Shown here piece after piece: positions 1 through 64,000 of a DNA stretch of 64,000 bases. Position numbers and translations under genes: made by a program. Each line of letters starts with the position of its first letter. Positions within the stretch are counted from its first letter, which is position 1. Origin of the DNA: Macrostomum lignano. Lineage: Eukaryota. The notes beneath the pieces are model-generated. The model had not been told where the DNA came from and did no database searches. It saw nothing but the letters and a program-made list of their open reading frames with translations. The stretch spans positions 143,744 through 207,743 of the forward strand of contig NIVC01002065.1 in the NCBI GenBank assembly GCA_002269645.1, given 5' to 3'.

Positions 1-2137
1 ACGCCATTACCTCCAAAATTGAGAGTGCCATCCTTAGCAAACAACTCGCTTGCGGGTTGTTCGTTGACTTCGAAGGAGCATTTGACAATGTCCTCTTCCG
101 CTCCTTCAGAAACTCTCTTTCCCGCAGGAATGTTAGACACAGCATTGTTCGCTGGATTTATTTTATGATCCGCAAAAGGTTTGTGACATCCACACTTATG
201 GGCGTTACCCTCACCCGGGCGGTGATGAAAGGCGGCCCGCAAGGTGGCGTGCTAACTCCACTTCTTTGGAATCTCGTCATGGACGAACTTCTAACCGCTG
301 ACATTCCCAGCAGTATCACCAGGGCGGGCTACGCCGATGACGTTGCCGCGGTCGTCAGCGGACCCGACCCCGCCACTCTGCGCAACCTGATGCAGCAATT
401 CGCCGACAAGGCGGCCGACTGGGCTACACAGCATGGCCTAAATATCAGCGTCACTAAGACTGTCGCTGTCGTTTTCACCAAGCGCCGTAAGTGGGAGATG
501 AAAAACCTCACTGTCTATGGCAGAAACATCCCCTTCAAGAAGGAGGTCAAATACCTCGGTGTGACGCTAACGCATGACCTGCGCTGGACGAAGCACCTTG
601 ATAACGTCATCGGTCGGGCAAAACGCTGCTTTGCCCAGCTGCGCAGAGCCATCGGGCCGACTTGGGGCCTCTCGCCTAGAACGGTCCGTTGGATTTATAC
701 CGGCATCATCCGGCCCAGTATCACATACGCGAGTCTCATCTGGACTAGCGTGCTGGAGCAAAAGGCCGCCCGTCAGCGGCTGTACCAGCTTCAGGGCAGC
801 ATTTGCCGTACCATCACAGGTGCGTACCCGTCTACCCCTTACGAGGGGCTGAACACTATCCTTAACCTGCCTCCGCTTCACCTATTTATTAGGGCGGAGG
901 CTATGAAGTCTGCCTCCCGGCTTATCAGAGATAAAACGTTAAATAACGCACCCTCTGGCTTTATGCCAATGAAAACATTAATCCCGCATATGGACTTTGT
1001 CCGCCGCGACCTCAACAACATCCACATGGACCTGGGCAATGTGGATAGTCGACCTCCCGCCCTCAACATCAGGAGGGGCTTCAAGACCGCCATCCCTGGC
1101 CGAGACAATCTTCCGCTGGATGTCGGTGTGAACCGGCGCAGCCAGGGCATTCACTGCTTCACCGACGGCTCGCTGTTCAACGGCCGCGCTGGAGCGGGTA
1201 TTGCCATTTTCCACGAGGGTAAGATGCTTCTCCAGGAAAGTCTGCACCTCGGTGAGAACACCTCAGTTTTCCAAGCTGAAATTTGCGCCATTGAGCAGTG
1301 TGCCCAGCAACTGCTTCAGGCGAACATTAATAACTTTGACATTAATTTCTACACTGATAGCCAAGCTGCTATTAAGGCCTTAACCACTGAGAATATCTCC
1401 GCTGCTACAGTATCTCAATGCCACCGCAGTGTGCAATCTCTCTCAGTCCTTAACAGGATTAGAATTATCTGGACACCTGGTCACAGCAACATCCTGGGCA
1501 ACGAGCTCGCGGACTCTCTCGCCAAGGAGGGCAGCAACCCAGACGGCAACCACCGTCTGATGAGGCTACCCACCCCCAGGTCGCAAGTCACCCGCCATAT
1601 CAACAGGTGGCTCCATCAGCAGCACCAGCTCCACTGGAACAGCTGCACCGAGTACAGGCAGAGCCGCTCTGCCATGCCTAACCTGAACAGGAAAGTCTCT
1701 GATTATCTGATTTCGCTTAACAGAACCGACCTCAGGGAGATGTGCATGGTCCTAACCGGCCATGGATTCTTCCAGAGACATATATCGTTGCAAACCGGTT
1801 GCCCTCCCACCTGTCCTTTTTGTGGCATAGGAGAGGAGACCGCGGAGCATCACGTCACCTTCTGCCCTTACTTCAACAAGGCGCGGCACAAATACCTCGG
1901 CCACCCCCAGCGGATGGACGAGCTGACCACCCCGGACAATATCCGTGACCTGCGCGCCTTCGTCCGGGACTCCGGCCGGATGAGGGTCGCCGATGCCTCC
2001 ACTGCGAACCTGCCGACTACTGGCGGGGACTGGGCGCACCCCCAGGGTTAATCCTTGTGCTCTTTTACCTTGGGGTTGCGATAGGGGCCTCGCGGCCTAT
2101 TCGCGGCGCCTGCGCCCCCCGTCAGTAGTAGTAGTAA
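1..2137 (+). mobile_element. LINE with RNase H, 3' portion with short 3'UTR and (AGT)n tail
   Basis: Intact ORF2, 3'UTR with GGCC-TCGC-GGCC hairpin, then AGTAGTAGTAGT at 2124-2135. Confidence 0.85.
3..2051 (+). CDS. Non-LTR retrotransposon ORF2 (RT + RNase H + C-terminal Cys/His motif), LOA/I-group-like; 5' end lies outside the window
   Basis: Frame is open from base 3. Motifs: [33 protein letters not shown]; RNase [33 protein letters not shown]; CPFC..ETAEHH..FC. Confidence 0.93.
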
Positions 2138-2607
2138 GTTGCCAGTGAAACAAAAACAGTGCAGCAGAATTGTCACAGGTGACAATATTTGAGTAGAACA
2201 AAGGCAAATCCGTGCGGACCAGTCTGTATGGTGGCTATATTTCTTTTAGAGTAAAAATAAATGAACTTTTAGGGCGCTGCAGCGACACTCTCTATTGTGC
2301 AGCAGTTGGCAATAAATTAACGCGAGCAAATACGGAACAGTATAGTAATGTAGCCATGCGGTACGGGCAAGCACAAAGCGATTGAGCGTTCATGAAAATA
2401 TCCAGGTGCAATAGAAATAGCCAATATTGCGTTTAGTGCAAAACCTTTTGAAACGTTTGCGCGGCTTAATTCTACGTCTTTAGCGACTGAGACCCGCTGT
2501 CAAGAACTGTTTGAATGTAGAAAAATAGCCAGCACCCCGTAATATAGCAAGTTTTAAAGGCCCATTAGTTTACAGGCTTGTACAATTGTACAACTATTTA
2601 CTGCTTT

Positions 2608-3004
2608 CAGGGACGCAACCATGGAGGGGGGAAGGGGCGAGGGGGCGGCTGCCCCCCTTTCGGCGGAGACCTGGAAGAAATGAAAGGGGCATTTTCGCCA
2701 AAATACAAGCCCGCCCCCTTCGCCCCCCTTTGGGTCTTCACCCCCGAAATCCGCCCCTTGGGTCTACACCCCCCCTGGAATCCGCCCCCCTCGGGTCTTC
2801 AACCCCCCCCCGGAATCCGCCCCCTTGGGTCTTCAGCCCCCCGGAATCCGCCCCCTTGGGTCTTCAACCCCCCGAAATCCGCCCCCTTGGGTCTTCAACC
2901 CCCCGAAATCCACCCCTTGGATCTTCAACCCCCAGGAATCCGCCCCCTTGGGTCTTCAACCCCCTGAAATCCGCCCCCCCCCCCAATTTCTGGTTGCGCC
3001 ACTG
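2608..3004. mobile_element. hAT-like MITE carrying a ~30-bp C-rich tandem repeat
   Basis: TIRs CAGGGACGCAACCA / TGGTTGCGCCACTG; 8-bp flanks ACTGCTTT (2600-2607) and ACTGCTGC (3005-3012); internal GAAATCCGCCCCCTTGGGTCTTCAACCCCCC units at ~2730-2975. Confidence 0.75.
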
Positions 3005-3482
3005 ACTGCTGCAGCTATATGCCTTGTTGAACAGCTACTCTCTACTCCAATGCATTTAAATCAGCAAACATCCTTTTTTGCGTCAACCCACTTGAAACTT
3101 ACAAAAAGCTTACAGATGTCGTTTAGATCTTTATATGCAATCAGTTCAAAGTACTCGTATGGCTATCGCAAAAGGTTAGGTAAGGCTGTGTGTTTTGAGC
3201 CCCTCCTGAACACTAACTGGTTCTTAAGAATGCTACACTATTAAACATCGATGCAGCGTTGCTATGAATGATGATAAGTAAAGATGGCTTCAGTTCATCA
3301 GTAACCCAGATCTAATGGTGTAACATACCATTAATAAACTGTTCTAAAATCAGAATGTTCAGCCCATTTTTCATGACTAAGTATCTTACTAAAAAATCGA
3401 AATACAAAAGTAACTGGTAGTTCCACCATACATCTGTGGGTCGTATAGGGTCAAGAGGGAATAGTAAAGGGCATTGGAATTG

Positions 3483-3777
3483 TCACAGGTAAGTATTCTC
3501 TCCATTTGCATTTACTTTGTTTGCTTTCAACGGCGGGACTGTCACTCGCGCAATCGGCGACCTCGATTGCCATGCGGCCGATTCTGATTGGCTACCGGCG
3601 GCAAACTGCGGTGCCCTGCTTGGCTCGCTGCCGACGTTCGCTGACGCAGACTGGTAGCTGAATACTGGGTTGCGGGTGTGCAGCATCTGGTCGTGGCTCG
3701 CCTGGGCCACGTCACGCCAAATGTCTGTCGGCAGGGGTGCCCGCTGGTGATGATGCTGCATCAGCTGCTGGGCCAGA

Positions 3778-3817
<40 letters not shown>

Positions 3818-5273
3818 TTGGCGGCATCTCCGCACTCGCCAGGCTGTAGACGCTGCCAGTGCGATTGCCTCTGAAGCCTTGCTGCTGCTGTTGCTGCTGA
3901 TGGTTGCGGGACTCACCGGGCCGATCGAATGTGCTATCTCGGACAGACGAACGGCGGACAATGCCGGACTTTCTGGTGCCCCCGCTGTCGCTGCTGTTGT
4001 TGTTGAAGCCGAACGCCTTGCTCAGACTGGCCGTCATTCGTTTCCAACTGTCGCCGAACCGTTTTGAGCGACTCTTCTGTCGGTAGCGATCGTCGTAAGC
4101 CTTCTCCATCTGCTCCTGCAGCTGTTCCTCTGTCTGTGGCCTGTCGTAGGCGAAGATCGGCTCCTCCCACTGCTCCTGATAAGGCTCGCGGACAACCGGC
4201 GGGCCGCCGCCTCGCCTGTATCGAGCGTTTGGAGGAGCTGGGGCGGGGCCCTTGAAGCGCCTAGGCTGGAGCGGACTCCGGTAGTGCCCGTTACCAACGC
4301 CAACTGAGCTCATTTCCAACTCGGAAGAGAATCGCGTCAATTGGCGCGGCGGCTGCTCCGCTGCCGGTGTGGCTGACTCATCCTCCGAATAGTCTGGCTC
4401 GAGCAGGCTGCCTTCCATGAAGTCTGTCGGTGCCTGAAGCGGATGTTGGCCAAGCAGTTGTTGACGAATCTCTGCGATGAGTTTTTTCTTCTCAGCATCG
4501 CCGATTTTGGCTCCGGAGACGGCCCCCTCTGCTGATGCGATCGCTTGCTGCTGCTGCGATGGGCTTGACGAGTGGCTCAGCAAGTCCCGGAGAATCTCCT
4601 GCTTTATTTCCTCCTTCAGTGTTTCAGTTGAGTCCGCTTTCGACAGACCTCTACGCAATGTGTCGTCTCGCTCCTCCAACTCCTCTGTAACAGTTGGTAG
4701 CTCCTGCTTGCTCGGGTCATACAATCTACCTTCGTTTGGGTCGACGTCAACTACCCTGTTCTTCTCCTTCTTTTCTGCCAGCGCGAATACATATTCTCGC
4801 ATGCGGGACACCCTGCTGTCTTCCATCGGCTCAGCAGCTGCATCTTTCTCGCTGTTTAATCCGCCATCTACCGCAGACGGCGGCGCTGGTGCCGGTGGCT
4901 TTTGCGTGCGGGCAGGCCGTCGCGCCTGACCGTTGGCCTGCAGCGATTCCGCTACAGCCTGTCGCTGCAGGCCTCCGTTGAGGTTGTTCACTTGCTGCGA
5001 AAGACGCGTCAAGCCACCGCCGGTTGCTGCAGACTGGCTGTGTGTTTCGCCACCGCCGGCACTGCTACGCAAAATCGAATGATTAAACCGCAGTGCGTCC
5101 TCTGTCTGGTCGCGGAATACGACGTTACGCCGATTTTTCTCATCGTTCAGATGACCGCCGCCACCCGCCGCATTTCGTAGTATTGGACGCGGAGTGCTCG
5201 GCGCGCTGGGCCCTACGTCTGTCGAGGCCGGATCGGCTGTTCCGTCCGGAGAACCGCTCTGTTCGTTACCCAT
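3483..5273 (-). CDS. Intronless ~596-aa low-complexity/disordered protein with polyQ tracts, N-terminal MGNEQS and C-terminal ENTYL; function unknown
   Basis: Long GC-rich ORF with gene-like codon use; first ATG at 5273; no recognisable globular domain. Confidence 0.75.
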
Positions 5274-6116
5274 CCTGAGCTGCTGCACGAAAACTGCAGC
5301 CTAGTGCTGGATCCTTCGGCTGGCCCTGCTTGTACCTTTTAGTTTCTCAATTCTTTTGCCGATTTCGCCGAGTGAACCTATGCTGCTGAACGAGTGCGCG
5401 GCGCTGCGCCTATAATTTTCTCTTTCTTATACACGCCTCAAAATACTTCGGCTTTCCTCCAACGAAAGAGGCGTAGGTGGAAAGAGAGTCGGGGTTGGCC
5501 TGACCTAAAAATATATCATTACACATACCCAGTTGGCCTCCAGCTGCTTGCTTAGGCCGAAAGCAAGCGAGTATTCAGAATATTTAACTACCATCTACCC
5601 TCGGAGCTTAAACTTTGGGCAAGCCTTGGTCATATAGCTGCGCTCTGAGTCTATTGTTCTTTATCTGTGCGCAAACCTCAATTGCATTGCTCTTGCAGCA
5701 TTCTATTCATCAAAATTGTGAGACTTGAGCCCCCACCCCCCGAGCATCTGCCTGGGGAGGGTTACATTGTCTTGGCAGAAATTGTGGCATTCATGAGTAA
5801 CCCATACTTTCTTTTCTGTAAAAAGTTGCAGCCTGTCGACGAAGAAAGAGATCGAACAATATAGCACTAGCAGCACTTGTGCACTTACGAGGTATACCCC
5901 GAATGGATAGGCTTTTGAGAACAAGTGCATTTTGGTTTGATGGTTTGATTGCTTGAACTTGTCTTTTGAAAAAAGAGCTACTAAATATGTTAACACGTAT
6001 GTAAGAGCGCTACAAGTTCAAGTTGTTATACACTCGTATAATCTATTATTGCTTTAAAATGTTTCCTTCTTGACGATGTAGAAAATCTGTGGGAAACATG
6101 TATTGCTCTTGACAGT

Positions 6117-6118
<2 letters not shown>

Positions 6119-6147
<29 letters not shown>

Positions 6148-7600
6148 AGCACACCGCCGGGGAACAGAGTACTGTTCACGAAGGGCGGTGTTAGATCAGT
6201 TTTCTCAGTGCGAGCTCTCTAAAGGCGGCAACAGTGTGCGCCTGGCCGATCACCCCAGCGTCATCCAGCAGGCAATCCACGTAATGAGGCGTCCTTGATT
6301 GGCGTCCATGTCTCGGCGTTGTAGGTCAGGATGGATTCGACTACCGCCTAAAACAGCCGAACCCTCAAGCGGTTCGGCAGCGCGGCGTTCTGCAGGACGA
6401 CCCGGATAGAGCGGAAGGCCGCCCAAGCCAGGCTCCTGCGTCGCGCTAAGTCCTCCTGGACACTAGGTACAAGAGCGCCGAGGTACGTGAAGCGCGTGCA
6501 GCGAGGTAGAGTTGTTGCACGACTGTCGGCGCTCCGGCAGGTGATGTTGAAAGGCAGCTCCGCAGGTACAGTCATCATCTCGATGTTCACCACATCGATG
6601 TTCACCGCTAGCCCGTCCCGATACTGCAGCTGGCATCAGGCTCTCTAGCATGCACTGGGCTCCCCAGACGTAGAGGCGAGCAGCGAAAGAGCGACAGTCG
6701 CTTCTCAGGGTGGCGGCTGATTGTTCGTCGGCACAGCAAGAAGTCGGCCTCATCTGTTGGCAGGTCCCTTCACAGCACCCAATTGAGCACCAAGACGAAA
6801 AGGTAGGGTGCAAGTGTGTCACCTTGCAGCACTCCCGAGGTCGTGTCAAACAGGTCGGACAGATAGGTCAGGTGTCACCACAGCGTCCAGAGTCTCCGGG
6901 TAGAGAGTTATTGTTGCTGTGACCAATCCCTCTGGTATGTGGTGCGATCGCAAGACCGGCTTCTGTGATGGGGCCGGCGTTGAAATCCTCCTCCTTCGGC
7001 AGGGGCACTTCCAGGAAAGAAGCATGTCGATGTCGCTTAGCTGTCAAGAGGGCAGCGCATTGACGATTCCAGTAAAGAAGGCCTGCAGCTTACCGCGGCC
7101 AGCTTCGGCCGTGTCGCCCGTGATGTTCAGAGGCGTCCTGCACTTCCTCCTGGTCAGTGCGTTCACGGCGCTCCAAACAGTGCGGTGCCTTCTGTCGCGT
7201 CCTGCCGTTGTAACAGTCTGTATCTCAATTTTTTTAAAACGAAATAAAAATACAAGACTGCTCGTAGCTTCTGGGGAGTTCGCTTGCTGCTCCCCCTTTT
7301 ATGATTCTTTTGCGCTGTTTCCGCCTCTTGCTCGCTCTTTCACGGCGGTCGGCTGTCCTTGCCTGTAGGCCTCCGCGAGGGTAGCTTCAGCTCTCTTTCC
7401 TGCCACGCGCAGCGCCTTGAGTCTGGTTCAGTCTCCCAGACCGGCCGTTTGTGGTCCGTTTTCAGTGCCATCGGAATGATCCGCTGTTAGTCACGCGGGT
7501 GCGCTCGCAGAACTGCACGAGAATGTAATCCAGCTGTGCTAATCTCCGCGTGGCGTTCGGTCCAGTGTCATTCCACCGTCGCCGCTAGCTTGCAGCCGGT
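6119..7600 (-). mobile_element. Degraded, internally deleted RTE/RTEX-like LINE with (TTG)n tail
   Basis: Minus-strand remnants: AQLDYILV..TDHK (APE end), FDTTSGVLQGDTLAPYLFVLVL (RT), FTYLGALV..LAWAAFRSI; (CAA)n at 6119-6146 is the 3' tail. Confidence 0.8.
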
Positions 7601-8289
7601 GAAATTTGCCAACCAGTGGGCCAAGGACGACTAAAGTAACGTATATATAGGACGCAAGACTCAACTTTCGTGGAAAATTCGTTGGTGGCCGATTTTCGTA
7701 ATGGTTTGCATAGCCGAAATAGAAGTAGTTTACAGCGTTATAATCGTTGCGAGATATTATCGACTGGTGTAGAACAGGTGCAGAATTTTATTCTTTTTGT
7801 AATGCATCCTTATTTGATTTTATTATATATAGCTAGATATGGAGTTGTATCTTTCCTTTTATAATGTCTTACTATGTGCTAGGGCCTAGGCCTACATCTG
7901 TAGATCTAATCTGAAAATTTTCAGCATCTTAGATACATGAGATTTCTTACTTTACTAGAACAGCATATTTAACTTTATTTCATTTATTTAATGAGATAAA
8001 TCAGCTACTGCTCTTCTGTGCCACAATCCACATGACTGAGTGACATACTCGTAATTATACCATAGCCATATAGGCCTCTAGTTAATAGATCCCTCCTCAT
8101 TATGTGATTATATATAATATATTGCCCTCAGGAAGATTAATTAAAACAACATTTAAGATAGTATATATACGCTCTTATATCTACTTAAGTAGTCCTTGAC
8201 CTTGGCGGAGCCTTAGACTCGATCTCAGAGTCGAAACCACAGTGGTCATGTTTACCATGTTTAACTTCTATGGAGAAGCCAGCCCGTTT

Positions 8290-8580
8290 GTCTGGGCCGC
8301 ATTCTGGACCACAGGCAGTTAAACTGGACTTTGACGTCTAAACTAAAGCCAAAAAAGCCATGGCTGTCTTGACTCCTGGCTCAGATCAGGCGCACCGTAG
8401 GCACCACCTGGGGGCCTTCCCTAGGAAGCTGTGGTGGATTTACACTGCCATTATCCTCGATCAGTTACGCCAGCCTCGTGTGGGCTAGCGGCCTGAACGT
8501 CAAGGGTTACCTCGACGCTCTATATAGAAGAATCCAGGGCAGAGCTTGCCGTATGACTATGAGCGCTCCACACTTAACTC
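8290..8580 (+). pseudogene. Frameshifted fragment of a LOA-like LINE related to the element at 1-2137
   Basis: Pieces translate as AQIRRTVGTTWG.SPRKLWWIYTAII..SYASLVW, matching [37 protein letters not shown] of ORF 57..2051. Confidence 0.7.
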
Positions 8581-11500
8581 CTTTTAACTCCCTTTAACTC
8601 CCTACCATGAATATCTTCTTCAATGCTCCTCTTCTGGATATTAATATCAATTAATAAAATTGTGGGCTTTTAAGAAGTGTTCGCCTATCTGTGAATATCG
8701 TAAATCGCTTGCAACATTCTCAGAGCCACCCAGCCACCCTTCTCCCGAGCCAGAGAGAGGTACAATGTCATCATTCAGCGTCGACTTGAGGCCAGTGGCA
8801 GTTAAAGCGATTCTGAAGTACAGTGTTACACTGACAGCTCAATGAGGCATGGTCTCTCAGGCTTCACGGAGCAATGCGTCCTCATCAAGGGAGAGCTACT
8901 CCCAGCACACTGGACTTAACTCCAGTGTTTTTAGAGCGAGCTGTTTGCCATCAGCTCCTGTGCGGCAGAGCTGCACCGAAGGTAGCTCAGCGGTCGGGAT
9001 TTTTTTTCACTCCGACAGCCAAGCAGTCCTACGGGCCCTTGAAATAAATTTGAGAAAACTTTGAAAGAACCTAATTAAGTTCCGTACCGGTATAGGCAAA
9101 GTAAGGGTAAGCATAGGGTAAGGGCATTGAGTATTTTCTATGTACACTGTATAGTCGTTGATGGAATATATCTATAAATTTACAATACACATAGTAATTG
9201 AATTAAACTGTACTTTGGCCAGATCTGTAGATAGTGATACACTGTACACCAACATGTAAGCTGCAGTGTGCAATACTGTATGCTAAAAAGTACTTGCTTT
9301 TGCCTGATTAAAAAAACATTATTGTATATTGGCAATTGGCAAAATTAGTTATCAAAATAATTTTCTTCGTTCTTAGAATAGCATAAAGAATATAAGACAC
9401 CTGTATATATAATTGCTGTTTTTGCTACTGACCTTCCAGCTGTATGTACTATACTAGTGCCGTTTGTTCTACCTTCTGAAATTGATCCTATAACTGTCAC
9501 CAAATGTTGTCACAGGTCTCTTTGTCCTTGTCCTGAGAAATCCTCTTCGCTATCACCAAATTTATCGGGTTTCTTCTTCTAATACTTAATTCATGTACTT
9601 CAGTAGTATTTCACATATAGCCGCTAGCGTATTACAGCACTGATTTAGGCACGTCCTAGGCTCCCCACTAATTTTGTGCACCCTCCTTTCCCTGTGATTT
9701 CTGCGCCCCGTGATGACTCATGCTTATCGTCCACACCCTCCTCCGCTCACCAACCCCACCTCCTTTTTTCGAAATCATTCATTCGTGTGACAGTTTTATA
9801 ACCCCCAAACTCTCGAAGCTTTTTCTTGCCTGTTGCGTAATCCCCCATCATAAATCATTCTTCTCCGCTGCACCTTCACCCCAATGTCTCGTCCAATAAC
9901 AGCGCGGCTGACGGGTCACTTCATCAGGTTGCTTGGTAACGGGAGGTCAAGGGCAAGTCACGGCCTTCAATATCACGCATTACGCTTACGTGATCACATG
10001 ACGCATGATCTCAGGGCTATCAATAAGAGCTCGTTTCGAGTTCTTAGCGCCAACTTTCTGAACTTCCTGACCGTAGTCAACTGCCCTTCCTTTCCACGTT
10101 TAGCTATTACCATTCCGCTTTTCCTTCCCTTTCGACAAGGACCTTTAACAATCGTTTAAAGGACCTTTCGGAGCTTTAACAATCGTTCGGAGCCCCTTCA
10201 CCCTGACCTGAGCGGGCAAACCGGTACCCCTCCCGAACCCCGAACCCGGTACCAAAGCCCGACCCCAAACAGCCCACATTAACCAAATAATCATAGCAGT
10301 AATAAAACTCCTAAATAAATCCCCGTAGGATATGTGAATGCACCACGAGAAGAGTTTCGAAAAAGTCTATAACAAATTTTATGCTTAGAATGGTTTTTAA
10401 AAACGCTGCATTAAAACAATATTGGCGAAAGTTTAAAATGCAGTAATTTCTAAGAAAGAATGAAGCTATTTATAAAAACGTATATTTAAGCGCGTAGAAT
10501 TATACACTGTCGTAAAATTACATACAATATGAAAATACAGTAATACAGTAACAGAGAAAAACAGGGCTTTTGTAGATAATCTCTTTGACATTGATTCTAC
10601 CTTTTATTTTCGCACAGACAGAAGGCGGATGTTTAAGTTTTTAACCTATCATCACATCACATCATGAAGACTCAGCCTAAATAGCTGGCATTGACAGTAG
10701 CAGTAGGCCCTACAAGCTATATTTATACACAGGAATCAAAGTGGCTGACTCGCTTGTTAATAAGCAAACACACAATAGATAAAAAGGCAAACAGCAAGTT
10801 TGGCTAGCAAAATTCTTGCTATCAAGCCTTGGCTGCTAAACTTTGTTACTTTACTTTAGCTAGCAACTGTTAGCAGATCTCCTGCTTGCAAATCTTGTAC
10901 TTCCACTGGTTAACTAGATAATATATCTGCATTACGTGTATTTTAATATTACCTGAGCTTGAACCAAGGCTAAATAATATAGCATTCATTTATGTACAAC
11001 TTCAGTACTATAGGCCCTACCATTTTATATCCAACTTTGAGTCTTGTTCAAAAGAAACAAGCAGAACTTCAATTCAAACAATTAAAGCAATCTTAGCACT
11101 TATAGAAATTCAATTCAAATAAAGTACTTTTACAGGGTTTTTGTGCCAAATTTGTGCCCTTGCCATATTTTTTCTAAATCCAAATGGTATAAATTACTTT
11201 AATTAAGGCAATTGGTCCCACTTTGGCATATTTATTTTCAATTTGGCAATCCTCATTTTGAGTTTTCAGTTCTAGACATTAAAAAACATTGTTTTATTTT
11301 ATACAAACTAGGATTTTAAACCTGCAGCAGTGCAGTCCAATACCTAGAACTATTTTTGCATATATTCTATAATCTAAAGCCATATTTAAGAAACCTATTA
11401 ATAATAGGCCTAATAGTTAAAAAAGAATTAAAGAAAAATTGGAGTAAACTTGCGTTAAATTAAAATTTGAGGCCAGTATTGATCTTATTTATTAGGGTTA

Positions 11501-11641
11501 TAACAGATTGATAGGTAGCTAATATCTGTTTAAAATATGCATTGGCAAACTCTAGGGTCTTTGATCTCTACCTCTATCTCTGTCCCTTAGGTCCTTTGAA
11601 ATTTCTCTGTTCTTTTCTCTCTTCTCTTTTTCTTATTTTTC

Positions 11642-12472
11642 CACGAGTATAACTTTGGCCATCAACTTTTCCGTCAACTTTTCCAATAACTTCTATTAAC
11701 TATTCAGTCAACTATTCTGTCAACTTTTCGTGTTAGTAGGATAAATAACTTTATCTGTCAACTATTCTGTCAACTTTTCCGTTAACTTTTCCATTAAGTA
11801 TTCCATTAACTTTTCCGTCAAGTATTCCAATAAATTTTTCCATTAACTCTTCCGTTAACATTTCCGTTTACTATTCCGTTAACTTTTCCGCCAAAATCTC
11901 ATCACTTTTCCATTAACTATTTCATCAACATTTATGCAATTGCAAGTCTGTAAAATATATTCTATCAAATTTTTTGTGTACTCTGAATAGAAAGTGTTAA
12001 TTTTTTGTATAAGTGCAGTTTCCTTAGCAATTTTTTATACATACTTTAAATTTGTTGAGTATACACATGTACATGTATAAATTATAAATAAAAAACACAC
12101 GCAAAAATTTCCAGCGCAACATGTTCCAGAATTTAATCGGTATTGCTACACTACCTGCACTACAACATCTGCACTTGTTCATTGATTTATCTTTGTGAAA
12201 TAAAGTGCTAGTACTAGGGAAAATGGAAAAGATGCATGTTGCTACTAACTCAGGCATGTTTTTTCATTGATATACATAAGCATGCAAACAATAAATGATC
12301 AAAGAGCTACTTGCATGATGATCCTATTTGAGAAAGTCACATATGTTTTTTCAGAGCAATAAATTGTTGATGGAAAATTTGATGGAAAAGTTGACGGAAA
12401 AGTTGACGGAAAAGTTAACGGAAAAGTTGACGGAAAAGTTAACAGAAAAGTTGACGGCCAAAGTTATACTTG
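11642..12472. mobile_element. Foldback/MITE with inverted arrays of a 12-bp repeat
   Basis: GAGTATAACTTTGGCC+(TCAACTTTTCCG)n at left is mirrored by (GGAAAAGTTGAC)n+GGCCAAAGTTATACT at right; TATTTTTC flanks both ends (11634-11641, 12473-12480). Confidence 0.7.
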
Positions 12473-13924
12473 TATTTTTCCTCTTCTCCTTTCTTCCCTT
12501 TTATCTTATTTTTTCTTTCTTATCCTTCCTCTCTTCTTTCTACTCTGTTCTCTCTACTCTTTCCCCTTTTTTCTTTCTTTTCTCTACTTTCTCATCTTTC
12601 CTTTCCACTATTCTCTCTTTCCTTTACCGTCTTCCTTTAATTCTGTCTTATGTTATTTCTCATCTCATGTTTTATCAACTTTTTTCTCTATCCCCTTTAG
12701 TTTTCTCTTATCGGCTAGATATAGCCATAAGCTATATTCTCTATTGGGTAAAAATGCAAGTCTTAAGTCTATGTTCCAGAAAGTAGCAAGATGATATTTA
12801 TACCCATGCTGTTTAGTGCATATCCTATGGTATCAACTCAAGTGCTTAGAAAGCCAGTTTGTATAACAGAATACTTTTAATTAGATAGTGGTTAGTATCT
12901 CTCACTAAACTATCATGGCTAAAAGCCTCTTTACAAGTACAAAGAAGGCTATAAATAAGTTTTATTCCAAAACACTATATTTGCTATATATACTCAGCCC
13001 TATTGCCTGACTCTTTCCTCTAGAAGACTGAGTAAAACAGTACAAATACCAAAAACAGACAAACTTCATATGCTTACAGTTTCCTTCCTAATTGAGTTAC
13101 AGAGTTTGAGACTCTACATTTAGACATAGAATAAATAAATGAAAAATTGTGTCAATTTTAAAGTCAATTGCTTCATATAAAGCAAACTTATAGCAGCCAA
13201 AAGTTAGTCAATTGTAAACCCCTTTTAAACATCTTGCCAGATAAGGAAAAGAGAGATGCAAAGAGGTTGGGGTGGTTGCATTGTTAAAAAAAACTAACTT
13301 TAAAGTGCATAGTGCCATTTGGGATTAACTTTAAGACTTGAAATTATATACAATTGTGTCAAAATAGTTGAAGATTGTTTATGTCAAATTTGAAGACAAT
13401 TGGTAAACTTGGAGCAACACTTTAAAGAATTTAGTTTTTTGTACTTTTTAATAATTTTTGCACTTTTAGGTAGGATTTAGTATATTAGAAGATTTAGTGT
13501 ATGAAAGACTTAAATTTAGGAAATTTTAAGGTCATACTAAATTTCTGTTATCTTGCCTAGGACTTTCCTATACAGCCTAAGACATAGTAAGTTTAGGGCA
13601 GATACAAAATTTGCTATAATTTGGTAAAGCAGTTTGGGAGTTCATAGCAAACAAAATTATACATAGATGGATTTTTCATTTTTTTAGGTATAAATTTAAA
13701 TTTTTATTTTTTCCTATAAATTTTTGTTGTTTGTTCAAAAGCACATACAAAGCACAATTCACAAAAGCAAAATTTGATGTTTTAAATTTTAAATACATTT
13801 AAGTCAAGTAAACAATTAAAAAAATATGTCATAGGCATATCAAGTTTCAAAATGGTACAAGTTTTGTTAGGGTGAGGTGCCAAATGGCACATATTTATCA
13901 AATTATTAATCAAGTTATCAAGTT

Positions 13925-15295
13925 ATTTTCAAATGAAAAAAACCATGGTCCCTTTCTATTTAAACAGGTGAAATTTAATTCAGACAATCTGTAGCCAAAA
14001 TATCCCCAAATGACATATATAAGTAGATTTAAAATTCAAAAGAAACTAGGTATATTCTATTTTGACAATCAATAAATATAAGACTAAAATGTAAAATAAT
14101 AAGTTAGTGTTAGTTAATCAACTTAGGGGCAATCTTTTATTCTTGTATATTAAATTATTTTTTATTAGTTGTTTAATTTAGGCCTAATTAGTATATGCAA
14201 AATGATGTAGCCTAAAAGATTTATCTATAGCACAAAGTTGACTATTAGTTGGGTGGTTAGACTTAACCAGTGGGCAGTCGATATGAAGCAGATGTATTAG
14301 ACTCAACTCAAGAAACTCAATTATTATAGTACACTAATAAACCATGGTTAGTTTTTTACTTGGTTTTTTGCCATTATTGCCATTAGATGTGCTTTTTAGG
14401 CTTATTGTCTTTATTTATTATAGGACTATCCATTATCAGCTTCATTAGTTGATAGGTAACAATCTATCTATTGAAATTTATTAATCTTTTCATGAATTTG
14501 TTATAGAATATATTATTTATCATTAAACAAAACAGATAATTAAATGTGCACAAATAAAAGATTGCCAACTTGAGCCATCTAACTACCAATTTCCTATCAA
14601 CCAAGGCAATGAAAGATATAAACATGGTTAAACCATTAGTGCACTTGTCCATAGAGATATAGCCAATGATTCTAGTGAAGCCAAGACCAAGAGCCAGTTT
14701 GGGCAATTGCCAACCCAATAATTTTGTTGGGAAGGGGCTTTGCCTTCCCAATAATATCTTTAAATCATACCAAGAATTATAATATAGCACAATGTACTAA
14801 TATATTGAAAAGGCTTCTTTATTTAAAAATACCAAAGTTTGCCTTTATGTTGTCTACCCAACATTTTTCTTCTTTTGGTGTAATTGCTACCTACTATATT
14901 GTATAACAGCCTTTATGAATTATGATATAATCTGTCACTATTAATTATAATAGCATATTGTCAAGGCTACTATTCCACAATCTCTTCCTTGAATTCTATT
15001 TCAACTCTATAAATTCCATTCTCTTCTAACAATTTATCATCTTCAATTTAATATTTTTAAGCATTTATACTAATTCTTGGTATGTTATTATATAGTCATA
15101 TAGTACAAAAATGAAAACAAAAAATAGACTAACTTATAAGAATATATCTATTTGTACAAATCTGTCAAAATAGAATGTAACATTCTTTTTATTTTAAATC
15201 TACTTATGCATATAACTTGGGGACAATTTTGGCTATAGATAGTCTAAATTAAAGTTTATCTGTTTCAACAGAAAAGGACTTCATTTGAAATTTGA
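13925..15295. repeat. Pair of degenerate long inverted repeats (~13925-14120 and ~15120-15295); old TIR/foldback element
   Basis: GTAGCCAAAATATCCCCAAATGACATATATAAGTAGATTTAAAA approximately matches the reverse complement of TTTTAAATCTACTTATGCATATAACTTGGGGACAATTTTGGCTAT. Confidence 0.55.
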
Positions 15296-16384
15296 ATTGA
15301 ATTTCCACAAGTGCTAAGGTTTCTTAGTGTTTGAATTGAAGTTTTACTTGGTTCTTTTGATCAAGACTTTGTTCAAAATAGGAGATGAAATAGTACTGTT
15401 TCTTCCTATATTCTATAATCTTGATTGCATTTATATGCAACATTGTAAGGTCTACATTGTTGGCTTTGCTATACATCTAATTTTGTGCCTTAATCTTATA
15501 TTTTTTTATAATTATGATCATGTTTGCCTTTGCTTTAACAGGCTGTGTCTAAGGATTGAGCAATGATAAGTTATAGAGAATAACCTAAGTTTTGAATATT
15601 GGCCTTGGATCTATAAACTATTTCCCTATCGTATAACATATTACTTTTATCTTTTTGTAAGTTTATAATAATAGGCCTGCTTAGTTTTAACTGCCCTTAA
15701 TAATTCTAGAGCTTAATACATTTTCTATCAATTTTTAATTTGTAGGCCTATATTATATTTTTAAAAGTATGCCTTTTAAGTTCATTCTAGTAGGTATATA
15801 CTCTAACCCATATACTTTGCTCCTAAAATCCTAAAGCACAAAAAATATACGCTCGTATACCAATAATCCTATATTCTATAAACCCTAAGCTATATTAGGA
15901 CTTCAATGATAGTTTTTTGACTTGTCAATATGTTTACAAAAGAAAAATTTGAAGAAAAAGGTTTTTTGCAAATGAATAACTTTGCAATGTAATTACAAAG
16001 AAAAAAACAAATGTGAACTAGAAGGAAAAGAAAAAAGAACTTTTCATAGAGAAAACATTTAAAAGCTAATTACTTAGCTTTCATTAGGATAATACAAACT
16101 GTCATCTTTTTCATCGAAATAGCTTTTTTTTAAATGACACAGAAAGGTACTTTTGTATTTTTAAATTTTCATTGGCCCAGGCCTATATTTCAATTAGTCT
16201 ATAATAAATTTACTTTTATTAGGAGCAACTAATTAGAAAGACAATATATGTATGCAAAACCTCTAAAATCATACTGGCTATAATTATATGGCTTAGTTTT
16301 TGCTAAAAAAACTAATGGTAGCAAATGAAGGTGCAGAGGGTAGCAACTGAAGAGTCAGAAGGGTAGAAGTGAAGATTTAGAGGG

Positions 16385-16950
16385 AAGCAACTGAAGAGTT
16401 GGGAGAGAAGCAACTGAAGAGTTGGGAGAGAAGCAACTGGAGAGTTGGGAGAGAAGCAACTGGAGAGTTGGGAGAGAAGCAACTGAAGAGTTGGGAGAGA
16501 AGCAACTGAAGAGTTGGGAGAGAAGCAACTGGAGAGTTGGGAGAGAAGCAACTGAAGAGTTGGGAGAGAAGCAACTGAAGAGTTGGGAGAGAAGCAACTG
16601 GAGAGTTGGGAGAGAAGCAACTGAAGAGTGTGGAGAGAAGCAACTGAAGAGTTGGGAGAGAAGCAACTGAAGAGTTGGGAGAGAAGCAACTGAAGAGTTG
16701 GGAGAGAAGCAACTGAAGAGTTGGGAGAGAAGCAACTGAAGAGTTGGGAGAGAAGCAACTGAAGAGTTGGGAGAGAAGCAACTGAAGAGTTGGGAGAGAA
16801 GCAACTGAAGAGTTGGGAGAGAAGCAACTGAAGAGTTGGGAGAGAAGCAACTGAAGAGTTGGGAGAGAAGCAACTGAAGAGTTGGGAGAGAAGCAACTGA
16901 AGAGTTGGGAGAGAAGCAACTGGAGAGTTGGGAAAGAAGCAACTGAAGAG
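16385..16950. repeat. 23-bp minisatellite (GAGTTGGGAGAGAAGCAACTGAA)n, ~24 copies
   Basis: Direct inspection. Confidence 0.95.
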
Positions 16951-17216
16951 TTGGGAGGGTAGCAACGGAATATTTGCAGAAAAGATTTAAGCTAATTGGC
17001 GAGGGATCTTGTCCCTTGGGTTTTTGCTCTTCGGTTATACAGGCACATACCTTTACTCCAGACATACAATGTGGGTTGCTTGCTTAGTGTAATCAGTGCC
17101 ATCAAGATAACGTTGTATTTAGCGGCCACGCCAAGTTTTACTTAGCAAATTCTAATAGCAAACATGCGCATATTGCATGGTGAGACAACAATCGTTACCT
17201 TGCTAGCATAGGCACA

Positions 17217-17504
17217 ATGAACAGATTCTATTGGTCCAGTTCAGATCTGGCACAGTCGGAGTCGCTCATCCTACAGCAGGACGGAGTCGGCTTATATGAC
17301 GGCGACACTCGTTTATCGGCGTTCGACTCCGGCCGGCTGACCCTTACCACCCACCGGGTGCTCTGGTGCGACAAAAATGACGTCATTGCCTTCAACTTGA
17401 AGGACGTGAAACGGGTTCGCTCGGAGACTGGCGGCCTGTTTAAATCCGCTAAACTGGTGGTCAACTTTCACGCCAAGGACCCGTCGGATGCTTGCTGGCG
17501 ACAG
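17217..17504 (+). CDS. VPS36: VPS36 exon 1 (GLUE domain)
   Basis: MNRFYWSS..QQDGVGLYDGD..FDSGRLTLTTHRVLW..KSAKLVV matches the VPS36/EAP45 N-terminus; donor CAG|GTAGAT, phase 0. Confidence 0.92.
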
Positions 17505-17519
17505 GTAGATTACATCTGA

Positions 17520-18325
17520 TAGCATCTGGGTAGCACCTGGTCTCTGATGAGTCAGTGGGTAGCATCTGGTCTCTGATGAGTCAGCGGGTAGCATCTGGTC
17601 TCTGATGAGTCAGTGGGTAGCAGCATCTGGTCTCTGATGAGTCAGTGGGTAGCAGCATCTGGTCTCTGATGAGTCAGTGGGTAGCATCTGGTCTCTGATG
17701 AGTCAGTGGGTAGCATCTGGTCTCTGATGAGTCAGTGGGTAGCATCTGGTCTCTGATGAGTCAGTGGGTAGCATCTGGTCTCTGATGAGTCAGTGGGTAG
17801 CATCTGGTCTCTGATGAGTCAGTGGGTAGCATCTGGTCTCTGATGAGTCAGTGGGTAGCATCTGGTCTCTGATGAGTCAGTGGGTAGCATCTGGTCTCTG
17901 ATGAGTCAGTGGGTAGCATCTTGTCTCTGATGAGTCAGTGAATAACATCTGGTCTCTGATGAGTCAGTGGATAGCATCTGGTCTCTGATGAGTCAGTGGG
18001 TAGCAGCATCTGGTCTCTGATGAGTCAGTGGGTAGCACCTGGTCTCTGATGAGTCAGTGGGTAGCATCTGGTCTCTGATGAGTCAGTGGGTAGCATCTGG
18101 TCTCTGATGAGTCAGTGGGTAGCATCTGGTCTCTGATGAGTCAGTGGGTAGCAGCTGGTCTCTGATGAGTCAGTGGGTAGCATCTGGTCTCTGATGAGTC
18201 AGTGGGTAGCAGCTGGTCTCTGATGAGTCAGTGGGTAGCATCTGGTCTCTGATGAGTCAGTGGGTAGCACCTGGTCTCTGATGAGTCAGTGAATAGCATC
18301 TGGTCCTTGATGAGTCAGTGGGTAG
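17520..18325. repeat. 29-bp minisatellite (AGCATCTGGTCTCTGATGAGTCAGTGGGT)n, ~27 copies, VPS36 intron 1
   Basis: Direct inspection. Confidence 0.95.
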
Positions 18326-18412
18326 ACTGGCAACAGACTTGAGTCAGAGAGAAAGGATCTAAGCTGATAAGCGAAGAATATTCGCTCTTTAGTCATGCAC
18401 TGTACTGAGCAG

Positions 18413-18865
18413 GCCGCCCCCTTCCCTCCCGGCATGCAGGGCGGACCGCTGGCCAAGTCCGATCAGGACTATATAAAAATTGCCTTCCGTCAGGCTGGCG
18501 ACATCGAGTTCCTAGCCGGCATTGAGGAGGCTCTGCGCAACAAAGTCTGGGCTAAGCAGGCGCCGGCTGCGGCTTCGCAGCGTCACTTCGGCATCGGCGG
18601 CATCGAGAGGCGCATGGCTGAGCAGCGTAAAACTGCGGACAGGAGCATCGCCGAGGCGTTCGACGATTTGGACGCGCTGATGCGCCTAGCCGAGCCTATG
18701 GTGTCCATGACCAAAGCGGTGGCGCAGCGGATGCGGGACAAAGCTCCGCCTGAGGATGAAGCTGCTCAGCTCAAACAGCACCTGCTGGCTATGGGCGTGC
18801 AAGATCCAATTACTAGAGAGCAGTACGGTGGCGGATCGCATTATTTTAATAGCCTGGCCAAGCAG
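18413..18865 (+). CDS. VPS36: VPS36 exon 2
   Basis: YIKIAF..GIGGIERR..IAEAFDDLDALM..LLAMGVQDPITRE..LAKQ; acceptor GAGCAG|, donor CAG|GTTAGC, phase 0/0. Confidence 0.9.
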
Positions 18866-18904
18866 GTTAGCTGATAGTGTGTTCATTTTATTAGCCTGGT
18901 AGCG

Positions 18905-19235
18905 AAAGGCGGAGTCCTGCTGAGTGAGTGAGTAGTGAATGGCGGAGTCCTGCTGAGTGAGTGAGTAGTGAATGGCGGAGTCCTGCTGAGTGAGTGAATA
19001 AGGAATGGCAGAGTCCTGCTGAGTGAGTGAATAAGGAATGGCAGAGTCCTGCTGAGTGAGTGAATAAGGAATGGCAGAGTCCTGCTGAGTGAGTGAATAA
19101 GGAATGGCAGAGTCCTGCTGAGTGAGTGAATAAGGAATGGCAGAGTCCTGCTGAGTGAGTGAATAAGGAATGGCAGAGTCCTGCTGAGTGAGTAGGGAAT
19201 GGCAAAGTCCTGCTGAGTGAGTGAGTAGAGAGTGG
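18905..19235. repeat. 33-bp minisatellite (GAATGGCAGAGTCCTGCTGAGTGAGTGAATAAG)n, VPS36 intron 2
   Basis: Direct inspection. Confidence 0.9.
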
Positions 19236-19295
19236 CGGAAAAGCTCGCATACAGGACAGCATAGACACCTATATCACCGCAACTTTCCTCAACAG

Positions 19296-19730
19296 GTGAG
19301 CGAATTCCTAGAGCAGCCGCTTCGCGAACGCAGCGGCGTAATGACCCTGACAGACGCCTACTGCCTGTACAATCGGGCTCGGGGACTCGACCTGATCTCG
19401 CCGGAGGATCTGGTTGCGGCGGCGCGGGCCATGAGCCAGCTGGGCTTGGCAGTCAGGCTGCACACCTTCGATAGCGGCGTTATGGTGCTGCAGCTGGCCA
19501 GCCACAATCAGCAGGCGGCGCTGGAGTCAGCGGCCGAGGCTGTCAGGCAGCGGGGCCACCTCACCGCCCAGGAGCTGTCCAGAGCTGCCGGCCTGTCCGT
19601 CACGCTGGCCAGAGAGCGGCTGCTGCTCACTGAAGCAGCCGGGCTCACCTGTCGCGACGACGCCGTCGAGGGACTGGCTTTTTATCCTAATCTGTTCGAC
19701 ACGTTTCCAGTTGAGACTGTGGCAGAATAG
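19296..19730 (+). CDS. VPS36: VPS36 exon 3 (winged-helix C-terminus); spliced product ~391 aa
   Basis: GVMTLTDAYCLYNRARGLDLISPEDL..FDSGVMVLQL..ERLLLTE..CRDDAVEGLAFYPNLF; acceptor TCAACAG|. Confidence 0.93.
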   Translation: MSEFLEQPLRERSGVMTLTDAYCLYNRARGLDLISPEDLVAAARAMSQLGLAVRLHTFDSGVMVLQLASHNQQAALESAAEAVRQRGHLTAQELSRAAGLSVTLARERLLLTEAAGLTCRDDAVEGLAFYPNLFDTFPVETVAE

Positions 19731-19799
19731 GTTGAAGTTCTATTTGTAGGAACTGTTTAAATATTATTTTGCCGCATACATCAGAATTTAGAGCTAAAG

Positions 19800-20792
19800 A
19801 CAGACTTTTGTAAGGGCAGACTTCTGTAAGGACAGACTTCTGTAAGGGCAGACTTCTGACAGACTTCTGTAAGGACAGACTTCTGTAAGGACAGACTTCT
19901 GACAGACTTCTGTAAGGACAGACTTCTGTAAGGACAGACTTCTGTAAGGACAGACTTCTGTAAGGACAGACTTCTGTAAGGATAGACTTCTGTAAGGACA
20001 GACTTCTGTAAGGACAGACTTCTGTAAGGACAGACTTCTGTAAGGACAGACTTCTGTAAGGGCAGACTTCTGTAAGGGCAGACTTCTGTAAGGGCAGACT
20101 TCTGACAGACTTCTGTAAGAACAGACCTCTGTAAGGACAGACTTCTGTAAGGACAGACTTCTGTAAGGACAGACTTCTGTAAGGACAGACTTCTGTAAGG
20201 ACAGACTTCTGTAAGGGCAGACTTCTGACAGACTTCTGTAAGGGCAGACTTCTGACAGACTTCTGTAAGGGCAGACTTCTGTAAGGACAGACTTCTGTAA
20301 GGGCAGACTTCTGTAAGGAAAGACTTCTGTAAGGACAGACTTCTGACAGACTTCTGTATAAAAGGCTTCTGTAAGGACAGGCTTCTGTAAGGACAGACTT
20401 CTGTAAGGACAGACTTCTGACAGACTTCTGTAGGGGCAGACTTCTGACAGACTTCTGTAAGGGCAGACTTCTGACAGACTTCTGTAACGGCAGACTTCTG
20501 TAGCGGCAGACTTCTGTAAGGGCAGACTTCTGTAAGGGTAGACTTCTGTAAGAACAGACTTCTGTAAGGACAGGCTTCTGTAAGGACAGACTTCTGTAAG
20601 GGCAGACTTCTGTAAGGACAGACTTCTGTAAGGGCAGACTTCTGTAAGGGCAGACTTCTGTAAGGACAGACTTCTGTAAGGGCAGACTTCTGTAAGAACA
20701 GACTTCTGTAAGGACAGACTTCTGTAAGGACAGACTTCTGTAAGGACAGACTTCTGTAAGGACAGACTTCTGTAAGGACAGACTTCTGTAAG
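19800..20792. repeat. 16-bp (with 12-bp variant) minisatellite (GACAGACTTCTGTAAG)n
   Basis: Direct inspection. Confidence 0.95.
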
Positions 20793-21217
20793 GCAAAATA
20801 CAAGTATGCGAAAATTTGTGGCTCCATCTTACATACCTGACTCAAAAATGATGCCATTAATGCTTATTAATATGATTGCTTATTGCCATGTTTTTTTGTT
20901 TATACTTAAATAAATATATTCGATTTGATTACTTATGCACAATACAGAACGAAATATTGATGATAAAGTTCATTCAATAGTCTTACAGAGCCTTTGTTTT
21001 AACTAAAATTTGAAGAAAAAAATTGTCTTTCTGATCTGCCTAATTTTAGTAGTGCGTCCAGCACGTTACTTAAAGCAGTTTCTGTAAAAACAATAACAAG
21101 CGCTGTCAATTTGAAGGTCATAAAAGGTAGATAAACTTACTTCTGAAATGCAAGTATATTTCCTTTGCATTTCTTTGTTTATTTGCGCTTCTAACTCTTA
21201 TTGATTGACTGACAAAT

Positions 21218-22350
21218 GAGAATCGCCCCTCACTACCCTTTGAGAATCGCCCCTCACTATCCTATGAGAATCGCCCCTCACTATCCTATGACAATCGCCC
21301 CTCATTATCCTATGAGAATCGCCCCTCACTATCCTACTAGAATCGCCCCTCACTATCCCACTAGAATCGCCCCTCACTATCCTATGAGATTCGCCCTTCA
21401 CTATCCTATGAGAATCGCCCCTTCACTATCCTGTGAGATTCGCCCTTCACTATCCTACTAGAATCGCCCCTCACTATCCTATGAGAATCGCCCTCACTAT
21501 CCTATGAGAATCGCTTCTCACTATCCTATGAGAATCGCCCCTCACTGTCCTATTAGAATCGCCCCTCACTGTCCTATGAGAATCGCCCCTCACTATCCTA
21601 TGAGAATCGCCCCTCACTGTCCTATGAGAATCGCCCCTCACTATTCTATGAGAATCGCCCTCACTATCCTATGAGAATCGCCCCTCACTATCCTATGAGA
21701 ATCGCTTCTCACTATCCTATGAGAATCGCCCCTCACTATCCTATGAGAATCGCCCCTCACTATTCTATGAGAATCGCCCTCACTATCCTATGAGAATCGC
21801 CCCTCACTATCCTATGAGAATCGCTTCTCACTATCCTATGAGAATCGCCCCTCACTATCCTATGAGAATCGCCCCTCACTGTCCTATGAGAATCGCCCTC
21901 ACTATCCTATGAGAATCGCCCTCACTATCCTATGACAATCGCCCCTCACTATCCTATGAGAATCGCCCCTCACTATCCTATGAGAATCGCCCCTCATTAT
22001 CCTTTGAGAATCGCCCCTCACTATCCCACTAGAATCGCCCCTCACTATCCTATTAGGATCGCTCCTTCACTATCCTATGAGAATCGCCCCTTCACTATCC
22101 TGTGAGATTCGCCCCTCACTATCCTACTAGAATCGCCCCTCACTATCCTATGAGAATCGCTTCTCACTATCCTATGAGAATCGCCCCTCACTGTCCTATG
22201 AGAATCGCCCCTCACTATCCTATGAGAATCGCCCCTCACTATCCTATGAGAATCGCCCCTCACTATCCTATGAGAATCGCCCCTCACTATCCTATGAGAA
22301 TTGCCCCTCACTATCCTATGAGAATCGCCCCTCACTATCCTATGACAATC
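21218..22350. repeat. 24-bp minisatellite (GAGAATCGCCCCTCACTATCCTAT)n, ~47 copies
   Basis: Direct inspection. Confidence 0.95.
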
Positions 22351-22612
22351 GCTCCTTATGTCACTTTCTATCTTTTATCCTTAGCAAGTACCTCTGTTCT
22401 TATTCTTACTATTCGGTATTTTACTGGCTCCTACGATTGAAAACTGCCTTGTTATTCTATGTAATGAAAGCCCTATTCGCCCCTGAACTTCATCGATTGG
22501 TTAAAAATCGCCCTTTAACACAGCTGTAAGAATCGCAGGATATCTCATCTGCTAGGAGTAAATCATTTAACCATAAATAGATGAAATTTGAAATCCCTGT
22601 CTCGCCTTGCAG

Positions 22613-22959
22613 GCGTTCGCGTCGCCATTCGAGGCTGATCCGCAGCTGTCGCTGAAAATCCTCTGCGAGCCGGCACCCAGCAGCCGCTTCCGCTACGTTG
22701 GCGAAGTGGAGCAGTTTCGCGTCAGCGCAGGGCCCAAAGCCATTGGCAGCGTTCTGTATGGCGGTCGGCCGGTAGACAAGAACAGTCGCGTCACCCTGCA
22801 GCTGCAAGCGAATCGGCCGACAGACGCCGCTTTGTTCGCCTTTCTGGTCAGAGCGAACCAGTCTGACAAGCTGCACGTGTTCGAACTGATTGGTATCGAC
22901 TGCGAGTGCGGCTTCCTGTACTCTAAGTTCCGGTTGGACAATGGACCGCAGGAGCTCAA
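22613..22959 (+). CDS. Rel/NF-kB-like gene, first identifiable exon (RHD N-terminal part); start-codon exon not located
   Basis: LKILCEPAPSSRFRYVGE and KLHVFELIGIDCECG parallel Rel LQILEQPKQRGFRFRYVCE and HPHELVGKDCRDG; acceptor CCTTGCAG|, donor CTCAA|GTGAGT. Confidence 0.8.
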
Positions 22960-22969
22960 GTGAGTCGCT

Positions 22970-23024
22970 GTAGATAGATGAATAGATAGATAGATAAATG
23001 ATAGATAGATGGATAGATAGATAA

Positions 23025-23056
<32 letters not shown>

Positions 23057-23505
23057 ATGATAGATGGATAGATAGTAGATAGCGAGAAAGAGCGAGCGAA
23101 GCGAGCTCTTTCGAGCTTGCTTGCCGCAGCCAATCAAGCTGAAAGCACGCACACAAGATCACCGGAAACGATTAAGGCAGCTGGAAAGCCAATGGGCGCG
23201 GTAAGCGCTTTTATCCAGAGGAACTACCTGCTGGAACCAGCCATGCCGAACGAAAATCAGACTACTCAAGTAGTGCAAAAGAGTACGTGCAACTACCGAG
23301 AAATCTAATTTTCGTAACCGCTCCGGTGCAGGTCCTGGCTATAGATAGTAGATAGCGAGAAAGAGCGAGCGAAGCGAGCGAATAGATAGATGGATAGATA
23401 GATAGATAGATAGATAGATAAATGATAGATAGATGGATAGATAGATAGATAGATAGATAGATAAATGATAGATAGATGGATAGATAGATAGATAGATAGA
23501 TAAAT

Positions 23506-23600
<95 letters not shown>

Positions 23601-23718
23601 GGATAGATAGATAGATAGATAGATAGATAAATGATAGATAGATGGATAGATAGATAGATAGATAGATAGATAAATGATAGATAGATGGATAGATAGATAG
23701 ATAGATAGATAGATAAAT

Positions 23719-23801
<83 letters not shown>

Positions 23802-23815
23802 GATAGATAGATAGA
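22970..23815. repeat. (GATA)n microsatellite interrupted by a unique segment
   Basis: Direct inspection. Confidence 0.95.
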
Positions 23816-24629
23816 TTTATAAAAGTAAAAAAATCAATAAAACAGGCTTATGATCTGCTTTCAGTAACACAATCCTGATTTTCCCATCTTAGTGTTAGAA
23901 TTTTTCGTGTCAAGTCAAACAGAACAGTATTCCGTCTTTCCACTTTAAGTCGCCGTTGAGTCCGTACTCATTGGAGTCAATGCGGACTCAATGCTTGGCT
24001 GAAAGTGTAAAAATGACGATTAAAGCGCTTCTCAAAATTCGAGTAGCTACAGTACTCAGTACTCAGAATCCGATGCTTAGCTAGCAAAGCTAAGGTCAAT
24101 TATGAGTCTGCATCACGTGCCAGTAGCTGTTGTCAACAACTGCTGCGCTCCCATGCGCCAGCTTTGGAGTACTACTCAAGAGATTCTATACAGATGCGGA
24201 CGCCTCTTAATGAGCGGGAAACAGTGTGGAGCGCCGCACGCTTTATAAAAAATGTTTCTTTACGTTGGAATGAAAAGCTTTTTGCCGCATCGCAGTCGCT
24301 GCTTTCCGCCCTCTTTGTCGTCTTAAAGAATTGCTGCATTGGTGAGAGGCAAAATTTCCCATTAATTATCTTGGCATGAATATTTCATAAGCGTACTTTA
24401 GCGATGCATTTGGATGGCTTCTGTATTGAAATTTCGACATAGTGTCTGGAATAGAAACTTCAGCCAGATGGAAAAGCAAGGATTTTTATATATATAAAAA
24501 GGAACGAAACTGCTACCAAAACTTATAGCCGTTTAGACTTAGACTTAGCTGTACAAGCTATTTTTTTTCAAATCCACGGCTTCCAACTCCTAGAGATTTC
24601 ATGCTTAAAATGCTTAAAATACGAGACTT

Positions 24630-25120
24630 GGAGTTCTAGTCCCAGCATCTGGAGTGAAAACTACTGACAAGTCCATGGAGTTCTAACTCTTAAACCAGGA
24701 ACTGAAACGCTGATGAGAAATCTTGAGTTCTAGACCCGGAGTCTGAATTAAAAGCTACAGCCAAGTCCATGGAGTTCTAACTCTTAAACCAGGAACTGAA
24801 ACGCTGATGAGAAATCTTTGAGTTCTAGTCCCAGCATCTGGAGTGAAAGCTACAGCCAAGTCCATGGAGTTCTAATTCTTAAACCAGGAACAGCAACGCT
24901 GATGAGAAGTCATTGAGTTCTAGTCCCAGCATCTGGAGTGAAAGCTACAGCCAAGTCCATGGAGTTCTAATCCTTAAACCAGGAACAGCAACGCTGATGA
25001 GAAATCTTTGAGTTCTAGTCCCAGCATCTGGAGTGAAAGCTACAGCCAAGTCCATGGAGTTCTAATCCTTAAACCAGGAACAGCAACGCTGATGAGAAGT
25101 CATTGAGTTCTAGACCCGGG
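24630..25120. repeat. ~95-bp tandem repeat, ~5 copies, each made of two GAGTTCTA-initiated subunits
   Basis: Units begin near 24630, 24725, 24820, 24916, 25011 and 25106. Confidence 0.85.
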
Positions 25121-26079
25121 ATTGTTAATTCAAAACTACTGCGAAATGCTTGGAGTTTTGTATGGCGTGCTATTTTACCTGGCCTGCTCTAACAGCTATT
25201 TATTATGCGCCGTGCCTCGTCTACCTGCAGTTTTTCATTCCGGAAAAATGAAAGAAACGGCCACGCCACACCATAACTATTGCGCCCAGATCTAGACTCA
25301 GCCAGTTCTTGGGATGAAATTCCCCTCATATTTTATGCTATTGCCTCGCGTGCAACTGGCCAATGAGACTATTGCTAATGCTCACTAGCTGGACTATTGA
25401 GTTTCATTGTTGAATAGTGGCATAGCTCAGGTTTTTTCTGCTTTTTTTAATTGAATTGTCCAACGGCTGTGCTGTCCAATCATTCTATTTTAACGAGCGA
25501 CTTGCCTCAGCTAGTTATATGAATGGCGTTGATAATAGTTCCGCCGACTATTGGACTGGCGCCAGTATCCAGTTGGAACTGCAAATTGTATTTTTAGCTT
25601 TACGATTATAGAAAAAAATAATAATACAAGGTCGGGGTTGACTTTGACACGAGCGCGTTTACGAGTAATCGTTTTCGTCTTTAAAATGGAAAAAATACGA
25701 GTATGTTTATTTTTTTAATTTCAGTTCATATTTTTCTTTAAAAAACTATCATAGCTCTAACTATGATGTTTTGTTTAAAATAATATGATTCTTTTGCAGT
25801 GGTTCAGTGGAAAAAAAATCATGCATTTTTATGATAGAACGAAGCAGAGAAACATTAGTATGCTCTGGTTAACAATTGGCTGGTGGTGAAAACGTATCGC
25901 ATATGTTTTTGGGTGTTCTATAAAAATAAAAGCACAAAAACTCTATAGCTCAATTAATTTTAAAAAGTTATCTGAAAAAAATTGTTGTATGTTATCAGTT
26001 ATTTGTATCAGATGATAGCGGTTGGTTTTGCTGCTTCTGTTGGCTGTTGTTGACTCTTGCTTGCTAATCAACCGAATCA

Positions 26080-26903
26080 TCAGCCGGTGCAGGCCGTGTG
26101 ATTAACTGTTCCAATCACTTCAATCTTCACGCGGCCGCCCATGCCCGGCGCTCCGCCCACTCCGCCGCGCGCTCCTCGCGATAGATTCGGCGCCGCGTAG
26201 CTGCCGCCGCCGCCTCCGCCACGAGGTTCTATGCCGTCCACTCCTCCGCCGCTGTAGCCGCCTCCGCCTCCGCCGCCTCCATTTTGAGAGCCTAGCTTGC
26301 CACCTCCGCCGCCGCCTCCGCCGTAGCCGCCGTTGGCAGGCTTTCCAACTCCGCCGCTCCATCCGCCTGTCCGGGACCGTCCGTCTAGACCGGAATTTGG
26401 ACCACCGAATCGCCATCCGTCCGATAGCCAGCCGGCTCCACCACCGCCAAGACCGTGGTTGTTGTTGGTGCTGACGCTGGTTGGTTGCGGCGCGCCCTGG
26501 CCGCCGACGCCGCCGTAACCGACACCGGTAGCGTCGCTAACCGACTGAGTGCCGTTCTCACTGTCTGTCGCGTTCCCGCCGTTGGTCATTTGGGCAGCGC
26601 CGCCACCTCCACCAGCGGCCAGCAGTAGTACGGGCGTATCAGTCGCGTTTTTATACACAAAGCTACCGCCTCCGCCTCCGCCGCCGTTGTCAACAGTACT
26701 TTGGTCGGCGCCGCGTCGGCCGACGACGATGGTCAAATTGTCGGTCTCGCTAAGCGTGAATGCCGCCTCTTTATAGGCGCCAAGACCGCCAGTTCGGCTT
26801 AACTGACCGCCGCCATGGGCGCCCCAGGCGCGGATGCGGTAGCAACCGGCGCCAAGGACTGGCGTGTAGTACATAGGCGTTCCCATGTGGCTCGGCGTGT
26901 CAT
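26080..26903 (-). CDS. Last exon of nested antisense gene: glycine-rich domain of the ALK/LTK extracellular GR type
   Basis: YRIRAWGAHGG..GGLGAYKEAAFTL..LTIVVGRRG..GGGGGGGSFV..LLAAGGGGG..GGYSGG..GGGGGSY; acceptor TTTTCCCTCAG|, phase 1. Confidence 0.8.
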
Positions 26904-27647
26904 CTGAGGGAAAAAGATAATTGTAAACATTTCGACTGGCTTTGTTGCACTAAATTAGAAAGTACACTACCATTGAAGGCTTCCAAATGGGCTTCCAATA
27001 GTGACAGTTAAAATAGATATACATCGAATCCACTGATCAGCATTTGCGCTCAAATGTTTCATATTACAAATCGATTTGAAATCCTTTAATTGGCTTCATC
27101 AGTCAGAAATTATACAATTAGAGTGTGTCATCCTGTTCACCTATGGAACAAATGTTCGGACCAATGTTGGAAACATTATAAGGACAAATAAAGCAACATT
27201 TTCAGATGGTTAAGCTGATAAGCGTTTAAGCTAGCTCGTATATAGTAATCACTATGCCATTATTTCGGGCAGAAATCCTTACCTGACGCTTGCGGTAACT
27301 TTTTAAAAGCTTATTTTCTCCTCTATGCTTTTTAGTGCAAGCTAAACCACACCAAAGAAGAATTTTATACCTTGCTAGATATCTTCCGTCACTGTAGCTA
27401 GGCAAACAATGAGTTGTTTAAATAATAATCCTAACTACACAATTACAACCTGCTTAGTATCAGATTGTTAATATGCTGCGAATAAAAGCTTCTTGGTAAA
27501 TCAAACATCATTTGTTTGTAGAGCTTCAGCTAGAGAGATGGTGAGAGTAAGAAACAAATTATCCATAGTAGAGAGTTGCTACCTCCTCGTGAAAGTCTAC
27601 TGCTCCTGGTAGAAGAATCGATGAAAGCTACTACTCGGGCCTCTCAC

Positions 27648-28035
27648 CATTCTCGTAGACTGCGTCTAGCTGGCTCTGGCAGCCGGCCCAGGTGCTATTC
27701 CGATCCTTGCTATAGTAGGCGGCGGTGCAAGCCGATCCGCCCGGCGTCTGTTGCACCCAAAGCTGGCGCAGGTCGCAAGCGGAGCCTAGTAGGCACTGGC
27801 CGCCGGCGCCCAACTGGTAGACTGTGCAGGCTTCCGAATAGGCGCACTCGGTTGCGCAAACGTCCGGCGAAGAGATCGGGGCAAAGCTACGAAAAGTGGC
27901 ATTCAACGGGGTTGGAACGCTCGGTGTCGCGTTGGCGCAAAATCCGTCGGCTAGTCGGTTGAACACGATGCGATATCCGCTGGCGTCTTGGGCCAGCGTT
28001 GACAATAAGATAGCTGCTATGAGTGACAGGCTCAT
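27648..28035 (-). CDS. First exon of nested antisense gene: signal peptide + PAN/Apple-like Cys module
   Basis: MSLSLIAAILLSTLAQDASG signal; CATECAYSEACTVYQLGAGGQC; donor AATG|GTGAGA, phase 1, compatible with the 26903 exon (small intervening exons possible). Confidence 0.7.
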
Positions 28036-28219
28036 GCTAATGCAAATTCCTCTCTGCTAGATCTGCGCGTCGCTTCGTTTGTTTGGTGTATCGCTTAGCC
28101 TTGGCAACCGCTTGTCAATTATATGCCGGTGGGTACTTGTTTTTTACCGCCCTTGGGAGGCCACTGCGGGGAAGACTTTATTGGATAGCAGCAATGGACT
28201 AGCAAATCATGTCTTATGT

Positions 28220-28250
28220 CTGATTGGCCAGTGTTTGATGCTGACGTCAA
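28220..28250 (-). promoter_or_regulatory. Putative proximal promoter elements of the nested gene (CCAAT box, CRE TGACGTCA)
   Basis: TGATTGGCC at 28221-28229 and TGACGTCA at 28242-28249, ~200 bp upstream of the ATG. Confidence 0.3.
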
Positions 28251-28788
28251 TTCCCAAAAAGTTCCTACGGAAGGTATTGTCTATTGTAAAATAGGCCCCA
28301 ACGCATGCTGCAGTATCATGCCTACGTTGCGATATGGAAAAGGCTGTTTTTGGCTTTCATGAAAGAAGTTTGACGGGAACGAGTTTTCTTGTTATGAAAT
28401 ATGAAGTAATCGTTTATACAAAAAAACATTTCTATTGCAATAAATGTATTTCAAACATGCAGAAAGTTTCAACCTGTTTGCTGACTGTCTTTTATTTCAA
28501 ATATAAATACAAATTGGCGTGTACACATAGAATGTGTTGGATTTCTGCTTCCGTTCCTTCTGCCAGCTTGTCAGATCGACCTGCGAGCGTACAGCCAAGT
28601 AAACTAGGACAAATCTCTGGGCTATCCAGTTTCACTATCAGTTGAGATTTTATGTCGTTATACATGTACTTTTACAAATTTTGATAAAATTAAAAACTTT
28701 TTTATCCTTTCTCTTTATATAGCATCTTCTACAACGCCTTACATGTACTGTCCAACAGAGACTATGATAGACAGACAGACAGACACTA

Positions 28789-28823
<35 letters not shown>

Positions 28824-28859
28824 TATATAACCTCAATGAAATTCGTCTCTCTTTAACAG

Positions 28860-28966
28860 GCTTGATAAGCATTGTATCATGAAGTACAAGAAGGGTGATA
28901 TTAAACAGGCCGTTCAAAACCGATGGGACAAATTGAAAAGCATGTCCTGGTATCACCCCCATCTAA
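28860..28966 (+). CDS. Rel-like gene exon
   Basis: KLDKHCIMKYKKGDIKQAVQNRW parallels Rel FSNLGIQCVKKKDIEAALKAR; CTTTAACAG| and |GTAAGT; phase 2 in, phase 1 out, fits both neighbours. Confidence 0.78.
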
Positions 28967-29084
28967 GTAAGTAGGTTCTATAGTTTTATAATGTAATTGT
29001 TCCTTTTGAAATACTTTTTGTGCTGCCATCGTATCATTACTTTCAAATATTCTAGATCACTCACGTTTTTCAGTCTGTTCCTGC

Positions 29085-29500
29085 CATCTGTCAGTCTGTT
29101 CCTGTCATCTGTCAGTCTGTTCCTGTCATCTGTCAGTCTGTTCCTGCCATCTGTCAGTCTGTTCCTGCCATCTGTCAGTCTGTTCCTGCCATCTGTCAGT
29201 CTGTTCCTGTCATCTGTCAGTATGTTCCTGTCATCTGTCAGTCTGTTCCTGTCATCTGTCACTACTGTCAGTATGTTCCTGTCATCTGTCAGTCTGTTCC
29301 TGTCATCTGTCAGTCTGTTCCTGCCATCTGTCAGTATGTTCCTGTCATGTCAGTATGTTCCTGTCATCTGTCAGTCTGTTCCTGTCATCTGTCAGTCTGT
29401 TCCTGTCATCTGTCAGTCTGTTCCTGTCATCTGTCAGTCTGTTCCTGTCATCTGTCAGTCTGTTCCTGTCATCTGTCAGTATGTTCCTGTCATCTGTCAG
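29085..29500. repeat. 21-bp minisatellite (CAGTCTGTTCCTGTCATCTGT)n, intronic
   Basis: Direct inspection. Confidence 0.93.
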
Positions 29501-29639
29501 TCTTTTCCGTCTTTTGTTTGCCTATCCTTCTGCCTGATTGTCTACGTCTGTTTGCCTGTCAATCTTCTCACTCTCCAAATCTACTGTCCCTGCTGTCTTA
29601 GTTGTCAAAACAGCTCGTCACAACCTCCTCCCCATATAG

Positions 29640-29804
29640 ATCAGTGGATGGACGACCTGTCCCGCTGCTCCAGCCTGAAGGAATGCGGCGGCTCGGTCCG
29701 CATCCGGTTCTTGCTCTGCCCCATGCTGCCAGATGAGTCTGCTGACGGCCAACAACAGCTGGACTTCTCTGCTGCTGTTAGCGTTGTCACTGAGACTATC
29801 TCTT
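29640..29804 (+). CDS. Rel-like gene exon (end of RHD N-domain)
   Basis: SVRIRFLLC..AVSVVTETIS parallels Rel SVRLCFQVF..PVVSEPIF; CATATAG| and |GTGAGT, phase 1/1. Confidence 0.72.
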
Positions 29805-29975
29805 GTGAGTAGTGAGCAATTATAGCTAATTATATGCTCATCTGTGTACTTTTTTAGACCAGCTCGAAGGAGTTCCCGCCCTGACAATTCCATTTCCAAT
29901 GTGTTGTTTTGTTCGCAGTTAAAGCACTACTCGCAGTAGTAAATCGGTGCAAACCTGTTTGTTTCAAACTTCCAG

Positions 29976-30101
29976 CCAGTTCCAGCTCGAGTGCCGACAG
30001 TCTGAAAATTCAGGACTTCAATCCGACGACCATAATTCTTTCGACCGACGATCCCAGCCTGAAAACCAATTCGATCTGGGTTGAGCTGAAAGACGCAGTT
30101 A
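29976..30101 (+). CDS. Rel-like gene exon (start of IPT/dimerisation domain)
   Basis: SSSSSADSLKIQDFNP aligns positionally with p50 DSKAPNASNLKIVRMD; CTTCCAG| and A|GTAAGG, phase 1/1. Confidence 0.65.
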
Positions 30102-30225
30102 GTAAGGTTCAACATTTTACCTGCAATGCTTAAAAATTTGAAAGTTTAAAGGAAAAATCCTGAGTTACCTTTGAGAACTTACTGACATTGAATTGAGTAT
30201 TTTTGTGATTTTTTCTTGCTTTTAG

Positions 30226-30302
30226 ATAAGTCGGACAAAGTGTTTGTATACATTTTAATTAGCAACCAACGGCTGGAGTGCGAAGTCAAGGCTTCCAATG
30301 GG
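30226..30302 (+). CDS. Rel-like gene exon (IPT-like)
   Basis: NKSDKVFVYILISNQRLECEVKASNG; strong pyrimidine tract TTCTTGCTTTTAG| and |GTGAGT; phase 1 in, 0 out. Confidence 0.65.
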
Positions 30303-30427
30303 GTGAGTTGGAATAGTTTGCATTGTATTTCATATTTCATAAATGGTGAGCAATCCTTGTTGCTTATTTGTTGTTCGTCAGACCTGTGAACTGTTTGACT
30401 CCGGTCTAAGGCTTTTAGACACAATCG

Positions 30428-30511
<84 letters not shown>

Positions 30512-30600
30512 TAGTGTCTGTCTTAGTGTCTGTCTTAGTGTCTGTCTTAGTGTCTCTCTTTCTGCCTTAGTGTCTGTCTGTCTGTCTGTCTGTCTGTCTT

Positions 30601-30647
<47 letters not shown>

Positions 30648-30720
30648 TAGTGTCTGTCTGTCTGTCTGTCTTAGTGTCTCTCTTTCTGCCTTAGTGTCTG
30701 TCTGTCTGTCTGTCTGTCTT

Positions 30721-30755
<35 letters not shown>

Positions 30756-30870
30756 GTCTGTCTGTCTTTCTGTCTGTCTGTCTGTCTGTCTATCTGTCTG
30801 TCTGTCTGTCTGTCTGTCTTTCAGTTTGTCTGCCTTAGTGTCTGTCTGTCTATCTTAGTATCTGTCTGTT
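30428..30870. repeat. (TCTG)n microsatellite, intronic; the complementary (GACA)n tract occurs at 28770-28820
   Basis: Direct inspection. Confidence 0.95.
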
Positions 30871-31041
30871 TTTGTCTCATTCTATGGATATTATCAGCTG
30901 GTGTGAGTTTGTTAGACTCCGACCTGAATTTAGACTAAATACGGTATTATATTTTTCCTGCAAAGCCTTGGAAAGATTTTCTAAGCAACGGAAGTTTCCT
31001 CTCTGTCTACTTGGGCCGCCCTCCGCCCCCGTATTTACCAG

Positions 31042-31335
31042 AAACTGGTCAAGTTCTCTCCGCCCAGCCTGGACGAAGTGCGGAAGGTCTGCAAGGACGA
31101 GCGTATTGCCGCCAGTTTTAAAGTTAAAAAATTGTCGCCACGCGATCGAAGCGACGACGATGGCCAGCTTGATGAGGCGGAGAGTCTGGAGTGCAACCTG
31201 CTGCTAGTGACGCCGGCCCTGCCATCCATAGGCCAGCGGCCGCCAAAGCAGGCCCGGCTGCGTCGGAACGCGACCGAACCCGATGCGAACGATTTCTCTT
31301 ACTTGAAGGATCTCCGTGGAGACTATGACAACTGA
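31042..31335 (+). CDS. Rel-like gene last exon (IPT end, basic NLS-like patch, stop)
   Basis: KLVKFSPPSLDEV resembles Rel AIVFRTPPY; RPPKQARLRR; TTTACCAG|, phase 0; the six exons sum to 1116 nt in frame. Confidence 0.7.
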   Translation, partial: KLVKFSPPSLDEVRKVCKDERIAASFKVKKLSPRDRSDDDGQLDEAESLECNLLLVTPALPSIGQRPPKQARLRRNATEPDANDFSYLKDLRGDYDN

Positions 31336-32759
31336 ATACTTCACTGAGCTTTCCTTGAAAATTTTAACTGTACTTTTATCTGATCGGATATTGGCTTAGT
31401 TAAAATAAGTTGTTGCAAAAAATCTATACACACTACTGTTAGCGCCAGTGTCTTAAATACAGTAAGATACGCCACTTTTCTATATCCTCAGGAGTAAGCT
31501 TATAGAAAGAAGGCCAGTTGAAGTGACTTGTAGGCGTAAACAAACTTGACAATCTGTGGCAGCCGTAATGTACATTAGCCAGCGCCACTGAGAATGTACA
31601 TAGCATGGCAGCTTTAAGCTGGAACACCGAGAGAAAAGCAATAAAAGAACGAGAGAAAAGCGGGGGTGCGGCGCTTTTATAAACCCGAAATTTTACAATG
31701 TCAAAATACACGGAAGACGTAGGAGACTATTCGACTTTATGAAATTTCAGTATAGTGAAGAGTAGCGGTATTTTTGAGTTTTCGATGTTGTGAAATTTCG
31801 GGTTAGTGAAATTTCGACTTTATGGAATTCCGAGGCTGTAAATTTTCCGTGTTGTGATCTTTGGACATTGTGAAAATTCGAGTTTATGAAACGACCCCGC
31901 GATGTTGTATCGAAAGACTTGTTGAAAGGGTTTAAGCTATGGAGAGAAAAAAGAAGGCCCATTAACGTATTTATATTTTTCTAAAATTAGAAACATTTAA
32001 ATATGCTTCTAATAAACTGAAAGTAGTATATACGCAAAATCGGTTCATCCAGAAGATTGCTGCCAACCGATTTCGCCTTGTCTCAATTTCTCTGCCAATA
32101 AATAGGCTTTAACCGAATCGCACTAGCTACTACTAACTAAATTTGAGAAAGCCAGTAGTATTGGAGTCTATTTCTCAAAAAATCTTGTGGCTAATATCAA
32201 TATTGAAGATACTCTTATATTCAAAGCATTTTAGGAGTAGCATGTTTGGGCAAAATCTTCATAAACAATTACGCAGATGTACGAGCGTATGTCTTACTAT
32301 TTTAACGAAATTGTAAATTTTTCATTTGTTTCAAACTTTTTAAAAAACATTAAGCGCCTTACTAAATGCATAAAAACAAGTACAAAGACAATGTATATAT
32401 TTGATTATTGCTTTTCTATGCTGTTGTGTTTGTTTGTTTCTTTTATTTATCACAAATACAGTGCGTAAAACCTAATACTACTAGAAGTAGACGGGAAGAG
32501 TATTCCGTATCTTAGAAAGTTTTATCAATAATTTTTGAAGCTCGCATTGTCATCCACTTAGTAAGTCTATATTAAATTCATATTTTGAGTTTAAGAACTT
32601 GCCTTCGAGCTTAATTGGTATCCCTTTATTAGGCATATTACTAATTGGCTGGCGAAGCATTGAATTAACAAAACACCGCTCATTTACTCCCGCCTTTTAC
32701 CCACGCAGACTGACTAAAAAAAATTAACGTCTAGAACTATCTCAGTCCTATATACTAAC

Positions 32760-33216
32760 ATGGATTTCAACGACGTAAAAATTACACTTCGAGCGGTGCT
32801 GCTGTCCACAAAGAGTCGTTCGATCCCGATTAACGAGCTGCCCTACGAATTCAAGGGGCTATCCGGCAAGTCGCTTGATTATAGGCAATTCGGCTACGCT
32901 TCGCTCAGCAAAATGCTGCTGGACATGCCGGACACTGTCCGACTGTCGGACGGCGGCCGGCTAGTTCACGGCCTTTCCAACGCCAACACGAGCCATATTG
33001 AGAGCCTAATCCGCAATCAACTACCCAGCGGCCGGGACAAGCGTGGCACCAGGGGTAGCAGCTTCCGGCGCCTCTCATCGGATGGCAGGCGGATATTTAG
33101 GCGACTTCCGGTGCCCAGTTTAATAGACGATCAAGCGGGTAGAAGGAGCCTCGATAGGAGTTCTGCTGGACAGAGCCAGACCAGCACTGGCCGCAGCGTT
33201 CGTCCTATTGGAATTT
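32760..33216 (+). CDS. LOTUS/OST-HTH domain protein exon 1 (TDRD5/TDRD7/Tejas-type extended LOTUS)
   Basis: VKITLRAVLLSTK..YEFKGLSGKSLDYRQFGYASLSKMLLDMPDTVR..TSHIESLIRNQ; donor T|GTAAGT, phase 1. Confidence 0.85.
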
Positions 33217-33336
33217 GTAAGTGTAACTGGTGTCCTGTTGCTTTGGATAGCTGACTAGCTCGTAGCTAGATAAATAGACTGATTGATCCTTTTTGTATAA
33301 TAACCAAAGCGCAAGCATACTTTTTGTTCTTTTTAG

Positions 33337-33986
33337 ATCCAAGTCTTGATCGTGCCCTGCAGAACGCTCAGAAAGATTGCAACGCTGCGGCGACTAAACA
33401 ACAACAGCAGCGGTGGCTACAACAGCAGCAGAAGCAGCAGCAACAACAACAACAACAACAGCAACAGCAGAAGCAACAACAACAGCGGCAACAGCAGCAG
33501 CAGCAGAAGCAACAACAACAGCAGCAGCAGCATAAGCAACAACAACAGCAGCAACAGCAGAAACAACAACAGCAGCAGCAGCTGCTGCAGCAACCAGAGA
33601 AGAAGCAGCAGGCAGTAGTACAATTACAAAGCCTAGGCGACCTGCCCGACAGCGTCGTCCGTTCTATACTTGCAGCCTACCTGCGCGCGCATGACCTGGG
33701 CGCGGAGCGCGAGGCCACCTGGCAGGCGGTGGCGGCCGCACTGGCCGGCTCCTGGCTCAGCCCTTGCCAGGTCTCGCCCGAACAGGTTATCCGGGCCGAG
33801 CGCCACTGGTCCGACCTGTTCACTCTACAGTTCCGCTGGCCCAGCGATATCTATCTGCCAACTGCGGCCGTACTGTCGCCTAGAAACAGCCTCGCTAATG
33901 TTAGTGACATCATCAGCGACCAGGAGGCCGACCTGCTGATCCTTGGACTGCTCAATTCGCAACCGGCCAGTCGCGTCTTGTTCTGA
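33337..33986 (+). CDS. LOTUS protein exon 2: ~55-60-residue Q-rich tract and unannotated helical C-terminal region
   Basis: Acceptor TTCTTTTTAG|AT, phase 1; open to TGA at 33986; an internal donor and further exons cannot be excluded. Confidence 0.65.
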
Positions 33987-34112
33987 CAATTTTTACCTGG
34001 ATATCAAACTAATTAACACCTTTCTGTCTGCCTTATGCCTCCCTCTGCCTTTCCCCCCTCTCTCTCTATCTGGCAATGCCTCCCCTCTGTCTCTATCTGG
34101 CAGATCTGGTAT

Positions 34113-36290
34113 CTATCTATATCTAGTGTGTTCCTCAAACTTCAGCATCCAGTCTTTCGTGATGTTTAGACCCTCAATGATTTCGACCTTCTGGCCGATC
34201 AGAGTCGTGTCATCGGCAAATAGGGATGTTGAGAAGGCATGGCGGCTGGCCTTTGAGTTGTACTGATTAAATCTTTGTGATGGCAGTGAGTGTCCGAGCA
34301 GCCCGCTCCATAATATCCCACTGACCCTGTTCTTCAGTGCCGCGGCAGCTTGTCGATGTTCTTCGGCTTTCCTCATGCACGCCTGATGTATGATGTTGAA
34401 TGGAACTGGTGACGTTGGGCATCCTTCCCGTAAGCCGCGTTCCGGTCTCCATTCTTCGCTGGTTTGATTCTTCACTTTTACCTTTTAGTTCATAAAACTC
34501 ATGTAGGTCCTGTAGCTTGTCTATCACTGGCGTGGGTATTTCGTACTTTACCAGTAGTGCCCAGCGGAGAGGTTTGCAGACACGGGGGTATGCTTTTTGA
34601 GGTTCAGTAAGCAAGCAATCCACTCGTCCACGTTGCAATAATCTCCATTTGCTCTTTTGGCTGCGAGGTATTCCGTGATGTCTTGTAGACGTACAAAAAT
34701 CTGTCGGCCGTGGACCTGTCGCGGCGGAACCCATTTTGGTTGTCGTCAAGTATGCCGATCGCTTCTGCCCAGTCCCGGGTGCGGCTGGCTAGAATGCGGA
34801 CGAGGTTTCTGCTGCCTGCTTTGCGGTTTTGTTTGTGTAGTGCCTCCGTTAATTCGGCTTTCAGTTGTCGTAGTCCATCCACAGGTTTGTTTGTTTTCCT
34901 CGTGCGCCGCAAATCACTGTTTCAAATCACGCAAATCACTAATGTTAGTCCCCTTTAGGAGTTCAAGCCCTTTCTATATTTCTTCACGTACTTTTAACGC
35001 TGTTCCAACGCTGTGCATGACTTACCAATCGATGCGACTCATTTCTTGGACTCCATTTCACGTGATTCTTGTGTCGATGGCTGTTAATGTCATGAATGAT
35101 GATGAGCTTTGGGGTATGGTCCGATAGGAGGTTTTGATTTTGAGCTTTCATGCTCTTGACAAGCCTGTGGCGGTCGTCGGCGCGCGTGGCGAACCCGCCT
35201 AGTTCGTACCAGCGACAACGGCTCGGGTTTCGCCAGGTGCCCCTTTGCTTTTGTGCGAAGAACGAGTTCACCCCAGCTAGGTCATTGGCGCTTGAGCCAT
35301 GCGAGCAGTCCATTCGTGTGGTTTAGTCCGAATTTGCCTTTATTGCGGTTGATAGGCTTATGGTCGGATCCTATTTGTTAAAGTTAGTCGTTAACGTCGC
35401 CTCCAATTATTACTGGCCTGCCCTTGTGGTCTTCGTGGATAAATTTTTCAATTTCGTTACGAGCCATGGCGAGTTCTTGCTCATAGGTCGGGCTTCCTTT
35501 GACCGGGCAGTCTACGCAAATAAAGGCGAGGTCACAGATTTGGATGCATAATTTGCGGTCACTTCTCTTAACGGTACCGCCGCTATCACGCCAGGTCTGA
35601 AAAAGTTCGTTGTCGAGTGCGATTGCAGCTTTTTTTGCTGTGGATCAAGTGCATGTTTTTTGTGCTTGATGCTAGCTTTGGATTCCGGGGCCGTCAGTGT
35701 TTTTTAGTTCGGTAATTAACACTTTTTCGCAATTGTTGGTCATTATTTGGCGCGCAATTTGTCCGAAACGTCTTCCATTGAGGTTTGCTCGCTGGACGTT
35801 CCAAGTTGTTATCCGAAATTCACGGTGTTGTAGGTGTCGTATTTTTCTGCTCTACGTCTCTGGCGACGGGATCTATAGCGTTGCAGGCGCTTTTCTTTTG
35901 CTTCTTTTCTTTTGTTTTTTTGTGACATTTTTGTTGTTTTTCGTCTCCAGGATTGTCTTCGTTTATACGGTCTCTCGGCGACAATTCAAGTCCTGGGTTT
36001 TTTCGACGGTTTTTAACTGCATTCTCACTGCGGTGGTGCTATGCCGGTGGTCCAGTTTCTCATGCTGTGCTGTGGTGTTGTCGTTTCCTTCCTTCTTACT
36101 ACAGGTGTGATTTGCCTTGTATTTAGCGACGCGCGGGTCAGTAACTTCCGTTCGTCGTTTAGAAGCAGCACGTCGTTTAGAAAAAGGGCTGGTGAGGTAG
36201 TACGGGGTTGTCCTCGTGGCTGCATACGGCCAGCCCGATTTGTCCTCTGACATAAAGGCCTCTTCGTCATCAGATGTCATTATGTCAAAA
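34113..36290 (-). mobile_element. Degraded RTE-like LINE (APE and RT remnants, frameshifted, 3' part missing)
   Basis: RGTWRNP..WYEL..SDH (APE), NQNGFRRDRSTAD, GLREGCPTSPVPFNI, LFADDTTLIG in separate frames. Confidence 0.8.
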
Positions 36291-36544
36291 CTCGATTGAC
36301 TGGCTGTTTCTTCCCTTAAACTTGGTCGTTTTTTACTTTTAAGCGATTATAATACGGCTACTTAAAATGAGTTTTATTTAGCTTTTTTTGACAAACATAA
36401 TTTTGTATGCATGTACGAGCCCGTATAATAGATTGACCAAGTAAAACATCTTTGTGTGAATTTTTGTTACTTTCTTGCTTTGCAATTATTACCAGCTGTG
36501 CAGACTCGCCTTCGGCTAAATTATGTCATAGTTTGTCTACGACC

Positions 36545-36830
36545 TAAACTGCAGCAGTACATGGTTGTCTATGACCTTAACTGCAGCAGTACATGGTTGT
36601 CTGACTTAAACTGCAGCAGTACATGGTTGTCTATGACCTTAACTGCAGCAGTACATGGTTGTCTGACTTAAACTGCAGCAGTACATGGTTGTCTATGACC
36701 TAAACTGCAGCAGTACATGGTTGTCTATGGCTTAAACAGCAGCAGTACATGGATGTCTATGGCTTAAACAGTAGCAGCAAATGGATGTCTATGGCTTTAA
36801 CAGCAGCAGTAAATGGATATCTATGGCCTA
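36545..36830. repeat. ~30-32-bp minisatellite (AACTGCAGCAGTACATGGTTGTCTATGACCTT)n, decaying
   Basis: Direct inspection. Confidence 0.85.
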
Positions 36831-37409
36831 GACAGTAGCTATGAATAACGAAAAACATGAGAATTACCCAAACTTGTACTTCTGCATTTTAGGTCGTAGA
36901 CAACCTTGCACTGCTGCAGTTTAGAACATAGACAAACATGGATGCTGCAGTTAAAATTTGTGCTATTTTTTGGAGAACTGAGCTATTGACTCGTTGCCTT
37001 CTGTTTTGATTTTGTTATCTCTATTATATCATGTAAAAGTCTTGAATAACCACTTTTAAGACTGGTGTGTCCATTTTAAAGCGAAACTTTGTATCGCTTG
37101 CTTTAATTTGGTATGAATTTTAGTAATATTTTAGTAGCAGTACATTTTCGTTGCTTATAATTTTATAGTGGGAAATCGTGCTTTATCTAGAAGTACCGTC
37201 TGTCATTCGCTGTTTCTGTCTATGCACTCTGTGTTTAGTTCATCTGATTCTGATTGATAAATAAAGTCACTGTTTCAGCACCAAACGAGCATCTTCTTGT
37301 GGCGAATCTATTTTTGTTACTAACTAATTATAAACTGCTTCCGTTATCTCAGTTTTACCTGAATATGCGACACTTAAACTTAGTAGTAGCTAAGTATGAG
37401 CATAATTCA

Positions 37410-37635
37410 CCGCTTATACCTGTGCCCCATGACCCCATGACCATGAGTAGTTCACCGCTACCACCTGTGCCCCATGACCCCATGAGTAGTTCCCCGCTAC
37501 CACCTGTGCCCCATGACCCCATGAGTAATTCACCGCTACCACCTGTGCCCCATGACCCCATGAGTAATTCACCGCTACCACCTGTGCCCCATGACCCCAT
37601 GAGTAGTTCACCGCTACCACCTGCGACCCATGAGT
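37410..37635. repeat. 39-bp minisatellite (CACCTGTGCCCCATGACCCCATGAGTAGTTCACCGCTAC)n
   Basis: Direct inspection. Confidence 0.9.
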
Positions 37636-38756
37636 AGTTCACTTTTAAGTTTACCTAGATAGAGATAGTTTATCTAGCTTACGTAGACAGTACAAGCATT
37701 GGTTCAATTTGCATGCAATAACAGTACACACAGTGAATGATGTCACAGGTAAATTGCATTTAGTAGTGCAGTTTTATTTTTGAAACTAACTCTTGGTGCA
37801 GTTTAATTAGCTCGTATTTTATACAGACAAGGCATTAGAGGCAGCATGATTTATATGCCATTGGCATGAGCGGAAGGGGTCGATTTGAAGTGACAAATGT
37901 ACTTTCGAGTCTGGAGTATGAGCAATTATAAAGCTTTGAGCAAAAAGTAAATAAAAATCAGTTTTAAATGGTCAAGCTATAACAAAAAATGCTAAAAAAT
38001 GTTGTGCGACTGTATGAATACAACTATTTCAGAGTTAGTTGCTTGCTTAGATTTTAAACGTACTTTAAAAAGTAAAAAAAACAATCGATGTCCGCGACTT
38101 CATTATTTCCCCAGCAGCACGCGAAAAAGACAAATGCGCGTATAAAATAAAGTTAAATAACATAATGCTTAGTAACTATGTTCGTATTACTAGAGCGAAT
38201 GACAGAAATCAGAAATAAGCTACTTGTAAAATATATCAAGTATGGATGAATTAATATTTGCAATGTATTCATAGTATTGCTGCACGGCGTTGATGCATGG
38301 ACAGACAAACAATGTAACCAGAGCCAGGCCCATCCATACACTCGTGCTATAACGTTGCTGCACTCCCAGCCGTGCTTTATAGTGCCTCATTGAAACCGAA
38401 ATATTTGTAACGTGCCACTTGTCACTTGTAGATTCTTAATGTAATGGGCCAATTTAGTACATTTACGCATGTATAGTATGCGCATACACTCGGCAACATT
38501 TAAAACGCAACACACTACGAGCGTGGTTCAAGAAATGCGCGTAACCTCCTCTTGCAAGTAGAGAGCGTTGAGTACGGATTCGACTTCAAGAGACGAAAGT
38601 CCGTTCCGTCTTTTTCGCAGTGATGGTCGACTCAGCTGGTATTCTTAGCTCATAGACGCAACGCAAACGTGAACAGAGAAGAGTACACGCTCGTTTGTTG
38701 CAGACGTATCTGCTCTCTTATGTCAACAACCACTTCGGTTGCGTATAGCAAACTGC

Positions 38757-38900
38757 ATATTGCAGGATGATAATGGCACCGGCGAACCGAGCAGCAGCAG
38801 CAGTCAGTGAGCTCAAGGATCAGCTGCGTATGCTCGGTGGCCTTCAAGATCCTCTGATATGAACCAAATTGAACATGTCTGGGACTTTATCAAGCGGGTG
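38757..38900 (+). pseudogene. Tc1-like DDE transposase remnant
   Basis: ILQDDN.(A)PA.R and WPSRSSDMNQIEHVWDFIKR match Tc1 QQDNAP.H and WP..SPDLNPIE.VW, with frameshifts. Confidence 0.7.
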
Positions 38901-40484
38901 TTCAACGGCAGAATTCGTTGCAGACAGTAGCTTGCTGAACTTAAAAAAACGCTAACGCTAAGCGGGAATGCAACGTCTAGTCAACGCCATGTTCTTGCGA
39001 GAGCTATAAGGCTATACACGCGTTTCTGAAGCTCGATTTGAACCATAGACTATGCGCTTTGGCTCTTCTGGGTTGATTTTTCTTCTATAGTTAGTGTTGC
39101 GTTTTAAATGTGGTCCAGTATATAGCTGGAACATGGTACTTTGGTATGTTATACCCACAGAATTTCTACACAGAATGCTGAACCAGCTGCTGTCTACGAG
39201 CTCATATTATGTAGAAAATAGAGCACGCTTGCTCGAGGGCGCTAAGTAAATAGTGCCCGGAAAATAGCGTGCTCTATCTCATATAGAGCATGTGTATATA
39301 CCCCATAGACAAATGGTTGAAAAATAAAGCCCGCAACTTGACTAACTGCTTGGAATAGCGGGCAATATAAGGCTCACACCATGCTCTATTGAGAATTAAA
39401 CACTATTTTTGCGCTGAATGGTTTCCAGAAGTAGTAGTATTTTTCATTGCCACCCAGAGAATATTGAGCATACATAGAATGCCAACATACGTATAGCTTT
39501 AAAAAGTAAAGCCGATTTTCGCGTTCCGCCGGGTCGCTTTAGACCATAGACTAAAAATATATTTTAAAAAATTAGGTGCTAAGAGCTAGAAGTATATATG
39601 CAATTAATTATTTAAAGTTCTCATTTCTACATGTATCCCCCTTTTGCCCCGGGCGAGTGTCTATGTGACGCATGTTTTCATTTATTTCCCTAGGTGAATA
39701 AATAATTTATTTCCCGCTGCCCCGCGGGCTGATAAATTCGAGACAACAACCATAGACAAACAGCTAGCAGCCAACATACCGAACGGGGGATACATATCAT
39801 ATTCCCCACTCATTTAGCTGTCTAGGGCCAAAAGCAGCCTTTTCCAGCCCTGGAGTCCTGATACATGAGCAGCTACTACAAATTTTTAAATAGATTTTAC
39901 GCCTTAGGATCTGGATCTTACAGGCCTACATTTTTAATCAGTGATGTGCAAATTTCCAAACCTCACCACAAGAAACCCGCCTACAGGAAAATCTAGGCCC
40001 GTAGTTTATTGGCTAATAACTAATGCTTTAGCAACGCATTTTTCTGCAGTCTGTGTATATTCTGTGGGTGTACCCAAAATCTAATTAAATTTTCTTGTGA
40101 ATAAAACTGCAACGCACGCCAAACATACAAAATCTTTTTTCAAAGTTCCGGCACAATTCCGTTTTATGCTTTGGATGCCGCAGCACGGGTCGGAGCTCGG
40201 AAGCGCTGTGCGCGAACAGGCAAATGGAATTATACCTGCAGAATCCCAGCTCCTGGAATTGTTCCCAGTTTAAGGAAAACCAAGTGAAGATTACTTCATG
40301 AGAATATATCCACTCTACCTAAGTGGATACAAAAGTATACAAGAGTACGCTCATATATGTACATAATATATGTATCAGTGAACTTAGGCCACAGTAGCAT
40401 CCAGGATTCGAATTGGAAAGCAATCCTGGGCACTAATACATGTATTGGGTGTCTCTTGGAAGGTGCCAATGTACAATTACTGCC

Positions 40485-41335
40485 ACTTGGTGGGCGCCCC
40501 TGTCTCTTAGTGGGCGCCTGTCTCTTGATGAGCGCCCCCTCTCTTGGTGGCGCCCCCTGTCTCTTGATGAGCGAGCGCTCCCTCTCTTAGTGGGCGGGCG
40601 CCCGTGTCTCTTGGTGGGCGCCCCCTGTCTCTTGGTGGGCGCCCCCTGTCTCTTGATGAGCGCTCCCTCTCTAAGTGGGTGGGCGCCCGTGTCTCTTGTT
40701 GGGCGCCCTTGTCTCTTGGTGGGCGCCCCCTGTCTCTTGATGAGCGCCCCCTCTCTTGGTGGGCGCCCTATCTCTTAATGGGTTCCACTGTCTCTTGGTG
40801 GGCGCCCCCTGTCTCTTGATGAGCGCCCCCTCTCTTGGTGGGCGCCCCCTGTCTCTTAATGGGTTCCACTGTCTCTTGGTGGGCGCCCCCTGTCTCTTGA
40901 TGAGCGCCCCCTCTCTTGGTGGGCGCCCTATCTCTTAATGGGTTCCACTGTCTCTTGGTGGGCGCCCCCTGTCTCTTGGTGGGCGCCCCCTGTCTCTTGG
41001 TGGGCGCCCCCTGTCTCTTGGTGGGCGCCCCCTGTCTCTTGGTGGGCGCCCCCTGTCTCTTGATGAGCACTCCCTCTCTAAGTGGGTGGGCGCCCGTGTC
41101 TCTTGTTGGGCGCCCTTGTCTCTTGGTGGGCGCCCCCTGTCTCTTGATGAGCGCCCCCTCTCTTGGTGGGCGCCCCCTGTCTCTTAATGGGTTCCACTGT
41201 CTCTTGGTGGGCGCCCCCTGTCTCTTGATGAGCGCCCCCTCTCTTGGTGGGCGCCCCCTGTCTCTTAATGGGTTCCACTGTCTTTTGGTGGGCGCCCCTA
41301 TCTCTTAGTGGTTTCCACTGTCTCTTGGTGGGTTC
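40485..41335. repeat. 21-bp GC-rich minisatellite (GTCTCTTGGTGGGCGCCCCCT)n with higher-order variants
   Basis: Direct inspection. Confidence 0.93.
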
Positions 41336-43480
41336 CAATTAATTTTAATAGTACTTGAATCACCTTGGCTTTATTAGCTTACCTTCATGTTACGACACCA
41401 TTCCGTTTTATATTTGGCTGCAGTAAATTCCGGCGACTTCTGCTTCTGAATCTGTAATTACATGTAATTTAACACTGCAGTATATTTCTAAGGACAGTGT
41501 AGCGCAGAATCATAAGATGTACTTACACATTCTTTGGTTGACATTATAGTATACCGGTATATCAATTGGCTTATACTTTCTAATATACTCCAGCAAAACT
41601 CAAATGAATTTTTCTTTCGCTTAGCTATGTTGAACTGAGGCTCCGCTTTTATTGTAGAGAAACGGTTGAGGTAGTTTGGGCTAGCGGTATGTACTCTGAA
41701 GACTGTACAGTCGAAAGCCCCCGCCGAACTGTGGCTGTGCCTAAGTTTGTGTGACCTTCTGGCTCGACCAATCAAACTGATCTGGGGCCTACGAGCTAGC
41801 TTTAAAATGGGGTTGGGGACTTGGGGTTGGAACTGGGGGGGGGGGATATGGCTTCCGTGAGAGATCGCGCCACCCCGCACGCCTAGCCACCCACCCAAGC
41901 CCACCCCAAGATCAAATTAAACGACTCTTTGTGTGAATTAAGGAGGCACAGAGTAATAAAACCAACGCGCTCGCTCTGATTGTGGAAAGTGGAACTAAAC
42001 TGAATGATTATCTAGACTCTAGAGATCTTATCTATGACTTGAGCCATCGGATCCTTTTTTGCACTAATGAGAATTATATGAAGATAAAAAGTTTAATTAA
42101 TATTAACGTGTGGTGAAGTACTAACATTCAGCAATTGTTTAAAATTAAAATTGACTTTTTCTTCTAAACGGAGGCCAATGCGAAAGTTTACTTAAATTAC
42201 GGAATACAAAATCCCGAGTTTGGCCAATGCCGGGATTCTCGAGATCGGGATATCCCGGACTTCAAAAATCCCGGGATTGTCGGGATCGGGATATATCCCG
42301 GACTTTGCCAATCCCGAGATTCCGACAACTTGGGCCGGGATCCCGGGATCCCGTGATTAAAAAAGTTTCTAATCTTTGTTGGTGCAATTTGGGTTTACGA
42401 GGCCATCTAACCTGATTTTAAAGGGCTTTCAACAAAAAAGTATGAGAACAAAATATTTTGCAAACAGAAACTGACAGTGTGCCCTGAATTGGAGTGTGAT
42501 GTACGGTCCAGCACGTCTAATGGTATTGGTATTAGACGTGCTTTTTTACATGCCAGTATCAGCTCAGGAAAATCACACTTGATTGTGATGTAACCTGGGG
42601 AATGATAGCTTATAGAACTATGGCCCGAGGACCGAGGTACTGGGATAACAGGCTAGGGGATCAGACATCACCCCTCCAGGGGCACCCGCCCTAGATGGAG
42701 AACTGGTAGCTTGGGTTGTGGTCCGATAGCAAGGTCCCAAGCTGTTCTAATACCAACTACGGCCAAGGAGTTTTGAAGGTAGGGACTGCTTAAAGTACAT
42801 GTAGTTCTGCCACCAACCCGATGCTGGGCATCGAAAGGGTGTCCGATAGTGCTAAGAATGAGATCTTTCGCATAAGGGGGGCTTCTGATCTGCGCAAGGT
42901 CGAGACCCCCTGATTTTAGCTGGGTTTGAAATAGAGGGAATTAATTCAAATGAACAATGATTTGACTCCCGTCTTGCAAGCTATAGCGCTGTGATCGGCA
43001 ACAATGAGTAATTGGCTTCTATTGCTCTAGACTCTGTGCACAGGTTTTAGAATAATAACTACATTAGTCTGCGAGTACCATATGCATACAGTTGCACGTA
43101 CATTGTTACACCTGAAATCTCCTACGATCTGCCAACAGCTTCAGTTTTGTATCCCTGCTGCCCTAGCCTCTCACTAGCCTGCATGTTTCAAAGATTAATA
43201 AATCAAAGCAGGACAACTGGGTTATGATTTTCACCTGACATGTACCTCAGCTGCAGATGCTACTACTCCAGAATGAATGATTGAATTATTGCAAACCGGG
43301 ATCAGGATCCAGATGGTCAATCCCGGGATTTTCGAATCCCGGACAAGTGTGATCCCGGGATTTAGAATCCCGGGATTCAGGCATGATCGAAATCCCGGGA
43401 TTTCCCGAATGCCGGGACTTTCGTGATCGGGATATCCCAGACTTTGCCAATCCCCGATCCTGACGAATAGGGCCGGGATC

Positions 43481-43913
43481 TGGGTTTTTGGGCTATACGG
43501 GTTTTTTTGGCCCCTTGAAAATCTCATTGGCAACATGATTTTTGGCATCAGAGACCAATCTGGCAACTTCATTTTCCCCGTGCCAGTTGCCAATTTCAAA
43601 AACGATTTTGTAAGTGCAATAAAAGTGCCATATGAATATGAATTGATATGATGGAATTATTAGTTTGTTATTCTTTGCAGCATAGATAGCAATCTTAGAG
43701 TTGAGAGAACAAACAAATTTCTGCTTTTCAAACATTATCCATCCTCGAGAATTTGGCTAGTTGCCAATGGGCAACCGAAAATAGCCATTGGCAACTGGAT
43801 TTTGAGCCCCAAGGGCTCAAATCCCAAATTGGAAAGCAATCCTGGGCACTAATACATGTATTGGGTGTCTCTTGGAAGGTGCCAATGTACAAGAGCCCCA
43901 AATTTCCAACCCA
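43481..43913. mobile_element. Small TIR insertion (TGGGTT...AACCCA) with 8-10-bp target duplication
   Basis: GGCCGGGATC at 43471-43480 and 43914-43923; segment absent from copy A. Confidence 0.65.
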
Positions 43914-44509
43914 GGCCGGGATCCCGGATTGAAAAAGGTTCTAATCATTAATTCTTGGTGCAATTATGGGTTGCAAAGTCACCTGATCTACTCGTAATTA
44001 TAAAGGGCTCTCAATAATAAAAGTAGAACAGACTAGGATATTTTGCCAACAAGAAACTGACAGTGAACTCTAAATTGAAGTACGATATACGGGCTGGCGT
44101 AATGAAAGTGCTTTTGTACAAGCCAGTATACAGCTCATAAAAATTGTAACATCACACTTGATTGTGATGTAACCTGGAGGAATGATAGCCAGAGCTATGG
44201 CCCGAGGTACTGACTGATACCCGGGTAGAAGGGAATCAGACCTCGTCCTCCCAAGGAAACCCGTCCTAGATGGATAGTATAGTAGAGAATATAATAAGAG
44301 ATAGTATAGTAATAATAGTACAATAATAGTAAATAGTAAATAATAGTATAATAATAGTATAGTAAGAGAGTAAACGAGTATAGTAGCTTGGGGTTGTGGT
44401 CCGATAGCAATTGGTCCCATTGTTCTAATCCCATCTACGGCCATGGAGTTAAGGGACTCAGGGACTTCTTGAAGTAGTTCTACCACCAACCCTATGTTGG
44501 GCATTCAAA

Positions 44510-45959
44510 GAGGGAGATCGACAGTTGACCGCCAAAATTTGACCGCCGCAATTTAACCGCCGCAATTTGACCGCCGACAATTTGACCGCCACAATTTGAC
44601 CGCCGCAATTTAACCGCCGACAATTTGACCGCCGCAATTCGACCGCCGCAATTTAACCGCCGCAATTTGACCGCCACAATTTGACCGCCGCAATTTAACC
44701 GCCGACAATTTGACCGCCGCAATTTAACCGCCGACAATTTGACCGCCGCAATTTAACCGCCGACAATTTGACCGCCGCAATTTAACCGCCGCAATTTAAC
44801 CGCCGCAATTTGACCGCCACAATTTGACCGCCGCAATTTAACCGCCGCAATTTGACCGCCACAATTTGACCGCCGCAATTTAACCGCCGACAATTTGACC
44901 GCCGCAATTTAACCGCCGCAATTTAACCGCCGCAATTTGACCGCCACAATTTGACCGCCGCAATTTAACCGCCGACAATTTGACCGCCGCAATTTGACCG
45001 CCGCAATTTGACCGCCGCAATTTGACCGCCACAATTTGACCGCCGCAATTTAACCGCCGACAATTTGACCGCCGCAATTTAACCGACGCAATTTGACCGC
45101 CACAATTTGACCGCCGCAATTTAACCGCCGACAATTTGACCGCCGCAATTTAACCGCCGACAATTTGACCGCCGCAATTCGACCGCCGCAATTCGACCGC
45201 CGCAATTTGACCGCCACAATTTAACCGCCGCAATTTGACCGCCACAATTTGACCGCCGCAATTTAACCGCCGACAATTTGACCGCCGCAATTTAACCGCC
45301 GACAATTTGACCGCCGCAATTCGACCGCCGCAATTTGACCGCCGCAATTTAACCGCCGACAATTTGACCGCCGCAATTTAACCGCCGCAATTCGACTGGG
45401 ATATTTGGGACCAATTCAACAATTTGATCGCCGTATTTTCTGCGGCGAGGGTGGTAATTCTTTAGAATTGTGAATATGCTAGCTGTTATTTCGTTATTTG
45501 AGACTTTTGGAGGAAGTGAAATTTCCAGATAGTTTTAAAAATGCATACGGGCAATCTATAATCACAGGAAGGGTTTTTCTAAGATCTTCTGGTAGAAAAT
45601 CCCTTAGATACTATCCCTTAGACTTATACTGTAGACTGTGCAAATAGTACAAATAGACTGCAAAGCTTTAATGTTGAAGTGCCGTAAATTTAAAAAGAAT
45701 TATAATCTTTTGCCCATTCTGAGCATCGGATCTTTTTTCCTGCTGTAGAGGTTCATTCATTCATAAAATGCTACTGTAAGTAGAGTAACGGATACACTAG
45801 CAGCAAAACCTAAACTAATAATCATGTTACTATTGACATTTTGCAAAATTTGCCTATAAATGCAAGCTAAAATCCGAGCTGAAATCTCAGACTCAGAGCA
45901 GCCTCGGAGCAATAGGCGGTGGTGGTCAAGTTGCGGCGGCCAACTGTCGTAGATCCATC
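44510..45959. mobile_element. Non-autonomous TIR element with expanded 14-bp subterminal array (AATTTGACCGCCGC)n at ~44527-45395
   Basis: Ends GAGGGAGATCGACAGTTGACCGCC / GGCGGCCAACTGTCGTAGATCCATC; flanks CAAA/TAAA; segment absent from copy A. Confidence 0.75.
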
Positions 45960-46303
45960 TAAAGGTTGTCCTGACAGTGCTGAGAATTAATTAGGTCTTT
46001 TAATCCACGCAAATAGGTCGAGACTCGAGACCCCTGATTTTAGCTGGGTTTGAAATAGAGGGAGAGTTGAAATGAACAATAATTTGATTCCTATCTGGCT
46101 AGCGCTGTGATCGGAAACGATGAGGGATTAGTTCTATTGTTTCAGGCTCTGCACAGGTTTTAGAATAATATAACTACATTACTCTGTGTCTGCGAGTACC
46201 ATATATGCATACAGCATGTATACACCTAAAATCTTCTTACAATCTGCCAACAGGTTCTGTTTCGTCTTGCAGCCTTAGCTTTTCTACTCACTAGCCTGCA
46301 TGC

Positions 46304-47164
46304 GTAGGAACGGGGGGCAGTGGGGCCATGCCCCCACTTTTTAAAGTGGGGGGGGGGCAGTAATGGTCTGGCCCCTCCACATTTTAAATGTAAAATGTAG
46401 ACTTCTTGATTAATTTTGGTTTTTGCTGCTTTGCATGAATGCATTTTTTCTGCAGGGCGACAAAACATAGCGCCCGTAGCGCCAAAATGAGTGGCTGCAG
46501 CGCCAAAATGAGTGCCTGCGGCGCCAAAATGAGTGCCTGCCGCGCTAAAATGCGGGCCTGCGGCGCTAAAATGAGTGCCTGCGGCGCTAAAATGAGTGCC
46601 TGCGGCGCTAAAATGTGTGCCTGCGGCGCCAAAATGAGTGCCTGCGGCGCCAAAATGAGTGCCTGCGGCGCTAAAATGAGTGTCTGCGGCGCCAAAATGA
46701 GTGTCTGCGGCGCCAAAATGAGTGCCTGCGGCGCCAAAATGAGTGCCTGCGGCGCTAAAATGAGTGCCTGCGGCGCCAAAATGAGTGCCTGCGACGCTAA
46801 AATGAGTGTCTGCAGCGCCAAAATGAGTGCCTGCCGCGCTAAAATGCGGGCCTGCGGCGCTAGAATGAGTGCCTGCGGCGCCAAAATGAGTGCCTGCGGC
46901 GCCGAAATGAGTGCCTGCCGCGCTAAAATGCGGGCCTGCGGCGCTAAAATGAGTGCCTGCGGCGCTAAAATGACAAATGAATGCCTGCGGCGCTTTATAA
47001 AATGAGTGCTGACAAGATGGGTTCTGAAAATAATTGGTACATGATTATGTGCATTTTCCATATATTAAAATCTTACTCGACGGGGGCGTTCGCCCTGTGT
47101 CTCCCTAAATCCGTCACTGAACCTTTCCCTCCCTCCCAGTTTTTGAAACGTCCCTACGCCTATG
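46304..47164. mobile_element. hAT-like MITE carrying a 21-bp array (GCCTGCGGCGCCAAAATGAGT)n at ~46480-46995
   Basis: Perfect 8-bp TSD CTGCATGC (46296-46303, 47165-47172); ends GTAGGAACG / CGTCCCTACGCCTATG. Confidence 0.8.
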
Positions 47165-48580
47165 CTGCATGCTTAAAAGATTAATAAATCAAAGCAGGAC
47201 ATCAGCTGGGTTATGATTTTCTGACAAGTAGCTCAGCTGCAGATATACTGCTACTTGAGAATTAATGACTGATTTATTGCAAAGCAGTGTTCATGCAAAG
47301 CCCTATGCAGTCAATAAAGGCTAGTGGAGCTCCAACTAATGCAGCTTATAGCGGCACAGCACAGGTACAGCACTCAGGGTCAAGGCGAGCGCGCTTTTAG
47401 ACTCTCCTCAGAGACAATGCCAATGATGACGCGGAAAGGGATTTGTATTATTTAGAGGGATTGGGGATCGACTAGGGTGGAACCGGAGACTTTGCTATTG
47501 GTATTTAAGAAAGATTTGGGGAGTGGTTGCAGGGGACAGGGGCAGGGATTTGCTCTTGGGTTGGGGACAGGGGTTGGATATTTTCGGGATCCGGCTATGG
47601 TCATCCCGGGTATAAGAGTTAGAAATCTGAAGTTTTGACCCTAAGTTAGAAGATAGGTAGAAATTTATGAAATGCCCAGGCGCAGTGAAGGGCGAGGCAG
47701 AAGAGCACAATGGAACCCCTAGATAGCAATTAGAAGGGCAAACAGAAGCAGTTCTAAGATAATTAATCAACTGTCAAGTCAATTTGAATAGCCGAATCTA
47801 ATAAAGCCCCCTTCCATTCCAGTCAGTAGCGACACCCCGCCGCAGGAACAATGGCGACTAAACCGGCTGGGAAAAGCAAATTGAGCAGCGGCCAGCTTAG
47901 AGAACGACGCGGCATGCGGCAGACTCTGGCGCACCCTGAGGGAGAAAACGTGAGGCCCACCTTACAGATTCCTACCCAACCTGAACCGGCCCAAGAAGGC
48001 GAGATCAACCCCAAACAGCTTGACAACCGAGAGAGAGAGAGGACTGTTTAATCATCCATGGACAGAGTCAAGAGACGGAAAATTAAGCTCTTTTTCTATA
48101 ATCTTTCTATCCTAAATTTTTTCCAACTCAACACATAGATTTGCGAAAGCCCGAATAATCTCTAACCCTCACACTTAGCAACCTACTAGAACTAACTAAA
48201 TTCATGTACAACTAGGGGACTGAGTCCCAGATTGTGATCCCTGGGTTTAGGCCTAATCGAAATCCTGCATGGGATCGTATTGCCTAGTTGACTCCAGATT
48301 AACCGAACTCACAATTCGCTCAATCTGTATGCCACATGAAAGTCCTGACAAAGACTGTGCTAGTTAATAGCTTCCCTTTGAATCTGGGTGTAGTGGGAAT
48401 TCGGCGAATCGGGAGTAAACCCATTTGACACTCTATAGTCTAGATAGTCCGTCAGTTTACCCCCACGCCACCAGGACCCCGGGTCCTCCACGTCGAAGGG
48501 ACCCGGGTGTGTTAAGGCAGGCTGATCCTAGGGCTTTGCCGAGCAGATTCGTTGGCGCGGCGGTTCTGCATGGTGTGACC

Positions 48581-49010
48581 ATAACAACAACAACAAAATA
48601 CGCGACCCCGCATGCACAGTCAACAGTTAGAGCAGGGCGCGTCAGATGGCGCGCCGCAGAGCCTGGGAGCGAACAAAGTCAGCTCGGCAGTGTCGGGCGC
48701 CCCAGCGTCGCACAGCAGGCAGTCCACGTATCGACGGGTTCGGGCCTAACCCCGCCTGAACGGACCCCGCAAGGTGAGCAGCAGGACGTCCTGAGCAGGT
48801 TGGGGGCAGTAGCCCTCGGCCCGGATCACGTGGCTCGCCAGTTGAAGTCGCCGCCGGCGCAGGATGGTGAACGGGCGCTGCAGCTTGGCCCGATCGGTCC
48901 CGACGCCTCGGTCCCGACGCCTCGGTCCCGACGCCTCGGTCCCGACGCCTCGGTCCCGACGCTCTCGTTAGCTCGAAAGGCCGCATGGAGCAGCCCTGAG
49001 TGCGCCGAGT
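48581..49010 (-). mobile_element. 5'-truncated RTE-like LINE 3' end with (TTG)n tail and internal 14-bp repeats
   Basis: Minus strand reads TILRRRRLQLASHVIRAEGYCPQP..LLLTLRGPFRRG.ARTRRYVDCLL, then TTGTTGTTGTT. Confidence 0.7.
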
Positions 49011-49856
49011 TGATGTGTTCCTTGTTACCCGACCGACTTTCGGTAATCAAAGAACAATCACTTCTAGCTCTGTAGCTAGGCAACCCAGTAAGTCAATGAA
49101 GGTATTTATTACCTTGAGTACTGATCAGTTGATCTCTTCCTGAGCGTTGTTCTCGCTAGTAGATCTTAGGGCGCCTCTCGTCGGTGTCTGGTCCGGTCCT
49201 CTTTGTCCTCTCTGACTTCTGGCCGGCCGGTATCTGTAGTTCGGACCAATCGGAAGCTTCGAATTAACAATGGGATCCCTGCGCCAAACTGCGGTATAGT
49301 ATAAGCCTACTCCTTCTAGCAGTGCCTCTTCGCACTCTAGGAATAGCTCCGGAGACCACTGATAGCCTTCTAAGATCTATCAGGGGCAGTCCTTCTGGAG
49401 ACTGCAACCAGTGGAGTCTAAACAGACTCTCTAAAGTTGTGATTATTGAATGGCAATAGGCAAAAAGAAAGTGAAAAATTGTGCAAAGTGAAGCTGTAAG
49501 GCAGTCAAACATTCAGGATTCAGCAAAGTTAAATAGTTATACTGCTTTTTTTCTTGGAAGATCCGAATCGATTCTGGTTCTGGAATTGGTTAATGTGAAA
49601 AGCTCCAATGAATCGTTATCGTAATTACGTTTTGATCGTAGGTCCACGAGTTTAAAAATTTATTAAAACACGCACGTGCAGCTAGAAATTGTTTGTAAGC
49701 GTGCATGCCCGCTGCTGCACTACACTTACACTGTAAGTAGACCTTAGACAGGGTGTAGGTCGAAGACGAATAGACGATAAATAAGTTACATAGCCTAATC
49801 ACGCATTCATAATTATTTGTTTTTATCCTTATTCCATTCCATATCGGCATATGACA
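49011..49856 (-). mobile_element. Older LTR related to the intact gypsy element, inverted orientation; right boundary inferred
   Basis: 49011-49430 is the reverse complement homologue of the LTR 3' half (...GGAACACATCA end). The candidate TG start at 49856 gives ~846 bp. The U3 part is not alignable by eye. Confidence 0.7.
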
Positions 49857-51638
49857 TTGTTTCAATTGATTTGATTTTGATCCTTTGAGTTTGACTAGGC
49901 ACTAGGCAGGGCCTATAACTTTGGGAGTCATCTATTTTTATAGGCTATTATTATTAATTTGCCCAATAAAATGTGTATCTCTATGTCTTGATCTGCTTTT
50001 ATTAATTTGTCTATTATAAAACTTTTAAATGAAATCTAAAAAGAAAAATGCTAGGATAGGCCTAGGCACTAGGCAGGCAGGTGCAGGCCTTGCTTGTTTA
50101 ATTTATATTTAGTTTTAAATAAGGCCTTTTTTTATTAAACTAATAAATTATTTAAAGACAATGGCTATATCTAAAATTCTACATTTAAGAATTAAGGGCT
50201 AAGAGGGGCATGGTATCTGCCTATGGCATGGGCTATGATATGATATGTCAACAAATCTGAATACATATTAATTGATATTAGACTTAGGCGTTAGGGGTTA
50301 GATAGGATTGAAGTCATCAATTAGGATTGGAAATATTTTTCTCAGGTTTGGGATCAGGATTAGGAATCAGAGTCAGGTTTTTTTGTTTATTTTATAGGCC
50401 TAGCTTTGTTACTTTTAACATAACTTTTTTATTTGTAAGATAAAGATATTTTCTATTTGTTATTTTAATTCTTTTTTTGTTTCTTTTTTGCTACTTTTGA
50501 GGTAGGGGATTTCAAAATAGATTGCTACACGCCAATACTGCAGCCCTATAGTCAGGAGCATGGCACTCTTGTGCCAAAACAAATCCAATCAAAAAAGTTC
50601 GCTTGTACCATGTGCCAGAACTATTCCTATCAAAAAGCTTGCTTGTACTATGCTGGAACTTTTAAAAAATTACAAAAAATGCAAAAACCGGTATTTTCCA
50701 TTGGAAAAATTCTAGTAAAACTTGTATTTGAATCTGTTTAATAGAAAATGCAATGTTAACATATATTAATTAAAAATCATCAATATACAACAAACAAAAG
50801 TGCTAGGCCCCATAAAAAGAAATTACATGCTAATTTTCTGTTTGTAAAAATATTGTCTTGCTGAAAGTTTTTGGCTTGCAATAATTTGCACCATTTTTTG
50901 TCTTGCGTAATATAGTATTGCACTGAATTTTTCCCCTTGTCTACTGTTGTGCCAGAATGTGCCAGAATGGGTGATGCATGTCCAACCCCCTTTTGCACCA
51001 GAATTTTCCATGAAAAGACCATTTTCCTTACTATGGCTATAGCTATTGGGTTGGCAATTTGTCAATATTTGAATTTACAGACTTAAAGCCAGAAAACTTA
51101 AAGCAATATATATGTTTGAATCTGTATTGTTTATTCCATCATCTGCTATAGGTTCTCAATTCCAGGGGAAGGATAATAAAAATATTGTAGCCAAGAGGTC
51201 ATTCTTCTATATGTATATAGTATACCATTTTTTGAATTTGCCAAAATGTTTTAATACTTTGCCAAAATATTACTTTTGTGATTCACTGAAACATTAATTT
51301 GCCAAAACATCATATAGCCACTATAGTTCATAGATCCATATAGAGTTGAACAGAGTTGAACAAATACTATTAAGATCAGATCAAAAGATAAAACATGATA
51401 GAATAGATATAAAGTTTTGTAACCAATGAAGATTATTATAATGAGTATAAGTTAAAACAGAATGCATTCAAGTAATCACTAATTCTATAAATTTAGAATC
51501 AAAAGACCTATTTCCAATTTTCATTGTTAAGGTTAGGATCCCAAGAATATGGGATCAGGATTCAAATCCTATTTGACCTCTAGTATATATTTGGTAGTAT
51601 CATATACATTAATCTGATACTATAAATATACTAGCTAC

Positions 51639-52502
51639 TGTAGAGTGTTCTACCTCCCGTTAAAAAAGGAAAAAAGAAGATAATCGTATAATACTACTAT
51701 AAGTAAGTAAGTACACGCATGTGCGCCTAAGCTTTGAATGAATCACGCTACCAGAAAAAGATGTTACCAGAATAATACGCCATGAGCCATTTTCCCCTTT
51801 TAGCGCAACACGTGAATTGTCATGATACTATTTTGGATCAAAAACTTGTCTATAAATACAAGCGATCTGAAGCGGTACCGGAGCCATTCTCCCCACGGAA
51901 GAGGAGCGCTCCGAAGAGGAAGCCTTAGGAGGACTTCCTGATCTACCAAGTCAATCGAGACTCGGTCGAGTTGTTGCGGTAAGCCTTCCTTATTTGCGCC
52001 CGTTGTGTTAGAGACGTCTCGCTCAAGTCTATTGAGACTTGAGTCTAATTGAGTCTGTTGAGACTCTTGAGTCTGTTTAGACTCCATTGGTTGCAGTCTC
52101 CAGAAGGACTGCCCCTGATAGATCTTAGAGGACTATCAGTGGTTTCCGGAGCTATACCTAGAGTGCATAGAGGCACTGCTAGAAGAAGGAGGCTTAATTT
52201 AGACCGCAGTTTGGCGCAGGGTACCCATTGTTGCTACGAGGCCTCTGATTGGTCCTGACGGAAGATACCGGCCGGAAGAACTTATCGGAAGTACAAGAGG
52301 AACCAGGACCAGAGCAACTGAAGAATCAAGGCGCCTGATCTACGAGATCTACTGACAAGTTCCTAGCGAGAACTACTCAAGAAATTCAAATCCGGATTAA
52401 AGGTAATTGAATACCTTCGTTTGACTTACTGGGTTGCCTAGCTGTTGAGCTAGAAGTGATTGTTCCTTGATTATCGAAAGTCGGGTAATAAGGAACACAT
52501 CA
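51639..52502 (+). repeat. 5' LTR (864 bp), TATAAATA at 51851-51858
   Basis: Starts TGTAGAG, ends ACATCA; matches 61388-62250 except one visible 1-bp indel. Confidence 0.96.
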
Positions 52503-52504
52503 AT

Positions 52505-52515
52505 TGGTGATCTCG
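52505..52515 (+). promoter_or_regulatory. Primer binding site TGGTGATCTCG, compatible with tRNA-Trp
   Basis: 2 nt after the LTR; pairs with a typical tRNA-Trp 3' end (CGGGGUCACCA) allowing two G:U pairs. Confidence 0.6.
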
Positions 52516-53216
52516 CCCTCTCGGCACTACTCAAACCTTGAGCAATAGCCTGGCCAAGCTATTGTAAAGTGACGACAGAGCGACTTCATTAATTTTGCGC
52601 GCACGTGTTAGAGTTAACACTTTTTAAGTCCGTTACGTTTTGAAACTCGAGTAAAATTTGGTGTACAGGTTTGAGCACCTGTCAAATTTGAGTACAGTTT
52701 GAGCACGCGTGTTAAAATTTTGTTTTGACGAGCTCGAGCAAGTGTGAGTTTAAAACAAAACCGAAATTAACTTCGTCGGTACACTGAAAACAAACCAAAA
52801 ATAAAAAAATCGTCGACGCAAACAAACAAAAAATAACTGAAACATTTTGCCGGCACAAAAACTAAAACAAAACCGAAATTAATTGAAACTTCGTGGAGAG
52901 CAGAGTTAATTGACAAAAGAGAGAGAGTCAAAGAAGAGAAGAAAGACTTTGCAAAGCAAGAAGACAAGTCCACTTCAACTTGAAGATACACTTTGCGGGA
53001 CGCCGCATAAGTGCGAAATCAGCAAGCGAACAGAACAAGTTCATTTGAGGACAACCAGTGGCAGCAAGCCACACCGCATCCGAGGCCAGCGAATAACAAA
53101 TCGACACCACAAGGCAATTCGTTACAGTCGAGGTTTATTCCGAGGCAAACACCACACTGGACGATCCGTTACAAATCGATCCAGATCTTGAACTACCGTT
53201 CTACCCTATCAACAAC

Positions 53217-54923
53217 ATGGCGCGGCGCAATCCAACGGTACACAGAGACATCAAAGAAACGGTCGGTACTTTCTCGATGGAGAAAGATTTTAACACATTT
53301 GTCGACCATTTTGACCTGGTATGTAGGGAATACAACCTACAAAATCCAGAGAAGGCACAGCTGCTGCCACCTCTTCTCCAAGGTACTGCGCGAGAAATTT
53401 ACGGCAAGCTGGATGCGGCAACACAGCAAAATTATCCAGCACTAATCATTCAACTGCGCGCGCATTTCAACCGTTGCGGCACAAACAGATCAGTGCTGCT
53501 GCACAAGTTGCATAACAGAAGGATGCAAGCAACAGAATCCTTCCTCGCCTTTGTGGACGATATCCGCCAGATAATTAAGGCACTGCATCAGCCACCGCTG
53601 CAAGCTGCGGACCAACCACCACTGGGAGCGGCAGAATTGGCCGCCAGAGAAAGACAACGATTGATGGATCGTGAACAAAACCTCATCCTGCACGTAATAA
53701 ACAACGCACAGCCGTCACTTCGGGATAGACTTTTGCGTGAAAATATCGAAACCGAAGAAGACCTTTTGCGTTGCGGAATGCAATGGGAAGCCAGTGCCCC
53801 ATTAATGACGACAGGCAACAATGAAGTGCAGAAACTGACGCAGCAACTAAACAAGTTAATGCAGCACCAGACAGCTGCTATCGCCGAACAAAAAAGACGA
53901 AATGAACAAGCCTCAGCCAGATGTTACTACTGCGGACAAGAAGGACATTATCAGATTAATTGTCCTCATTGGTCAACAAGATACGACAAGCCGCGACAGA
54001 TATTCAACAATCAGAAGCCGCAGAAACCATGGCAGCAATATCAAAATCGCCAACAACAAGGCATAAGACGCTTCGGAAATGATAGACGCTTCGGAAATAA
54101 TGACCGCTCCGGAAATGATGGCCGCTTCGGAAACGAAGGCCGCTTCAGAAGTAATGGCTACAGGCCACGCAACGTCAGATACACACAAAGACAGCCGACG
54201 CAAGCAATGCCACGATACGCGAATGCCATCACGTACACACCGGAAAATGAACAGCAAGAACAGCAAGTGTTCACAATTGACGACTTGGAAATGGACTTCA
54301 CAGTCCCGGAACTTGACATCAGCTTGATCGAAAAGAAGACGACGCACGAGGACAACACTGACAACACAGAAGAGACGAATGAAACCGAAATGATCAAATT
54401 AAAAGAGACCACCGGAGACAGCAGAGAAAACAGGAAGAAAGTAAATCACAAGACAAGGGAGGAGGCGGAGAGCGACATCGGCAACGAAGAAAAGATGAAA
54501 ACCGGCGAAGAAAACAACTATGAATCGACAACAGTGGATGACGACAAAACGAGCATGAAAGACAAAGAAATGAAAGAAGAAGAAGAATGTAGAAGTTACG
54601 GCAACGACCACGACTGCGAGGTGCGTGATGACACGAACGACTACCAAGCCGAAAGAGGAATGCAGGAAGAACCGAGAGCGGAGAATCTAAGTTCCGACAG
54701 CGATCAAGGCTACGAAATACAATGGAAAGATGAAGAAATGGAAAAAGAACAGGTGAAAGAAAAGCCGAGTTCCGACAGCGACGAATGCTACGAGATCCGA
54801 TACAAACGAAATGGTGAAGCCTATATTCAAACGGTCGACTACAAGACAGAGAAAAGATACCAAACGCAATGGAGTGAAACAACGGAAACATCGGAAGAAG
54901 CGCAGACGAAGATAATGAAATAA
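53217..54923 (+). CDS. gag: Gag (capsid-like, CCHC knuckle, long acidic C-terminal extension)
   Basis: F..FVDHFDL..LLQGTAREIY..LRAHF..LHNRRMQATESFLAFVDDI; CYYCGQEGHYQINC at ~53922-53963. Confidence 0.92.
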   Translation: MARRNPTVHRDIKETVGTFSMEKDFNTFVDHFDLVCREYNLQNPEKAQLLPPLLQGTAREIYGKLDAATQQNYPALIIQLRAHFNRCGTNRSVLLHKLHNRRMQATESFLAFVDDIRQIIKALHQPPLQAADQPPLGAAELAARERQRLMDREQNLILHVINNAQPSLRDRLLRENIETEEDLLRCGMQWEASAPLMTTGNNEVQKLTQQLNKLMQHQTAAIAEQKRRNEQASARCYYCGQEGHYQINCPHWSTRYDKPRQIFNNQKPQKPWQQYQNRQQQGIRRFGNDRRFGNNDRSGNDGRFGNEGRFRSNGYRPRNVRYTQRQPTQAMPRYANAITYTPENEQQEQQVFTIDDLEMDFTVPELDISLIEKKTTHEDNTDNTEETNETEMIKLKETTGDSRENRKKVNHKTREEAESDIGNEEKMKTGEENNYESTTVDDDKTSMKDKEMKEEEECRSYGNDHDCEVRDDTNDYQAERGMQEEPRAENLSSDSDQGYEIQWKDEEMEKEQVKEKPSSDSDECYEIRYKRNGEAYIQTVDYKTEKRYQTQWSETTETSEEAQTKIMK

Positions 54924-54967
54924 CCAAAAAGCAAAGCGAATCAGAAGCCTTCCGCCTGGATCAGCCA

Positions 54968-57900
54968 ATGGAACAACCGAAAGAATATGATGCGGACATG
55001 GAAGATAACGAATGGCGATCGCAGCCAATGCCAGCAAGGACAACGGCAAAATCCAAGAAGTGGAAAAACTGGCTATTCTGGATCATCGTGATACTACTGA
55101 TAGCAGTAGTCGCCAAAGCAACGGCAACGGAAAAGCCAATGATTTGTCCAACGGATGCGCATATCCAACCGATGATCTACAAGATACCAACCGACATCAA
55201 ATGCAGTTACTTCAAGACAAACCAGACAAAACCAAAGAAGATTACACTCGATCTCTACAAGGCTAACATCAAGAAGCATCGACAACACGGGATAGTATGC
55301 TTCAGAGACAAGCACCTGGTGGAAAAAGTTTGGCGCGGACAATGGAACCGGATCCGATTTAAACAACATGAGCTACATGTGTCGCACGCGGAATGCCTAC
55401 AATGGAATCAAACACTATTTTCAAAGGATGGTGAACTGGAACCAGATGAGAAGGTCGGCAACGCACAGCTGTTCAGAACAAAGAATTCAGCCAACGGTCG
55501 ATATATTCACTTCTTCGGAAAATGGAAAGAATATATGGCACGCAACAGCTACTTGATCAGAAATATTCCATTCTACTACAATCCGTACGAGAAAATGGAA
55601 TCGTTACAGCTGCAACTAAGCGAATGTCGATACAGTGAAGGATGGTGTCCAACGCCGATTCTACGGAAGGAAGAACTACACAGTCTACCACTGAGTCCAA
55701 CATATCATCAAGACTATCGATGGCAGATTGAGCACAGAGCACAATCACACTATGAGGAACCGTACAAATCACGACAATACTTCTTCGCGTGGGAAGTTGA
55801 GCCGGAAATTGACTGCAAGCTTCAAAAGTATCACACAGTTGAAGGAGGACTACTGTCAAATACGTTTTTGGCAAAGTCAGGAGACTTGGCACTGACGTTT
55901 CAAAAGAAACCAGTCGAGCAAAAACTGAAATGCAAGGATACAGACAAGACACTATTCATCTCGGAACAAGAGATACCAGTCTACGTAAAGGATGAAGACA
56001 AACAAACCTTCTTGGCAATCATCAATGGAACGTATCAGCAACAAGAAAAACAGAATAGAAGACGACGTGACATCGAACGTCCCAAACTGGTGTCAAACCG
56101 GCTGTTGTCAGCAAAGATAACGGCTTTGGATCACAATCTACACAACCAGTTAAACCACTTGCATCGAACACTGGTCCAGCTAACTTGCAAAATGCACGCA
56201 ATCAACTTAAATTATGCCAGACAAAACTACTATGTCAACCCTACGATGACTTTTCGTAAAATCACCGGAATGACGAACGTTTTGGCAGTTCCAATATACG
56301 AGCATCTGTTGATATACAAGTGCACGCCGATACAGCACTTTAACATCTTGCCGTCAAACACGTCAACAACCTGCTACGATAAGCCAAGGATTGAAGCGTT
56401 CTACGAAGGAAAACGAATTCAGGGATTCTTGGACACGGTACACAACATCATCGTTGGCACCGCAATACCGAGACCTTGCACCACGGCAGTAAACTACTAT
56501 CAACTGGACAATGCACTACACGTCATCAAAACAACTGGAACGACAGCAAACGTCACAGAACCGGAAGTAATCGTCGACGAAAACTACGACATGGAGGATT
56601 TGAAAATCCGATTCAACAGAACGAAGTATACGCCATTCGCCGATATCCAACTTGACGAGATAACACCAGGATGGACGATCAACGACTTCTTGCAAGCGTT
56701 CATCACCCAACGCAAGATGATTCACCAGCTGTTCACAAGAAAGGACAAAGGAACCGGGACAGGAAGATTTCCCGTCCTTGTTTCAATGGACAGCGCCATC
56801 AAATCATTTTGGACAAATAGCTTCTGGGAGCTGCTCAATGGAAGAGGCAGTCTCTATCAAGGATTCATCTTCTACGGTGCTTGCATTGTGTGGATTGTCA
56901 CGGCAATCTTCATCATTTCATCGATCGTACGGTGCTTCAGTCAAACTTGTCCAAGAGCTAAGAAGACAGTGAATGCCATAATGCAAAGAACGACAACGGA
57001 AAGCGACAACAGTTTAGAACTAACAGAAACTGCACATTGTGAGGTTCAAGGGCAACCGACACTAGCAACGCGGCTATATCCATCGATTCCGACAACACCA
57101 ACGGCACCAAGGATACAACCACCCAACTATCAAGCAGAACAGCACGAGCCAAAATGGCCGGAAAACTACGTCTGTACGCTACACGCCGAGATTGGCAAAG
57201 CAATGGCTCAGGTCATTGTCAACAACTTGCCATGTCGAGCACTACTGGATTCAGGCAGCTCGATCACAGTCATCTCGCAACAATTATGCAACAAGCTACG
57301 ACTCGCGGTACGACCAGCAGCAATCGCAGTTGCAGGAGCAGGAGGACATTCACTCAACATCCTAGGAAAAGCAGATATCGACTTGAAAATTGCTAATAAA
57401 CAGCTGACGGTCCCGACGTACATCATCGACAGACTACCAAACCAAGACGTCATCGTTGGAATCGACACGTTCAAGCAGCTTCAACTACCATTGACCTTCG
57501 ACTTCAACAAGCAAACGTTTAGGATCGACACGGTGGAGCAACCGCTGATCAACCAGATTCGAGTACTACCGAAAGTAACTCTGCAGCAAGATGTCATTAT
57601 CCAGCCTGAAAGCGCATGCTGGGTCAGAGCGAAAACGACCAGCGCGGCAGATGAAGCAATGATATTTGATCCACACAGGAGAGTCACGGCAAAACATCAA
57701 ATCATGATGCCTACGGCACTAGTGCTGGTTGCAAAGGATAAGCAACTGCCAGTACAAATCTTCAACCCGAACACAGAAACGGTTCATCTACGACAAGGAA
57801 TGTGCATCGGTCATCTCAACACCCAAGCATCGGTTATGCTGATTGAACAAGCGACTCCACGACTAACAGAGGAAGAATTTCAAAAGAAGATCAATTTGGA

Positions 57901-60712
57901 TGACAGCCCGATTACGGAACAGCAAAAGAGGAAAGTTCGACAGCTGTTGTGGAAGTACAACGAAGCCTTCTGCCATCATGATTACGACATCGGACGAGCC
58001 AAGGACATCAAACAGGAAATCAAACTTCTGCCGCACACGGAACCAATTCAGTGCAAGCCGTACCCGATCGCCAAGCATCTGCAACAACACTTTGACGAAA
58101 TCATCGATAAAATGCTAAAGCACGGCATCATCAGCAAAGCTATTTCGGCTTACTCCTCACCGTGCCTACTGGTACAGAAGAAGGAGACAAACGAAAGACG
58201 ACTCGTATGCGACTTCAGACTGTTGAACAAGTACATACCGACGGATCAGCAAAGCCTACCGAAGATCTCCGAACTACTAGCAAAGCTCAACACGGCAAAA
58301 TTGTTCACGGTGTTCGACCTACGTCATGGATTTTGGCAAATTGAAATCGAGAAAGAGTCACGACAGTACACGGCTTTCAAAACCTACAATGGACAAGTAT
58401 ACGAGTACAATCGATCGCCGATGGGACTTAGCAACAGCCCAGCAACGATGAGTCGACTAACAGCATACATGCTAGCAGGATGCACGAACCTGCTGCACTA
58501 TGTCGACGACATTTTAGCCTACGGAGAGGATTTCGAGCGACTCTACGAAGCTACGGAGAAGGCCCTAGCGCTCATTCAACGCCAAGGTCTGAAGCTACAA
58601 CCAACTAAATGCAAATTCTTCCGAGACAACGTGCGTTACCTGGGACATCAGGTGACAGCCAAAGGAATCTCACCGGACCCAGACAACGTGGAAAAGGTGA
58701 AGAAGTTTCCTACGCCAACCAGTATAACGAAGGTCCAATCATTCCTTGGACTTGCGCAATACTTCAGGAAGTTCTTACCTAACTTCGCAAAGACAGCAAA
58801 GCCACTGTACGACCTGCTCAAGTTCGACAAATGGAAGCAAGACAACTGGACACAGAGACAACAGGAAAGTTTCGACGAAATCAAACGACAGCTGACATCA
58901 GACGCACTGCTACAGCATCCGGACTTCGACAAGCCCTTCATCATCGAGACAGACGCCTCAGGAACGGGACTCGGAGCAGTCCTACTACAGGAAACCGAGG
59001 ACAAGAAGGAACGACCTATTGCTTACGTCAGTCGAGCACTCAAACCAAATGAGACAAAGTGGTCAGCTACGGAACGAGAGCTACTAGGAGTCTTGTTCGC
59101 CCTGCGACAGTTTCATTACTACATCTATGGTTCTCCAATACAGACGATAGTACGCACGGATCATGCACCATTGACCTACGTCGTAACTACAAAAGGACAG
59201 ACCAACAACCGACTCATCAGAATGACACTCAAGATCCAGGATTACAACTACAAACTCGTCTACAAACCAGGAATTACCAACAAAGCCGCGGACGCCCTGT
59301 CAAGAGCCTATGAAGTCAACGCCATTCATCCAATCCCTAACATCAAGGAGTTGGTGGATGAAACCGAGCGCGACAACTTCTACCAAGCGGTTAAAGACGA
59401 CGACAAGAACATCAAACTCAGTCCCATGGAACGAAAATTCCTACGCAAGCAACGACAACACCTAACAATCAATAAGTCACGGCTCTACTGGATGAGCGAC
59501 AATAAACCCAAGATCTACATACCATATTCGTTTCGGCAAGCAATTCTCAACGAGCTACACGACAACCCACTCGCTGGACACCTGTCGGCAGCAAAGACCA
59601 TCGCGAGAGTGGAACAATACTACTTTTGGCCAACTATGTACGGCGACATCAAGCAGTATTGCAACAACTGCCATTCATGTGCTGCATCAAAGACAGGACG
59701 ACGACAGAAACCGCAGCTACAGTCCATTCCGAAGTCGACTACAATGGACTGTCTAAGCATCGACATCACCGGACCGCTACCACCGAGCTGTCTCCAGGGC
59801 ATCGCCTACACCTACATTCTAACCGCCTTGGATATCTTCTCGAAGTTTGCTATCGCCATACCGATACCGGACATCACAGCTCAGACAGTGGCAATGAGTT
59901 TCTTCAACGAAATCATTTGCAAGTACGGCACGCCGAAGAACCTCACATCGGACAACGGATCGCAGTTTACATCGCAACTGTTTCAGCAAGTCGTAAGGAT
60001 TCTCAACATTACGCAGATCTACACATCGACCTACAATCCGAAGGCAAACATGGTTGAACGGTTTCACCGCAACCTGCACGAGATGATTACACATTTCGCG
60101 CACCAACAGCCGGAAGACTGGATCATCTACCTGCAATCTGTAACAATGGCCTACAACAGCGCTATTCATCGATCAACGGACAATACGCCATTCTTCCTAA
60201 TGTTTGGACGAGACTTCCAACCGCCGAATCTGCTCGCACAGCAATTGCTACCATCGCAGTACGTGGAAGTACCGACTTCCATTCAGAAATTCGTCACGCA
60301 ACTACACCTCGCATGGAAGATCGCCAAGCACAACATTGACAACCAGGTGGCTCTGACCACCGGCAACGACGCGAGATCGACAACCCTGACGGCCGGCGAC
60401 ATCGTCTACCTACACTACCCGCCACAGCAGACGCATAAACATGCACAGAAGTACAAAGGACCCTATCGAGTGGTCCAACTAACGTCACCAACAACGGCAC
60501 GCCTGGCTAATGTACAAGATCCACATCAGCACCAGTTCTACGTACACATTCATCGACTAAAGAAGATCAACACTGACACAGCGACGTTTCTACCGACATT
60601 AGACAACGCTGATCGCACGCGTTCAACGAACCGCCACATCGCGACGAAGCACGAGGAGACTCAAACGACAGATGTGAGCCAGCCACATGGCTACAACCTA
60701 CGACCACGCTAG
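54968..60712 (+). CDS. pol: Env-Pol fusion polyprotein, 1914 aa: Env-like glycoprotein then protease, RT, RNase H, integrase
   Basis: LLDSGS (57245), LRHGFWQI, YVDD (58499-58510), ETDASGTGLGAVL, HHCC + DITGP..DNGSQF..ERFHRNL, GPY; N-terminal ~660 aa has two hydrophobic segments and 12 ectodomain Cys. Confidence 0.95.
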   Translation: MEQPKEYDADMEDNEWRSQPMPARTTAKSKKWKNWLFWIIVILLIAVVAKATATEKPMICPTDAHIQPMIYKIPTDIKCSYFKTNQTKPKKITLDLYKANIKKHRQHGIVCFRDKHLVEKVWRGQWNRIRFKQHELHVSHAECLQWNQTLFSKDGELEPDEKVGNAQLFRTKNSANGRYIHFFGKWKEYMARNSYLIRNIPFYYNPYEKMESLQLQLSECRYSEGWCPTPILRKEELHSLPLSPTYHQDYRWQIEHRAQSHYEEPYKSRQYFFAWEVEPEIDCKLQKYHTVEGGLLSNTFLAKSGDLALTFQKKPVEQKLKCKDTDKTLFISEQEIPVYVKDEDKQTFLAIINGTYQQQEKQNRRRRDIERPKLVSNRLLSAKITALDHNLHNQLNHLHRTLVQLTCKMHAINLNYARQNYYVNPTMTFRKITGMTNVLAVPIYEHLLIYKCTPIQHFNILPSNTSTTCYDKPRIEAFYEGKRIQGFLDTVHNIIVGTAIPRPCTTAVNYYQLDNALHVIKTTGTTANVTEPEVIVDENYDMEDLKIRFNRTKYTPFADIQLDEITPGWTINDFLQAFITQRKMIHQLFTRKDKGTGTGRFPVLVSMDSAIKSFWTNSFWELLNGRGSLYQGFIFYGACIVWIVTAIFIISSIVRCFSQTCPRAKKTVNAIMQRTTTESDNSLELTETAHCEVQGQPTLATRLYPSIPTTPTAPRIQPPNYQAEQHEPKWPENYVCTLHAEIGKAMAQVIVNNLPCRALLDSGSSITVISQQLCNKLRLAVRPAAIAVAGAGGHSLNILGKADIDLKIANKQLTVPTYIIDRLPNQDVIVGIDTFKQLQLPLTFDFNKQTFRIDTVEQPLINQIRVLPKVTLQQDVIIQPESACWVRAKTTSAADEAMIFDPHRRVTAKHQIMMPTALVLVAKDKQLPVQIFNPNTETVHLRQGMCIGHLNTQASVMLIEQATPRLTEEEFQKKINLDDSPITEQQKRKVRQLLWKYNEAFCHHDYDIGRAKDIKQEIKLLPHTEPIQCKPYPIAKHLQQHFDEIIDKMLKHGIISKAISAYSSPCLLVQKKETNERRLVCDFRLLNKYIPTDQQSLPKISELLAKLNTAKLFTVFDLRHGFWQIEIEKESRQYTAFKTYNGQVYEYNRSPMGLSNSPATMSRLTAYMLAGCTNLLHYVDDILAYGEDFERLYEATEKALALIQRQGLKLQPTKCKFFRDNVRYLGHQVTAKGISPDPDNVEKVKKFPTPTSITKVQSFLGLAQYFRKFLPNFAKTAKPLYDLLKFDKWKQDNWTQRQQESFDEIKRQLTSDALLQHPDFDKPFIIETDASGTGLGAVLLQETEDKKERPIAYVSRALKPNETKWSATERELLGVLFALRQFHYYIYGSPIQTIVRTDHAPLTYVVTTKGQTNNRLIRMTLKIQDYNYKLVYKPGITNKAADALSRAYEVNAIHPIPNIKELVDETERDNFYQAVKDDDKNIKLSPMERKFLRKQRQHLTINKSRLYWMSDNKPKIYIPYSFRQAILNELHDNPLAGHLSAAKTIARVEQYYFWPTMYGDIKQYCNNCHSCAASKTGRRQKPQLQSIPKSTTMDCLSIDITGPLPPSCLQGIAYTYILTALDIFSKFAIAIPIPDITAQTVAMSFFNEIICKYGTPKNLTSDNGSQFTSQLFQQVVRILNITQIYTSTYNPKANMVERFHRNLHEMITHFAHQQPEDWIIYLQSVTMAYNSAIHRSTDNTPFFLMFGRDFQPPNLLAQQLLPSQYVEVPTSIQKFVTQLHLAWKIAKHNIDNQVALTTGNDARSTTLTAGDIVYLHYPPQQTHKHAQKYKGPYRVVQLTSPTTARLANVQDPHQHQFYVHIHRLKKINTDTATFLPTLDNADRTRSTNRHIATKHEETQTTDVSQPHGYNLRPR
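55070..56940 (+). other. env: Env-like (gB/class III fusogen-like) segment of the polyprotein
   Basis: Signal anchor WLFWIIVILLIAVVAKA, furin RRRR (56057-56068), six N-glycosylation sequons, TM GFIFYGACIVWIVTAIFIISSIV. Confidence 0.85.
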
Positions 60713-60832
60713 AGTTTAGAGAACAACCCCGTGTAGTGACCGGGATAAAGAATAGCACTACAGCTTCGCAAGCTTGTCGTAAAAGGCGACTAATCCGAGC
60801 GACACAAAGACAGCGACAAATTGACGACAATT

Positions 60833-61207
60833 ATGGGCAACGCACTGTCAAAACAGGCGCCCCAGCCTCAGCAGCTATATGACTGCCCGATATGTTTAAC
60901 TGATGACTTGGCTGTCAAGCCACCGACTATTTGCATCAACGAACATAAAGTTTGCGGACAATGTTTAAGCGATTCACATTATATTCAGCCATGGCAGAAT
61001 TGTCCCCTCTGTAGAGATAGTTTGCGACAATGTGCCTATTGTTATTCTTGGCGCACGTTTCAATATTGTAACCACCAACATTTTATTTGCATGCACTGTT
61101 TGAAGCAAACCGCTAGTAGGGGCGTTATAGGATGCCCCTTATGTAATAGTATGCCGCGAGACTGCACGTTTCGAAAGTGGTGTCGGATCAAACCTGATGC
61201 CACTTGA
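60833..61207 (+). CDS. Accessory ORF3: 124-aa double RING-finger protein with N-myristoylation motif
   Basis: MGNALSK; C-x2-C-x12-C-x3-H-x2-C-x2-C-x12-C-x2-C followed by C-x2-C-x8-C-x3-H-x2-C-x2-C-x11-C-x2-C. Confidence 0.82.
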   Translation: MGNALSKQAPQPQQLYDCPICLTDDLAVKPPTICINEHKVCGQCLSDSHYIQPWQNCPLCRDSLRQCAYCYSWRTFQYCNHQHFICMHCLKQTASRGVIGCPLCNSMPRDCTFRKWCRIKPDAT

Positions 61208-61372
61208 TGTCTACGCGATATTCGAGTTTTGACCGCAATATGTACTGAAAAGTTTTTAGAGTTTTGACCAAACCCTCGCTTCACTAGACGCGCACAAAAT
61301 CAATTGTTTATTTCCTATATTAACTGATCACCACAGAATTTTATTGTTAAAACTCGGGACGAGTTTTTTCGT

Positions 61373-61387
61373 AAAAAAGGGAGATTT
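61373..61387 (+). promoter_or_regulatory. Polypurine tract
   Basis: AAAAAAGGGAGA-TTT immediately before the 3' LTR, preceded by CTCGGGACGAGTTTTTT. Confidence 0.8.
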
Positions 61388-62250
61388 TGTAGAGTGTTCT
61401 ACCTCCCGTTAAAAAAGGAAAAAAGAAGATAATCGTATAATACTACTATAAGTAAGTAAGTACACGCATGTGCGCCTAAGCTTTGAATGAATCACGCTAC
61501 CAGAAAAAGATGTTACCAGAATAATACGCCATGAGCCATTTTCCCCTTTTAGCGCAACACGTGAATTGTCATGATACTATTTTGGATCAAAAACTTGTCT
61601 ATAAATACAAGCGATCTGAAGCGGTACCGGAGCCATTCTCCCCACGGAAGAGGAGCGCTCCGAAGAGGAAGCCTTAGGAGGACTTCCTGATCTACCAAGT
61701 CAATCGAGACTCGGTCGAGTTGTTGCGGTAAGCCTTCCTTATTTGCGCCGTTGTGTTAGAGACGTCTCGCTCAAGTCTATTGAGACTTGAGTCTAATTGA
61801 GTCTGTTGAGACTCTTGAGTCTGTTTAGACTCCATTGGTTGCAGTCTCCAGAAGGACTGCCCCTGATAGATCTTAGAGGACTATCAGTGGTTTCCGGAGC
61901 TATACCTAGAGTGCATAGAGGCACTGCTAGAAGAAGGAGGCTTAATTTAGACCGCAGTTTGGCGCAGGGTACCCATTGTTGCTACGAGGCCTCTGATTGG
62001 TCCTGACGGAAGATACCGGCCGGAAGAACTTATCGGAAGTACAAGAGGAACCAGGACCAGAGCAACTGAAGAATCAAGGCGCCTGATCTACGAGATCTAC
62101 TGACAAGTTCCTAGCGAGAACTACTCAAGAAATTCAAATCCGGATTAAAGGTAATTGAATACCTTCGTTTGACTTACTGGGTTGCCTAGCTGTTGAGCTA
62201 GAAGTGATTGTTCCTTGATTATCGAAAGTCGGGTAATAAGGAACACATCA
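61388..62250 (+). repeat. 3' LTR (863 bp)
   Basis: Near-identical to the 5' LTR. Confidence 0.96.
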
Positions 62251-63365
62251 CTACTAGCTAGGGTTAGGCCCACAATATAATATGAGCATAAGAAAGTTAA
62301 GCCATTATCCCAAGGATTTTGATACCTTACCTTTCTAAGGCCCTAGAGTCCTAGGTATAGCTACTATAGATTTTCAAATGGATTTTACACTATATAGCCT
62401 AAGACCTAAATAGGCCCATTGATGTAACCGCCCTTGTCGCCAGTCCACTCCTATTGAGAGACGAACGCTTGGCTAGAGGGGGCAATGACCGTAGGCTGCC
62501 TATGACCGGGCAATGACCTGACGGACCTCCAGCACCAGACTGTCCCGCCCACATGATTAGTAGCTTTGGTAGCGCTTCGTGACCAGAGGGCCAAGGACCC
62601 ACATGGACCCCACCTGTAGCCAAGGTGCAATAGTTGGTCACTCGGTCATGGTATGACGAGTGGCTGCCACCACTCTATGTGACCTGGTGCACCTGGATCT
62701 TGCTACCAGACCTCTTGAGGCTAGAGCCCCGCCTGGATTGGTTACCAGGGGATTTAGGCTAACAGGGGAGACGCATGCAGCCGAGTACAGGGACTCTGCT
62801 TGGGGCATGATCGGGAACTCTGGGCTCAATCCTGGAGGATTTCTCAGCAGGGGATCCTTGTGGCTGTGAGCGAGGCTGACTTGCGACTTTGATTACTAAG
62901 AGGTAGTATGAGGTGAACATGTACTGTCTCTAGTTTTAGATTGCTCAGGGCAAAGAGGCGCGTCAGCATGGGGTTGCAACCTTCCTACTGCCATTCTGTG
63001 CCAAGACTCGCTAATCCTCTACTGCACGCACGCACGGCCCCGCAGCCCGCACTCACAGGCGAGCTTTGCACGGGAGAGGCCATTAGCTTACCCAAACTTC
63101 TCTATGCTTTGCCACCGGGAGAAAGGCTTAGCAAGCCATGAGTGAAATGATGGTGAAAGAGTGAATAATGATGAGGTTAGTTAATAGTTAATAATTAGGC
63201 CCTTAGGCAAATAATCAGGCAATTAGGCGGCTTCACTATTGAGTAAAAATACAGCAAAAGGTACGGTATCACAACTGGCTCAGCTCTCTAATCAGACCAT
63301 GGAAAAATAGGCAAACTCCGGATAAGCAAAGGCAATTAGAGCACAAATCAGTAACAGGAACTTAC

Positions 63366-63795
63366 CAGCGGCTGCACAGAGAGAGAGAGAGAGAGAGAGA
63401 CGGAGTGACCGAGGGCGGCTGTAGGCTGCAGTCAGGCGGACAGTGAAGCGGCGATGCGCTGAAGCGACGAGGCGCTGGTGTAGATCAGGCGAAGCTGATG
63501 ATGCTGTGCGGTGTCAGACCGCTGGCCGATAGGCGAGCTCACTTGGGAGCTGAAGATAACTTGGCGGTAACAGACGCGGACCGGCAGGGATTCGTCTTAT
63601 AGACGAATGGGTCAGAACTCATTCAGTCTGACGGCAAGTCTAAAGAAAGACTAGGAGCCCGAAGGTGGGCAAAAGTTGAGCATTCTCATGCCGAAACCGC
63701 CTCCTTTTATAGCCTTCCAGCCGCGCTCCAAGGTCGTTTCCATGACTCCCTCTCTCTGATTGGCTGCCGGCTGAATGACGTCAGAATGAGTCATG
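63366..63795 (-). promoter_or_regulatory. Putative Pol II promoter and first non-coding exon on the minus strand
   Basis: AP-1 TGAGTCA (63787-63793), CRE TGACGTCA (63776-63783), CCAAT (~63760), TATAAAAG (63704-63711), then a GC-rich stretch ending at CTG|GTAAG (63366). Confidence 0.4.
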
Positions 63796-64000
63796 ATGAG
63801 AAACATAAGACCGCATAGCAACATGAGCAAAAGGGAAATTGCGCAATCCGGAGGTGGGTGGGGGATAATTGGCGCAGAGGTTGCAAAGTGTGCCAAGCAA
63901 ACATTGAGACCAATAGGGCCGGGGTCGAGAACAAAGGAATTGGAAATCGGGGATAATTGGGGAGAATCGAGAACAATAGAAAAGCAAACATTGGAGAAAA

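Follow-up and report, generated by a model that had tools for sequence, protein, structure and literature searches.

A young env-bearing Ty3/gypsy element of Macrostomum lignano from a family with a single Gag-Env-Pol reading frame

A retroelement was examined in a 64,000-nt stretch of Macrostomum lignano DNA, here called the window, and all coordinates given are positions in it. We conclude, at a probability of roughly 0.8, that it is a young env-bearing Ty3/gypsy insertion of a non-canonical type, GAG-ENV-POL, most likely the published Mlig_errantivirus_2, whose family carries capsid, fusogen and enzymes in one frame of ~2,500 aa that would be translated as a membrane-spanning polyprotein. 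In the window copy this frame is broken between gag and env, and the break appears to be peculiar to that copy.

Anatomy of the element and its envelope segment

The features of the element, with comparisons to L032, a copy from a divergent subfamily, are as follows.

51635..51638, +, left 4-bp target-site duplication CTAC, from the flanks
51639..52502, +, 5' LTR of 864 nt, TG...CA; 1 indel and 0 substitutions against the 3' LTR
52505..52516, +, primer-binding site (PBS), a TGG-starting 12-mer 2 nt past the LTR; its reverse complement is the PBS_revComp entry of Mlig_errantivirus_2
53217..54923, +, gag: capsid region, CCHC knuckle at 53922-53969 (zf-CCHC above the Pfam cutoff), then a fast-evolving acidic spacer; ended prematurely in the window copy by the frame break near 54.9 kb
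55073..55129, +, first transmembrane segment and putative internal signal, with a basic stretch before it (KD 2.41; counterpart in L032)
55130..56860, +, predicted gB-like class III fusogen ectodomain with 12 Cys and 6 sequons (profile, fold search, purifying selection)
56057..56068, +, furin-type site RRRR, a predicted cleavage site; RHKR at the corresponding place in L032
56861..56917, +, second transmembrane segment, putative stop-transfer (hydropathy)
56918..57208, +, predicted cytosolic tail and protease linker, of low conservation (36% aa identity to L032)
57209..57478, +, aspartic protease, LLDSG (Pfam)
58175..59245, +, reverse transcriptase (YVDD) and RNase H (Pfam)
59519..60712, +, integrase: HHCC zinc domain, rve core and C-terminal tail, up to the stop (Pfam)
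60833..61207, +, accessory ORF of 124 aa with two tandem RING-like fingers (Pfam match below cutoff)
61373..61384, +, polypurine tract
61388..62250, +, 3' LTR of 863 nt
62251..62254, +, right target-site duplication CTAC

The structural hallmarks of Ty3/gypsy elements are present, namely direct TG...CA LTRs whose starts lie 9,749 nt apart, a target-site duplication (TSD), a PBS and a polypurine tract, and the Pfam matches place the Pol domains in the Ty3/gypsy order of protease (PR), reverse transcriptase (RT), RNase H (RH) and integrase (IN). Since the LTRs differ by one indel only, the insertion is young. One contig of run X3 contains an empty-site joint, 51628-62252, in which the flanks abut with no element between them; a polymorphic insertion, or a homeologous site that lacks it, may be the reason. 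An antisense ORF of 95 aa lies within the LTR (51800-52087, minus strand), at the same place in the 3' LTR and also in the family copy L033. A heat-shock element in the LTR was considered but no perfect three-unit motif was present, and hence no link was made to the heat-induced families in the accessible part of PMC12801592. About 2.2 kb upstream of the element, at 49033-49429, there is an inverted fragment of a related LTR, ~87% identical. Elsewhere the window holds a host-like ORF at 26080-26949 (minus strand) with an ALK/LTK glycine-rich domain match just above cutoff, a low-complexity ORF of 605 aa at 3483-5300 (minus strand) that has no Pfam match and is probably a large host exon, and, between 2700 and 47000, many unrelated minisatellite arrays with units of a few to 95 nt.

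Downstream of gag, a stop-free frame runs from 54878 to 60712 and gives 1914 aa when counted from the ATG at 54968. A reading made earlier from the sequence only had described this ORF as two hydrophobic segments enclosing an ectodomain, followed by a linker and PR-RT-RH-IN, and frame, hydropathy and Pfam confirmed this description. Hydrophobic 19-mers were found at aa 36-54 (KD 2.41) and aa 632-650 (KD 2.43), and after the second of them a linker of ~100 aa leads to PR, RT, RH and IN, all above the Pfam cutoff. The segment of ~577 aa between the 19-mers has 12 Cys, 6 N-glycosylation sequons and RRRR at aa 364. It had been called a Cys-rich ectodomain of ~580 aa; the length stands but, with a Cys content of ~2%, the segment is conserved rather than rich in this residue. 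Basic residues lie on the Gag side of the first membrane segment and on the Pol side of the second.

The ectodomain gave a Pfam match to the Monjiviricetes fusion protein below cutoff (E 3.7e-5), and a single-sequence search against PDB sequences gave no match (best E 0.74). A profile built from 21 relatives matched Epstein–Barr virus (EBV) gB with an E of 5.5e-13; 19 of the 20 profile matches were herpes gB, and 13 of the 21 profiled relatives matched the Monjiviricetes fusion family. The structural model was moderate (monomer, pLDDT 71, pTM 0.40). When it was searched against the PDB, all 35 of the matches listed were herpes gB (best E 3.5e-20), with TM-scores of 0.33-0.38, and the best viral fold match was a nyavirus glycoprotein (E 1.7e-22). 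An F-type (baculovirus-like) env was not indicated, as only one of the 21 aligned relatives touched Baculo_F, and weakly. On profile and model evidence the ectodomain is a gB-like class III fusogen, and the Env identity proposed for this segment was borne out.

One frame from capsid to integrase

Comparison of its copies indicates that the family has a single Gag-Env-Pol ORF of ~2,500 aa and not Gag plus a separate Env-Pol. Two natural copies, L031 (2538 aa) and L032 (2503 aa), read as one ORF from capsid to integrase with both hydrophobic segments in each, and a genome search (72 of 264 candidates scored) gave 76 env matches, of which 12 fall within open frames 2370-2538 aa long. Frames were compared in the 29 best-scoring other copies. 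The knuckle was in frame with env in 19 of these and env in frame with PR in 20, all three sharing one frame in 15, so the in-frame env-pol fusion that had been noticed in the window recurs in its family. The knuckle was out of frame with env in 10 copies and env out of frame with PR in nine; seven of the nine env-PR breaks lie near 57.0 kb, where none of four sequencing runs has an indel. As the same breaks turn up in different subfamilies, with siblings that are free of them, we attribute the out-of-frame copies to probable decay or to indels of assembly. The acidic spacer between the nucleocapsid and the env signal (~54200-54900) is indel-rich in close subfamilies and mostly kept in frame.

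A continuous genomic ORF need not be translated mainly as such. Spliced RNAs for Gag only, or for Gag-Pol without env, might supply part of the protein with the full polyprotein a minor product, and we regard this as rather unlikely while taking it seriously. Gag is required for capsids in much larger amounts than enzyme, a demand that copia answers by splicing. Furthermore, RNAs of this kind probably exist, since the ORFs 3' of the integrase have to be expressed from a spliced or subgenomic transcript. Four contig sets showed no GT..AG joint within the element, although rare forms are lost from contigs. The point against this reading comes from the comparison with L032, in which the ectodomain has a pS of 0.74, near saturation. 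Both junctions have been kept open over this divergence even though the in-frame segments there have changed greatly, the spacer being 28% identical (dN 0.87) and the tail 36% identical (dN 0.72). A frame kept open across both junctions suggests that read-through translation matters.

The window copy itself gives the impression of a separate Gag ORF followed by an Env-Pol that has a start of its own or is reached through programmed -1 frameshifting, which would yield excess Gag. The gag and env-pol frames share 46 nt, the offset between them being -1 as is typical of gag-pol, and one other copy, L022, shares the window's state at the break. However, the remaining 28 of the 29 other copies have an indel relative to the window at 54861-54960, and at the same place the window is matched by none of the contig depth in four of four sequencing runs; as all copies of the family are pooled in these runs, they are not locus-specific. 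L022 belongs to another subfamily, and its siblings lack the window's break state. No canonical slippery heptamer was found in 54601-55100, and the divergent L032 is one ORF without a Met close before the first hydrophobic segment. A separate Gag is therefore very unlikely for the family. A further one-base indel, 5' of gag, separates the window from all four runs, and small frame breaks like that of the window recur across subfamilies, both of which point to assembly errors; the gag/env break is thus probably an error of assembly, with a real mutation at the locus the lesser possibility. Separate Gag and Env-Pol proteins, the latter with a basic N-terminus of its own, had been proposed from the window sequence. 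This part of the proposal does not hold, since with one continuous family frame the apparent basic N-terminus is the interior of a longer chain.

Env might also be a mere passenger, captured from a virus and kept open solely by the in-frame Pol downstream. In-frame position alone does select against stops and frameshifts, and Env fusion and particles are predictions from sequence for elements whose mechanism of transmission is stated as unknown in section 11 of PMC13524379, as far as that source was available. However, the ectodomain is 64% identical to that of L032 with a dN of 0.27, comparable to the values for PR (0.29) and IN (0.23) and unlike those of the flanking spacer and tail, and L032 retains the cysteines, the two hydrophobic segments and a furin-type site. 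Env-less copies are also absent among the RT matches checked (see below). Given that env evolves like PR and IN and unlike its in-frame neighbours, these comparisons indicate that it is under purifying selection as a protein, and little credence can be given to a passenger Env.

Distribution, relatives and published elements

The sequence-only reading had called for other copies with the same gene order. Among 71 close RT matches (150 of 3494 candidates scored), 63 are preceded by an env match no more than 3 kb to the 5' side, and no env match was seen 3' of any of them within 4.5 kb. Three of the eight lacking an env match were fetched, and env sequence was present before PR in all three, in one as the C-terminal part only. 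Thus env lies 5' of RT in 66 of the 71, the other five being outside the check. Copies without env, or with env out of frame, had been named as what would speak against the layout; no env-less copy was seen among these 66, but copies out of frame with PR do occur, as the nine described above demonstrate. Most of the stretch is contained in 20 sequencing runs from eight studies, with no RNA run listed among them; in two runs one contig spans the env transmembrane segment into the linker, and one reaches the protease. That a viral glycoprotein gene was inserted once, or misassembled, into an ordinary gypsy element would account for the oddity of the gene order and nothing further, and can be dismissed given the 76 env matches in the genome, the position of env 5' of RT with none seen 3', and the recurrence of the stretch, across the env-linker joint and as far as the protease, in sequencing runs.

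Relatives also occur beyond M. lignano. An exhaustive search gave 58 env relatives, of which the 18 longest were scanned for domains. Knuckle, env, PR and RT were found in this order in one protein in P0004, P0018, P0027, P0048, P0049 and P0064 (the last from the P0057 cluster), with IN completing the chain in P0004, and a protein of a Panagrolaimus nematode, P0019, combines env-PR-RT-IN in a single chain. False introns bridged in gene models may account for some of the long relatives, and P0002 is clearly chimeric. P0004, P0060 and P0061 represent a second, distant M. lignano family with 41% RT-RH identity, annotated as proteins of 2852-2859 aa. P0027, P0048 and P0023 each show two protease-like motifs per polyprotein. 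P0055, a BEL/Pao polyprotein, carries the same env family C-terminally and has a Pao protease, a domain for which the window element gave no Pfam match. In an RT tree of 11 rows without outgroups, from which P0011 and P0023 were left out as they lack the YxDD anchor, the window grouped with L032 and the second M. lignano family (support 100/99), and P0019, at 32% RT-RH identity to the window, took a separate branch. A word-indexed search of longer proteins gave one match among 2992 candidates. Over 38% of its extent, env is matched at 98% identity by a named M. lignano protein that runs on into Pol.

The gene order GAG-ENV-POL is already known and is not an architectural discovery. In the part available to us, Chary & Hayashi (PMC13524379, eLife RP108449) report gB-type env and this order in nematode, bryozoan and flatworm errantiviruses, state that the order is not monophyletic and that the ectodomains can be flanked by two membrane segments, and assign all of their elements to Ty3/gypsy by GyDB profiles. 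This is a prior description of the same clade and layout, and the possible novelty that the sequence-only reading had allowed for is withdrawn. The window ectodomain, flanked by two hydrophobic segments, fits the definition used in the accessible text (signal/TM or two TMs). Supplementary file 1 of that paper lists Platyhelminthes_Rhabditophora_Mlig_errantivirus_2 from Macrostomum lignano, of the ENV_HSV type and with 16 copies, its LTRs at 0-863 and 9727-10591 and its PBS at 865-877. As far as these entries go, this element and that of the window agree in PBS 12-mer, LTR length, LTR spacing, env type and host; the gag/env frame break is a feature of the window copy. The window family is probably Mlig_errantivirus_2, an identification made from the PBS, the LTR length and spacing and the 98% identical named protein rather than by direct alignment. 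In the passages searched, PMC13524379 speaks of the order of ORFs, and its main text does not mention fusion, a single ORF, a polyprotein, frameshifting, RING or accessory ORFs, though its figures may show more. A survey of M. lignano LTR families (PMC12801592) does not discuss env in its accessible part, and its supplements may list the present family. Nothing specific on polyprotein topology or RING accessory ORFs was found in the literature searched, a scope that left out most subscription journals, Repbase and GyDB.

Among better-known systems, the Drosophila errantiviruses gypsy, ZAM and Idefix resemble the window element in their Ty3/gypsy Pol order, possession of env and 4-bp TSD. They differ in having the order gag-pol-env and an F-type env, whereas the window family has a gB-type env internal to the polyprotein. 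Their env is made from a spliced mRNA. The nematode non-canonical ERVs (NERVs; Sacco et al. 2022, J Gen Virol, doi 10.1099/jgv.0.001739, as cited in the accessible part of PMC13524379) have env flipped ahead of pol. The present family differs from that clade in its flatworm host and in an RT branch separate from that of P0019. Nematode NERVs reportedly combine one uninterrupted gag-env-pro-pol frame with an env resembling that of Nyamiviridae and with additional 3' ORFs. If so, the continuous ORF is common to both groups, and the reported env type is consistent with the nyavirus fold match of the window Env and with P0019 from Panagrolaimus. BEL/Pao elements with a chuvirus-like gB glycoprotein (Dezordi 2020, again as cited in what was available of PMC13524379) have the same fusogen class, but there env is C-terminal and Pol is of the Belpaoviridae.

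Proposed expression, assembly and the RING cassette

In the polyproteins of flaviviruses and alphaviruses a cytosolic capsid is followed by an internal signal, a luminal glycoprotein and a stop-transfer segment, and in flaviviruses the enzymes come later in the same chain and are cut out by host and viral proteases. The likeness to the window family is one of working and not of homology; those viruses have a class II fusogen, whereas the window family has class III and is reverse-transcribing. By this precedent and the general rules for membrane proteins, and from hydropathy and flanking charge, the following scheme can be proposed. Gag would be made in the cytosol, and the first hydrophobic segment would act as an internal signal threading Env into the ER. 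Signal peptidase would free the N-terminus of Env, leaving Gag tethered by the first segment. The second segment would halt transfer so that PR-RT-RH-IN come out on the cytosolic side, attached to the tail of Env. Env would be luminal and glycosylated and would be cut in two by furin, and, as particles assemble at the membrane, the element's own protease would release the enzymes, the capsid and the nucleocapsid. By analogy with the Drosophila errantiviruses, Env would probably let particles pass between cells. L031 has a [VA]NAI-like motif at three junctions, one following the nucleocapsid, one following the second membrane segment and one where RH meets IN; only two of the three are kept in L032, and these candidate protease sites are a lead only.

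The membrane topology had been suggested from the window's Env-Pol ORF. It remains a sound inference and is now extended to include Gag. A 1:1 coupling of Env to the enzymes had been suggested with it; the in-frame env-pol agrees with this but the suggestion was incomplete. Since Gag is in the same polyprotein, the first segment would tether Gag as well, and Gag, Env and Pol would be made 1:1:1. An excess of capsid would then arise only through turnover or from another mRNA. Tf1 reportedly obtains its capsid excess through turnover of Pol.

Between integrase and 3' LTR the copies carry one to three RING ORFs, which vary in number and sequence by subfamily. The genome contains 145 matches (150 of 212 candidates scored). 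Three fetched 3' regions (L033, L034 and L035) hold arrays of two, three and two RING ORFs of 169-228 aa, and six of the seven array ORFs match RING profiles, one of them above cutoff. In a sister copy an accessory ORF of 222 aa is followed by a second RING ORF; the 124-aa ORF of the window is a shortened version, found identically at 11 places. Among family copies an env identity of 94-98% can accompany a 100% identical RING ORF, and the reverse. As RING identity does not track env identity, exchange or recombination between subfamilies is suggested by these sequences. No homologue was found among 12 candidates of 68-217 aa, and an Atlas search gave weak viral RING look-alikes only. The arenavirus Z protein carries a myristoylation motif (MG start). 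A role for the RING ORF as a myristoylated matrix protein like Z was rejected, the MG start being absent from divergent families. That the RING proteins are ubiquitin ligases serving counter-defence is a guess. More tentatively than the polyprotein itself, and as less likely than not, we suggest an enveloped particle built from one twice-membrane-spanning Gag-Env-Pol chain, in which the signal segment might serve as a matrix-like tether for Gag and clustering of Env might bring the proteases together, accompanied by a fast-changing RING cassette, expanded by gene duplication, whose products would be ubiquitin ligases antagonising host defence, for example Piwi factors; such an expression plan would be flavivirus-like in a reverse-transcribing element.

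The finding is thus a correction and a test case, in which capsid, fusogen and enzymes lie in one frame. An equimolar, membrane-tethered chain raises the question of how the capsid-to-enzyme ratio is set and how assembly proceeds in an LTR element, and the RING cassette may be an undescribed counter-defence module. The family is young and multicopy in a laboratory flatworm for which transgenesis is available (PMC12801592, accessible part), and these proposals are therefore testable.

Follow-up and report, generated by a model that had tools for sequence, protein, structure and literature searches.

The window, which is the whole stretch of 64,000 nucleotides that was analysed (from contig NIVC01002065.1 of the flatworm Macrostomum lignano), contains a Ty3/gypsy LTR element whose envelope gene (env) lies between gag and pol and almost certainly encodes a class III glycoprotein of the herpesvirus gB type. 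The element spans 51639-62250 on the + strand, with env at 55070-56940. Judged from its sequence, it is a recently active Ty3/gypsy errantivirus with GAG-ENV-POL order in a flatworm host. The best overall explanation, which we consider probable, is that of an enveloped-virus-like errantivirus with a membrane-threaded polyprotein, ESCRT-mediated budding and class III fusion. The features of the element are located as follows.

51635-51638, + strand: target site duplication, 5' copy, 4 bp CTAC; the same four bases stand 3' of the 3' LTR
51639-52502, + strand: 5' LTR, 864 bp, TG...CA
inside the 5' LTR, + strand: TATA box at 51851 and AATAAA/ATTAAA-type signal at 52396
52505-52516, + strand: primer-binding site; its reverse complement is the 12-mer listed for Mlig_errantivirus_2
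53217-54923, + strand: gag, first ATG at 53217, ending at the stop past the frame break in 54878-54923
about 53922-53969, + strand: single CCHC knuckle of gag
55070-55126, + strand: membrane segment 1 / internal signal sequence, predicted by hydropathy; a similar segment precedes env in relatives
55127-56830, + strand: ectodomain of the gB-type (class III) env, with 12 Cys and 6 sequons
55328-55339, + strand: candidate fusion loop 1 (VWRG), from the profile alignment; putative loop assignment
56057-56068, + strand: furin-type site RRRR
56117-56479, + strand: core helix and domain IV-like region, the strongest gB match
56861-56932, + strand: membrane segment 2 (anchor / stop-transfer), predicted by hydropathy
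57077-57130, + strand: cluster of late-domain-like motifs in the predicted cytosolic tail (YPSI at 57077, PTAP at 57098, PPNY at 57119)
57209-57466, + strand: aspartic protease with LLDSG at 57242, sharing the env frame
58175-58654, + strand: reverse transcriptase (RT), YVDD at 58499
58847-59245, + strand: RNase H
59519-60712, + strand: integrase (H2C2, core and C-terminal part) up to the stop of the polyprotein frame
60833-61207, + strand: accessory ORF with two tandem RING-type (C3HC4-like) zinc fingers
61373-61384, + strand: polypurine tract
61388-62250, + strand: 3' LTR, 863 bp, 99.88% identical to the 5' LTR
62251-62254, + strand: target site duplication, 3' copy, CTAC

The two LTRs, which are 99.88% identical, both start with TG and end with CA, and CTAC is found on each outer flank. 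Together with this target site duplication, the primer-binding site, the polypurine tract, the pol order PR-RT-RH-IN, the gypsy-type RNase H, the H2C2 integrase and the CCHC gag place the element in Ty3/gypsy (Metaviridae). Pfam matches across gag and pol comprise PF17919, PF17917, PF00078, PF17921, PF00665 and PF00098. The C-terminal spacer of gag is long and acidic (31% D+E). Membrane segment 1 is preceded by a basic stretch and followed by an A-x-A motif, a putative signal peptidase site. A canonical-pattern search of the LTR, prompted by PMC12801592, found no canonical heat-shock element; the accessible text of that paper contains no mention of env, envelope or RING.

The element belongs to a young, multicopy family. 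A DNA search of the same genome, with 40 of 93 candidates scored, found 15 copies at about 100% identity (window copy counted) and 25 at 92-94%. Multiple near-identical copies have uninterrupted frames, the window copy itself having one frame break. At the protein level, the env core matches 132 of 137 candidates in the genome, which fall into several families with identities down to about 25%. In addition, a public Macrostomum lignano protein is 98% identical across one third of env. The stretch is contained in 19 of 24 dataset rows, none of which is recorded as RNA.

The original prediction had compared six peptides of env with the core helix and domain IV of HSV gB. All six are present in the + strand ORF 54878-60712 (1944 codons), in which env sits: ITALD... 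at 56117, VNPTM... at 56234, LLIYKCTPI at 56306, TCYDK... at 56369, IQGFLD at 56417 and PRPC at 56468. The RRRR motif described upstream of them is found at 56057, and six N-glycosylation sequons were counted, as predicted. The predicted number of 12 Cys holds for the ectodomain, whereas the interval 55070-56940 for which it was given holds 14; one of the two extra Cys is located inside membrane segment 2 and the other just past it. All 12 ectodomain Cys are near-invariant: among the 28-41 alignment rows that cover each of them, at most one lacks the Cys.

Searched as a single sequence, env gives a weak match to PF24664 (Monjiviricetes_fusion; E 8e-6 to 4e-5, under the curated cut-off) and reaches no curated Pfam cut-off. 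Against the PDB, the single sequence has no gB match, its five hits being unrelated (best E 0.67). An exhaustive homologue search found 60 relatives at E<=0.001, and 46 of them were aligned with the window protein (alignment A1, 47 rows); the 14 left out are mostly long polyproteins. The profile of A1 has herpesvirus gB as its best match in the PDB, with an E-value of 8.9e-17. Of the 47 PDB sequences at E<=10, 46 are herpesvirus gB, as are all 19 at E<=0.001. The best-matching gB stretch extends from the core helix through the NPT motif to domain IV, the same regions that the original prediction had named. A second, weaker and colinear gB stretch lies N-terminal to it (E 0.027 alone) and covers a Cys pair and the first fusion-loop region. 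There, the gB segment aligned with the VWRG region is what we take to be gB fusion loop 1; the W position is aromatic in 23 of 30 relatives, and the candidate for loop 2 is weak. Among the 47 members of A1, 22 match PF24664, four match PF00606 and one matches Baculo_F weakly. An Atlas search also returned class III glycoprotein clusters at a score of 0.88, which serves as a lead only. Word-indexed homologue searches gave one match for env and two for the env profile, and blanks in such searches do not mean absence.

Env is therefore homologous to herpesvirus gB over the core helix, domain IV and the N-terminal cysteines, in line with the prediction of a gB or class III-type fusogen in a gypsy-type element, the A1 profile matching gB at E 8.9e-17. 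The dN/dS of env is 0.05-0.15. Its placement in class III derives from profile homology and the published classification rather than from a fold of its own; the single-sequence AlphaFold model reached a pLDDT of 29 and was set aside. Moreover, env is located between gag and pol, with a signal/membrane segment before it and a membrane anchor after it, which is the arrangement of a GAG-ENV-POL errantivirus.

Env is evidently under purifying selection. The window was compared with six diverged copies, giving six pairwise comparisons that share history and are not independent, and dN/dS is 0.08-0.11 in the N half of env and 0.05-0.15 in the C half. The corresponding values are 0-0.02 for RT and 0.03-0.08 for integrase. 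The acidic gag spacer has values of 0.34-0.43, and the env tail, which evolves faster than env, has 0.31-0.38 where measurable. Relaxed selection, which the original prediction had named, together with a lack of fusion activity, as evidence against itself, was thus not found.

We consider it quite probable that env functions in entry. A different reading is that env is kept for structure and not for infection: the element would bud into the ER or travel by vesicle inside a single cell, with membrane segments that mainly anchor Gag and Pol. Mammalian IAP elements, which bud into the ER, offer a precedent. In addition, stops and frameshifts in env would be purged whatever its role, because env is embedded in a polyprotein. 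However, upkeep of the frame does not explain a dN/dS near 0.1, the invariant Cys, the furin site and the aromatic loop at the fusion-loop position, and the acidic gag spacer, which lies in the same frame, has a dN/dS of 0.34-0.43. A purely structural env thus seems improbable to us, and a role in entry is preferred.

The position of env in the gag-pol interval, in the same frame as pol, had been overlooked in the original prediction.

The ORF that contains env stays open through protease, RT, RNase H and integrase, so that env stands before pol and in frame with it. In the window copy, gag reaches 54923 and env-pol is open from 54878, so that the two share 54878-54923 in different frames. This arrangement, together with the ATGs upstream of the signal-like segment, would suit an element with one frame for gag and another for env-pol, in which either programmed -1 frameshifting links the two or env-pol starts at its own ATG. 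The other copies point the other way. Among 11 near-identical sister loci, nine have gag and env joined in a single frame and seven are uninterrupted across the 5.2 kb compared; of 20 diverged copies, three are uninterrupted from gag through integrase. Moreover, a one-base indel relative to the window is found in the gag/env overlap of 17 of the 20 diverged copies and in all four sequencing runs. Scattered one-base indels are common in the assembly, with at least one in the env-pol of 17 of 20 copies. The frame break of the window is, on this comparison, evidently a one-base indel private to this copy or to its assembly. Separate frames are accordingly extremely unlikely, and a programmed gag/env frameshift was rejected, the sister loci being in one frame and the window indel private.

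A single polyprotein is very likely the product of the element. In the sister copies, one frame of about 2,500 codons encodes, in order, Gag, membrane segment 1, the gB-type ectodomain, membrane segment 2, the tail with proline motifs, PR, RT, RH and IN. Marks of gag, protease or RT are found in the env chain of 29 of the 60 relatives, and ten have both gag-side and pol-side marks. No env-skipping joint was found in four sequencing runs, whose contigs lose rare forms.

The tail between membrane segment 2 and the protease carries YPSI, PTAP and PPNY within 18 residues. Retroviral late domains of these types bind ALIX, TSG101 and Nedd4-type ligases. Elsewhere in the env-pol frame none of these patterns occurs, and gag contains a single YPAL. 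Three motifs in 86 tail residues were reached by none of 20,000 shuffles. Within the host, each of the 11 loci examined carries one motif or more in the 120 residues that precede the protease, across families with env identities down to about 28%. Among 16 more distant relatives with a measurable tail, five have a motif and 11 do not; motif density in these relatives is 2.8 per 1000 aa in the tail (6 in 2,115 residues) versus 0.4 elsewhere (10 in 24,142). This evidence is only suggestive, because the patterns (PTAP, PPxY and YPxI/L) were chosen after inspection of the window tail and 11 of the 16 relatives lack a motif. We give even chances to the motifs of the Env tail driving budding.

Combining these features, we propose the following mechanism. 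Translation of the full-length RNA would yield one polyprotein, which would pass twice through the ER membrane by means of the internal signal, so that Gag and Pol stay cytosolic while the ectodomain faces the lumen. Cleavage by signal peptidase, by furin and by the protease of the element would separate the parts, and Gag, Env and Pol would be made 1:1:1 with no frameshift. Capsids would then assemble at a membrane already bearing Env, and the late-domain-like motifs, located on the Env tail and not on Gag, would recruit ESCRT (TSG101, ALIX, Nedd4-type ligases) for budding. The Env trimer may bring about fusion between the particle and an adjacent cell with no need for a helper glycoprotein. 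Entry would probably take place from the endosome, since the element encodes no gH/gL/gD-like partner. Such fusion would give spread from soma to stem cells or from soma to germline. In addition, the RING genes might be read from a separate message, their products serving as ubiquitin ligases, either directed at host defence or involved in budding. A single membrane-threaded polyprotein also raises the question of how the amounts of Gag and Pol are set without frameshifting.

The interval between integrase and the 3' LTR harbors a cassette of RING genes. A protein search of the same genome found at least 148 RING matches (150 scored of 212 candidates). The window ORF is truncated relative to its counterpart in the sister copies, a gene of about 220 aa; these copies also contain a second RING gene, a paralogue 23-24% identical to the first. 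About 1.2 kb, including this second gene, is absent from the window copy relative to one sister locus (L060). Inside matched LTR pairs, three RING genes (L048, L065, L066; LTRs 99%) and two RING genes (L057, L067, L068; LTRs 100%) are located. A family about 75-80% identical in pol has two or three RING paralogues between matched LTRs, and one locus has seven RING-like hits 3' of integrase, its flanking LTR not found. In another subfamily the RING gene is broken by a stop, and no RING hit was obtained in any of four families of this genome that also carry env but are more distant. The cassette consists of one to three, perhaps seven, double-RING genes under purifying selection in the integrase-3' LTR interval. 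It is dispensable, being shortened in the window copy, stop-broken in one subfamily and undetected in the four distant families.

The first finger has the features of a RING-HC finger, with ligands spaced as in C3HC4, the first CxxC followed by hydrophobic residues and the last ligand by an Arg; the second RING-type finger is a weaker match. The RING profile matches the RING domains of TRIM21, SIAH1, TRIM5 and RING2 (E 6e-6 to 5e-5). Against Pfam, the matches of the window RING protein all lie under the cut-offs, and a word-indexed homologue search gave none, a blank that does not mean absence.

The RING genes may be decaying passengers acquired from the host or from another mobile element, as their number, ranging from none to several, and the truncations and stops found among them might suggest. 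However, the paralogues within one element are only 19-38% identical and yet keep their zinc ligands, with 13 Cys/His columns invariant in 10 of 10 proteins, as is an Arg after the first finger. In addition, their dN/dS is 0.08-0.32. Decaying passengers are for these reasons rather unlikely. We give even chances to the RING proteins being active E3 ligases that serve the element. A bolder picture is that of a retrotransposon resembling a complex enveloped virus, with a double ER crossing by its one polyprotein, budding signals that have shifted to the Env tail from Gag and, ahead of the 3' LTR, a set of RING E3 ligase genes that grows and shrinks and whose products degrade host defence proteins; we hold this to be possible yet doubtful.

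A likeness to arenavirus Z, a myristoylated RING matrix protein, was also considered. An arenavirus Z-type cluster (PF03854) appeared in the Atlas search with the RING protein at rank 17 (score 0.88). The two are alike in being small RING proteins with an MGxxxS start, encoded by an enveloped agent, the case for a similar mode of action being weak. Unlike arenavirus Z, the window RING protein has two RING-type fingers and a helical domain. The likeness is superficial, because the MGxxxS (myristoylation-like) start is limited to the first RING gene of the window subfamily and is absent from the other paralogues and from sister families. A Z-like matrix protein was therefore rejected, the MGxxxS start being unconserved in paralogues, the fingers being two and the late motifs lying in the env tail instead.

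With regard to its origin, env had been proposed to represent an independent capture of a viral fusogen by a gypsy lineage. This proposal finds no support in the 29 of 60 relatives that have gag, protease or RT marks in the env chain, or in the accessible text of PMC13524379 (Chary and Hayashi), which presents the gB-type env of Ty3/gypsy elements as old and widely distributed. The contrast drawn with insects, whose errantiviruses were said to use a baculovirus F-like env, is incomplete, as the same text reports gB-type env in hymenopteran and hemipteran errantiviruses. In a recent capture, one gypsy lineage would have independently taken up a chuvirus- or herpesvirus-like glycoprotein. The protein does match PF24664 (mononega/chuvirus-type glycoproteins) and, by profile, herpes gB. 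Moreover, the GAG-ENV-POL elements are not monophyletic, a single errantivirus origin being ruled out, according to the accessible text of PMC13524379, so that more than one gain is possible. In contrast, the nearest relatives of env are retroelement envs in the same gag-protease position, one of the relatives being labelled as nematode (Panagrolaimus), and env has diverged to 25-28% identity among families of one genome while still paired with its pol. None of the 20 clusters checked bears a viral name, though most clusters are nameless and viral contigs lie outside the sampling. Recent capture is thus quite improbable. The env and RT trees each keep the host's five rows together (10 rows, relatives unnamed); four of 14 rows were dropped for want of a usable RT or env slice, the slices include flanking residues and long branches meet, so the trees agree only weakly with a putative co-inheritance of env and pol.

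If the bolder picture of a virus-like element with RING ligases is true, this would be an invertebrate LTR element with a viral-style ubiquitin-ligase gene family in a transgenesis-ready flatworm, in which spread to stem cells and germline could be watched. Should the RING genes prove active, they would represent a class of accessory gene new to retrotransposons and offer a way into the arms race with piRNA or innate defence. According to the accessible text of PMC13524379, the entry mechanism of gB-type errantiviruses is unknown; this question is testable here because the family is young, multicopy and in a laboratory model.

The kind of element to which the window copy belongs is already published. 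In its accessible text, PMC13524379 describes 1,512 Ty3/gypsy elements that carry an env, the gB type being roughly as frequent as the F type. It reports the GAG-ENV-POL order from Nematoda, Bryozoa and Platyhelminthes, and a gB-type env from some of the insects; it argues that the association of env and pol is ancient, and its table lists nine flatworm elements. The HSV/gB-type GAG-ENV-POL errantiviruses in that text share with the window element a gB-type env between gag and pol and a flatworm host. One entry, Platyhelminthes_Rhabditophora_Mlig_errantivirus_2, is listed with 16 copies, LTRs of about 863-864 bp and a distance of about 9.7 kb from one LTR start to the other; the window element has LTRs of 864/863 bp, 9,749 bp between the starts, 15 near-identical copies and the same primer-site 12-mer. 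The window family is very probably this entry, the match being by listed features and not by sequence. A gB-like env therefore adds little alone, being in print in a family that is very probably catalogued. The tail budding motifs and the variable set of RING genes may be new. The accessible text of PMC13524379 holds no description of the single frame, the tail motifs or the RING cassette; the terms 'RING', 'in-frame' and 'frameshift' are absent from it, as are 'RING' and 'zinc finger' from its seven supplements, though such features may appear in its figure supplements. The literature searched, to which subscription journals largely do not belong, yielded no report of RING genes or late domains in LTR or errantivirus elements.

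Herpesvirus gB (PF00606; PDB 9uy9, 3fvc, 7k1s, 5c6t) shares with env a colinear N-terminal Cys pair, the core helix and the NPT motif, as well as the domain IV cysteines, the furin site and the C-terminal anchor, a homology detectable by profile only. In contrast to gB, env has a shorter ectodomain (about 570 aa), lies within a polyprotein and belongs to an element with no gH/gL/gD partner. Among retroelements, nematode endogenous retroviruses (NERVs) reportedly have a continuous gag-env-pro-pol ORF, an RNA-virus-type glycoprotein and small extra ORFs. The window element differs from them in its flatworm host and in its extra ORFs, which are double-RING genes. The accessible text of PMC13524379 refers to NERVs (Sacco et al. 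2022, J Gen Virol) in connection with the flipped ENV-POL order. As described in the accessible text of PMC7642597, which has no mention of RING, Anakin comprises mosquito Pao/BEL elements with a chuvirus-like glycoprotein, and the env of Tas is herpesvirus-derived. Anakin, Tas and the window element are all LTR elements with a class III-type glycoprotein, the match of the window env to PF24664 being weak. However, Anakin and Tas belong to BEL/Pao and the env of Tas lies downstream of pol, whereas the window element has a Ty3/gypsy-type Gag with one CCHC and an env upstream of the protease. Finally, the bdelloid LTR elements of PMC5408684, in the accessible text of which 'RING' and 'ubiquitin' have 0 occurrences, share with the window element a variable cargo slot in the integrase-3' LTR interval. 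In the bdelloid elements, according to that text, this slot holds an env, a GDSL esterase or a DEDDy exonuclease, whereas in the window element the cargo consists of RING genes.

The N half of the env gene, which covers the fusion-domain region, contains a block of about 600 bp (window 55200-55800) that diverges by 10-19% from all eight of the copies compared. From 56400 onward, the window sequence differs by 0-4% from the closest among the eight copies. The dN/dS of the divergent block is still near 0.1. The segment 55200-55800 appears to have been swapped into the subfamily of the window element through recombination.

The region 3' of the integrase also varies among the related loci in the host genome. 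At L043 and L046, seven to nine RING-like matches per run, some of them broken, extend over about 8 kb immediately 3' of the integrase, and no LTR flanking these runs was found within the stretches of sequence covered at the two loci. Two other ORFs are located downstream of the integrase at loci of more distant env-bearing families:

L073 2296-3078, minus strand: 260-aa ORF
L070 904-1158, minus strand: hydrophobic, Cys-rich 84-aa ORF

The Pfam search gave no convincing match for the L073 ORF. The L070 ORF may lie outside the LTRs. In addition, L049-L052 (G000:C2121) hold nested and tandem pieces of the element family, in which integrase-RING-RING-LTR units are repeated within 65 kb with identities of 66-100%.

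In the window itself, a piece of the element's LTR family, with 79% identity, lies 2.2 kb upstream of the element in the opposite orientation (49010-49429, minus strand), and is probably an older related insertion or a solo LTR. Minisatellite arrays with unit sizes of 8-95 bp are dense across 1-47000, together with the following coding matches:

18371-19730, plus strand: exons of the host with matches to the ESCRT-II subunit EAP30/Vps36 (E 8e-30 and 2e-13)
26080-26949, minus strand: an ORF rich in glycine that matches the glycine-rich domain of ALK/LTK (E 2e-5)
32718-33254, plus strand: an OST-HTH/LOTUS domain (E 4e-11) encoded by a host exon

The EAP30/Vps36 exons are split by a minisatellite, and their presence does not imply a link to the element. 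The OST-HTH/LOTUS domain, which is found in germline and piRNA-pathway proteins, is encoded about 18 kb away from the element.

A distant relative, P0005, carries a NADAR domain N-terminal to its env, and in several others, P0023 and P0039 among them, env is followed by two protease-like domains.

Follow-up and report, generated by a model that had tools for sequence, protein, structure and literature searches.

The Gag-Env-Pol retroelement described here, from the flatworm Macrostomum lignano, carries matches to all three classes of viral late-domain motif on what is predicted to be the cytosolic tail of its Env protein, and we read these motifs, with a probability of roughly 0.6, as candidate ESCRT late domains of an enveloped retroelement. 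The element lies within a stretch of 64,000 nucleotides (contig NIVC01002065.1, positions 143,744 to 207,743 of the forward strand), which is referred to as the window and to which all coordinates refer. Nucleotides 57074-57130 (+) translate to LYPSIPTTPTAPRIQPPNY, which corresponds to residues 733-751 of the frame 54878-60712 and is located 49 residues past the second hydrophobic segment of Env and upstream of the protease. The features of the element are as follows.

51639..52502, plus strand: 5' LTR, with TG...CA ends, the target-site duplication CTAC and a primer-binding site immediately downstream
53217..54923, plus strand: Gag, with a capsid region, one CCHC knuckle and an acidic spacer
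55070..55120, plus strand: TM1 (residues 65-81), a predicted internal signal anchor between the Gag spacer and Env, from hydropathy
55130..56860, plus strand: Env ectodomain, a predicted class III (herpes gB-like) fusion protein, from Pfam and a structure model
56861..56929, plus strand: TM2 (residues 662-684), the predicted Env membrane anchor, from hydropathy
56930..57181, plus strand: cytosolic linker, the predicted Env tail of about 84 residues, from topology and a probable cleavage site
57074..57088, plus strand: LYPSI, an ALIX-type (LYPxL-like) motif, from consensus match and haplotype conservation
57098..57109, plus strand: PTAP, a TSG101-UEV-type motif, from exact match and conservation in haplotypes and lineages
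57119..57130, plus strand: PPNY, a canonical PPxY motif of NEDD4/WW type, from exact match, with P, P and Y constant in haplotypes
57182..60712, plus strand: Pol, comprising protease, RT, RNase H and integrase, from Pfam
60833..61207, plus strand: extra ORF of 124 residues that begins with Met-Gly and has two RING-like units of Cys/His type (weak Pfam RING matches, E 0.003-0.02, below cut-off)
61388..62250, plus strand: 3' LTR, which differs from the 5' LTR by 0 mismatches and 1 gap column

The LTR ends, the target-site duplication, the primer-binding site and the order of the Pol domains are those of a Ty3/gypsy LTR retrotransposon, and the absence of mismatches between the LTRs, together with the CTAC duplication, indicates a recent insertion. 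Within Pol, the RT motif YVDD is found at 58499-58510, and the protease matches Pfam Asp_protease_2 at residues 778-863 with its catalytic LLDSG at 789-793. Env is placed between Gag and Pol, with its ectodomain held between two hydrophobic segments, in this element and in all seven of the Env-bearing lineages compared (7/7). The ectodomain contains a furin-type site, RRRR, at 56057-56068 (residues 394-397), and its fold is predicted to be class III and gB-like on the basis of a Pfam Monjiviricetes_fusion match (E 3.7e-5, below cut-off) and of a structure model (pLDDT 59.5, pTM 0.36), which Foldseek matches to HSV-1 gB with E 1.3e-19 but a TM-score of only about 0.2. In the window copy, Gag and the Env-Pol frame (54878-60712, 1944 residues) occupy two frames that overlap at 54878-54923. 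Gag-Env-Pol is normally a single polyprotein, since many other copies of the family (up to 2538 residues) and several lineages (about 2460-2870 residues) have one open frame, and the two-frame state of the window copy is a copy-specific break or an assembly error. Elsewhere in the window are a frame with RT and RNase H of the non-LTR kind (3-2051, +) and an antisense frame of 605 residues with no Pfam match (3483-5300, -).

A search of the organism's own genome with the element gave 141 matches, 16 of them full-length at 100%, and a word-indexed homologue search returned two proteins only, both of this element's family, one of them 99% identical and labelled Macrostomum lignano in UniRef. GAG-ENV-POL elements with a gB-type Env have been described in nematodes, bryozoans and flatworms by Chary and Hayashi (eLife, PMC13524379, cited here from the portions available), so that the element family and its gene order are already known. 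Among their entries, Platyhelminthes_Rhabditophora_Mlig_errantivirus_2 from M. lignano, with an LTR of about 863 nucleotides and 16 copies, agrees with the window element in species, gB-type Env, Gag-Env-Pol order, LTR length and copy number, and its primer-binding site as given there, GCGAGATCACCA, is the reverse complement of that in the window. The window element very probably belongs to this family. In the accessible part of PMC13524379, the terms late domain, ESCRT, budding, cytoplasmic and RING do not occur in the main text, nor late domain, ESCRT and PTAP in seven supplements, and a 2012 review, in the excerpt available, describes ESCRT use by errantiviruses as unknown. Our literature search found no report of late domains in these Env tails, although Sacco et al. 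2022, on nematode Gag-Env-Pol elements, may mention some. The motif cluster is real and apparently unreported, and what is new is its location on the Env tail.

A sequence-only reading of the window had proposed that three late-domain classes cluster within 19 residues, after the membrane anchor of Env and before the protease, and the translation and coordinates confirm this. PTAP and PPNY are exact matches to their consensus, and the ALIX-type motif is, as that reading had said, imperfect, being LYPSI with I for L; lineage D, one of the relatives described below, has LYPTL. Its further statement, that PTAP and PPxY are not evident in this Gag, also holds, in that neither P[TS]AP nor PPxY was found in the Gag frame of the window copy, which does hold one YPAL (residue 113, capsid region). 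Scanned in all six frames (127,996 residues), the window matches the three patterns 9, 12 and 9 times, and nowhere but at 57074-57130 do all three classes occur together in one frame. When the 77-residue tail was shuffled, any single motif arose in 2-3% of 20,000 shuffles, PTAP and YPx[LI] jointly in 355 of 1,000,000, and all three motifs in 8 of 1,000,000. The patterns were picked after the sequence had been seen, and conservation, rather than these odds, is therefore the real test.

Conservation within the family (lineage A) was assessed from 50 of the nearest matches, which represent 33 distinct DNA haplotypes, and variants were counted if present in at least two haplotypes. The 10 core motif residues show no shared amino-acid variants and five shared synonymous ones, in a tail in which 25 of 78 sites vary; the corresponding naive P of 0.015 is optimistic, as the haplotypes are related. 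In the LYPSI motif, Y, P, S and I are present in 33/33 haplotypes and the first residue is L or M. PTAP is found in 32 of the 33, the remaining haplotype having PPAP, and in PPxY the residues P, P and Y are constant while the free position is N, T, G or I.

The comparison was extended to seven Env-bearing lineages of the same genome (A-G), which fall into three clades with RT sequences 32-45% identical between clades; the lineages share kinship, and counts by lineage are not independent. The tail of lineage A reads LYPSI..PTAP..PPNY, and that of B has PTAP-x4-IYP[KR]I, with PNAP in one of six loci. Lineages C and E have PSAP and no YP motif in the tail, the PSAP of E being absent from one degenerate copy (L068). 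Lineage D has PSAP..LYPTL, lineage G has PSAP-x4-IYPTI, and in lineage F, which has PPAP-x4-LYPKI, PPAP replaces P[TS]AP. By lineage, then, P[TS]AP is found in 6/7 tails, [LIM]YPx[LI] in 5/7 and PPxY in 1/7. The P[TS]AP and YPx[LI] pair recurs in A, B, D and G, with the order in A reversed relative to the other three. An unbiased count of 4-mers in the tails places PTAP (with S taken as T) as the most widely common, in six lineages, the next being in four, and an unbiased count of gapped 5-mers places LYP.L and T.LYP jointly at the top, in five lineages. Some of the classes that a tail lacks are present on the Gag side of Env instead: lineage B has PPPY or PPAY 26-67 residues before TM1, lineage C has PPRY and YPPI downstream of the knuckles, and lineage D has a second PSAP.

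Judged irrespective of position, the motifs are conserved against a divergent background, in the case of PPxY only within lineage A and among the distant tails described below. The sequence-only reading had proposed conservation of the motifs against a divergent linker as a check, and at the level of the three clades both P[TS]AP and YPx[LI] bear this out, as do all three motifs inside the family. The cluster of three in 19 residues is specific to lineage A, but the group as a whole carries candidate motifs of late-domain type near Env.

As a control, 20 loci without an Env match were taken by score group from 150 protease matches, and these represent 14 families at 80% protease identity. In none of the 14 families (0/14; 20 loci, with open stretches of at least 100 residues) was a motif found within 130 residues before the protease. 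The difference between Env-bearing and Env-less elements corresponds to a Fisher value of 8.6e-6 by lineage and 0.0015 by clade, although the control is imperfect because the junction differs, with the nucleocapsid directly before the protease. Two of the 14 families have PTAP or PPxY farther upstream in the Gag frame, and one Env-less locus has PTAP repeats far upstream in a different frame.

More distant Env tails were collected with a profile of eight Env segments, which matched 434 proteins at E of 0.001 or below. From the best 150 of these 434, and after leaving out 10 identifiers (own proteins and closest matches), proteins with no detectable anchor and tails of fewer than 40 residues, 60 tails were kept, of which 30 are followed by a protease. 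P[TS]AP occurs in 6 of the 60 (shuffle mean 0.56), a hydrophobic residue followed by YPx[LI] in 7 (0.31) and PPxY in 8 (1.05), and none of 2000 shuffles reached any of these three counts, whereas six permuted control motifs occur 0-3 times each, none significantly. In these proteins the density of motifs is 9-13 per 10,000 residues in tails versus 0.6-1.5 elsewhere. A majority of the distant tails (43/60) have none of the three classes, 17 carry at least one, and only four have two classes; P[TS]AP alone is not enriched among the 30 protease-linked tails (1 versus 0.24 expected, reached by 435 of 2000 shuffles). Taken as a whole, the motifs look selected rather than fortuitous, and their association with Env suggests that particles of these elements may bud from cells. 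The late-domain reading as first put forward is partly supported, by the conservation and by the lack of motifs at this place in Env-less families, and is limited in that the triple cluster is confined to one lineage and PPxY to one tail in seven. A separate observation concerns a close relative of 313 residues (P0009), in which PTAP and PPxY overlap, as PTAPPTY, directly before a W-P pair and the protease; overlapping late domains of this sort occur in some RNA-virus matrix proteins.

The pairings of P[TS]AP with TSG101, YPxL with ALIX and PPxY with NEDD4 are established (PMC6874086, PMC2958808, in the parts available). The host genome encodes a TSG101 UEV domain (6.7e-39, in three places), an ALIX V domain and HECT domains, the last scored alone, without their WW architecture. 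With numbering taken from the alignment to human TSG101, the host UEV keeps Y68, N69, I70, P139 and S143 of the PTAP pocket and differs at two pocket residues, Y63 being replaced by H and F142 by V. The last proline is described as fitting into a pocket made of Y63, Y68, I70, P139, F142 and S143 (10.1101/2024.11.15.623737, excerpt), and binding of PTAP by the host UEV is plausible but may be altered. A predicted complex between the host UEV and tail residues 724-760 gave a score of 0.26 (mark 0.34) on a scale uncalibrated for peptides, and is given no weight either way. The PSAP of Hrs was not found in frame at three host loci, and probably lies in another exon.

Several lineages differ in other parts of the element. 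In lineages A and B, one or two ORFs follow pol, each with two RING-like units and up to 222 residues long (L087, L051-L053, L055, L074). The first of these in lineage A starts with MGNALS, which we take to be a possible myristoylation signal, and those of lineage B start differently. With these RING-like ORFs the elements may encode ubiquitin ligases or membrane adaptors of their own. Lineages F and G have an extra post-pol ORF of 253-260 residues, and in lineage C such an ORF reaches at most 295 residues (L069-L073, L057, L060); the frames covering the extra ORFs of F and G gave no convincing Pfam match. In lineages C, D and E (L058, L066, L067), Env has a Thr-rich, mucin-like insertion of about 200-280 residues in the region of the furin site.

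In the mechanism that we propose, a single Gag-Env-Pol polyprotein would be threaded through the membrane by TM1, acting as a signal anchor, and by TM2. From hydropathy, Gag would be cytosolic, TM1 would send Env to the lumenal side and TM2 would return the chain, so that the tail and Pol would be cytosolic. Gag starts with MARR, without Met-Gly, and as it thus lacks a myristoylation glycine, it is likely to be tethered to the membrane through its covalent bond with TM1. Many membrane-held tails would then recruit TSG101 through PTAP, ALIX through LYPSI and a NEDD4-type ligase through PPNY, and ESCRT-III/VPS4 would cut the neck, be it at the plasma membrane or in budding into endosomes. Afterwards the protease would release Pol, probably after VCTL, leaving the 84-residue tail with its motifs on Env. 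The motifs appear to shift between the two cytosolic segments flanking Env, namely the end of Gag and the Env tail, as interchangeable late domains would.

The limits given for the linker are the end of TM2 and the probable N-terminal junction of the protease after VCTL, with a conserved W-P pair inside. Junction-like motifs follow the nucleocapsid (YANAI, YAQAI, VNSI, IAEV), precede the integrase (VNAI, VNTL) and lie 21-29 residues upstream of the catalytic Asp (VCTL, VATV, VAAI, NTVL), and we infer that the protease cuts at the last of these positions. The W-P pair (window 57152-57169) precedes the catalytic Asp by 30-37 residues and occurs in 7/7 lineages and in several distant relatives. 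The implied 1:1:1 ratio of Gag, Env and Pol is unusual and counts against the budding model. Across lineages, no slippery heptamer keeps its position. None of the listed datasets that contain the element is annotated as RNA, and in contigs of four presumed RNA runs covering the element no joint skips Env or the motif; contigs drop rare forms, and this result therefore says nothing about expression or splicing. In an automated gene model of the family (P0003), the piece of the tail that is missing is precisely the one with the motifs, which is probably an artefact, because large parts of Env and RT are also dropped and the contigs run unbroken through the motif.

Three other explanations of the motifs bear on this model. 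The first, which is the main rival, is that they bind ESCRT and NEDD4 factors in order to sort, internalize or degrade Env rather than to cut a neck, for instance in endosome or exosome loading or to limit the amount of fusogen at the surface. PPxY and PSAP serve sorting on the tails of cellular membrane proteins, and the motifs here lie on just such a tail. The conservation data fit sorting or turnover equally, most of the distant tails lack the motifs, ubiquitin is attached to the cytosolic portion of the foamy virus Env leader (PMC7828637, in part), and Drosophila ZAM has been reported on endosomal and exosomal routes (PMC3383448, in part). We nevertheless consider this explanation unlikely, though deserving of serious attention, as the pairing of P[TS]AP with YPx[LI] recurs in A, B, D and G, motifs occur on the Gag side too, in the manner of viral late domains, and neither P[TS]AP nor PPxY occurs within the lineage A Gag itself. 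If budding goes into multivesicular bodies, the sorting and budding readings overlap.

A second explanation takes the conserved Y-P as a site for the element's own protease, with PTAP and PPxY binding SH3 or WW domains and having no role in ESCRT recruitment. Cleavage between an aromatic residue and proline is a type known from retroviral proteases, and a common [ST]-x-[LIM]-Y-P is found in 5/7 lineages, shortly upstream of the protease and near the conserved W-P. The other probable junctions of these elements, however, are of the form hydrophobic-x-small-I/L/V (YANAI, VNAI, VCTL/VATV/VAAI), and the L or I at +3 after YP is kept in 5/5 lineages with the motif. The absence of the YP motif from the tails of C and E means that Y-P is not an obligatory cut, and the position of PTAP as the top 4-mer is left unexplained, all of which makes this a distinctly improbable account. 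Least probable, and strongly disfavoured, is that the motifs arose by chance in a disordered linker rich in proline or are inherited without selection, for although the lineage tails contain 13-23% proline, a single motif arises in 2-12% of their shuffles and the patterns were chosen post hoc, such an origin sits poorly with the joint odds of 8e-6 in lineage A, the reappearance of motifs in three clades in an altered order, a core with synonymous but no shared amino-acid changes, and permuted motifs at background.

With budding as the preferred reading, conserved late-domain motifs linked to Env would provide sequence evidence, independent of the envelope itself, for release in membranes, and they point to three host factors in a worm some of whose copies were inserted recently. 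A broader proposal, which we hold tentatively and at somewhat less than even odds, is that in Gag-Env-Pol errantiviruses of flatworms and other invertebrates a threaded polyprotein tethers an unmyristoylated Gag via a signal anchor and recruits ESCRT by the Env tail, a design that would be undescribed for retroelements, and that the three motif classes may have been gained and reshuffled repeatedly in Ty3/gypsy lineages of invertebrates and independently of the vertebrate retroviruses.

Known viral systems resemble this arrangement in part. Bornavirus late domains were considered as a precedent for a class III glycoprotein and were rejected, since they are located in P and not in G (PMC5834213, in the part available). 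In MLV, Gag carries PSAP, LYPAL and PPPY as late domains (PMC8402826, PMC4848597, excerpts), and, as in the window element, three motif classes are thus present in one viral polyprotein. The MLV motifs, however, lie in Gag (MA and p12), which buds without Env, whereas those of the window element come after the Env anchor and within 19 residues. The p6 region of HIV-1 Gag sits between the nucleocapsid and protease coding regions. It contains PTAP followed by YPXnL (PMC8402826, excerpt), and so resembles the window element in having PTAP and a YP motif in a linker, with the PTAP-then-YP order of lineages B, D and G. It differs in that the window element has the whole of Env between the nucleocapsid and the motifs, which lie in the Pol frame. 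In foamy viruses a PSAP late domain is located in Gag. Release of foamy virus particles depends on Env, which has a long cytosolic segment in the particle (PMC7828637, in part). Foamy virus Env is nevertheless a separate protein, whereas in the window element Gag and Env form one polyprotein and Env is predicted to be of class III. If the budding reading is true, late domains on the tail of a class III fusogen within a Gag-Env-Pol polyprotein would widen the range of known designs for enveloped retroelements.

What the first reader, a model, noticed from the sequence alone, without database searches (positions are those of the whole stretch)
60833..61207. Third ORF encodes a putatively myristoylated tandem-RING protein
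Seen: between the integrase stop and the PPT, a 124-aa ORF begins MGNALSK and contains two consecutive C3HC4-pattern fingers. Known: G2/S6/K7 is a favourable N-myristoyltransferase context, RING-HC domains are typically E3 ligases, arenavirus Z is a myristoylated RING matrix protein, and lentiviral Nef is a myristoylated 3' accessory protein. This Gag starts directly with capsid-like sequence and has no myristoylation signal. Inference: ORF3 is either a stand-in matrix protein or a membrane-targeted E3 that counters host restriction or aids ubiquitin/ESCRT budding.
Basis: partly seen in the sequence, partly recalled or inferred. Interest (0 to 1): 0.85.

Follow-up and report, generated by a model that had tools for sequence, protein, structure and literature searches.

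The report
Tandem-RING accessory gene in flatworm retroelement
A young retrovirus-like element in the flatworm Macrostomum lignano carries, after its integrase, a small gene kept by natural selection that encodes two adjacent RING zinc fingers, a gene type I found no report of in LTR retroelements and which probably works through the host ubiquitin system.

Summary
Window 60833-61207 is a 124-aa ORF starting MGNALSK, with two back-to-back C3HC4 fingers. It lies between the pol stop (60712) and the polypurine tract (61374-61385) of an intact, very young LTR element (LTRs 863/864 identical, 4-bp target duplication) of Macrostomum lignano.

It is a real gene. A full HMMER scan found a small family (best E 1.3e-24) in which all 16 zinc ligands are invariant. 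One relative sits at the same place behind an integrase 64% identical. Of four other M. lignano copies, two are identical, one is open and one is broken. dN/dS is 0.10-0.16, close to the env-like domain (0.13). An AlphaFold model (pLDDT 83) gives two RING folds.

A RING E3-type accessory protein is the best reading. Public gene models imply a splice donor in the LTR that feeds spliced mRNAs.

The myristoylation motif occurs in all five M. lignano copies but in none of the six more distant relatives, so a Z-like matrix role is weakly supported. This copy is a short form that lacks the relatives' ~100-aa C-terminal domain. I found no RING ORF3 reported in LTR retroelements.

The parts
51639..52502 (+). 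5' LTR (864 bp, TG...CA); TATA-like box near 51852. Target-site duplication CTAC at 51635-51638 and 62251-62254.
   Evidence: the two LTRs differ by a single 1-nt indel.
51979..51984 (+). Inferred 5' splice donor GTAAGC inside the LTR; the leader exon ends at 51978. The same site in the 3' LTR is 61728-61733.
   Evidence: similarity of the M. lignano gene models P0023 (two junctions) and P0002 (one junction) to the LTR stops exactly at this site and continues directly in a RING ORF or in gag. The donor is present in the LTRs of L007-L009, and in variant form in L006. No ATG lies in the leader.
53183..53184 (+). Inferred splice acceptor AG, 32 nt upstream of the gag ATG.
   Evidence: gene model P0002 resumes at 53184/53185 with 100% identity over 45 aa.
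53217..54923 (+). gag (568 aa, one CCHC knuckle, no Gly2).
54968..60712 (+). Single 1914-aa ORF. An env-like type-I glycoprotein (signal/anchor, furin-like RRRR, C-terminal TM; aa 1 to about 700) is fused in frame to PR-RT-RNaseH-IN.
   Evidence: Pfam RVT_1, RT_RNaseH, rve and others; weak Monjiviricetes_fusion, E 3.6e-5. The GAG-ENV-POL order is described for flatworm errantiviruses in PMC13524379.
57098..57130 (+). PTAP and PPNY late-domain-type motifs, 3 residues apart, in the linker between the env-like TM segment and the protease (aa 711-721 of the ORF).
   Evidence: also present in P0001 and in L006's ORF.
60727..60796 (+). Conserved non-coding block just after the pol stop; candidate acceptor/branch-point region or RNA element for ORF3 expression.
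   Evidence: conserved with L006 and with the distant L002, where the flanking coding DNA is far less alike; two small hairpins, one with two compensatory changes (only 3 sequences).
60833..61207 (+). ORF3, 124 aa: N-terminal arm with an N-myristoylation consensus, two RING-HC fingers, and a short basic tail.
60836..60853 (+). Codons 2-7 (GNALSK): N-myristoylation consensus.
   Evidence: pattern match. Conserved in L006-L009; absent from P0020-P0026 and P0023.
60884..61012 (+). RING finger 1 (aa 18-60), ending in the family-invariant CPxCR.
   Evidence: profile against TRIM21 RING E 4.1e-5, SIAH1 3.8e-4, RING2 about 1e-3; (helix 42-50).
61031..61144 (+). RING finger 2 (aa 67-104).
   Evidence: profile against BRE1 RING E 3e-4; strands 75-77 and 84-86, helix 87-95.
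61208..61373 (+). Non-coding stretch between ORF3 and the polypurine tract. It is too short (56 codons, with two further in-frame stops) to hold the relatives' C-terminal domain.
61374..61385 (+). Polypurine tract.
61388..62250 (+). 3' LTR.

Best explanation
ORF3 is a real accessory gene, maintained by selection, of a Macrostomum lineage of GAG-ENV-POL Ty3/gypsy (errantivirus-like) retroelements.

**What the protein is.** It is little more than two adjacent RING-HC zinc fingers that look like an internal duplication.
- Finger 1 keeps the features that catalytic RINGs use to hold and activate an E2~ubiquitin conjugate. These are an aliphatic residue inside the first CxxC, a Pro before the last Cys and an Arg right after it. 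I take these criteria from the general RING literature.
- Finger 2 lacks them and probably serves as a structural partner.

**Most likely mechanism (inferred).**
- The element makes a spliced subgenomic mRNA from the LTR donor at 51978|51979 to an acceptor in the conserved spacer 60713-60832. On that mRNA the ORF3 AUG is the first AUG.
- The protein acts as a small RING E3 ligase or E2 adaptor. It ubiquitinates either a host factor that restrains the element, or the element's own membrane-anchored Env-Pol/Gag assembly, whose linker carries PTAP and PPNY.
- In the M. lignano subfamilies a 17-residue N-terminal arm with an N-myristoylation consensus would bring it to membranes.
- The copy in the window is a short form without the ~100-aa C-terminal domain of the more distant relatives.

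**Shown:** gene reality, position, selection, RING sequence and predicted fold, family distribution.

**Inferred:** splicing to ORF3, myristoylation, E3 activity, substrates.
For: - **Family.** There are 6 hits in 1.84 billion representatives, the best at E 1.3e-24. All 16 ligands, plus P58 and R61, are invariant at 26-46% overall identity.
- **Same position in a distant element.** In L002 the relative starts 119 nt after the stop of an integrase 64% identical to the window's. A conserved spacer block lies between them.
- **Other M. lignano insertions (GCA_002269645.1).** ORF3 is identical in L008 and L009 and open in L007.
- **Selection.** Omega is 0.10 against L007 (9 synonymous, 4 non-synonymous; p 1.5e-4). 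It is 0.16 against L006 (22 and 21; p 2e-6). For comparison, the env-like part gives 0.13 and PR-IN gives 0.04.
- **RING identity.** The family profile matches solved RING E3 domains of TRIM21, SIAH1, RING2 and BRE1 at E 4e-5 to 1e-3.
- **Predicted fold.** The AlphaFold2 model built on the family alignment has pLDDT 83.4 and pTM 0.68, with the expected helix after each third ligand pair. Foldseek returns almost only RING domains, at probability up to 0.99-1.0 and TM to isolated RINGs of 0.56-0.65.
- **Splicing.** Three gene-model junctions end exactly at the LTR GTAAG. There is no upstream ATG, and the start context is good.
- **Myristoylation motif.** It matches the consensus and is kept in 5 of 5 M. 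lignano copies, across dS of about 0.7.
Against: - All Pfam RING hits are below the gathering score.
- Two of the five AlphaFold models were poor (pLDDT about 46).
- No tool here tests zinc binding, E2 binding or ligase activity.
- The aliphatic residue in finger 1 is not kept in P0023.
- The window copy lacks the C-terminal domain that five relatives share, so it may have lost substrate recognition.
- L006 has an intact 1914-aa env-pol but a broken ORF3: one premature stop, two ligand substitutions, and a 3' third that cannot be aligned. L007 has one ligand substituted. ORF3 is therefore not indispensable in cis.
- The Gly2 motif is absent from all six distant relatives.
- The splice evidence comes from predicted gene models of sister elements, not from reads. 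The ORF3 acceptor is not mapped.
Confidence: 0.6

Rival explanations
1. Z-like matrix protein. ORF3 is a non-enzymatic, myristoylated RING scaffold that lines the membrane and drives assembly and budding in place of a Gag matrix domain.
For: - The N-myristoylation consensus is conserved in all five M. lignano copies.
- Gag has no Gly2.
- The element has an env-like membrane protein and late-domain motifs.
- Single fingers superpose on the Lassa Z RING (5i72: TM to target 0.63-0.65, rmsd about 2 A over 48 residues).
Against: - Gly2 is absent in all six distant relatives, which start 4-8 residues before the first Cys.
- Sequence similarity to Z is not significant (E 0.08-0.16).
- ORF3 has two RINGs and no PTAP, PPxY or YPxL motif.
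- L006 keeps env-pol intact with ORF3 broken.
- There is only one basic residue near the N-terminus to serve as a second membrane signal (sequence).
Confidence: 0.12
2. Decaying passenger. ORF3 is a once-captured RING gene that no longer serves this subfamily. It is carried along and is eroding from its 3' end.
For: - The window form is 124 aa, against 206-229 aa in relatives.
- The in-frame continuation to the polypurine tract holds two more stops.
- ORF length varies among copies: 70, 124 and 144 aa.
- There are ligand substitutions in L006 and L007.
- L006 has an intact env-pol but a broken ORF3.
Against: - Omega is 0.10-0.16 over the RING part, including between the two subfamilies.
- Three independent insertions carry an identical ORF.
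- The start, the spacer block and all 16 ligands are intact in the window.
- A second short form of 130 aa (P0021) exists elsewhere.
Confidence: 0.15
3. Regulatory zinc-finger protein. The two fingers bind nucleic acid or a transcription or RNA-processing factor (a transactivator or export adaptor), without ubiquitin transfer.
For: - Some viral RING proteins are also transactivators (general knowledge).
- The tail after finger 2 is basic, and the protein has a net positive charge (13 K+R against 8 D+E).
- A conserved RNA-like block lies next to the gene.
Against: - All significant matches are to E3 RING domains.
- The invariant CPxCR ending is typical of E2-activating RINGs (general knowledge).
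- No nucleic-acid-binding family matched.
Confidence: 0.1
4. Chance ORF with a fortuitous Cys/His pattern.
For: The ORF is small, and Pfam hits are sub-threshold.
Against: There are homologues at E 1.3e-24 with all ligands invariant, synteny behind the integrase, and omega of 0.10-0.16.
Confidence: 0.01

Closest known systems
Arenavirus Z protein
   Same: It is a small protein with an N-terminal Met-Gly myristoylation consensus and a RING-HC fold. Single ORF3 fingers superpose on Lassa Z (5i72).
   Different: Z has one RING and C-terminal late-domain motifs. ORF3 has two RINGs and no such motif. Sequence similarity is not significant. Gly2 is not a family trait of ORF3. The genome type is different.
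Cellular RING-HC E3 ligases of the SIAH/Sina, TRIM, RING1B and BRE1 type
   Same: Ligand order and spacing match, as does the CPxCR ending. The profile matches solved RING domains at E 4e-5 to 1e-3. The closest Pfam model in several family members is Sina_RING.
   Different: Those proteins have one RING plus substrate-binding or oligomerisation domains. ORF3 is two RINGs 6 residues apart with almost nothing else. No whole-length structural match was found (best was the RING1B-BMI1 fusion, TM 0.30).
RING E3 proteins of large DNA viruses (herpesvirus ICP0, baculovirus IE2/PE38/IAP, white spot syndrome virus and giant-virus RING proteins)
   Same: These are virus-encoded RING domains, thought to be used against host defences. 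Foldseek hits in the viral library are of this kind.
   Different: They are large multidomain proteins of DNA viruses with a single RING. There is no detectable sequence relationship beyond the RING fold, and no relative of ORF3 in IMG/VR.
Lentiviral Nef, and retroviral accessory genes in general
   Same: It is a small 3' accessory ORF before the 3' LTR, with a myristoylation consensus and presumed translation from a spliced mRNA that starts at an LTR or leader donor.
   Different: There is no RING in Nef and no homology. As far as I know, retroviral accessory proteins recruit host E3 ligases rather than being RING proteins themselves. ORF3 does not overlap the LTR.
Extra ORF3s captured by LTR retrotransposons (bdelloid rotifers: env-like, GDSL esterase, DEDDy exonuclease; PMC5408684)
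   Same: It is an additional ORF downstream of pol. That paper states that such ORF3s are typically expressed from spliced messages.
   Different: No RING, zinc or ubiquitin-related ORF3 is mentioned there, or in three other literature searches.
GAG-ENV-POL errantiviruses with gB-type Env of Platyhelminthes, Nematoda and Bryozoa (PMC13524379)
   Same: This is the host element's architecture: gag, then env, then pol.
   Different: The paper's main text has no occurrence of RING, zinc finger, accessory or myristoyl. The post-pol gene described here is not part of that description.

Membership tests
RING-HC (C3HC4) zinc finger | Eight ligands in the order C-C-C-H-C-C-C-C, with classical spacing. 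| tested here: met
   both fingers match. The first loop of finger 2 is 8 residues, one below the classical minimum. All 16 ligands are invariant in the family.
RING-HC (C3HC4) zinc finger | Passes the curated profile of the family (Pfam gathering score). | tested here: not met
   zf-RING_2 scores 18.2 bits against 27.3, and zf-C3HC4 16.7 against 21. Relatives are also sub-threshold. The family profile does reach solved RING domains at E 4e-5.
RING-HC (C3HC4) zinc finger | Cross-brace fold binding two zinc ions per finger. | tested here: inconclusive
   The AlphaFold2 model (pLDDT 83.4) and Foldseek give RING folds for each finger. This is only a prediction, and two of the five models were poor. 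Zinc content cannot be tested here.
RING-type E3 ubiquitin ligase | Binds an E2 and stimulates ubiquitin transfer. | not testable with these tools
   There are only sequence hints: CPIC in finger 1 and the invariant CPxCR.
RBR (RING-between-RING) ligase | An IBR domain between two RINGs, and a catalytic Cys in RING2. | tested here: not met
   The fingers are 6 residues apart. There was no IBR hit in Pfam.
Arenavirus Z-like matrix protein | Gly2 myristoylation signal. | tested here: met
   The consensus is present and conserved in 5 of 5 M. lignano copies. It is absent from the six distant relatives. The modification itself cannot be tested here.
Arenavirus Z-like matrix protein | Single central RING followed by late-domain motifs. 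| tested here: not met
   ORF3 has two RINGs and no PTAP, PPxY or YPxL.
Arenavirus Z-like matrix protein | Detectable homology to Z. | tested here: not met
   The profile against Z chains gives E 0.08-0.24.
Retroelement accessory gene | Lies inside the element, between pol and the PPT/3' LTR, at the same place in related elements. | tested here: met
   window; L002; L006-L009.
Retroelement accessory gene | Maintained by purifying selection across copies. | tested here: met
   Omega is 0.10 and 0.16, with a significant excess of synonymous changes. The ORF is open in 4 of 5 copies and identical in 3.
Retroelement accessory gene | Has its own (spliced) mRNA. | tested here: inconclusive
   The donor is inferred from three gene-model junctions in sister elements. 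No read-level data are available, and the acceptor is unmapped.
N-myristoylated protein | The co-translational modification is actually present. | not testable with these tools
   There is only a pattern match.

The most novel reading that the evidence does not exclude
A retroelement that encodes its own membrane-targeted RING ubiquitin ligase. ORF3 would be made from a spliced subgenomic mRNA and myristoylated. It would sit at the membrane next to the Env-Pol tail, with its PTAP/PPNY motifs. There it would either ubiquitinate the assembly machinery to engage ESCRT or destroy a host restriction factor. This would be a self-encoded counterpart of what complex retroviruses, as far as I know, achieve by hijacking host E3 ligases, and a convergent analogue of arenavirus Z.
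Probability: 0.25. Interest if true: 0.8.

Novelty: new variant of a known kind. Interest (0 to 1): 0.6.

Why it matters
Extra genes in LTR retroelements are the raw material from which retrovirus-like complexity arises. Known examples are envelope genes and a few enzymes. A selectively maintained RING protein would add ubiquitin-system manipulation to that list.

As far as I know, retroviruses manipulate ubiquitination only through host ligases. This would therefore give a natural case of a transposon-encoded candidate E3.

It occurs in Macrostomum lignano, a laboratory flatworm with a genome, transcriptomes and transgenesis. Expression, localisation and distribution can therefore be examined directly.

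The finding also shows that these GAG-ENV-POL elements probably use an LTR-internal splice donor for several mRNAs. That matters for annotating them and for reading RNA-seq of transposon activity.

Tried and rejected
- **Word-indexed protein search.** ORF3 alone, and then the family alignment, gave no hits. The family was found only by the full HMMER scan.
- **Exact look-ups.** The 124-aa and 128-aa ORF3 and the window's env-pol are not on record. ORF3 is therefore not annotated in public gene sets.
- **Single-sequence AlphaFold.** The model was useless (pLDDT 36).
- **Residual C-terminal domain after the ORF3 stop.** tblastn extends the alignment in frame. However, the tail alone is not significant against P0020 (125 of 2000 shuffles reach its score) or against a profile of the C-terminal domain (87 of 300 shuffles). 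I therefore rejected this as evidence.
- **dN/dS against the distant L002.** Synonymous sites are saturated, so the comparison is unusable.
- **Pseudo-dimer of RINGs like RING1B-BMI1.** Foldseek gives only TM 0.30, so this is not supported.
- **The next relative by pol (L001, 35% identity).** It has a post-pol ORF, but the ORF is Cys-free and unrelated.
- **Relatives in IMG/VR and JGI metagenomes.** None were found. The alignment was too divergent for pattern scanning.
- **Rfam on the 3' part of the element.** No match.
- **PDB sequence search with the env-like part.** No match.
- **Counting frame-changing indels from blastn gaps.** This misreported the intact L006 env-pol. I replaced it with ORF and tblastn frame counts.
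- **Literature searches for a RING ORF3 in LTR retroelements.** Nothing was found.
Full report
**1. The observation**

- Window 60833-61207 is an ORF of 124 codons that begins MGNALSKQ.
- It contains two consecutive C3HC4 patterns, at aa 18-60 and aa 67-104, separated by six residues.
- Both fingers share the inner motif C-x3-H-x-[VI]-C-x2-C-L and end in CPLC. They look like an internal duplication (read directly from the sequence).
- The ORF lies 120 nt after the stop of the long pol-containing ORF (60710-60712).
- It ends 166 nt before a polypurine run (61374-61385) that abuts the 3' LTR.
- There is no ATG between the pol stop and the ORF3 ATG. The start context has A at -3 and G at +4.
- Gag starts MARRNP, so it has no Gly2.

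**2. The element and its host**

- The LTRs are 51639-52502 and 61388-62250. They differ by one 1-nt indel over 864 bp, begin TG and end CA, and are flanked by a 4-bp duplication CTAC. The insertion is therefore very recent.
- gag (53217-54923) has one CCHC knuckle.
- The next ORF (54968-60712, 1914 aa) starts with about 700 aa of env-like type-I membrane glycoprotein. This part has a signal/anchor, N-glycosylation sites, a furin-like RRRR, a C-terminal TM segment, and a weak Pfam match to a class III fusion glycoprotein family (E 3.6e-5).
- That ORF continues in frame into protease, RT, RNase H and integrase.
- The host is the flatworm Macrostomum lignano. A UniRef/GenBank entry, 'Retrovirus-related polyprotein' (A0A0M4HFM6 / ALD16272.1), is 99% identical. 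Several proteins of assembly GCA_002269645.1 are 100% identical to parts of the window's pol.
- The GAG-ENV-POL order with a herpesvirus-gB-type Env has been described for errantiviruses of Platyhelminthes, Nematoda and Bryozoa (PMC13524379). The main text of that paper has no occurrence of RING, zinc finger, accessory or myristoyl.

**3. ORF3 belongs to a real but small protein family**

- Word-indexed searches found nothing.
- The exhaustive HMMER scan of 1.84 billion representatives found six proteins.
- Five form a family with ORF3:
  - P0020: 206 aa, E 1.3e-24, 45% identity.
  - P0021: 130 aa.
  - P0022: 208 aa.
  - P0025/P0026: 214 and 229 aa.
  - P0023: a 660-aa M. lignano gene model, UniRef A0A1I8G201, that contains two such units.
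- The sixth hit (P0024) is a different protein with two separated Sina-type RINGs.
- Family members are only 26-46% identical to each other. Even so, all 16 Cys/His ligands, plus Pro58 and Arg61, are invariant.
- Five units (P0020, P0022, P0025 and both units of P0023) share a further ~100-aa C-terminal domain with no Pfam match. The window's ORF3 and P0021 lack it.

**4. Synteny**

- P0020 lies on a 2-kb Logan contig (L002). It starts 119 nt after the stop of an integrase that is 64% identical to the window's.
- The spacer between pol and ORF3 holds a block (window 60727-60796) that is conserved between the window, the sister subfamily L006 and the distant L002. The flanking coding DNA is much less alike.
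- RNAalifold proposes two small hairpins in this block, one with two compensatory changes. With only three sequences this is anecdotal.
- The other relatives are on short contigs without context.
- The next relative by pol (L001, 35% identity) has an unrelated, Cys-free post-pol ORF. The RING gene therefore marks a narrow lineage.

**5. Other copies in M. lignano**

I read four further insertions from GCA_002269645.1. Their flanks differ from the window's, so they are independent loci.

| Copy | Relation to window | ORF3 state |
|---|---|---|
| L008 | same subfamily | identical, 124 aa |
| L009 | same subfamily | identical, 124 aa |
| L007 | same subfamily | open, 144 aa (20 codons longer); 12 nucleotide differences clustered in ORF3 (3 in the last 1500 nt of pol); one ligand position substituted |
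| L006 | sister subfamily (pol 94% aa identity, LTR about 80% nt) | cut to 70 aa by one premature stop; two ligand substitutions; 3' third not alignable |

- All five copies begin MGNALSKQ.
- env-pol is open in the window and in L006 (1914 aa).
- env-pol shows at least 5 frame changes in L007, 1 in L008 and 2 in L009. In a long-read assembly some of these may be sequencing errors.

**6. Selection**

Nei-Gojobori estimates:

| Comparison | dN/dS (omega) | Changes | p (excess synonymous) |
|---|---|---|---|
| ORF3, window vs L007 | 0.10 | 9 synonymous, 4 non-synonymous | 1.5e-4 |
| ORF3, window vs L006 (87 alignable codons) | 0.16 | 22 synonymous, 21 non-synonymous | 2e-6 |
| env-like part, window vs L006 | 0.13 | | |
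| PR-IN, window vs L006 | 0.04 | | |

ORF3 has been constrained about as strongly as the env-like domain.
- Against the distant L002, synonymous sites are saturated.

**7. What the protein is**

- Pfam RING models match only below threshold.
- A profile of the family matches solved RING E3 domains:
  - Finger 1 matches TRIM21 (E 4.1e-5), SIAH1 (3.8e-4) and RING2 (about 1e-3).
  - Finger 2 matches BRE1 (3e-4).
  - Arenavirus Z appears only at E 0.08-0.24.
- AlphaFold2 on ORF3 alone failed (pLDDT 36).
- With the six-sequence family alignment the best model has pLDDT 83.4 and pTM 0.68, with a helix after the third ligand pair of each finger. Two of the five models were poor.
- Foldseek returns almost only RING domains from the PDB and from viral proteins, each covering one finger. 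Examples are TRIM31, PML, BRE1 and Lassa Z, with TM to target 0.56-0.65.
- There is no whole-length match. The best is a RING1B-BMI1 fusion at TM 0.30.
- Finger 1 has an aliphatic residue inside its first CxxC, and the family-invariant Pro and Arg around its last Cys. From general knowledge of RING-E2 complexes, these are E2-contact and 'linchpin' positions. Finger 2 has neither conserved.
- My reading is one catalytic RING and one supporting RING. This is inference.

**8. How it could be expressed**

- Two M. lignano gene models show similarity to the LTR that stops exactly at a GTAAGC inside the LTR. The exon end is 51978 in the 5' LTR and 61727 in the 3' LTR.
- In P0023 the sequence then continues directly into a RING ORF. 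This happens twice, once with the Met codon immediately after the junction.
- In P0002 it continues 32 nt upstream of the gag ATG, at an AG at 53183-53184.
- The donor is present in the LTRs of L007-L009, and in variant form in L006. The leader has no ATG.
- Whether these models reflect introns or retro-copied spliced RNAs, they point to a shared LTR donor that feeds several mRNAs.
- ORF3s of LTR retrotransposons are generally said to be expressed from spliced messages (PMC5408684).
- The acceptor for ORF3 in this element is not mapped. The conserved spacer block is the obvious candidate.

**9. The myristoylation idea**

- GNALSK fits the N-myristoylation consensus as I recall it: small uncharged residue at 3, Ser at 6, Lys at 7.
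- It is conserved in the five M. lignano copies, across dS of about 0.7.
- The loose pattern occurs in 5 of 95 ATG ORFs of the window.
- None of the six more distant family units has Gly2. They start 4-8 residues before the first Cys.
- The N-terminal arm is thus a lineage-specific addition, not the conserved core of the family.
- ORF3 has no late-domain motif. PTAP and PPNY lie three residues apart in the linker between the env-like TM segment and the protease (window 57098-57130).
- This weakens the Z-like matrix reading. It leaves open a membrane-proximal ligase acting near that linker.

**10. Short form**

- The 56 in-frame codons between the ORF3 stop and the polypurine tract contain two further stops. 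They cannot hold the relatives' C-terminal domain.
- tblastn extends the P0020 alignment into this stretch, but the similarity is not significant on its own.
- The LTRs are nearly identical and three insertions share the same 124-aa ORF. The short form therefore predates these insertions and is compatible with recent transposition.
- Together with L006 (open env-pol, broken ORF3), this says that a complete ORF3 is not required in cis. It may be dispensable, or supplied in trans.

**11. Verdict**

- ORF3 is a real gene under purifying selection of a narrow flatworm retroelement lineage. It encodes a tandem RING-HC protein.
- The most likely function is a RING E3-type accessory protein made from a spliced mRNA.
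- Myristoylation is plausible for the M. lignano forms only.
- A matrix role is weakly supported.
- I found no report of a RING ORF3 in LTR retroelements. I rate it a new variant of a known kind: an accessory ORF of an LTR retroelement.

Noticed in passing
window 54968-60712: The env-like glycoprotein and PR-RT-RH-IN form one uninterrupted 1914-aa ORF, so Pol would hang on the cytosolic side of a membrane-anchored Env. The pol frame is open from 54878 and overlaps the end of gag by 46 nt in the -1 frame. I saw no classical slippery heptamer there. The GAG-ENV-POL order is published (PMC13524379); I did not check whether the in-frame fusion is.
   Followed up: partly
window 57098-57130: PTAP and PPNY late-domain-type motifs lie three residues apart in the linker between the env-like TM segment and the protease. 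They are also present in P0001 and L006. The region is missing from gene model P0002.
   Followed up: partly
window 51979-51984 and 53183-53184: An LTR-internal GTAAGC donor and an AG 32 nt before the gag ATG are joined in gene model P0002. This implies a 1.2-kb leader intron that removes the rest of the LTR, the primer-binding site and the 5' UTR from a gag mRNA.
   Followed up: partly
window 60727-60796; L006 11757-11825; L002 1333-1400: A conserved non-coding block follows the pol stop, with two small hairpins. One stem keeps pairing through two compensatory changes between the window and L002. There was no Rfam match.
   Followed up: partly
L007 6392-6826: ORF3 of this copy carries 12 differences in 375 nt, against 3 in the last 1500 nt of pol and 3 in the LTR. 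This suggests recombination or gene conversion with another subfamily's ORF3.
   Followed up: no
P0023 (UniRef A0A1I8G201, M. lignano): This gene model strings together LTR leader, tandem-RING ORF and C-terminal domain two to three times. It suggests tandem LTR-RING-LTR units, or retro-copied spliced ORF3 mRNAs, of a sister family. The genomic locus could not be fetched.
   Followed up: partly
window 49008-49429 (- strand): This LTR fragment is related to the element's LTR (about 80%) but closer to the L006-type LTR (86-92%). It is probably a solo or truncated LTR of the sister subfamily.
   Followed up: partly
window 18395-19730 (+): Two ORF pieces match Pfam EAP30/Vps36 (E 1.6e-13 and 8e-30). 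These are exons of a host ESCRT-II subunit gene, about 32 kb from the element. The proximity is presumably coincidental.
   Followed up: partly
window 32760-33254 (+): This ORF has an OST-HTH/LOTUS domain (E 2.9e-11), a domain typical of germline RNA-granule proteins. It is followed by a poly-Q-rich ORF at 33324-33986.
   Followed up: no
window 57-2051 (+): This is a non-LTR retrotransposon fragment with RT and RNase H domains (Pfam RVT_1 E 2.6e-17, RNase_H 3.9e-13). A related piece lies near 8385-8993.
   Followed up: no
window 16312-17065, 19687-20857, 28997-29812, 40916-41308, 46384-47061: Long minisatellite arrays give spurious repetitive ORFs on both strands. GC content swings from 0.28 to 0.55 across the window.
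   Followed up: no
window 26080-26886 (-): This is a glycine-rich ORF with a borderline match to the ALK/LTK glycine-rich domain (E 4.3e-5, 24.1 bits against a cutoff of 24.5).
   Followed up: no
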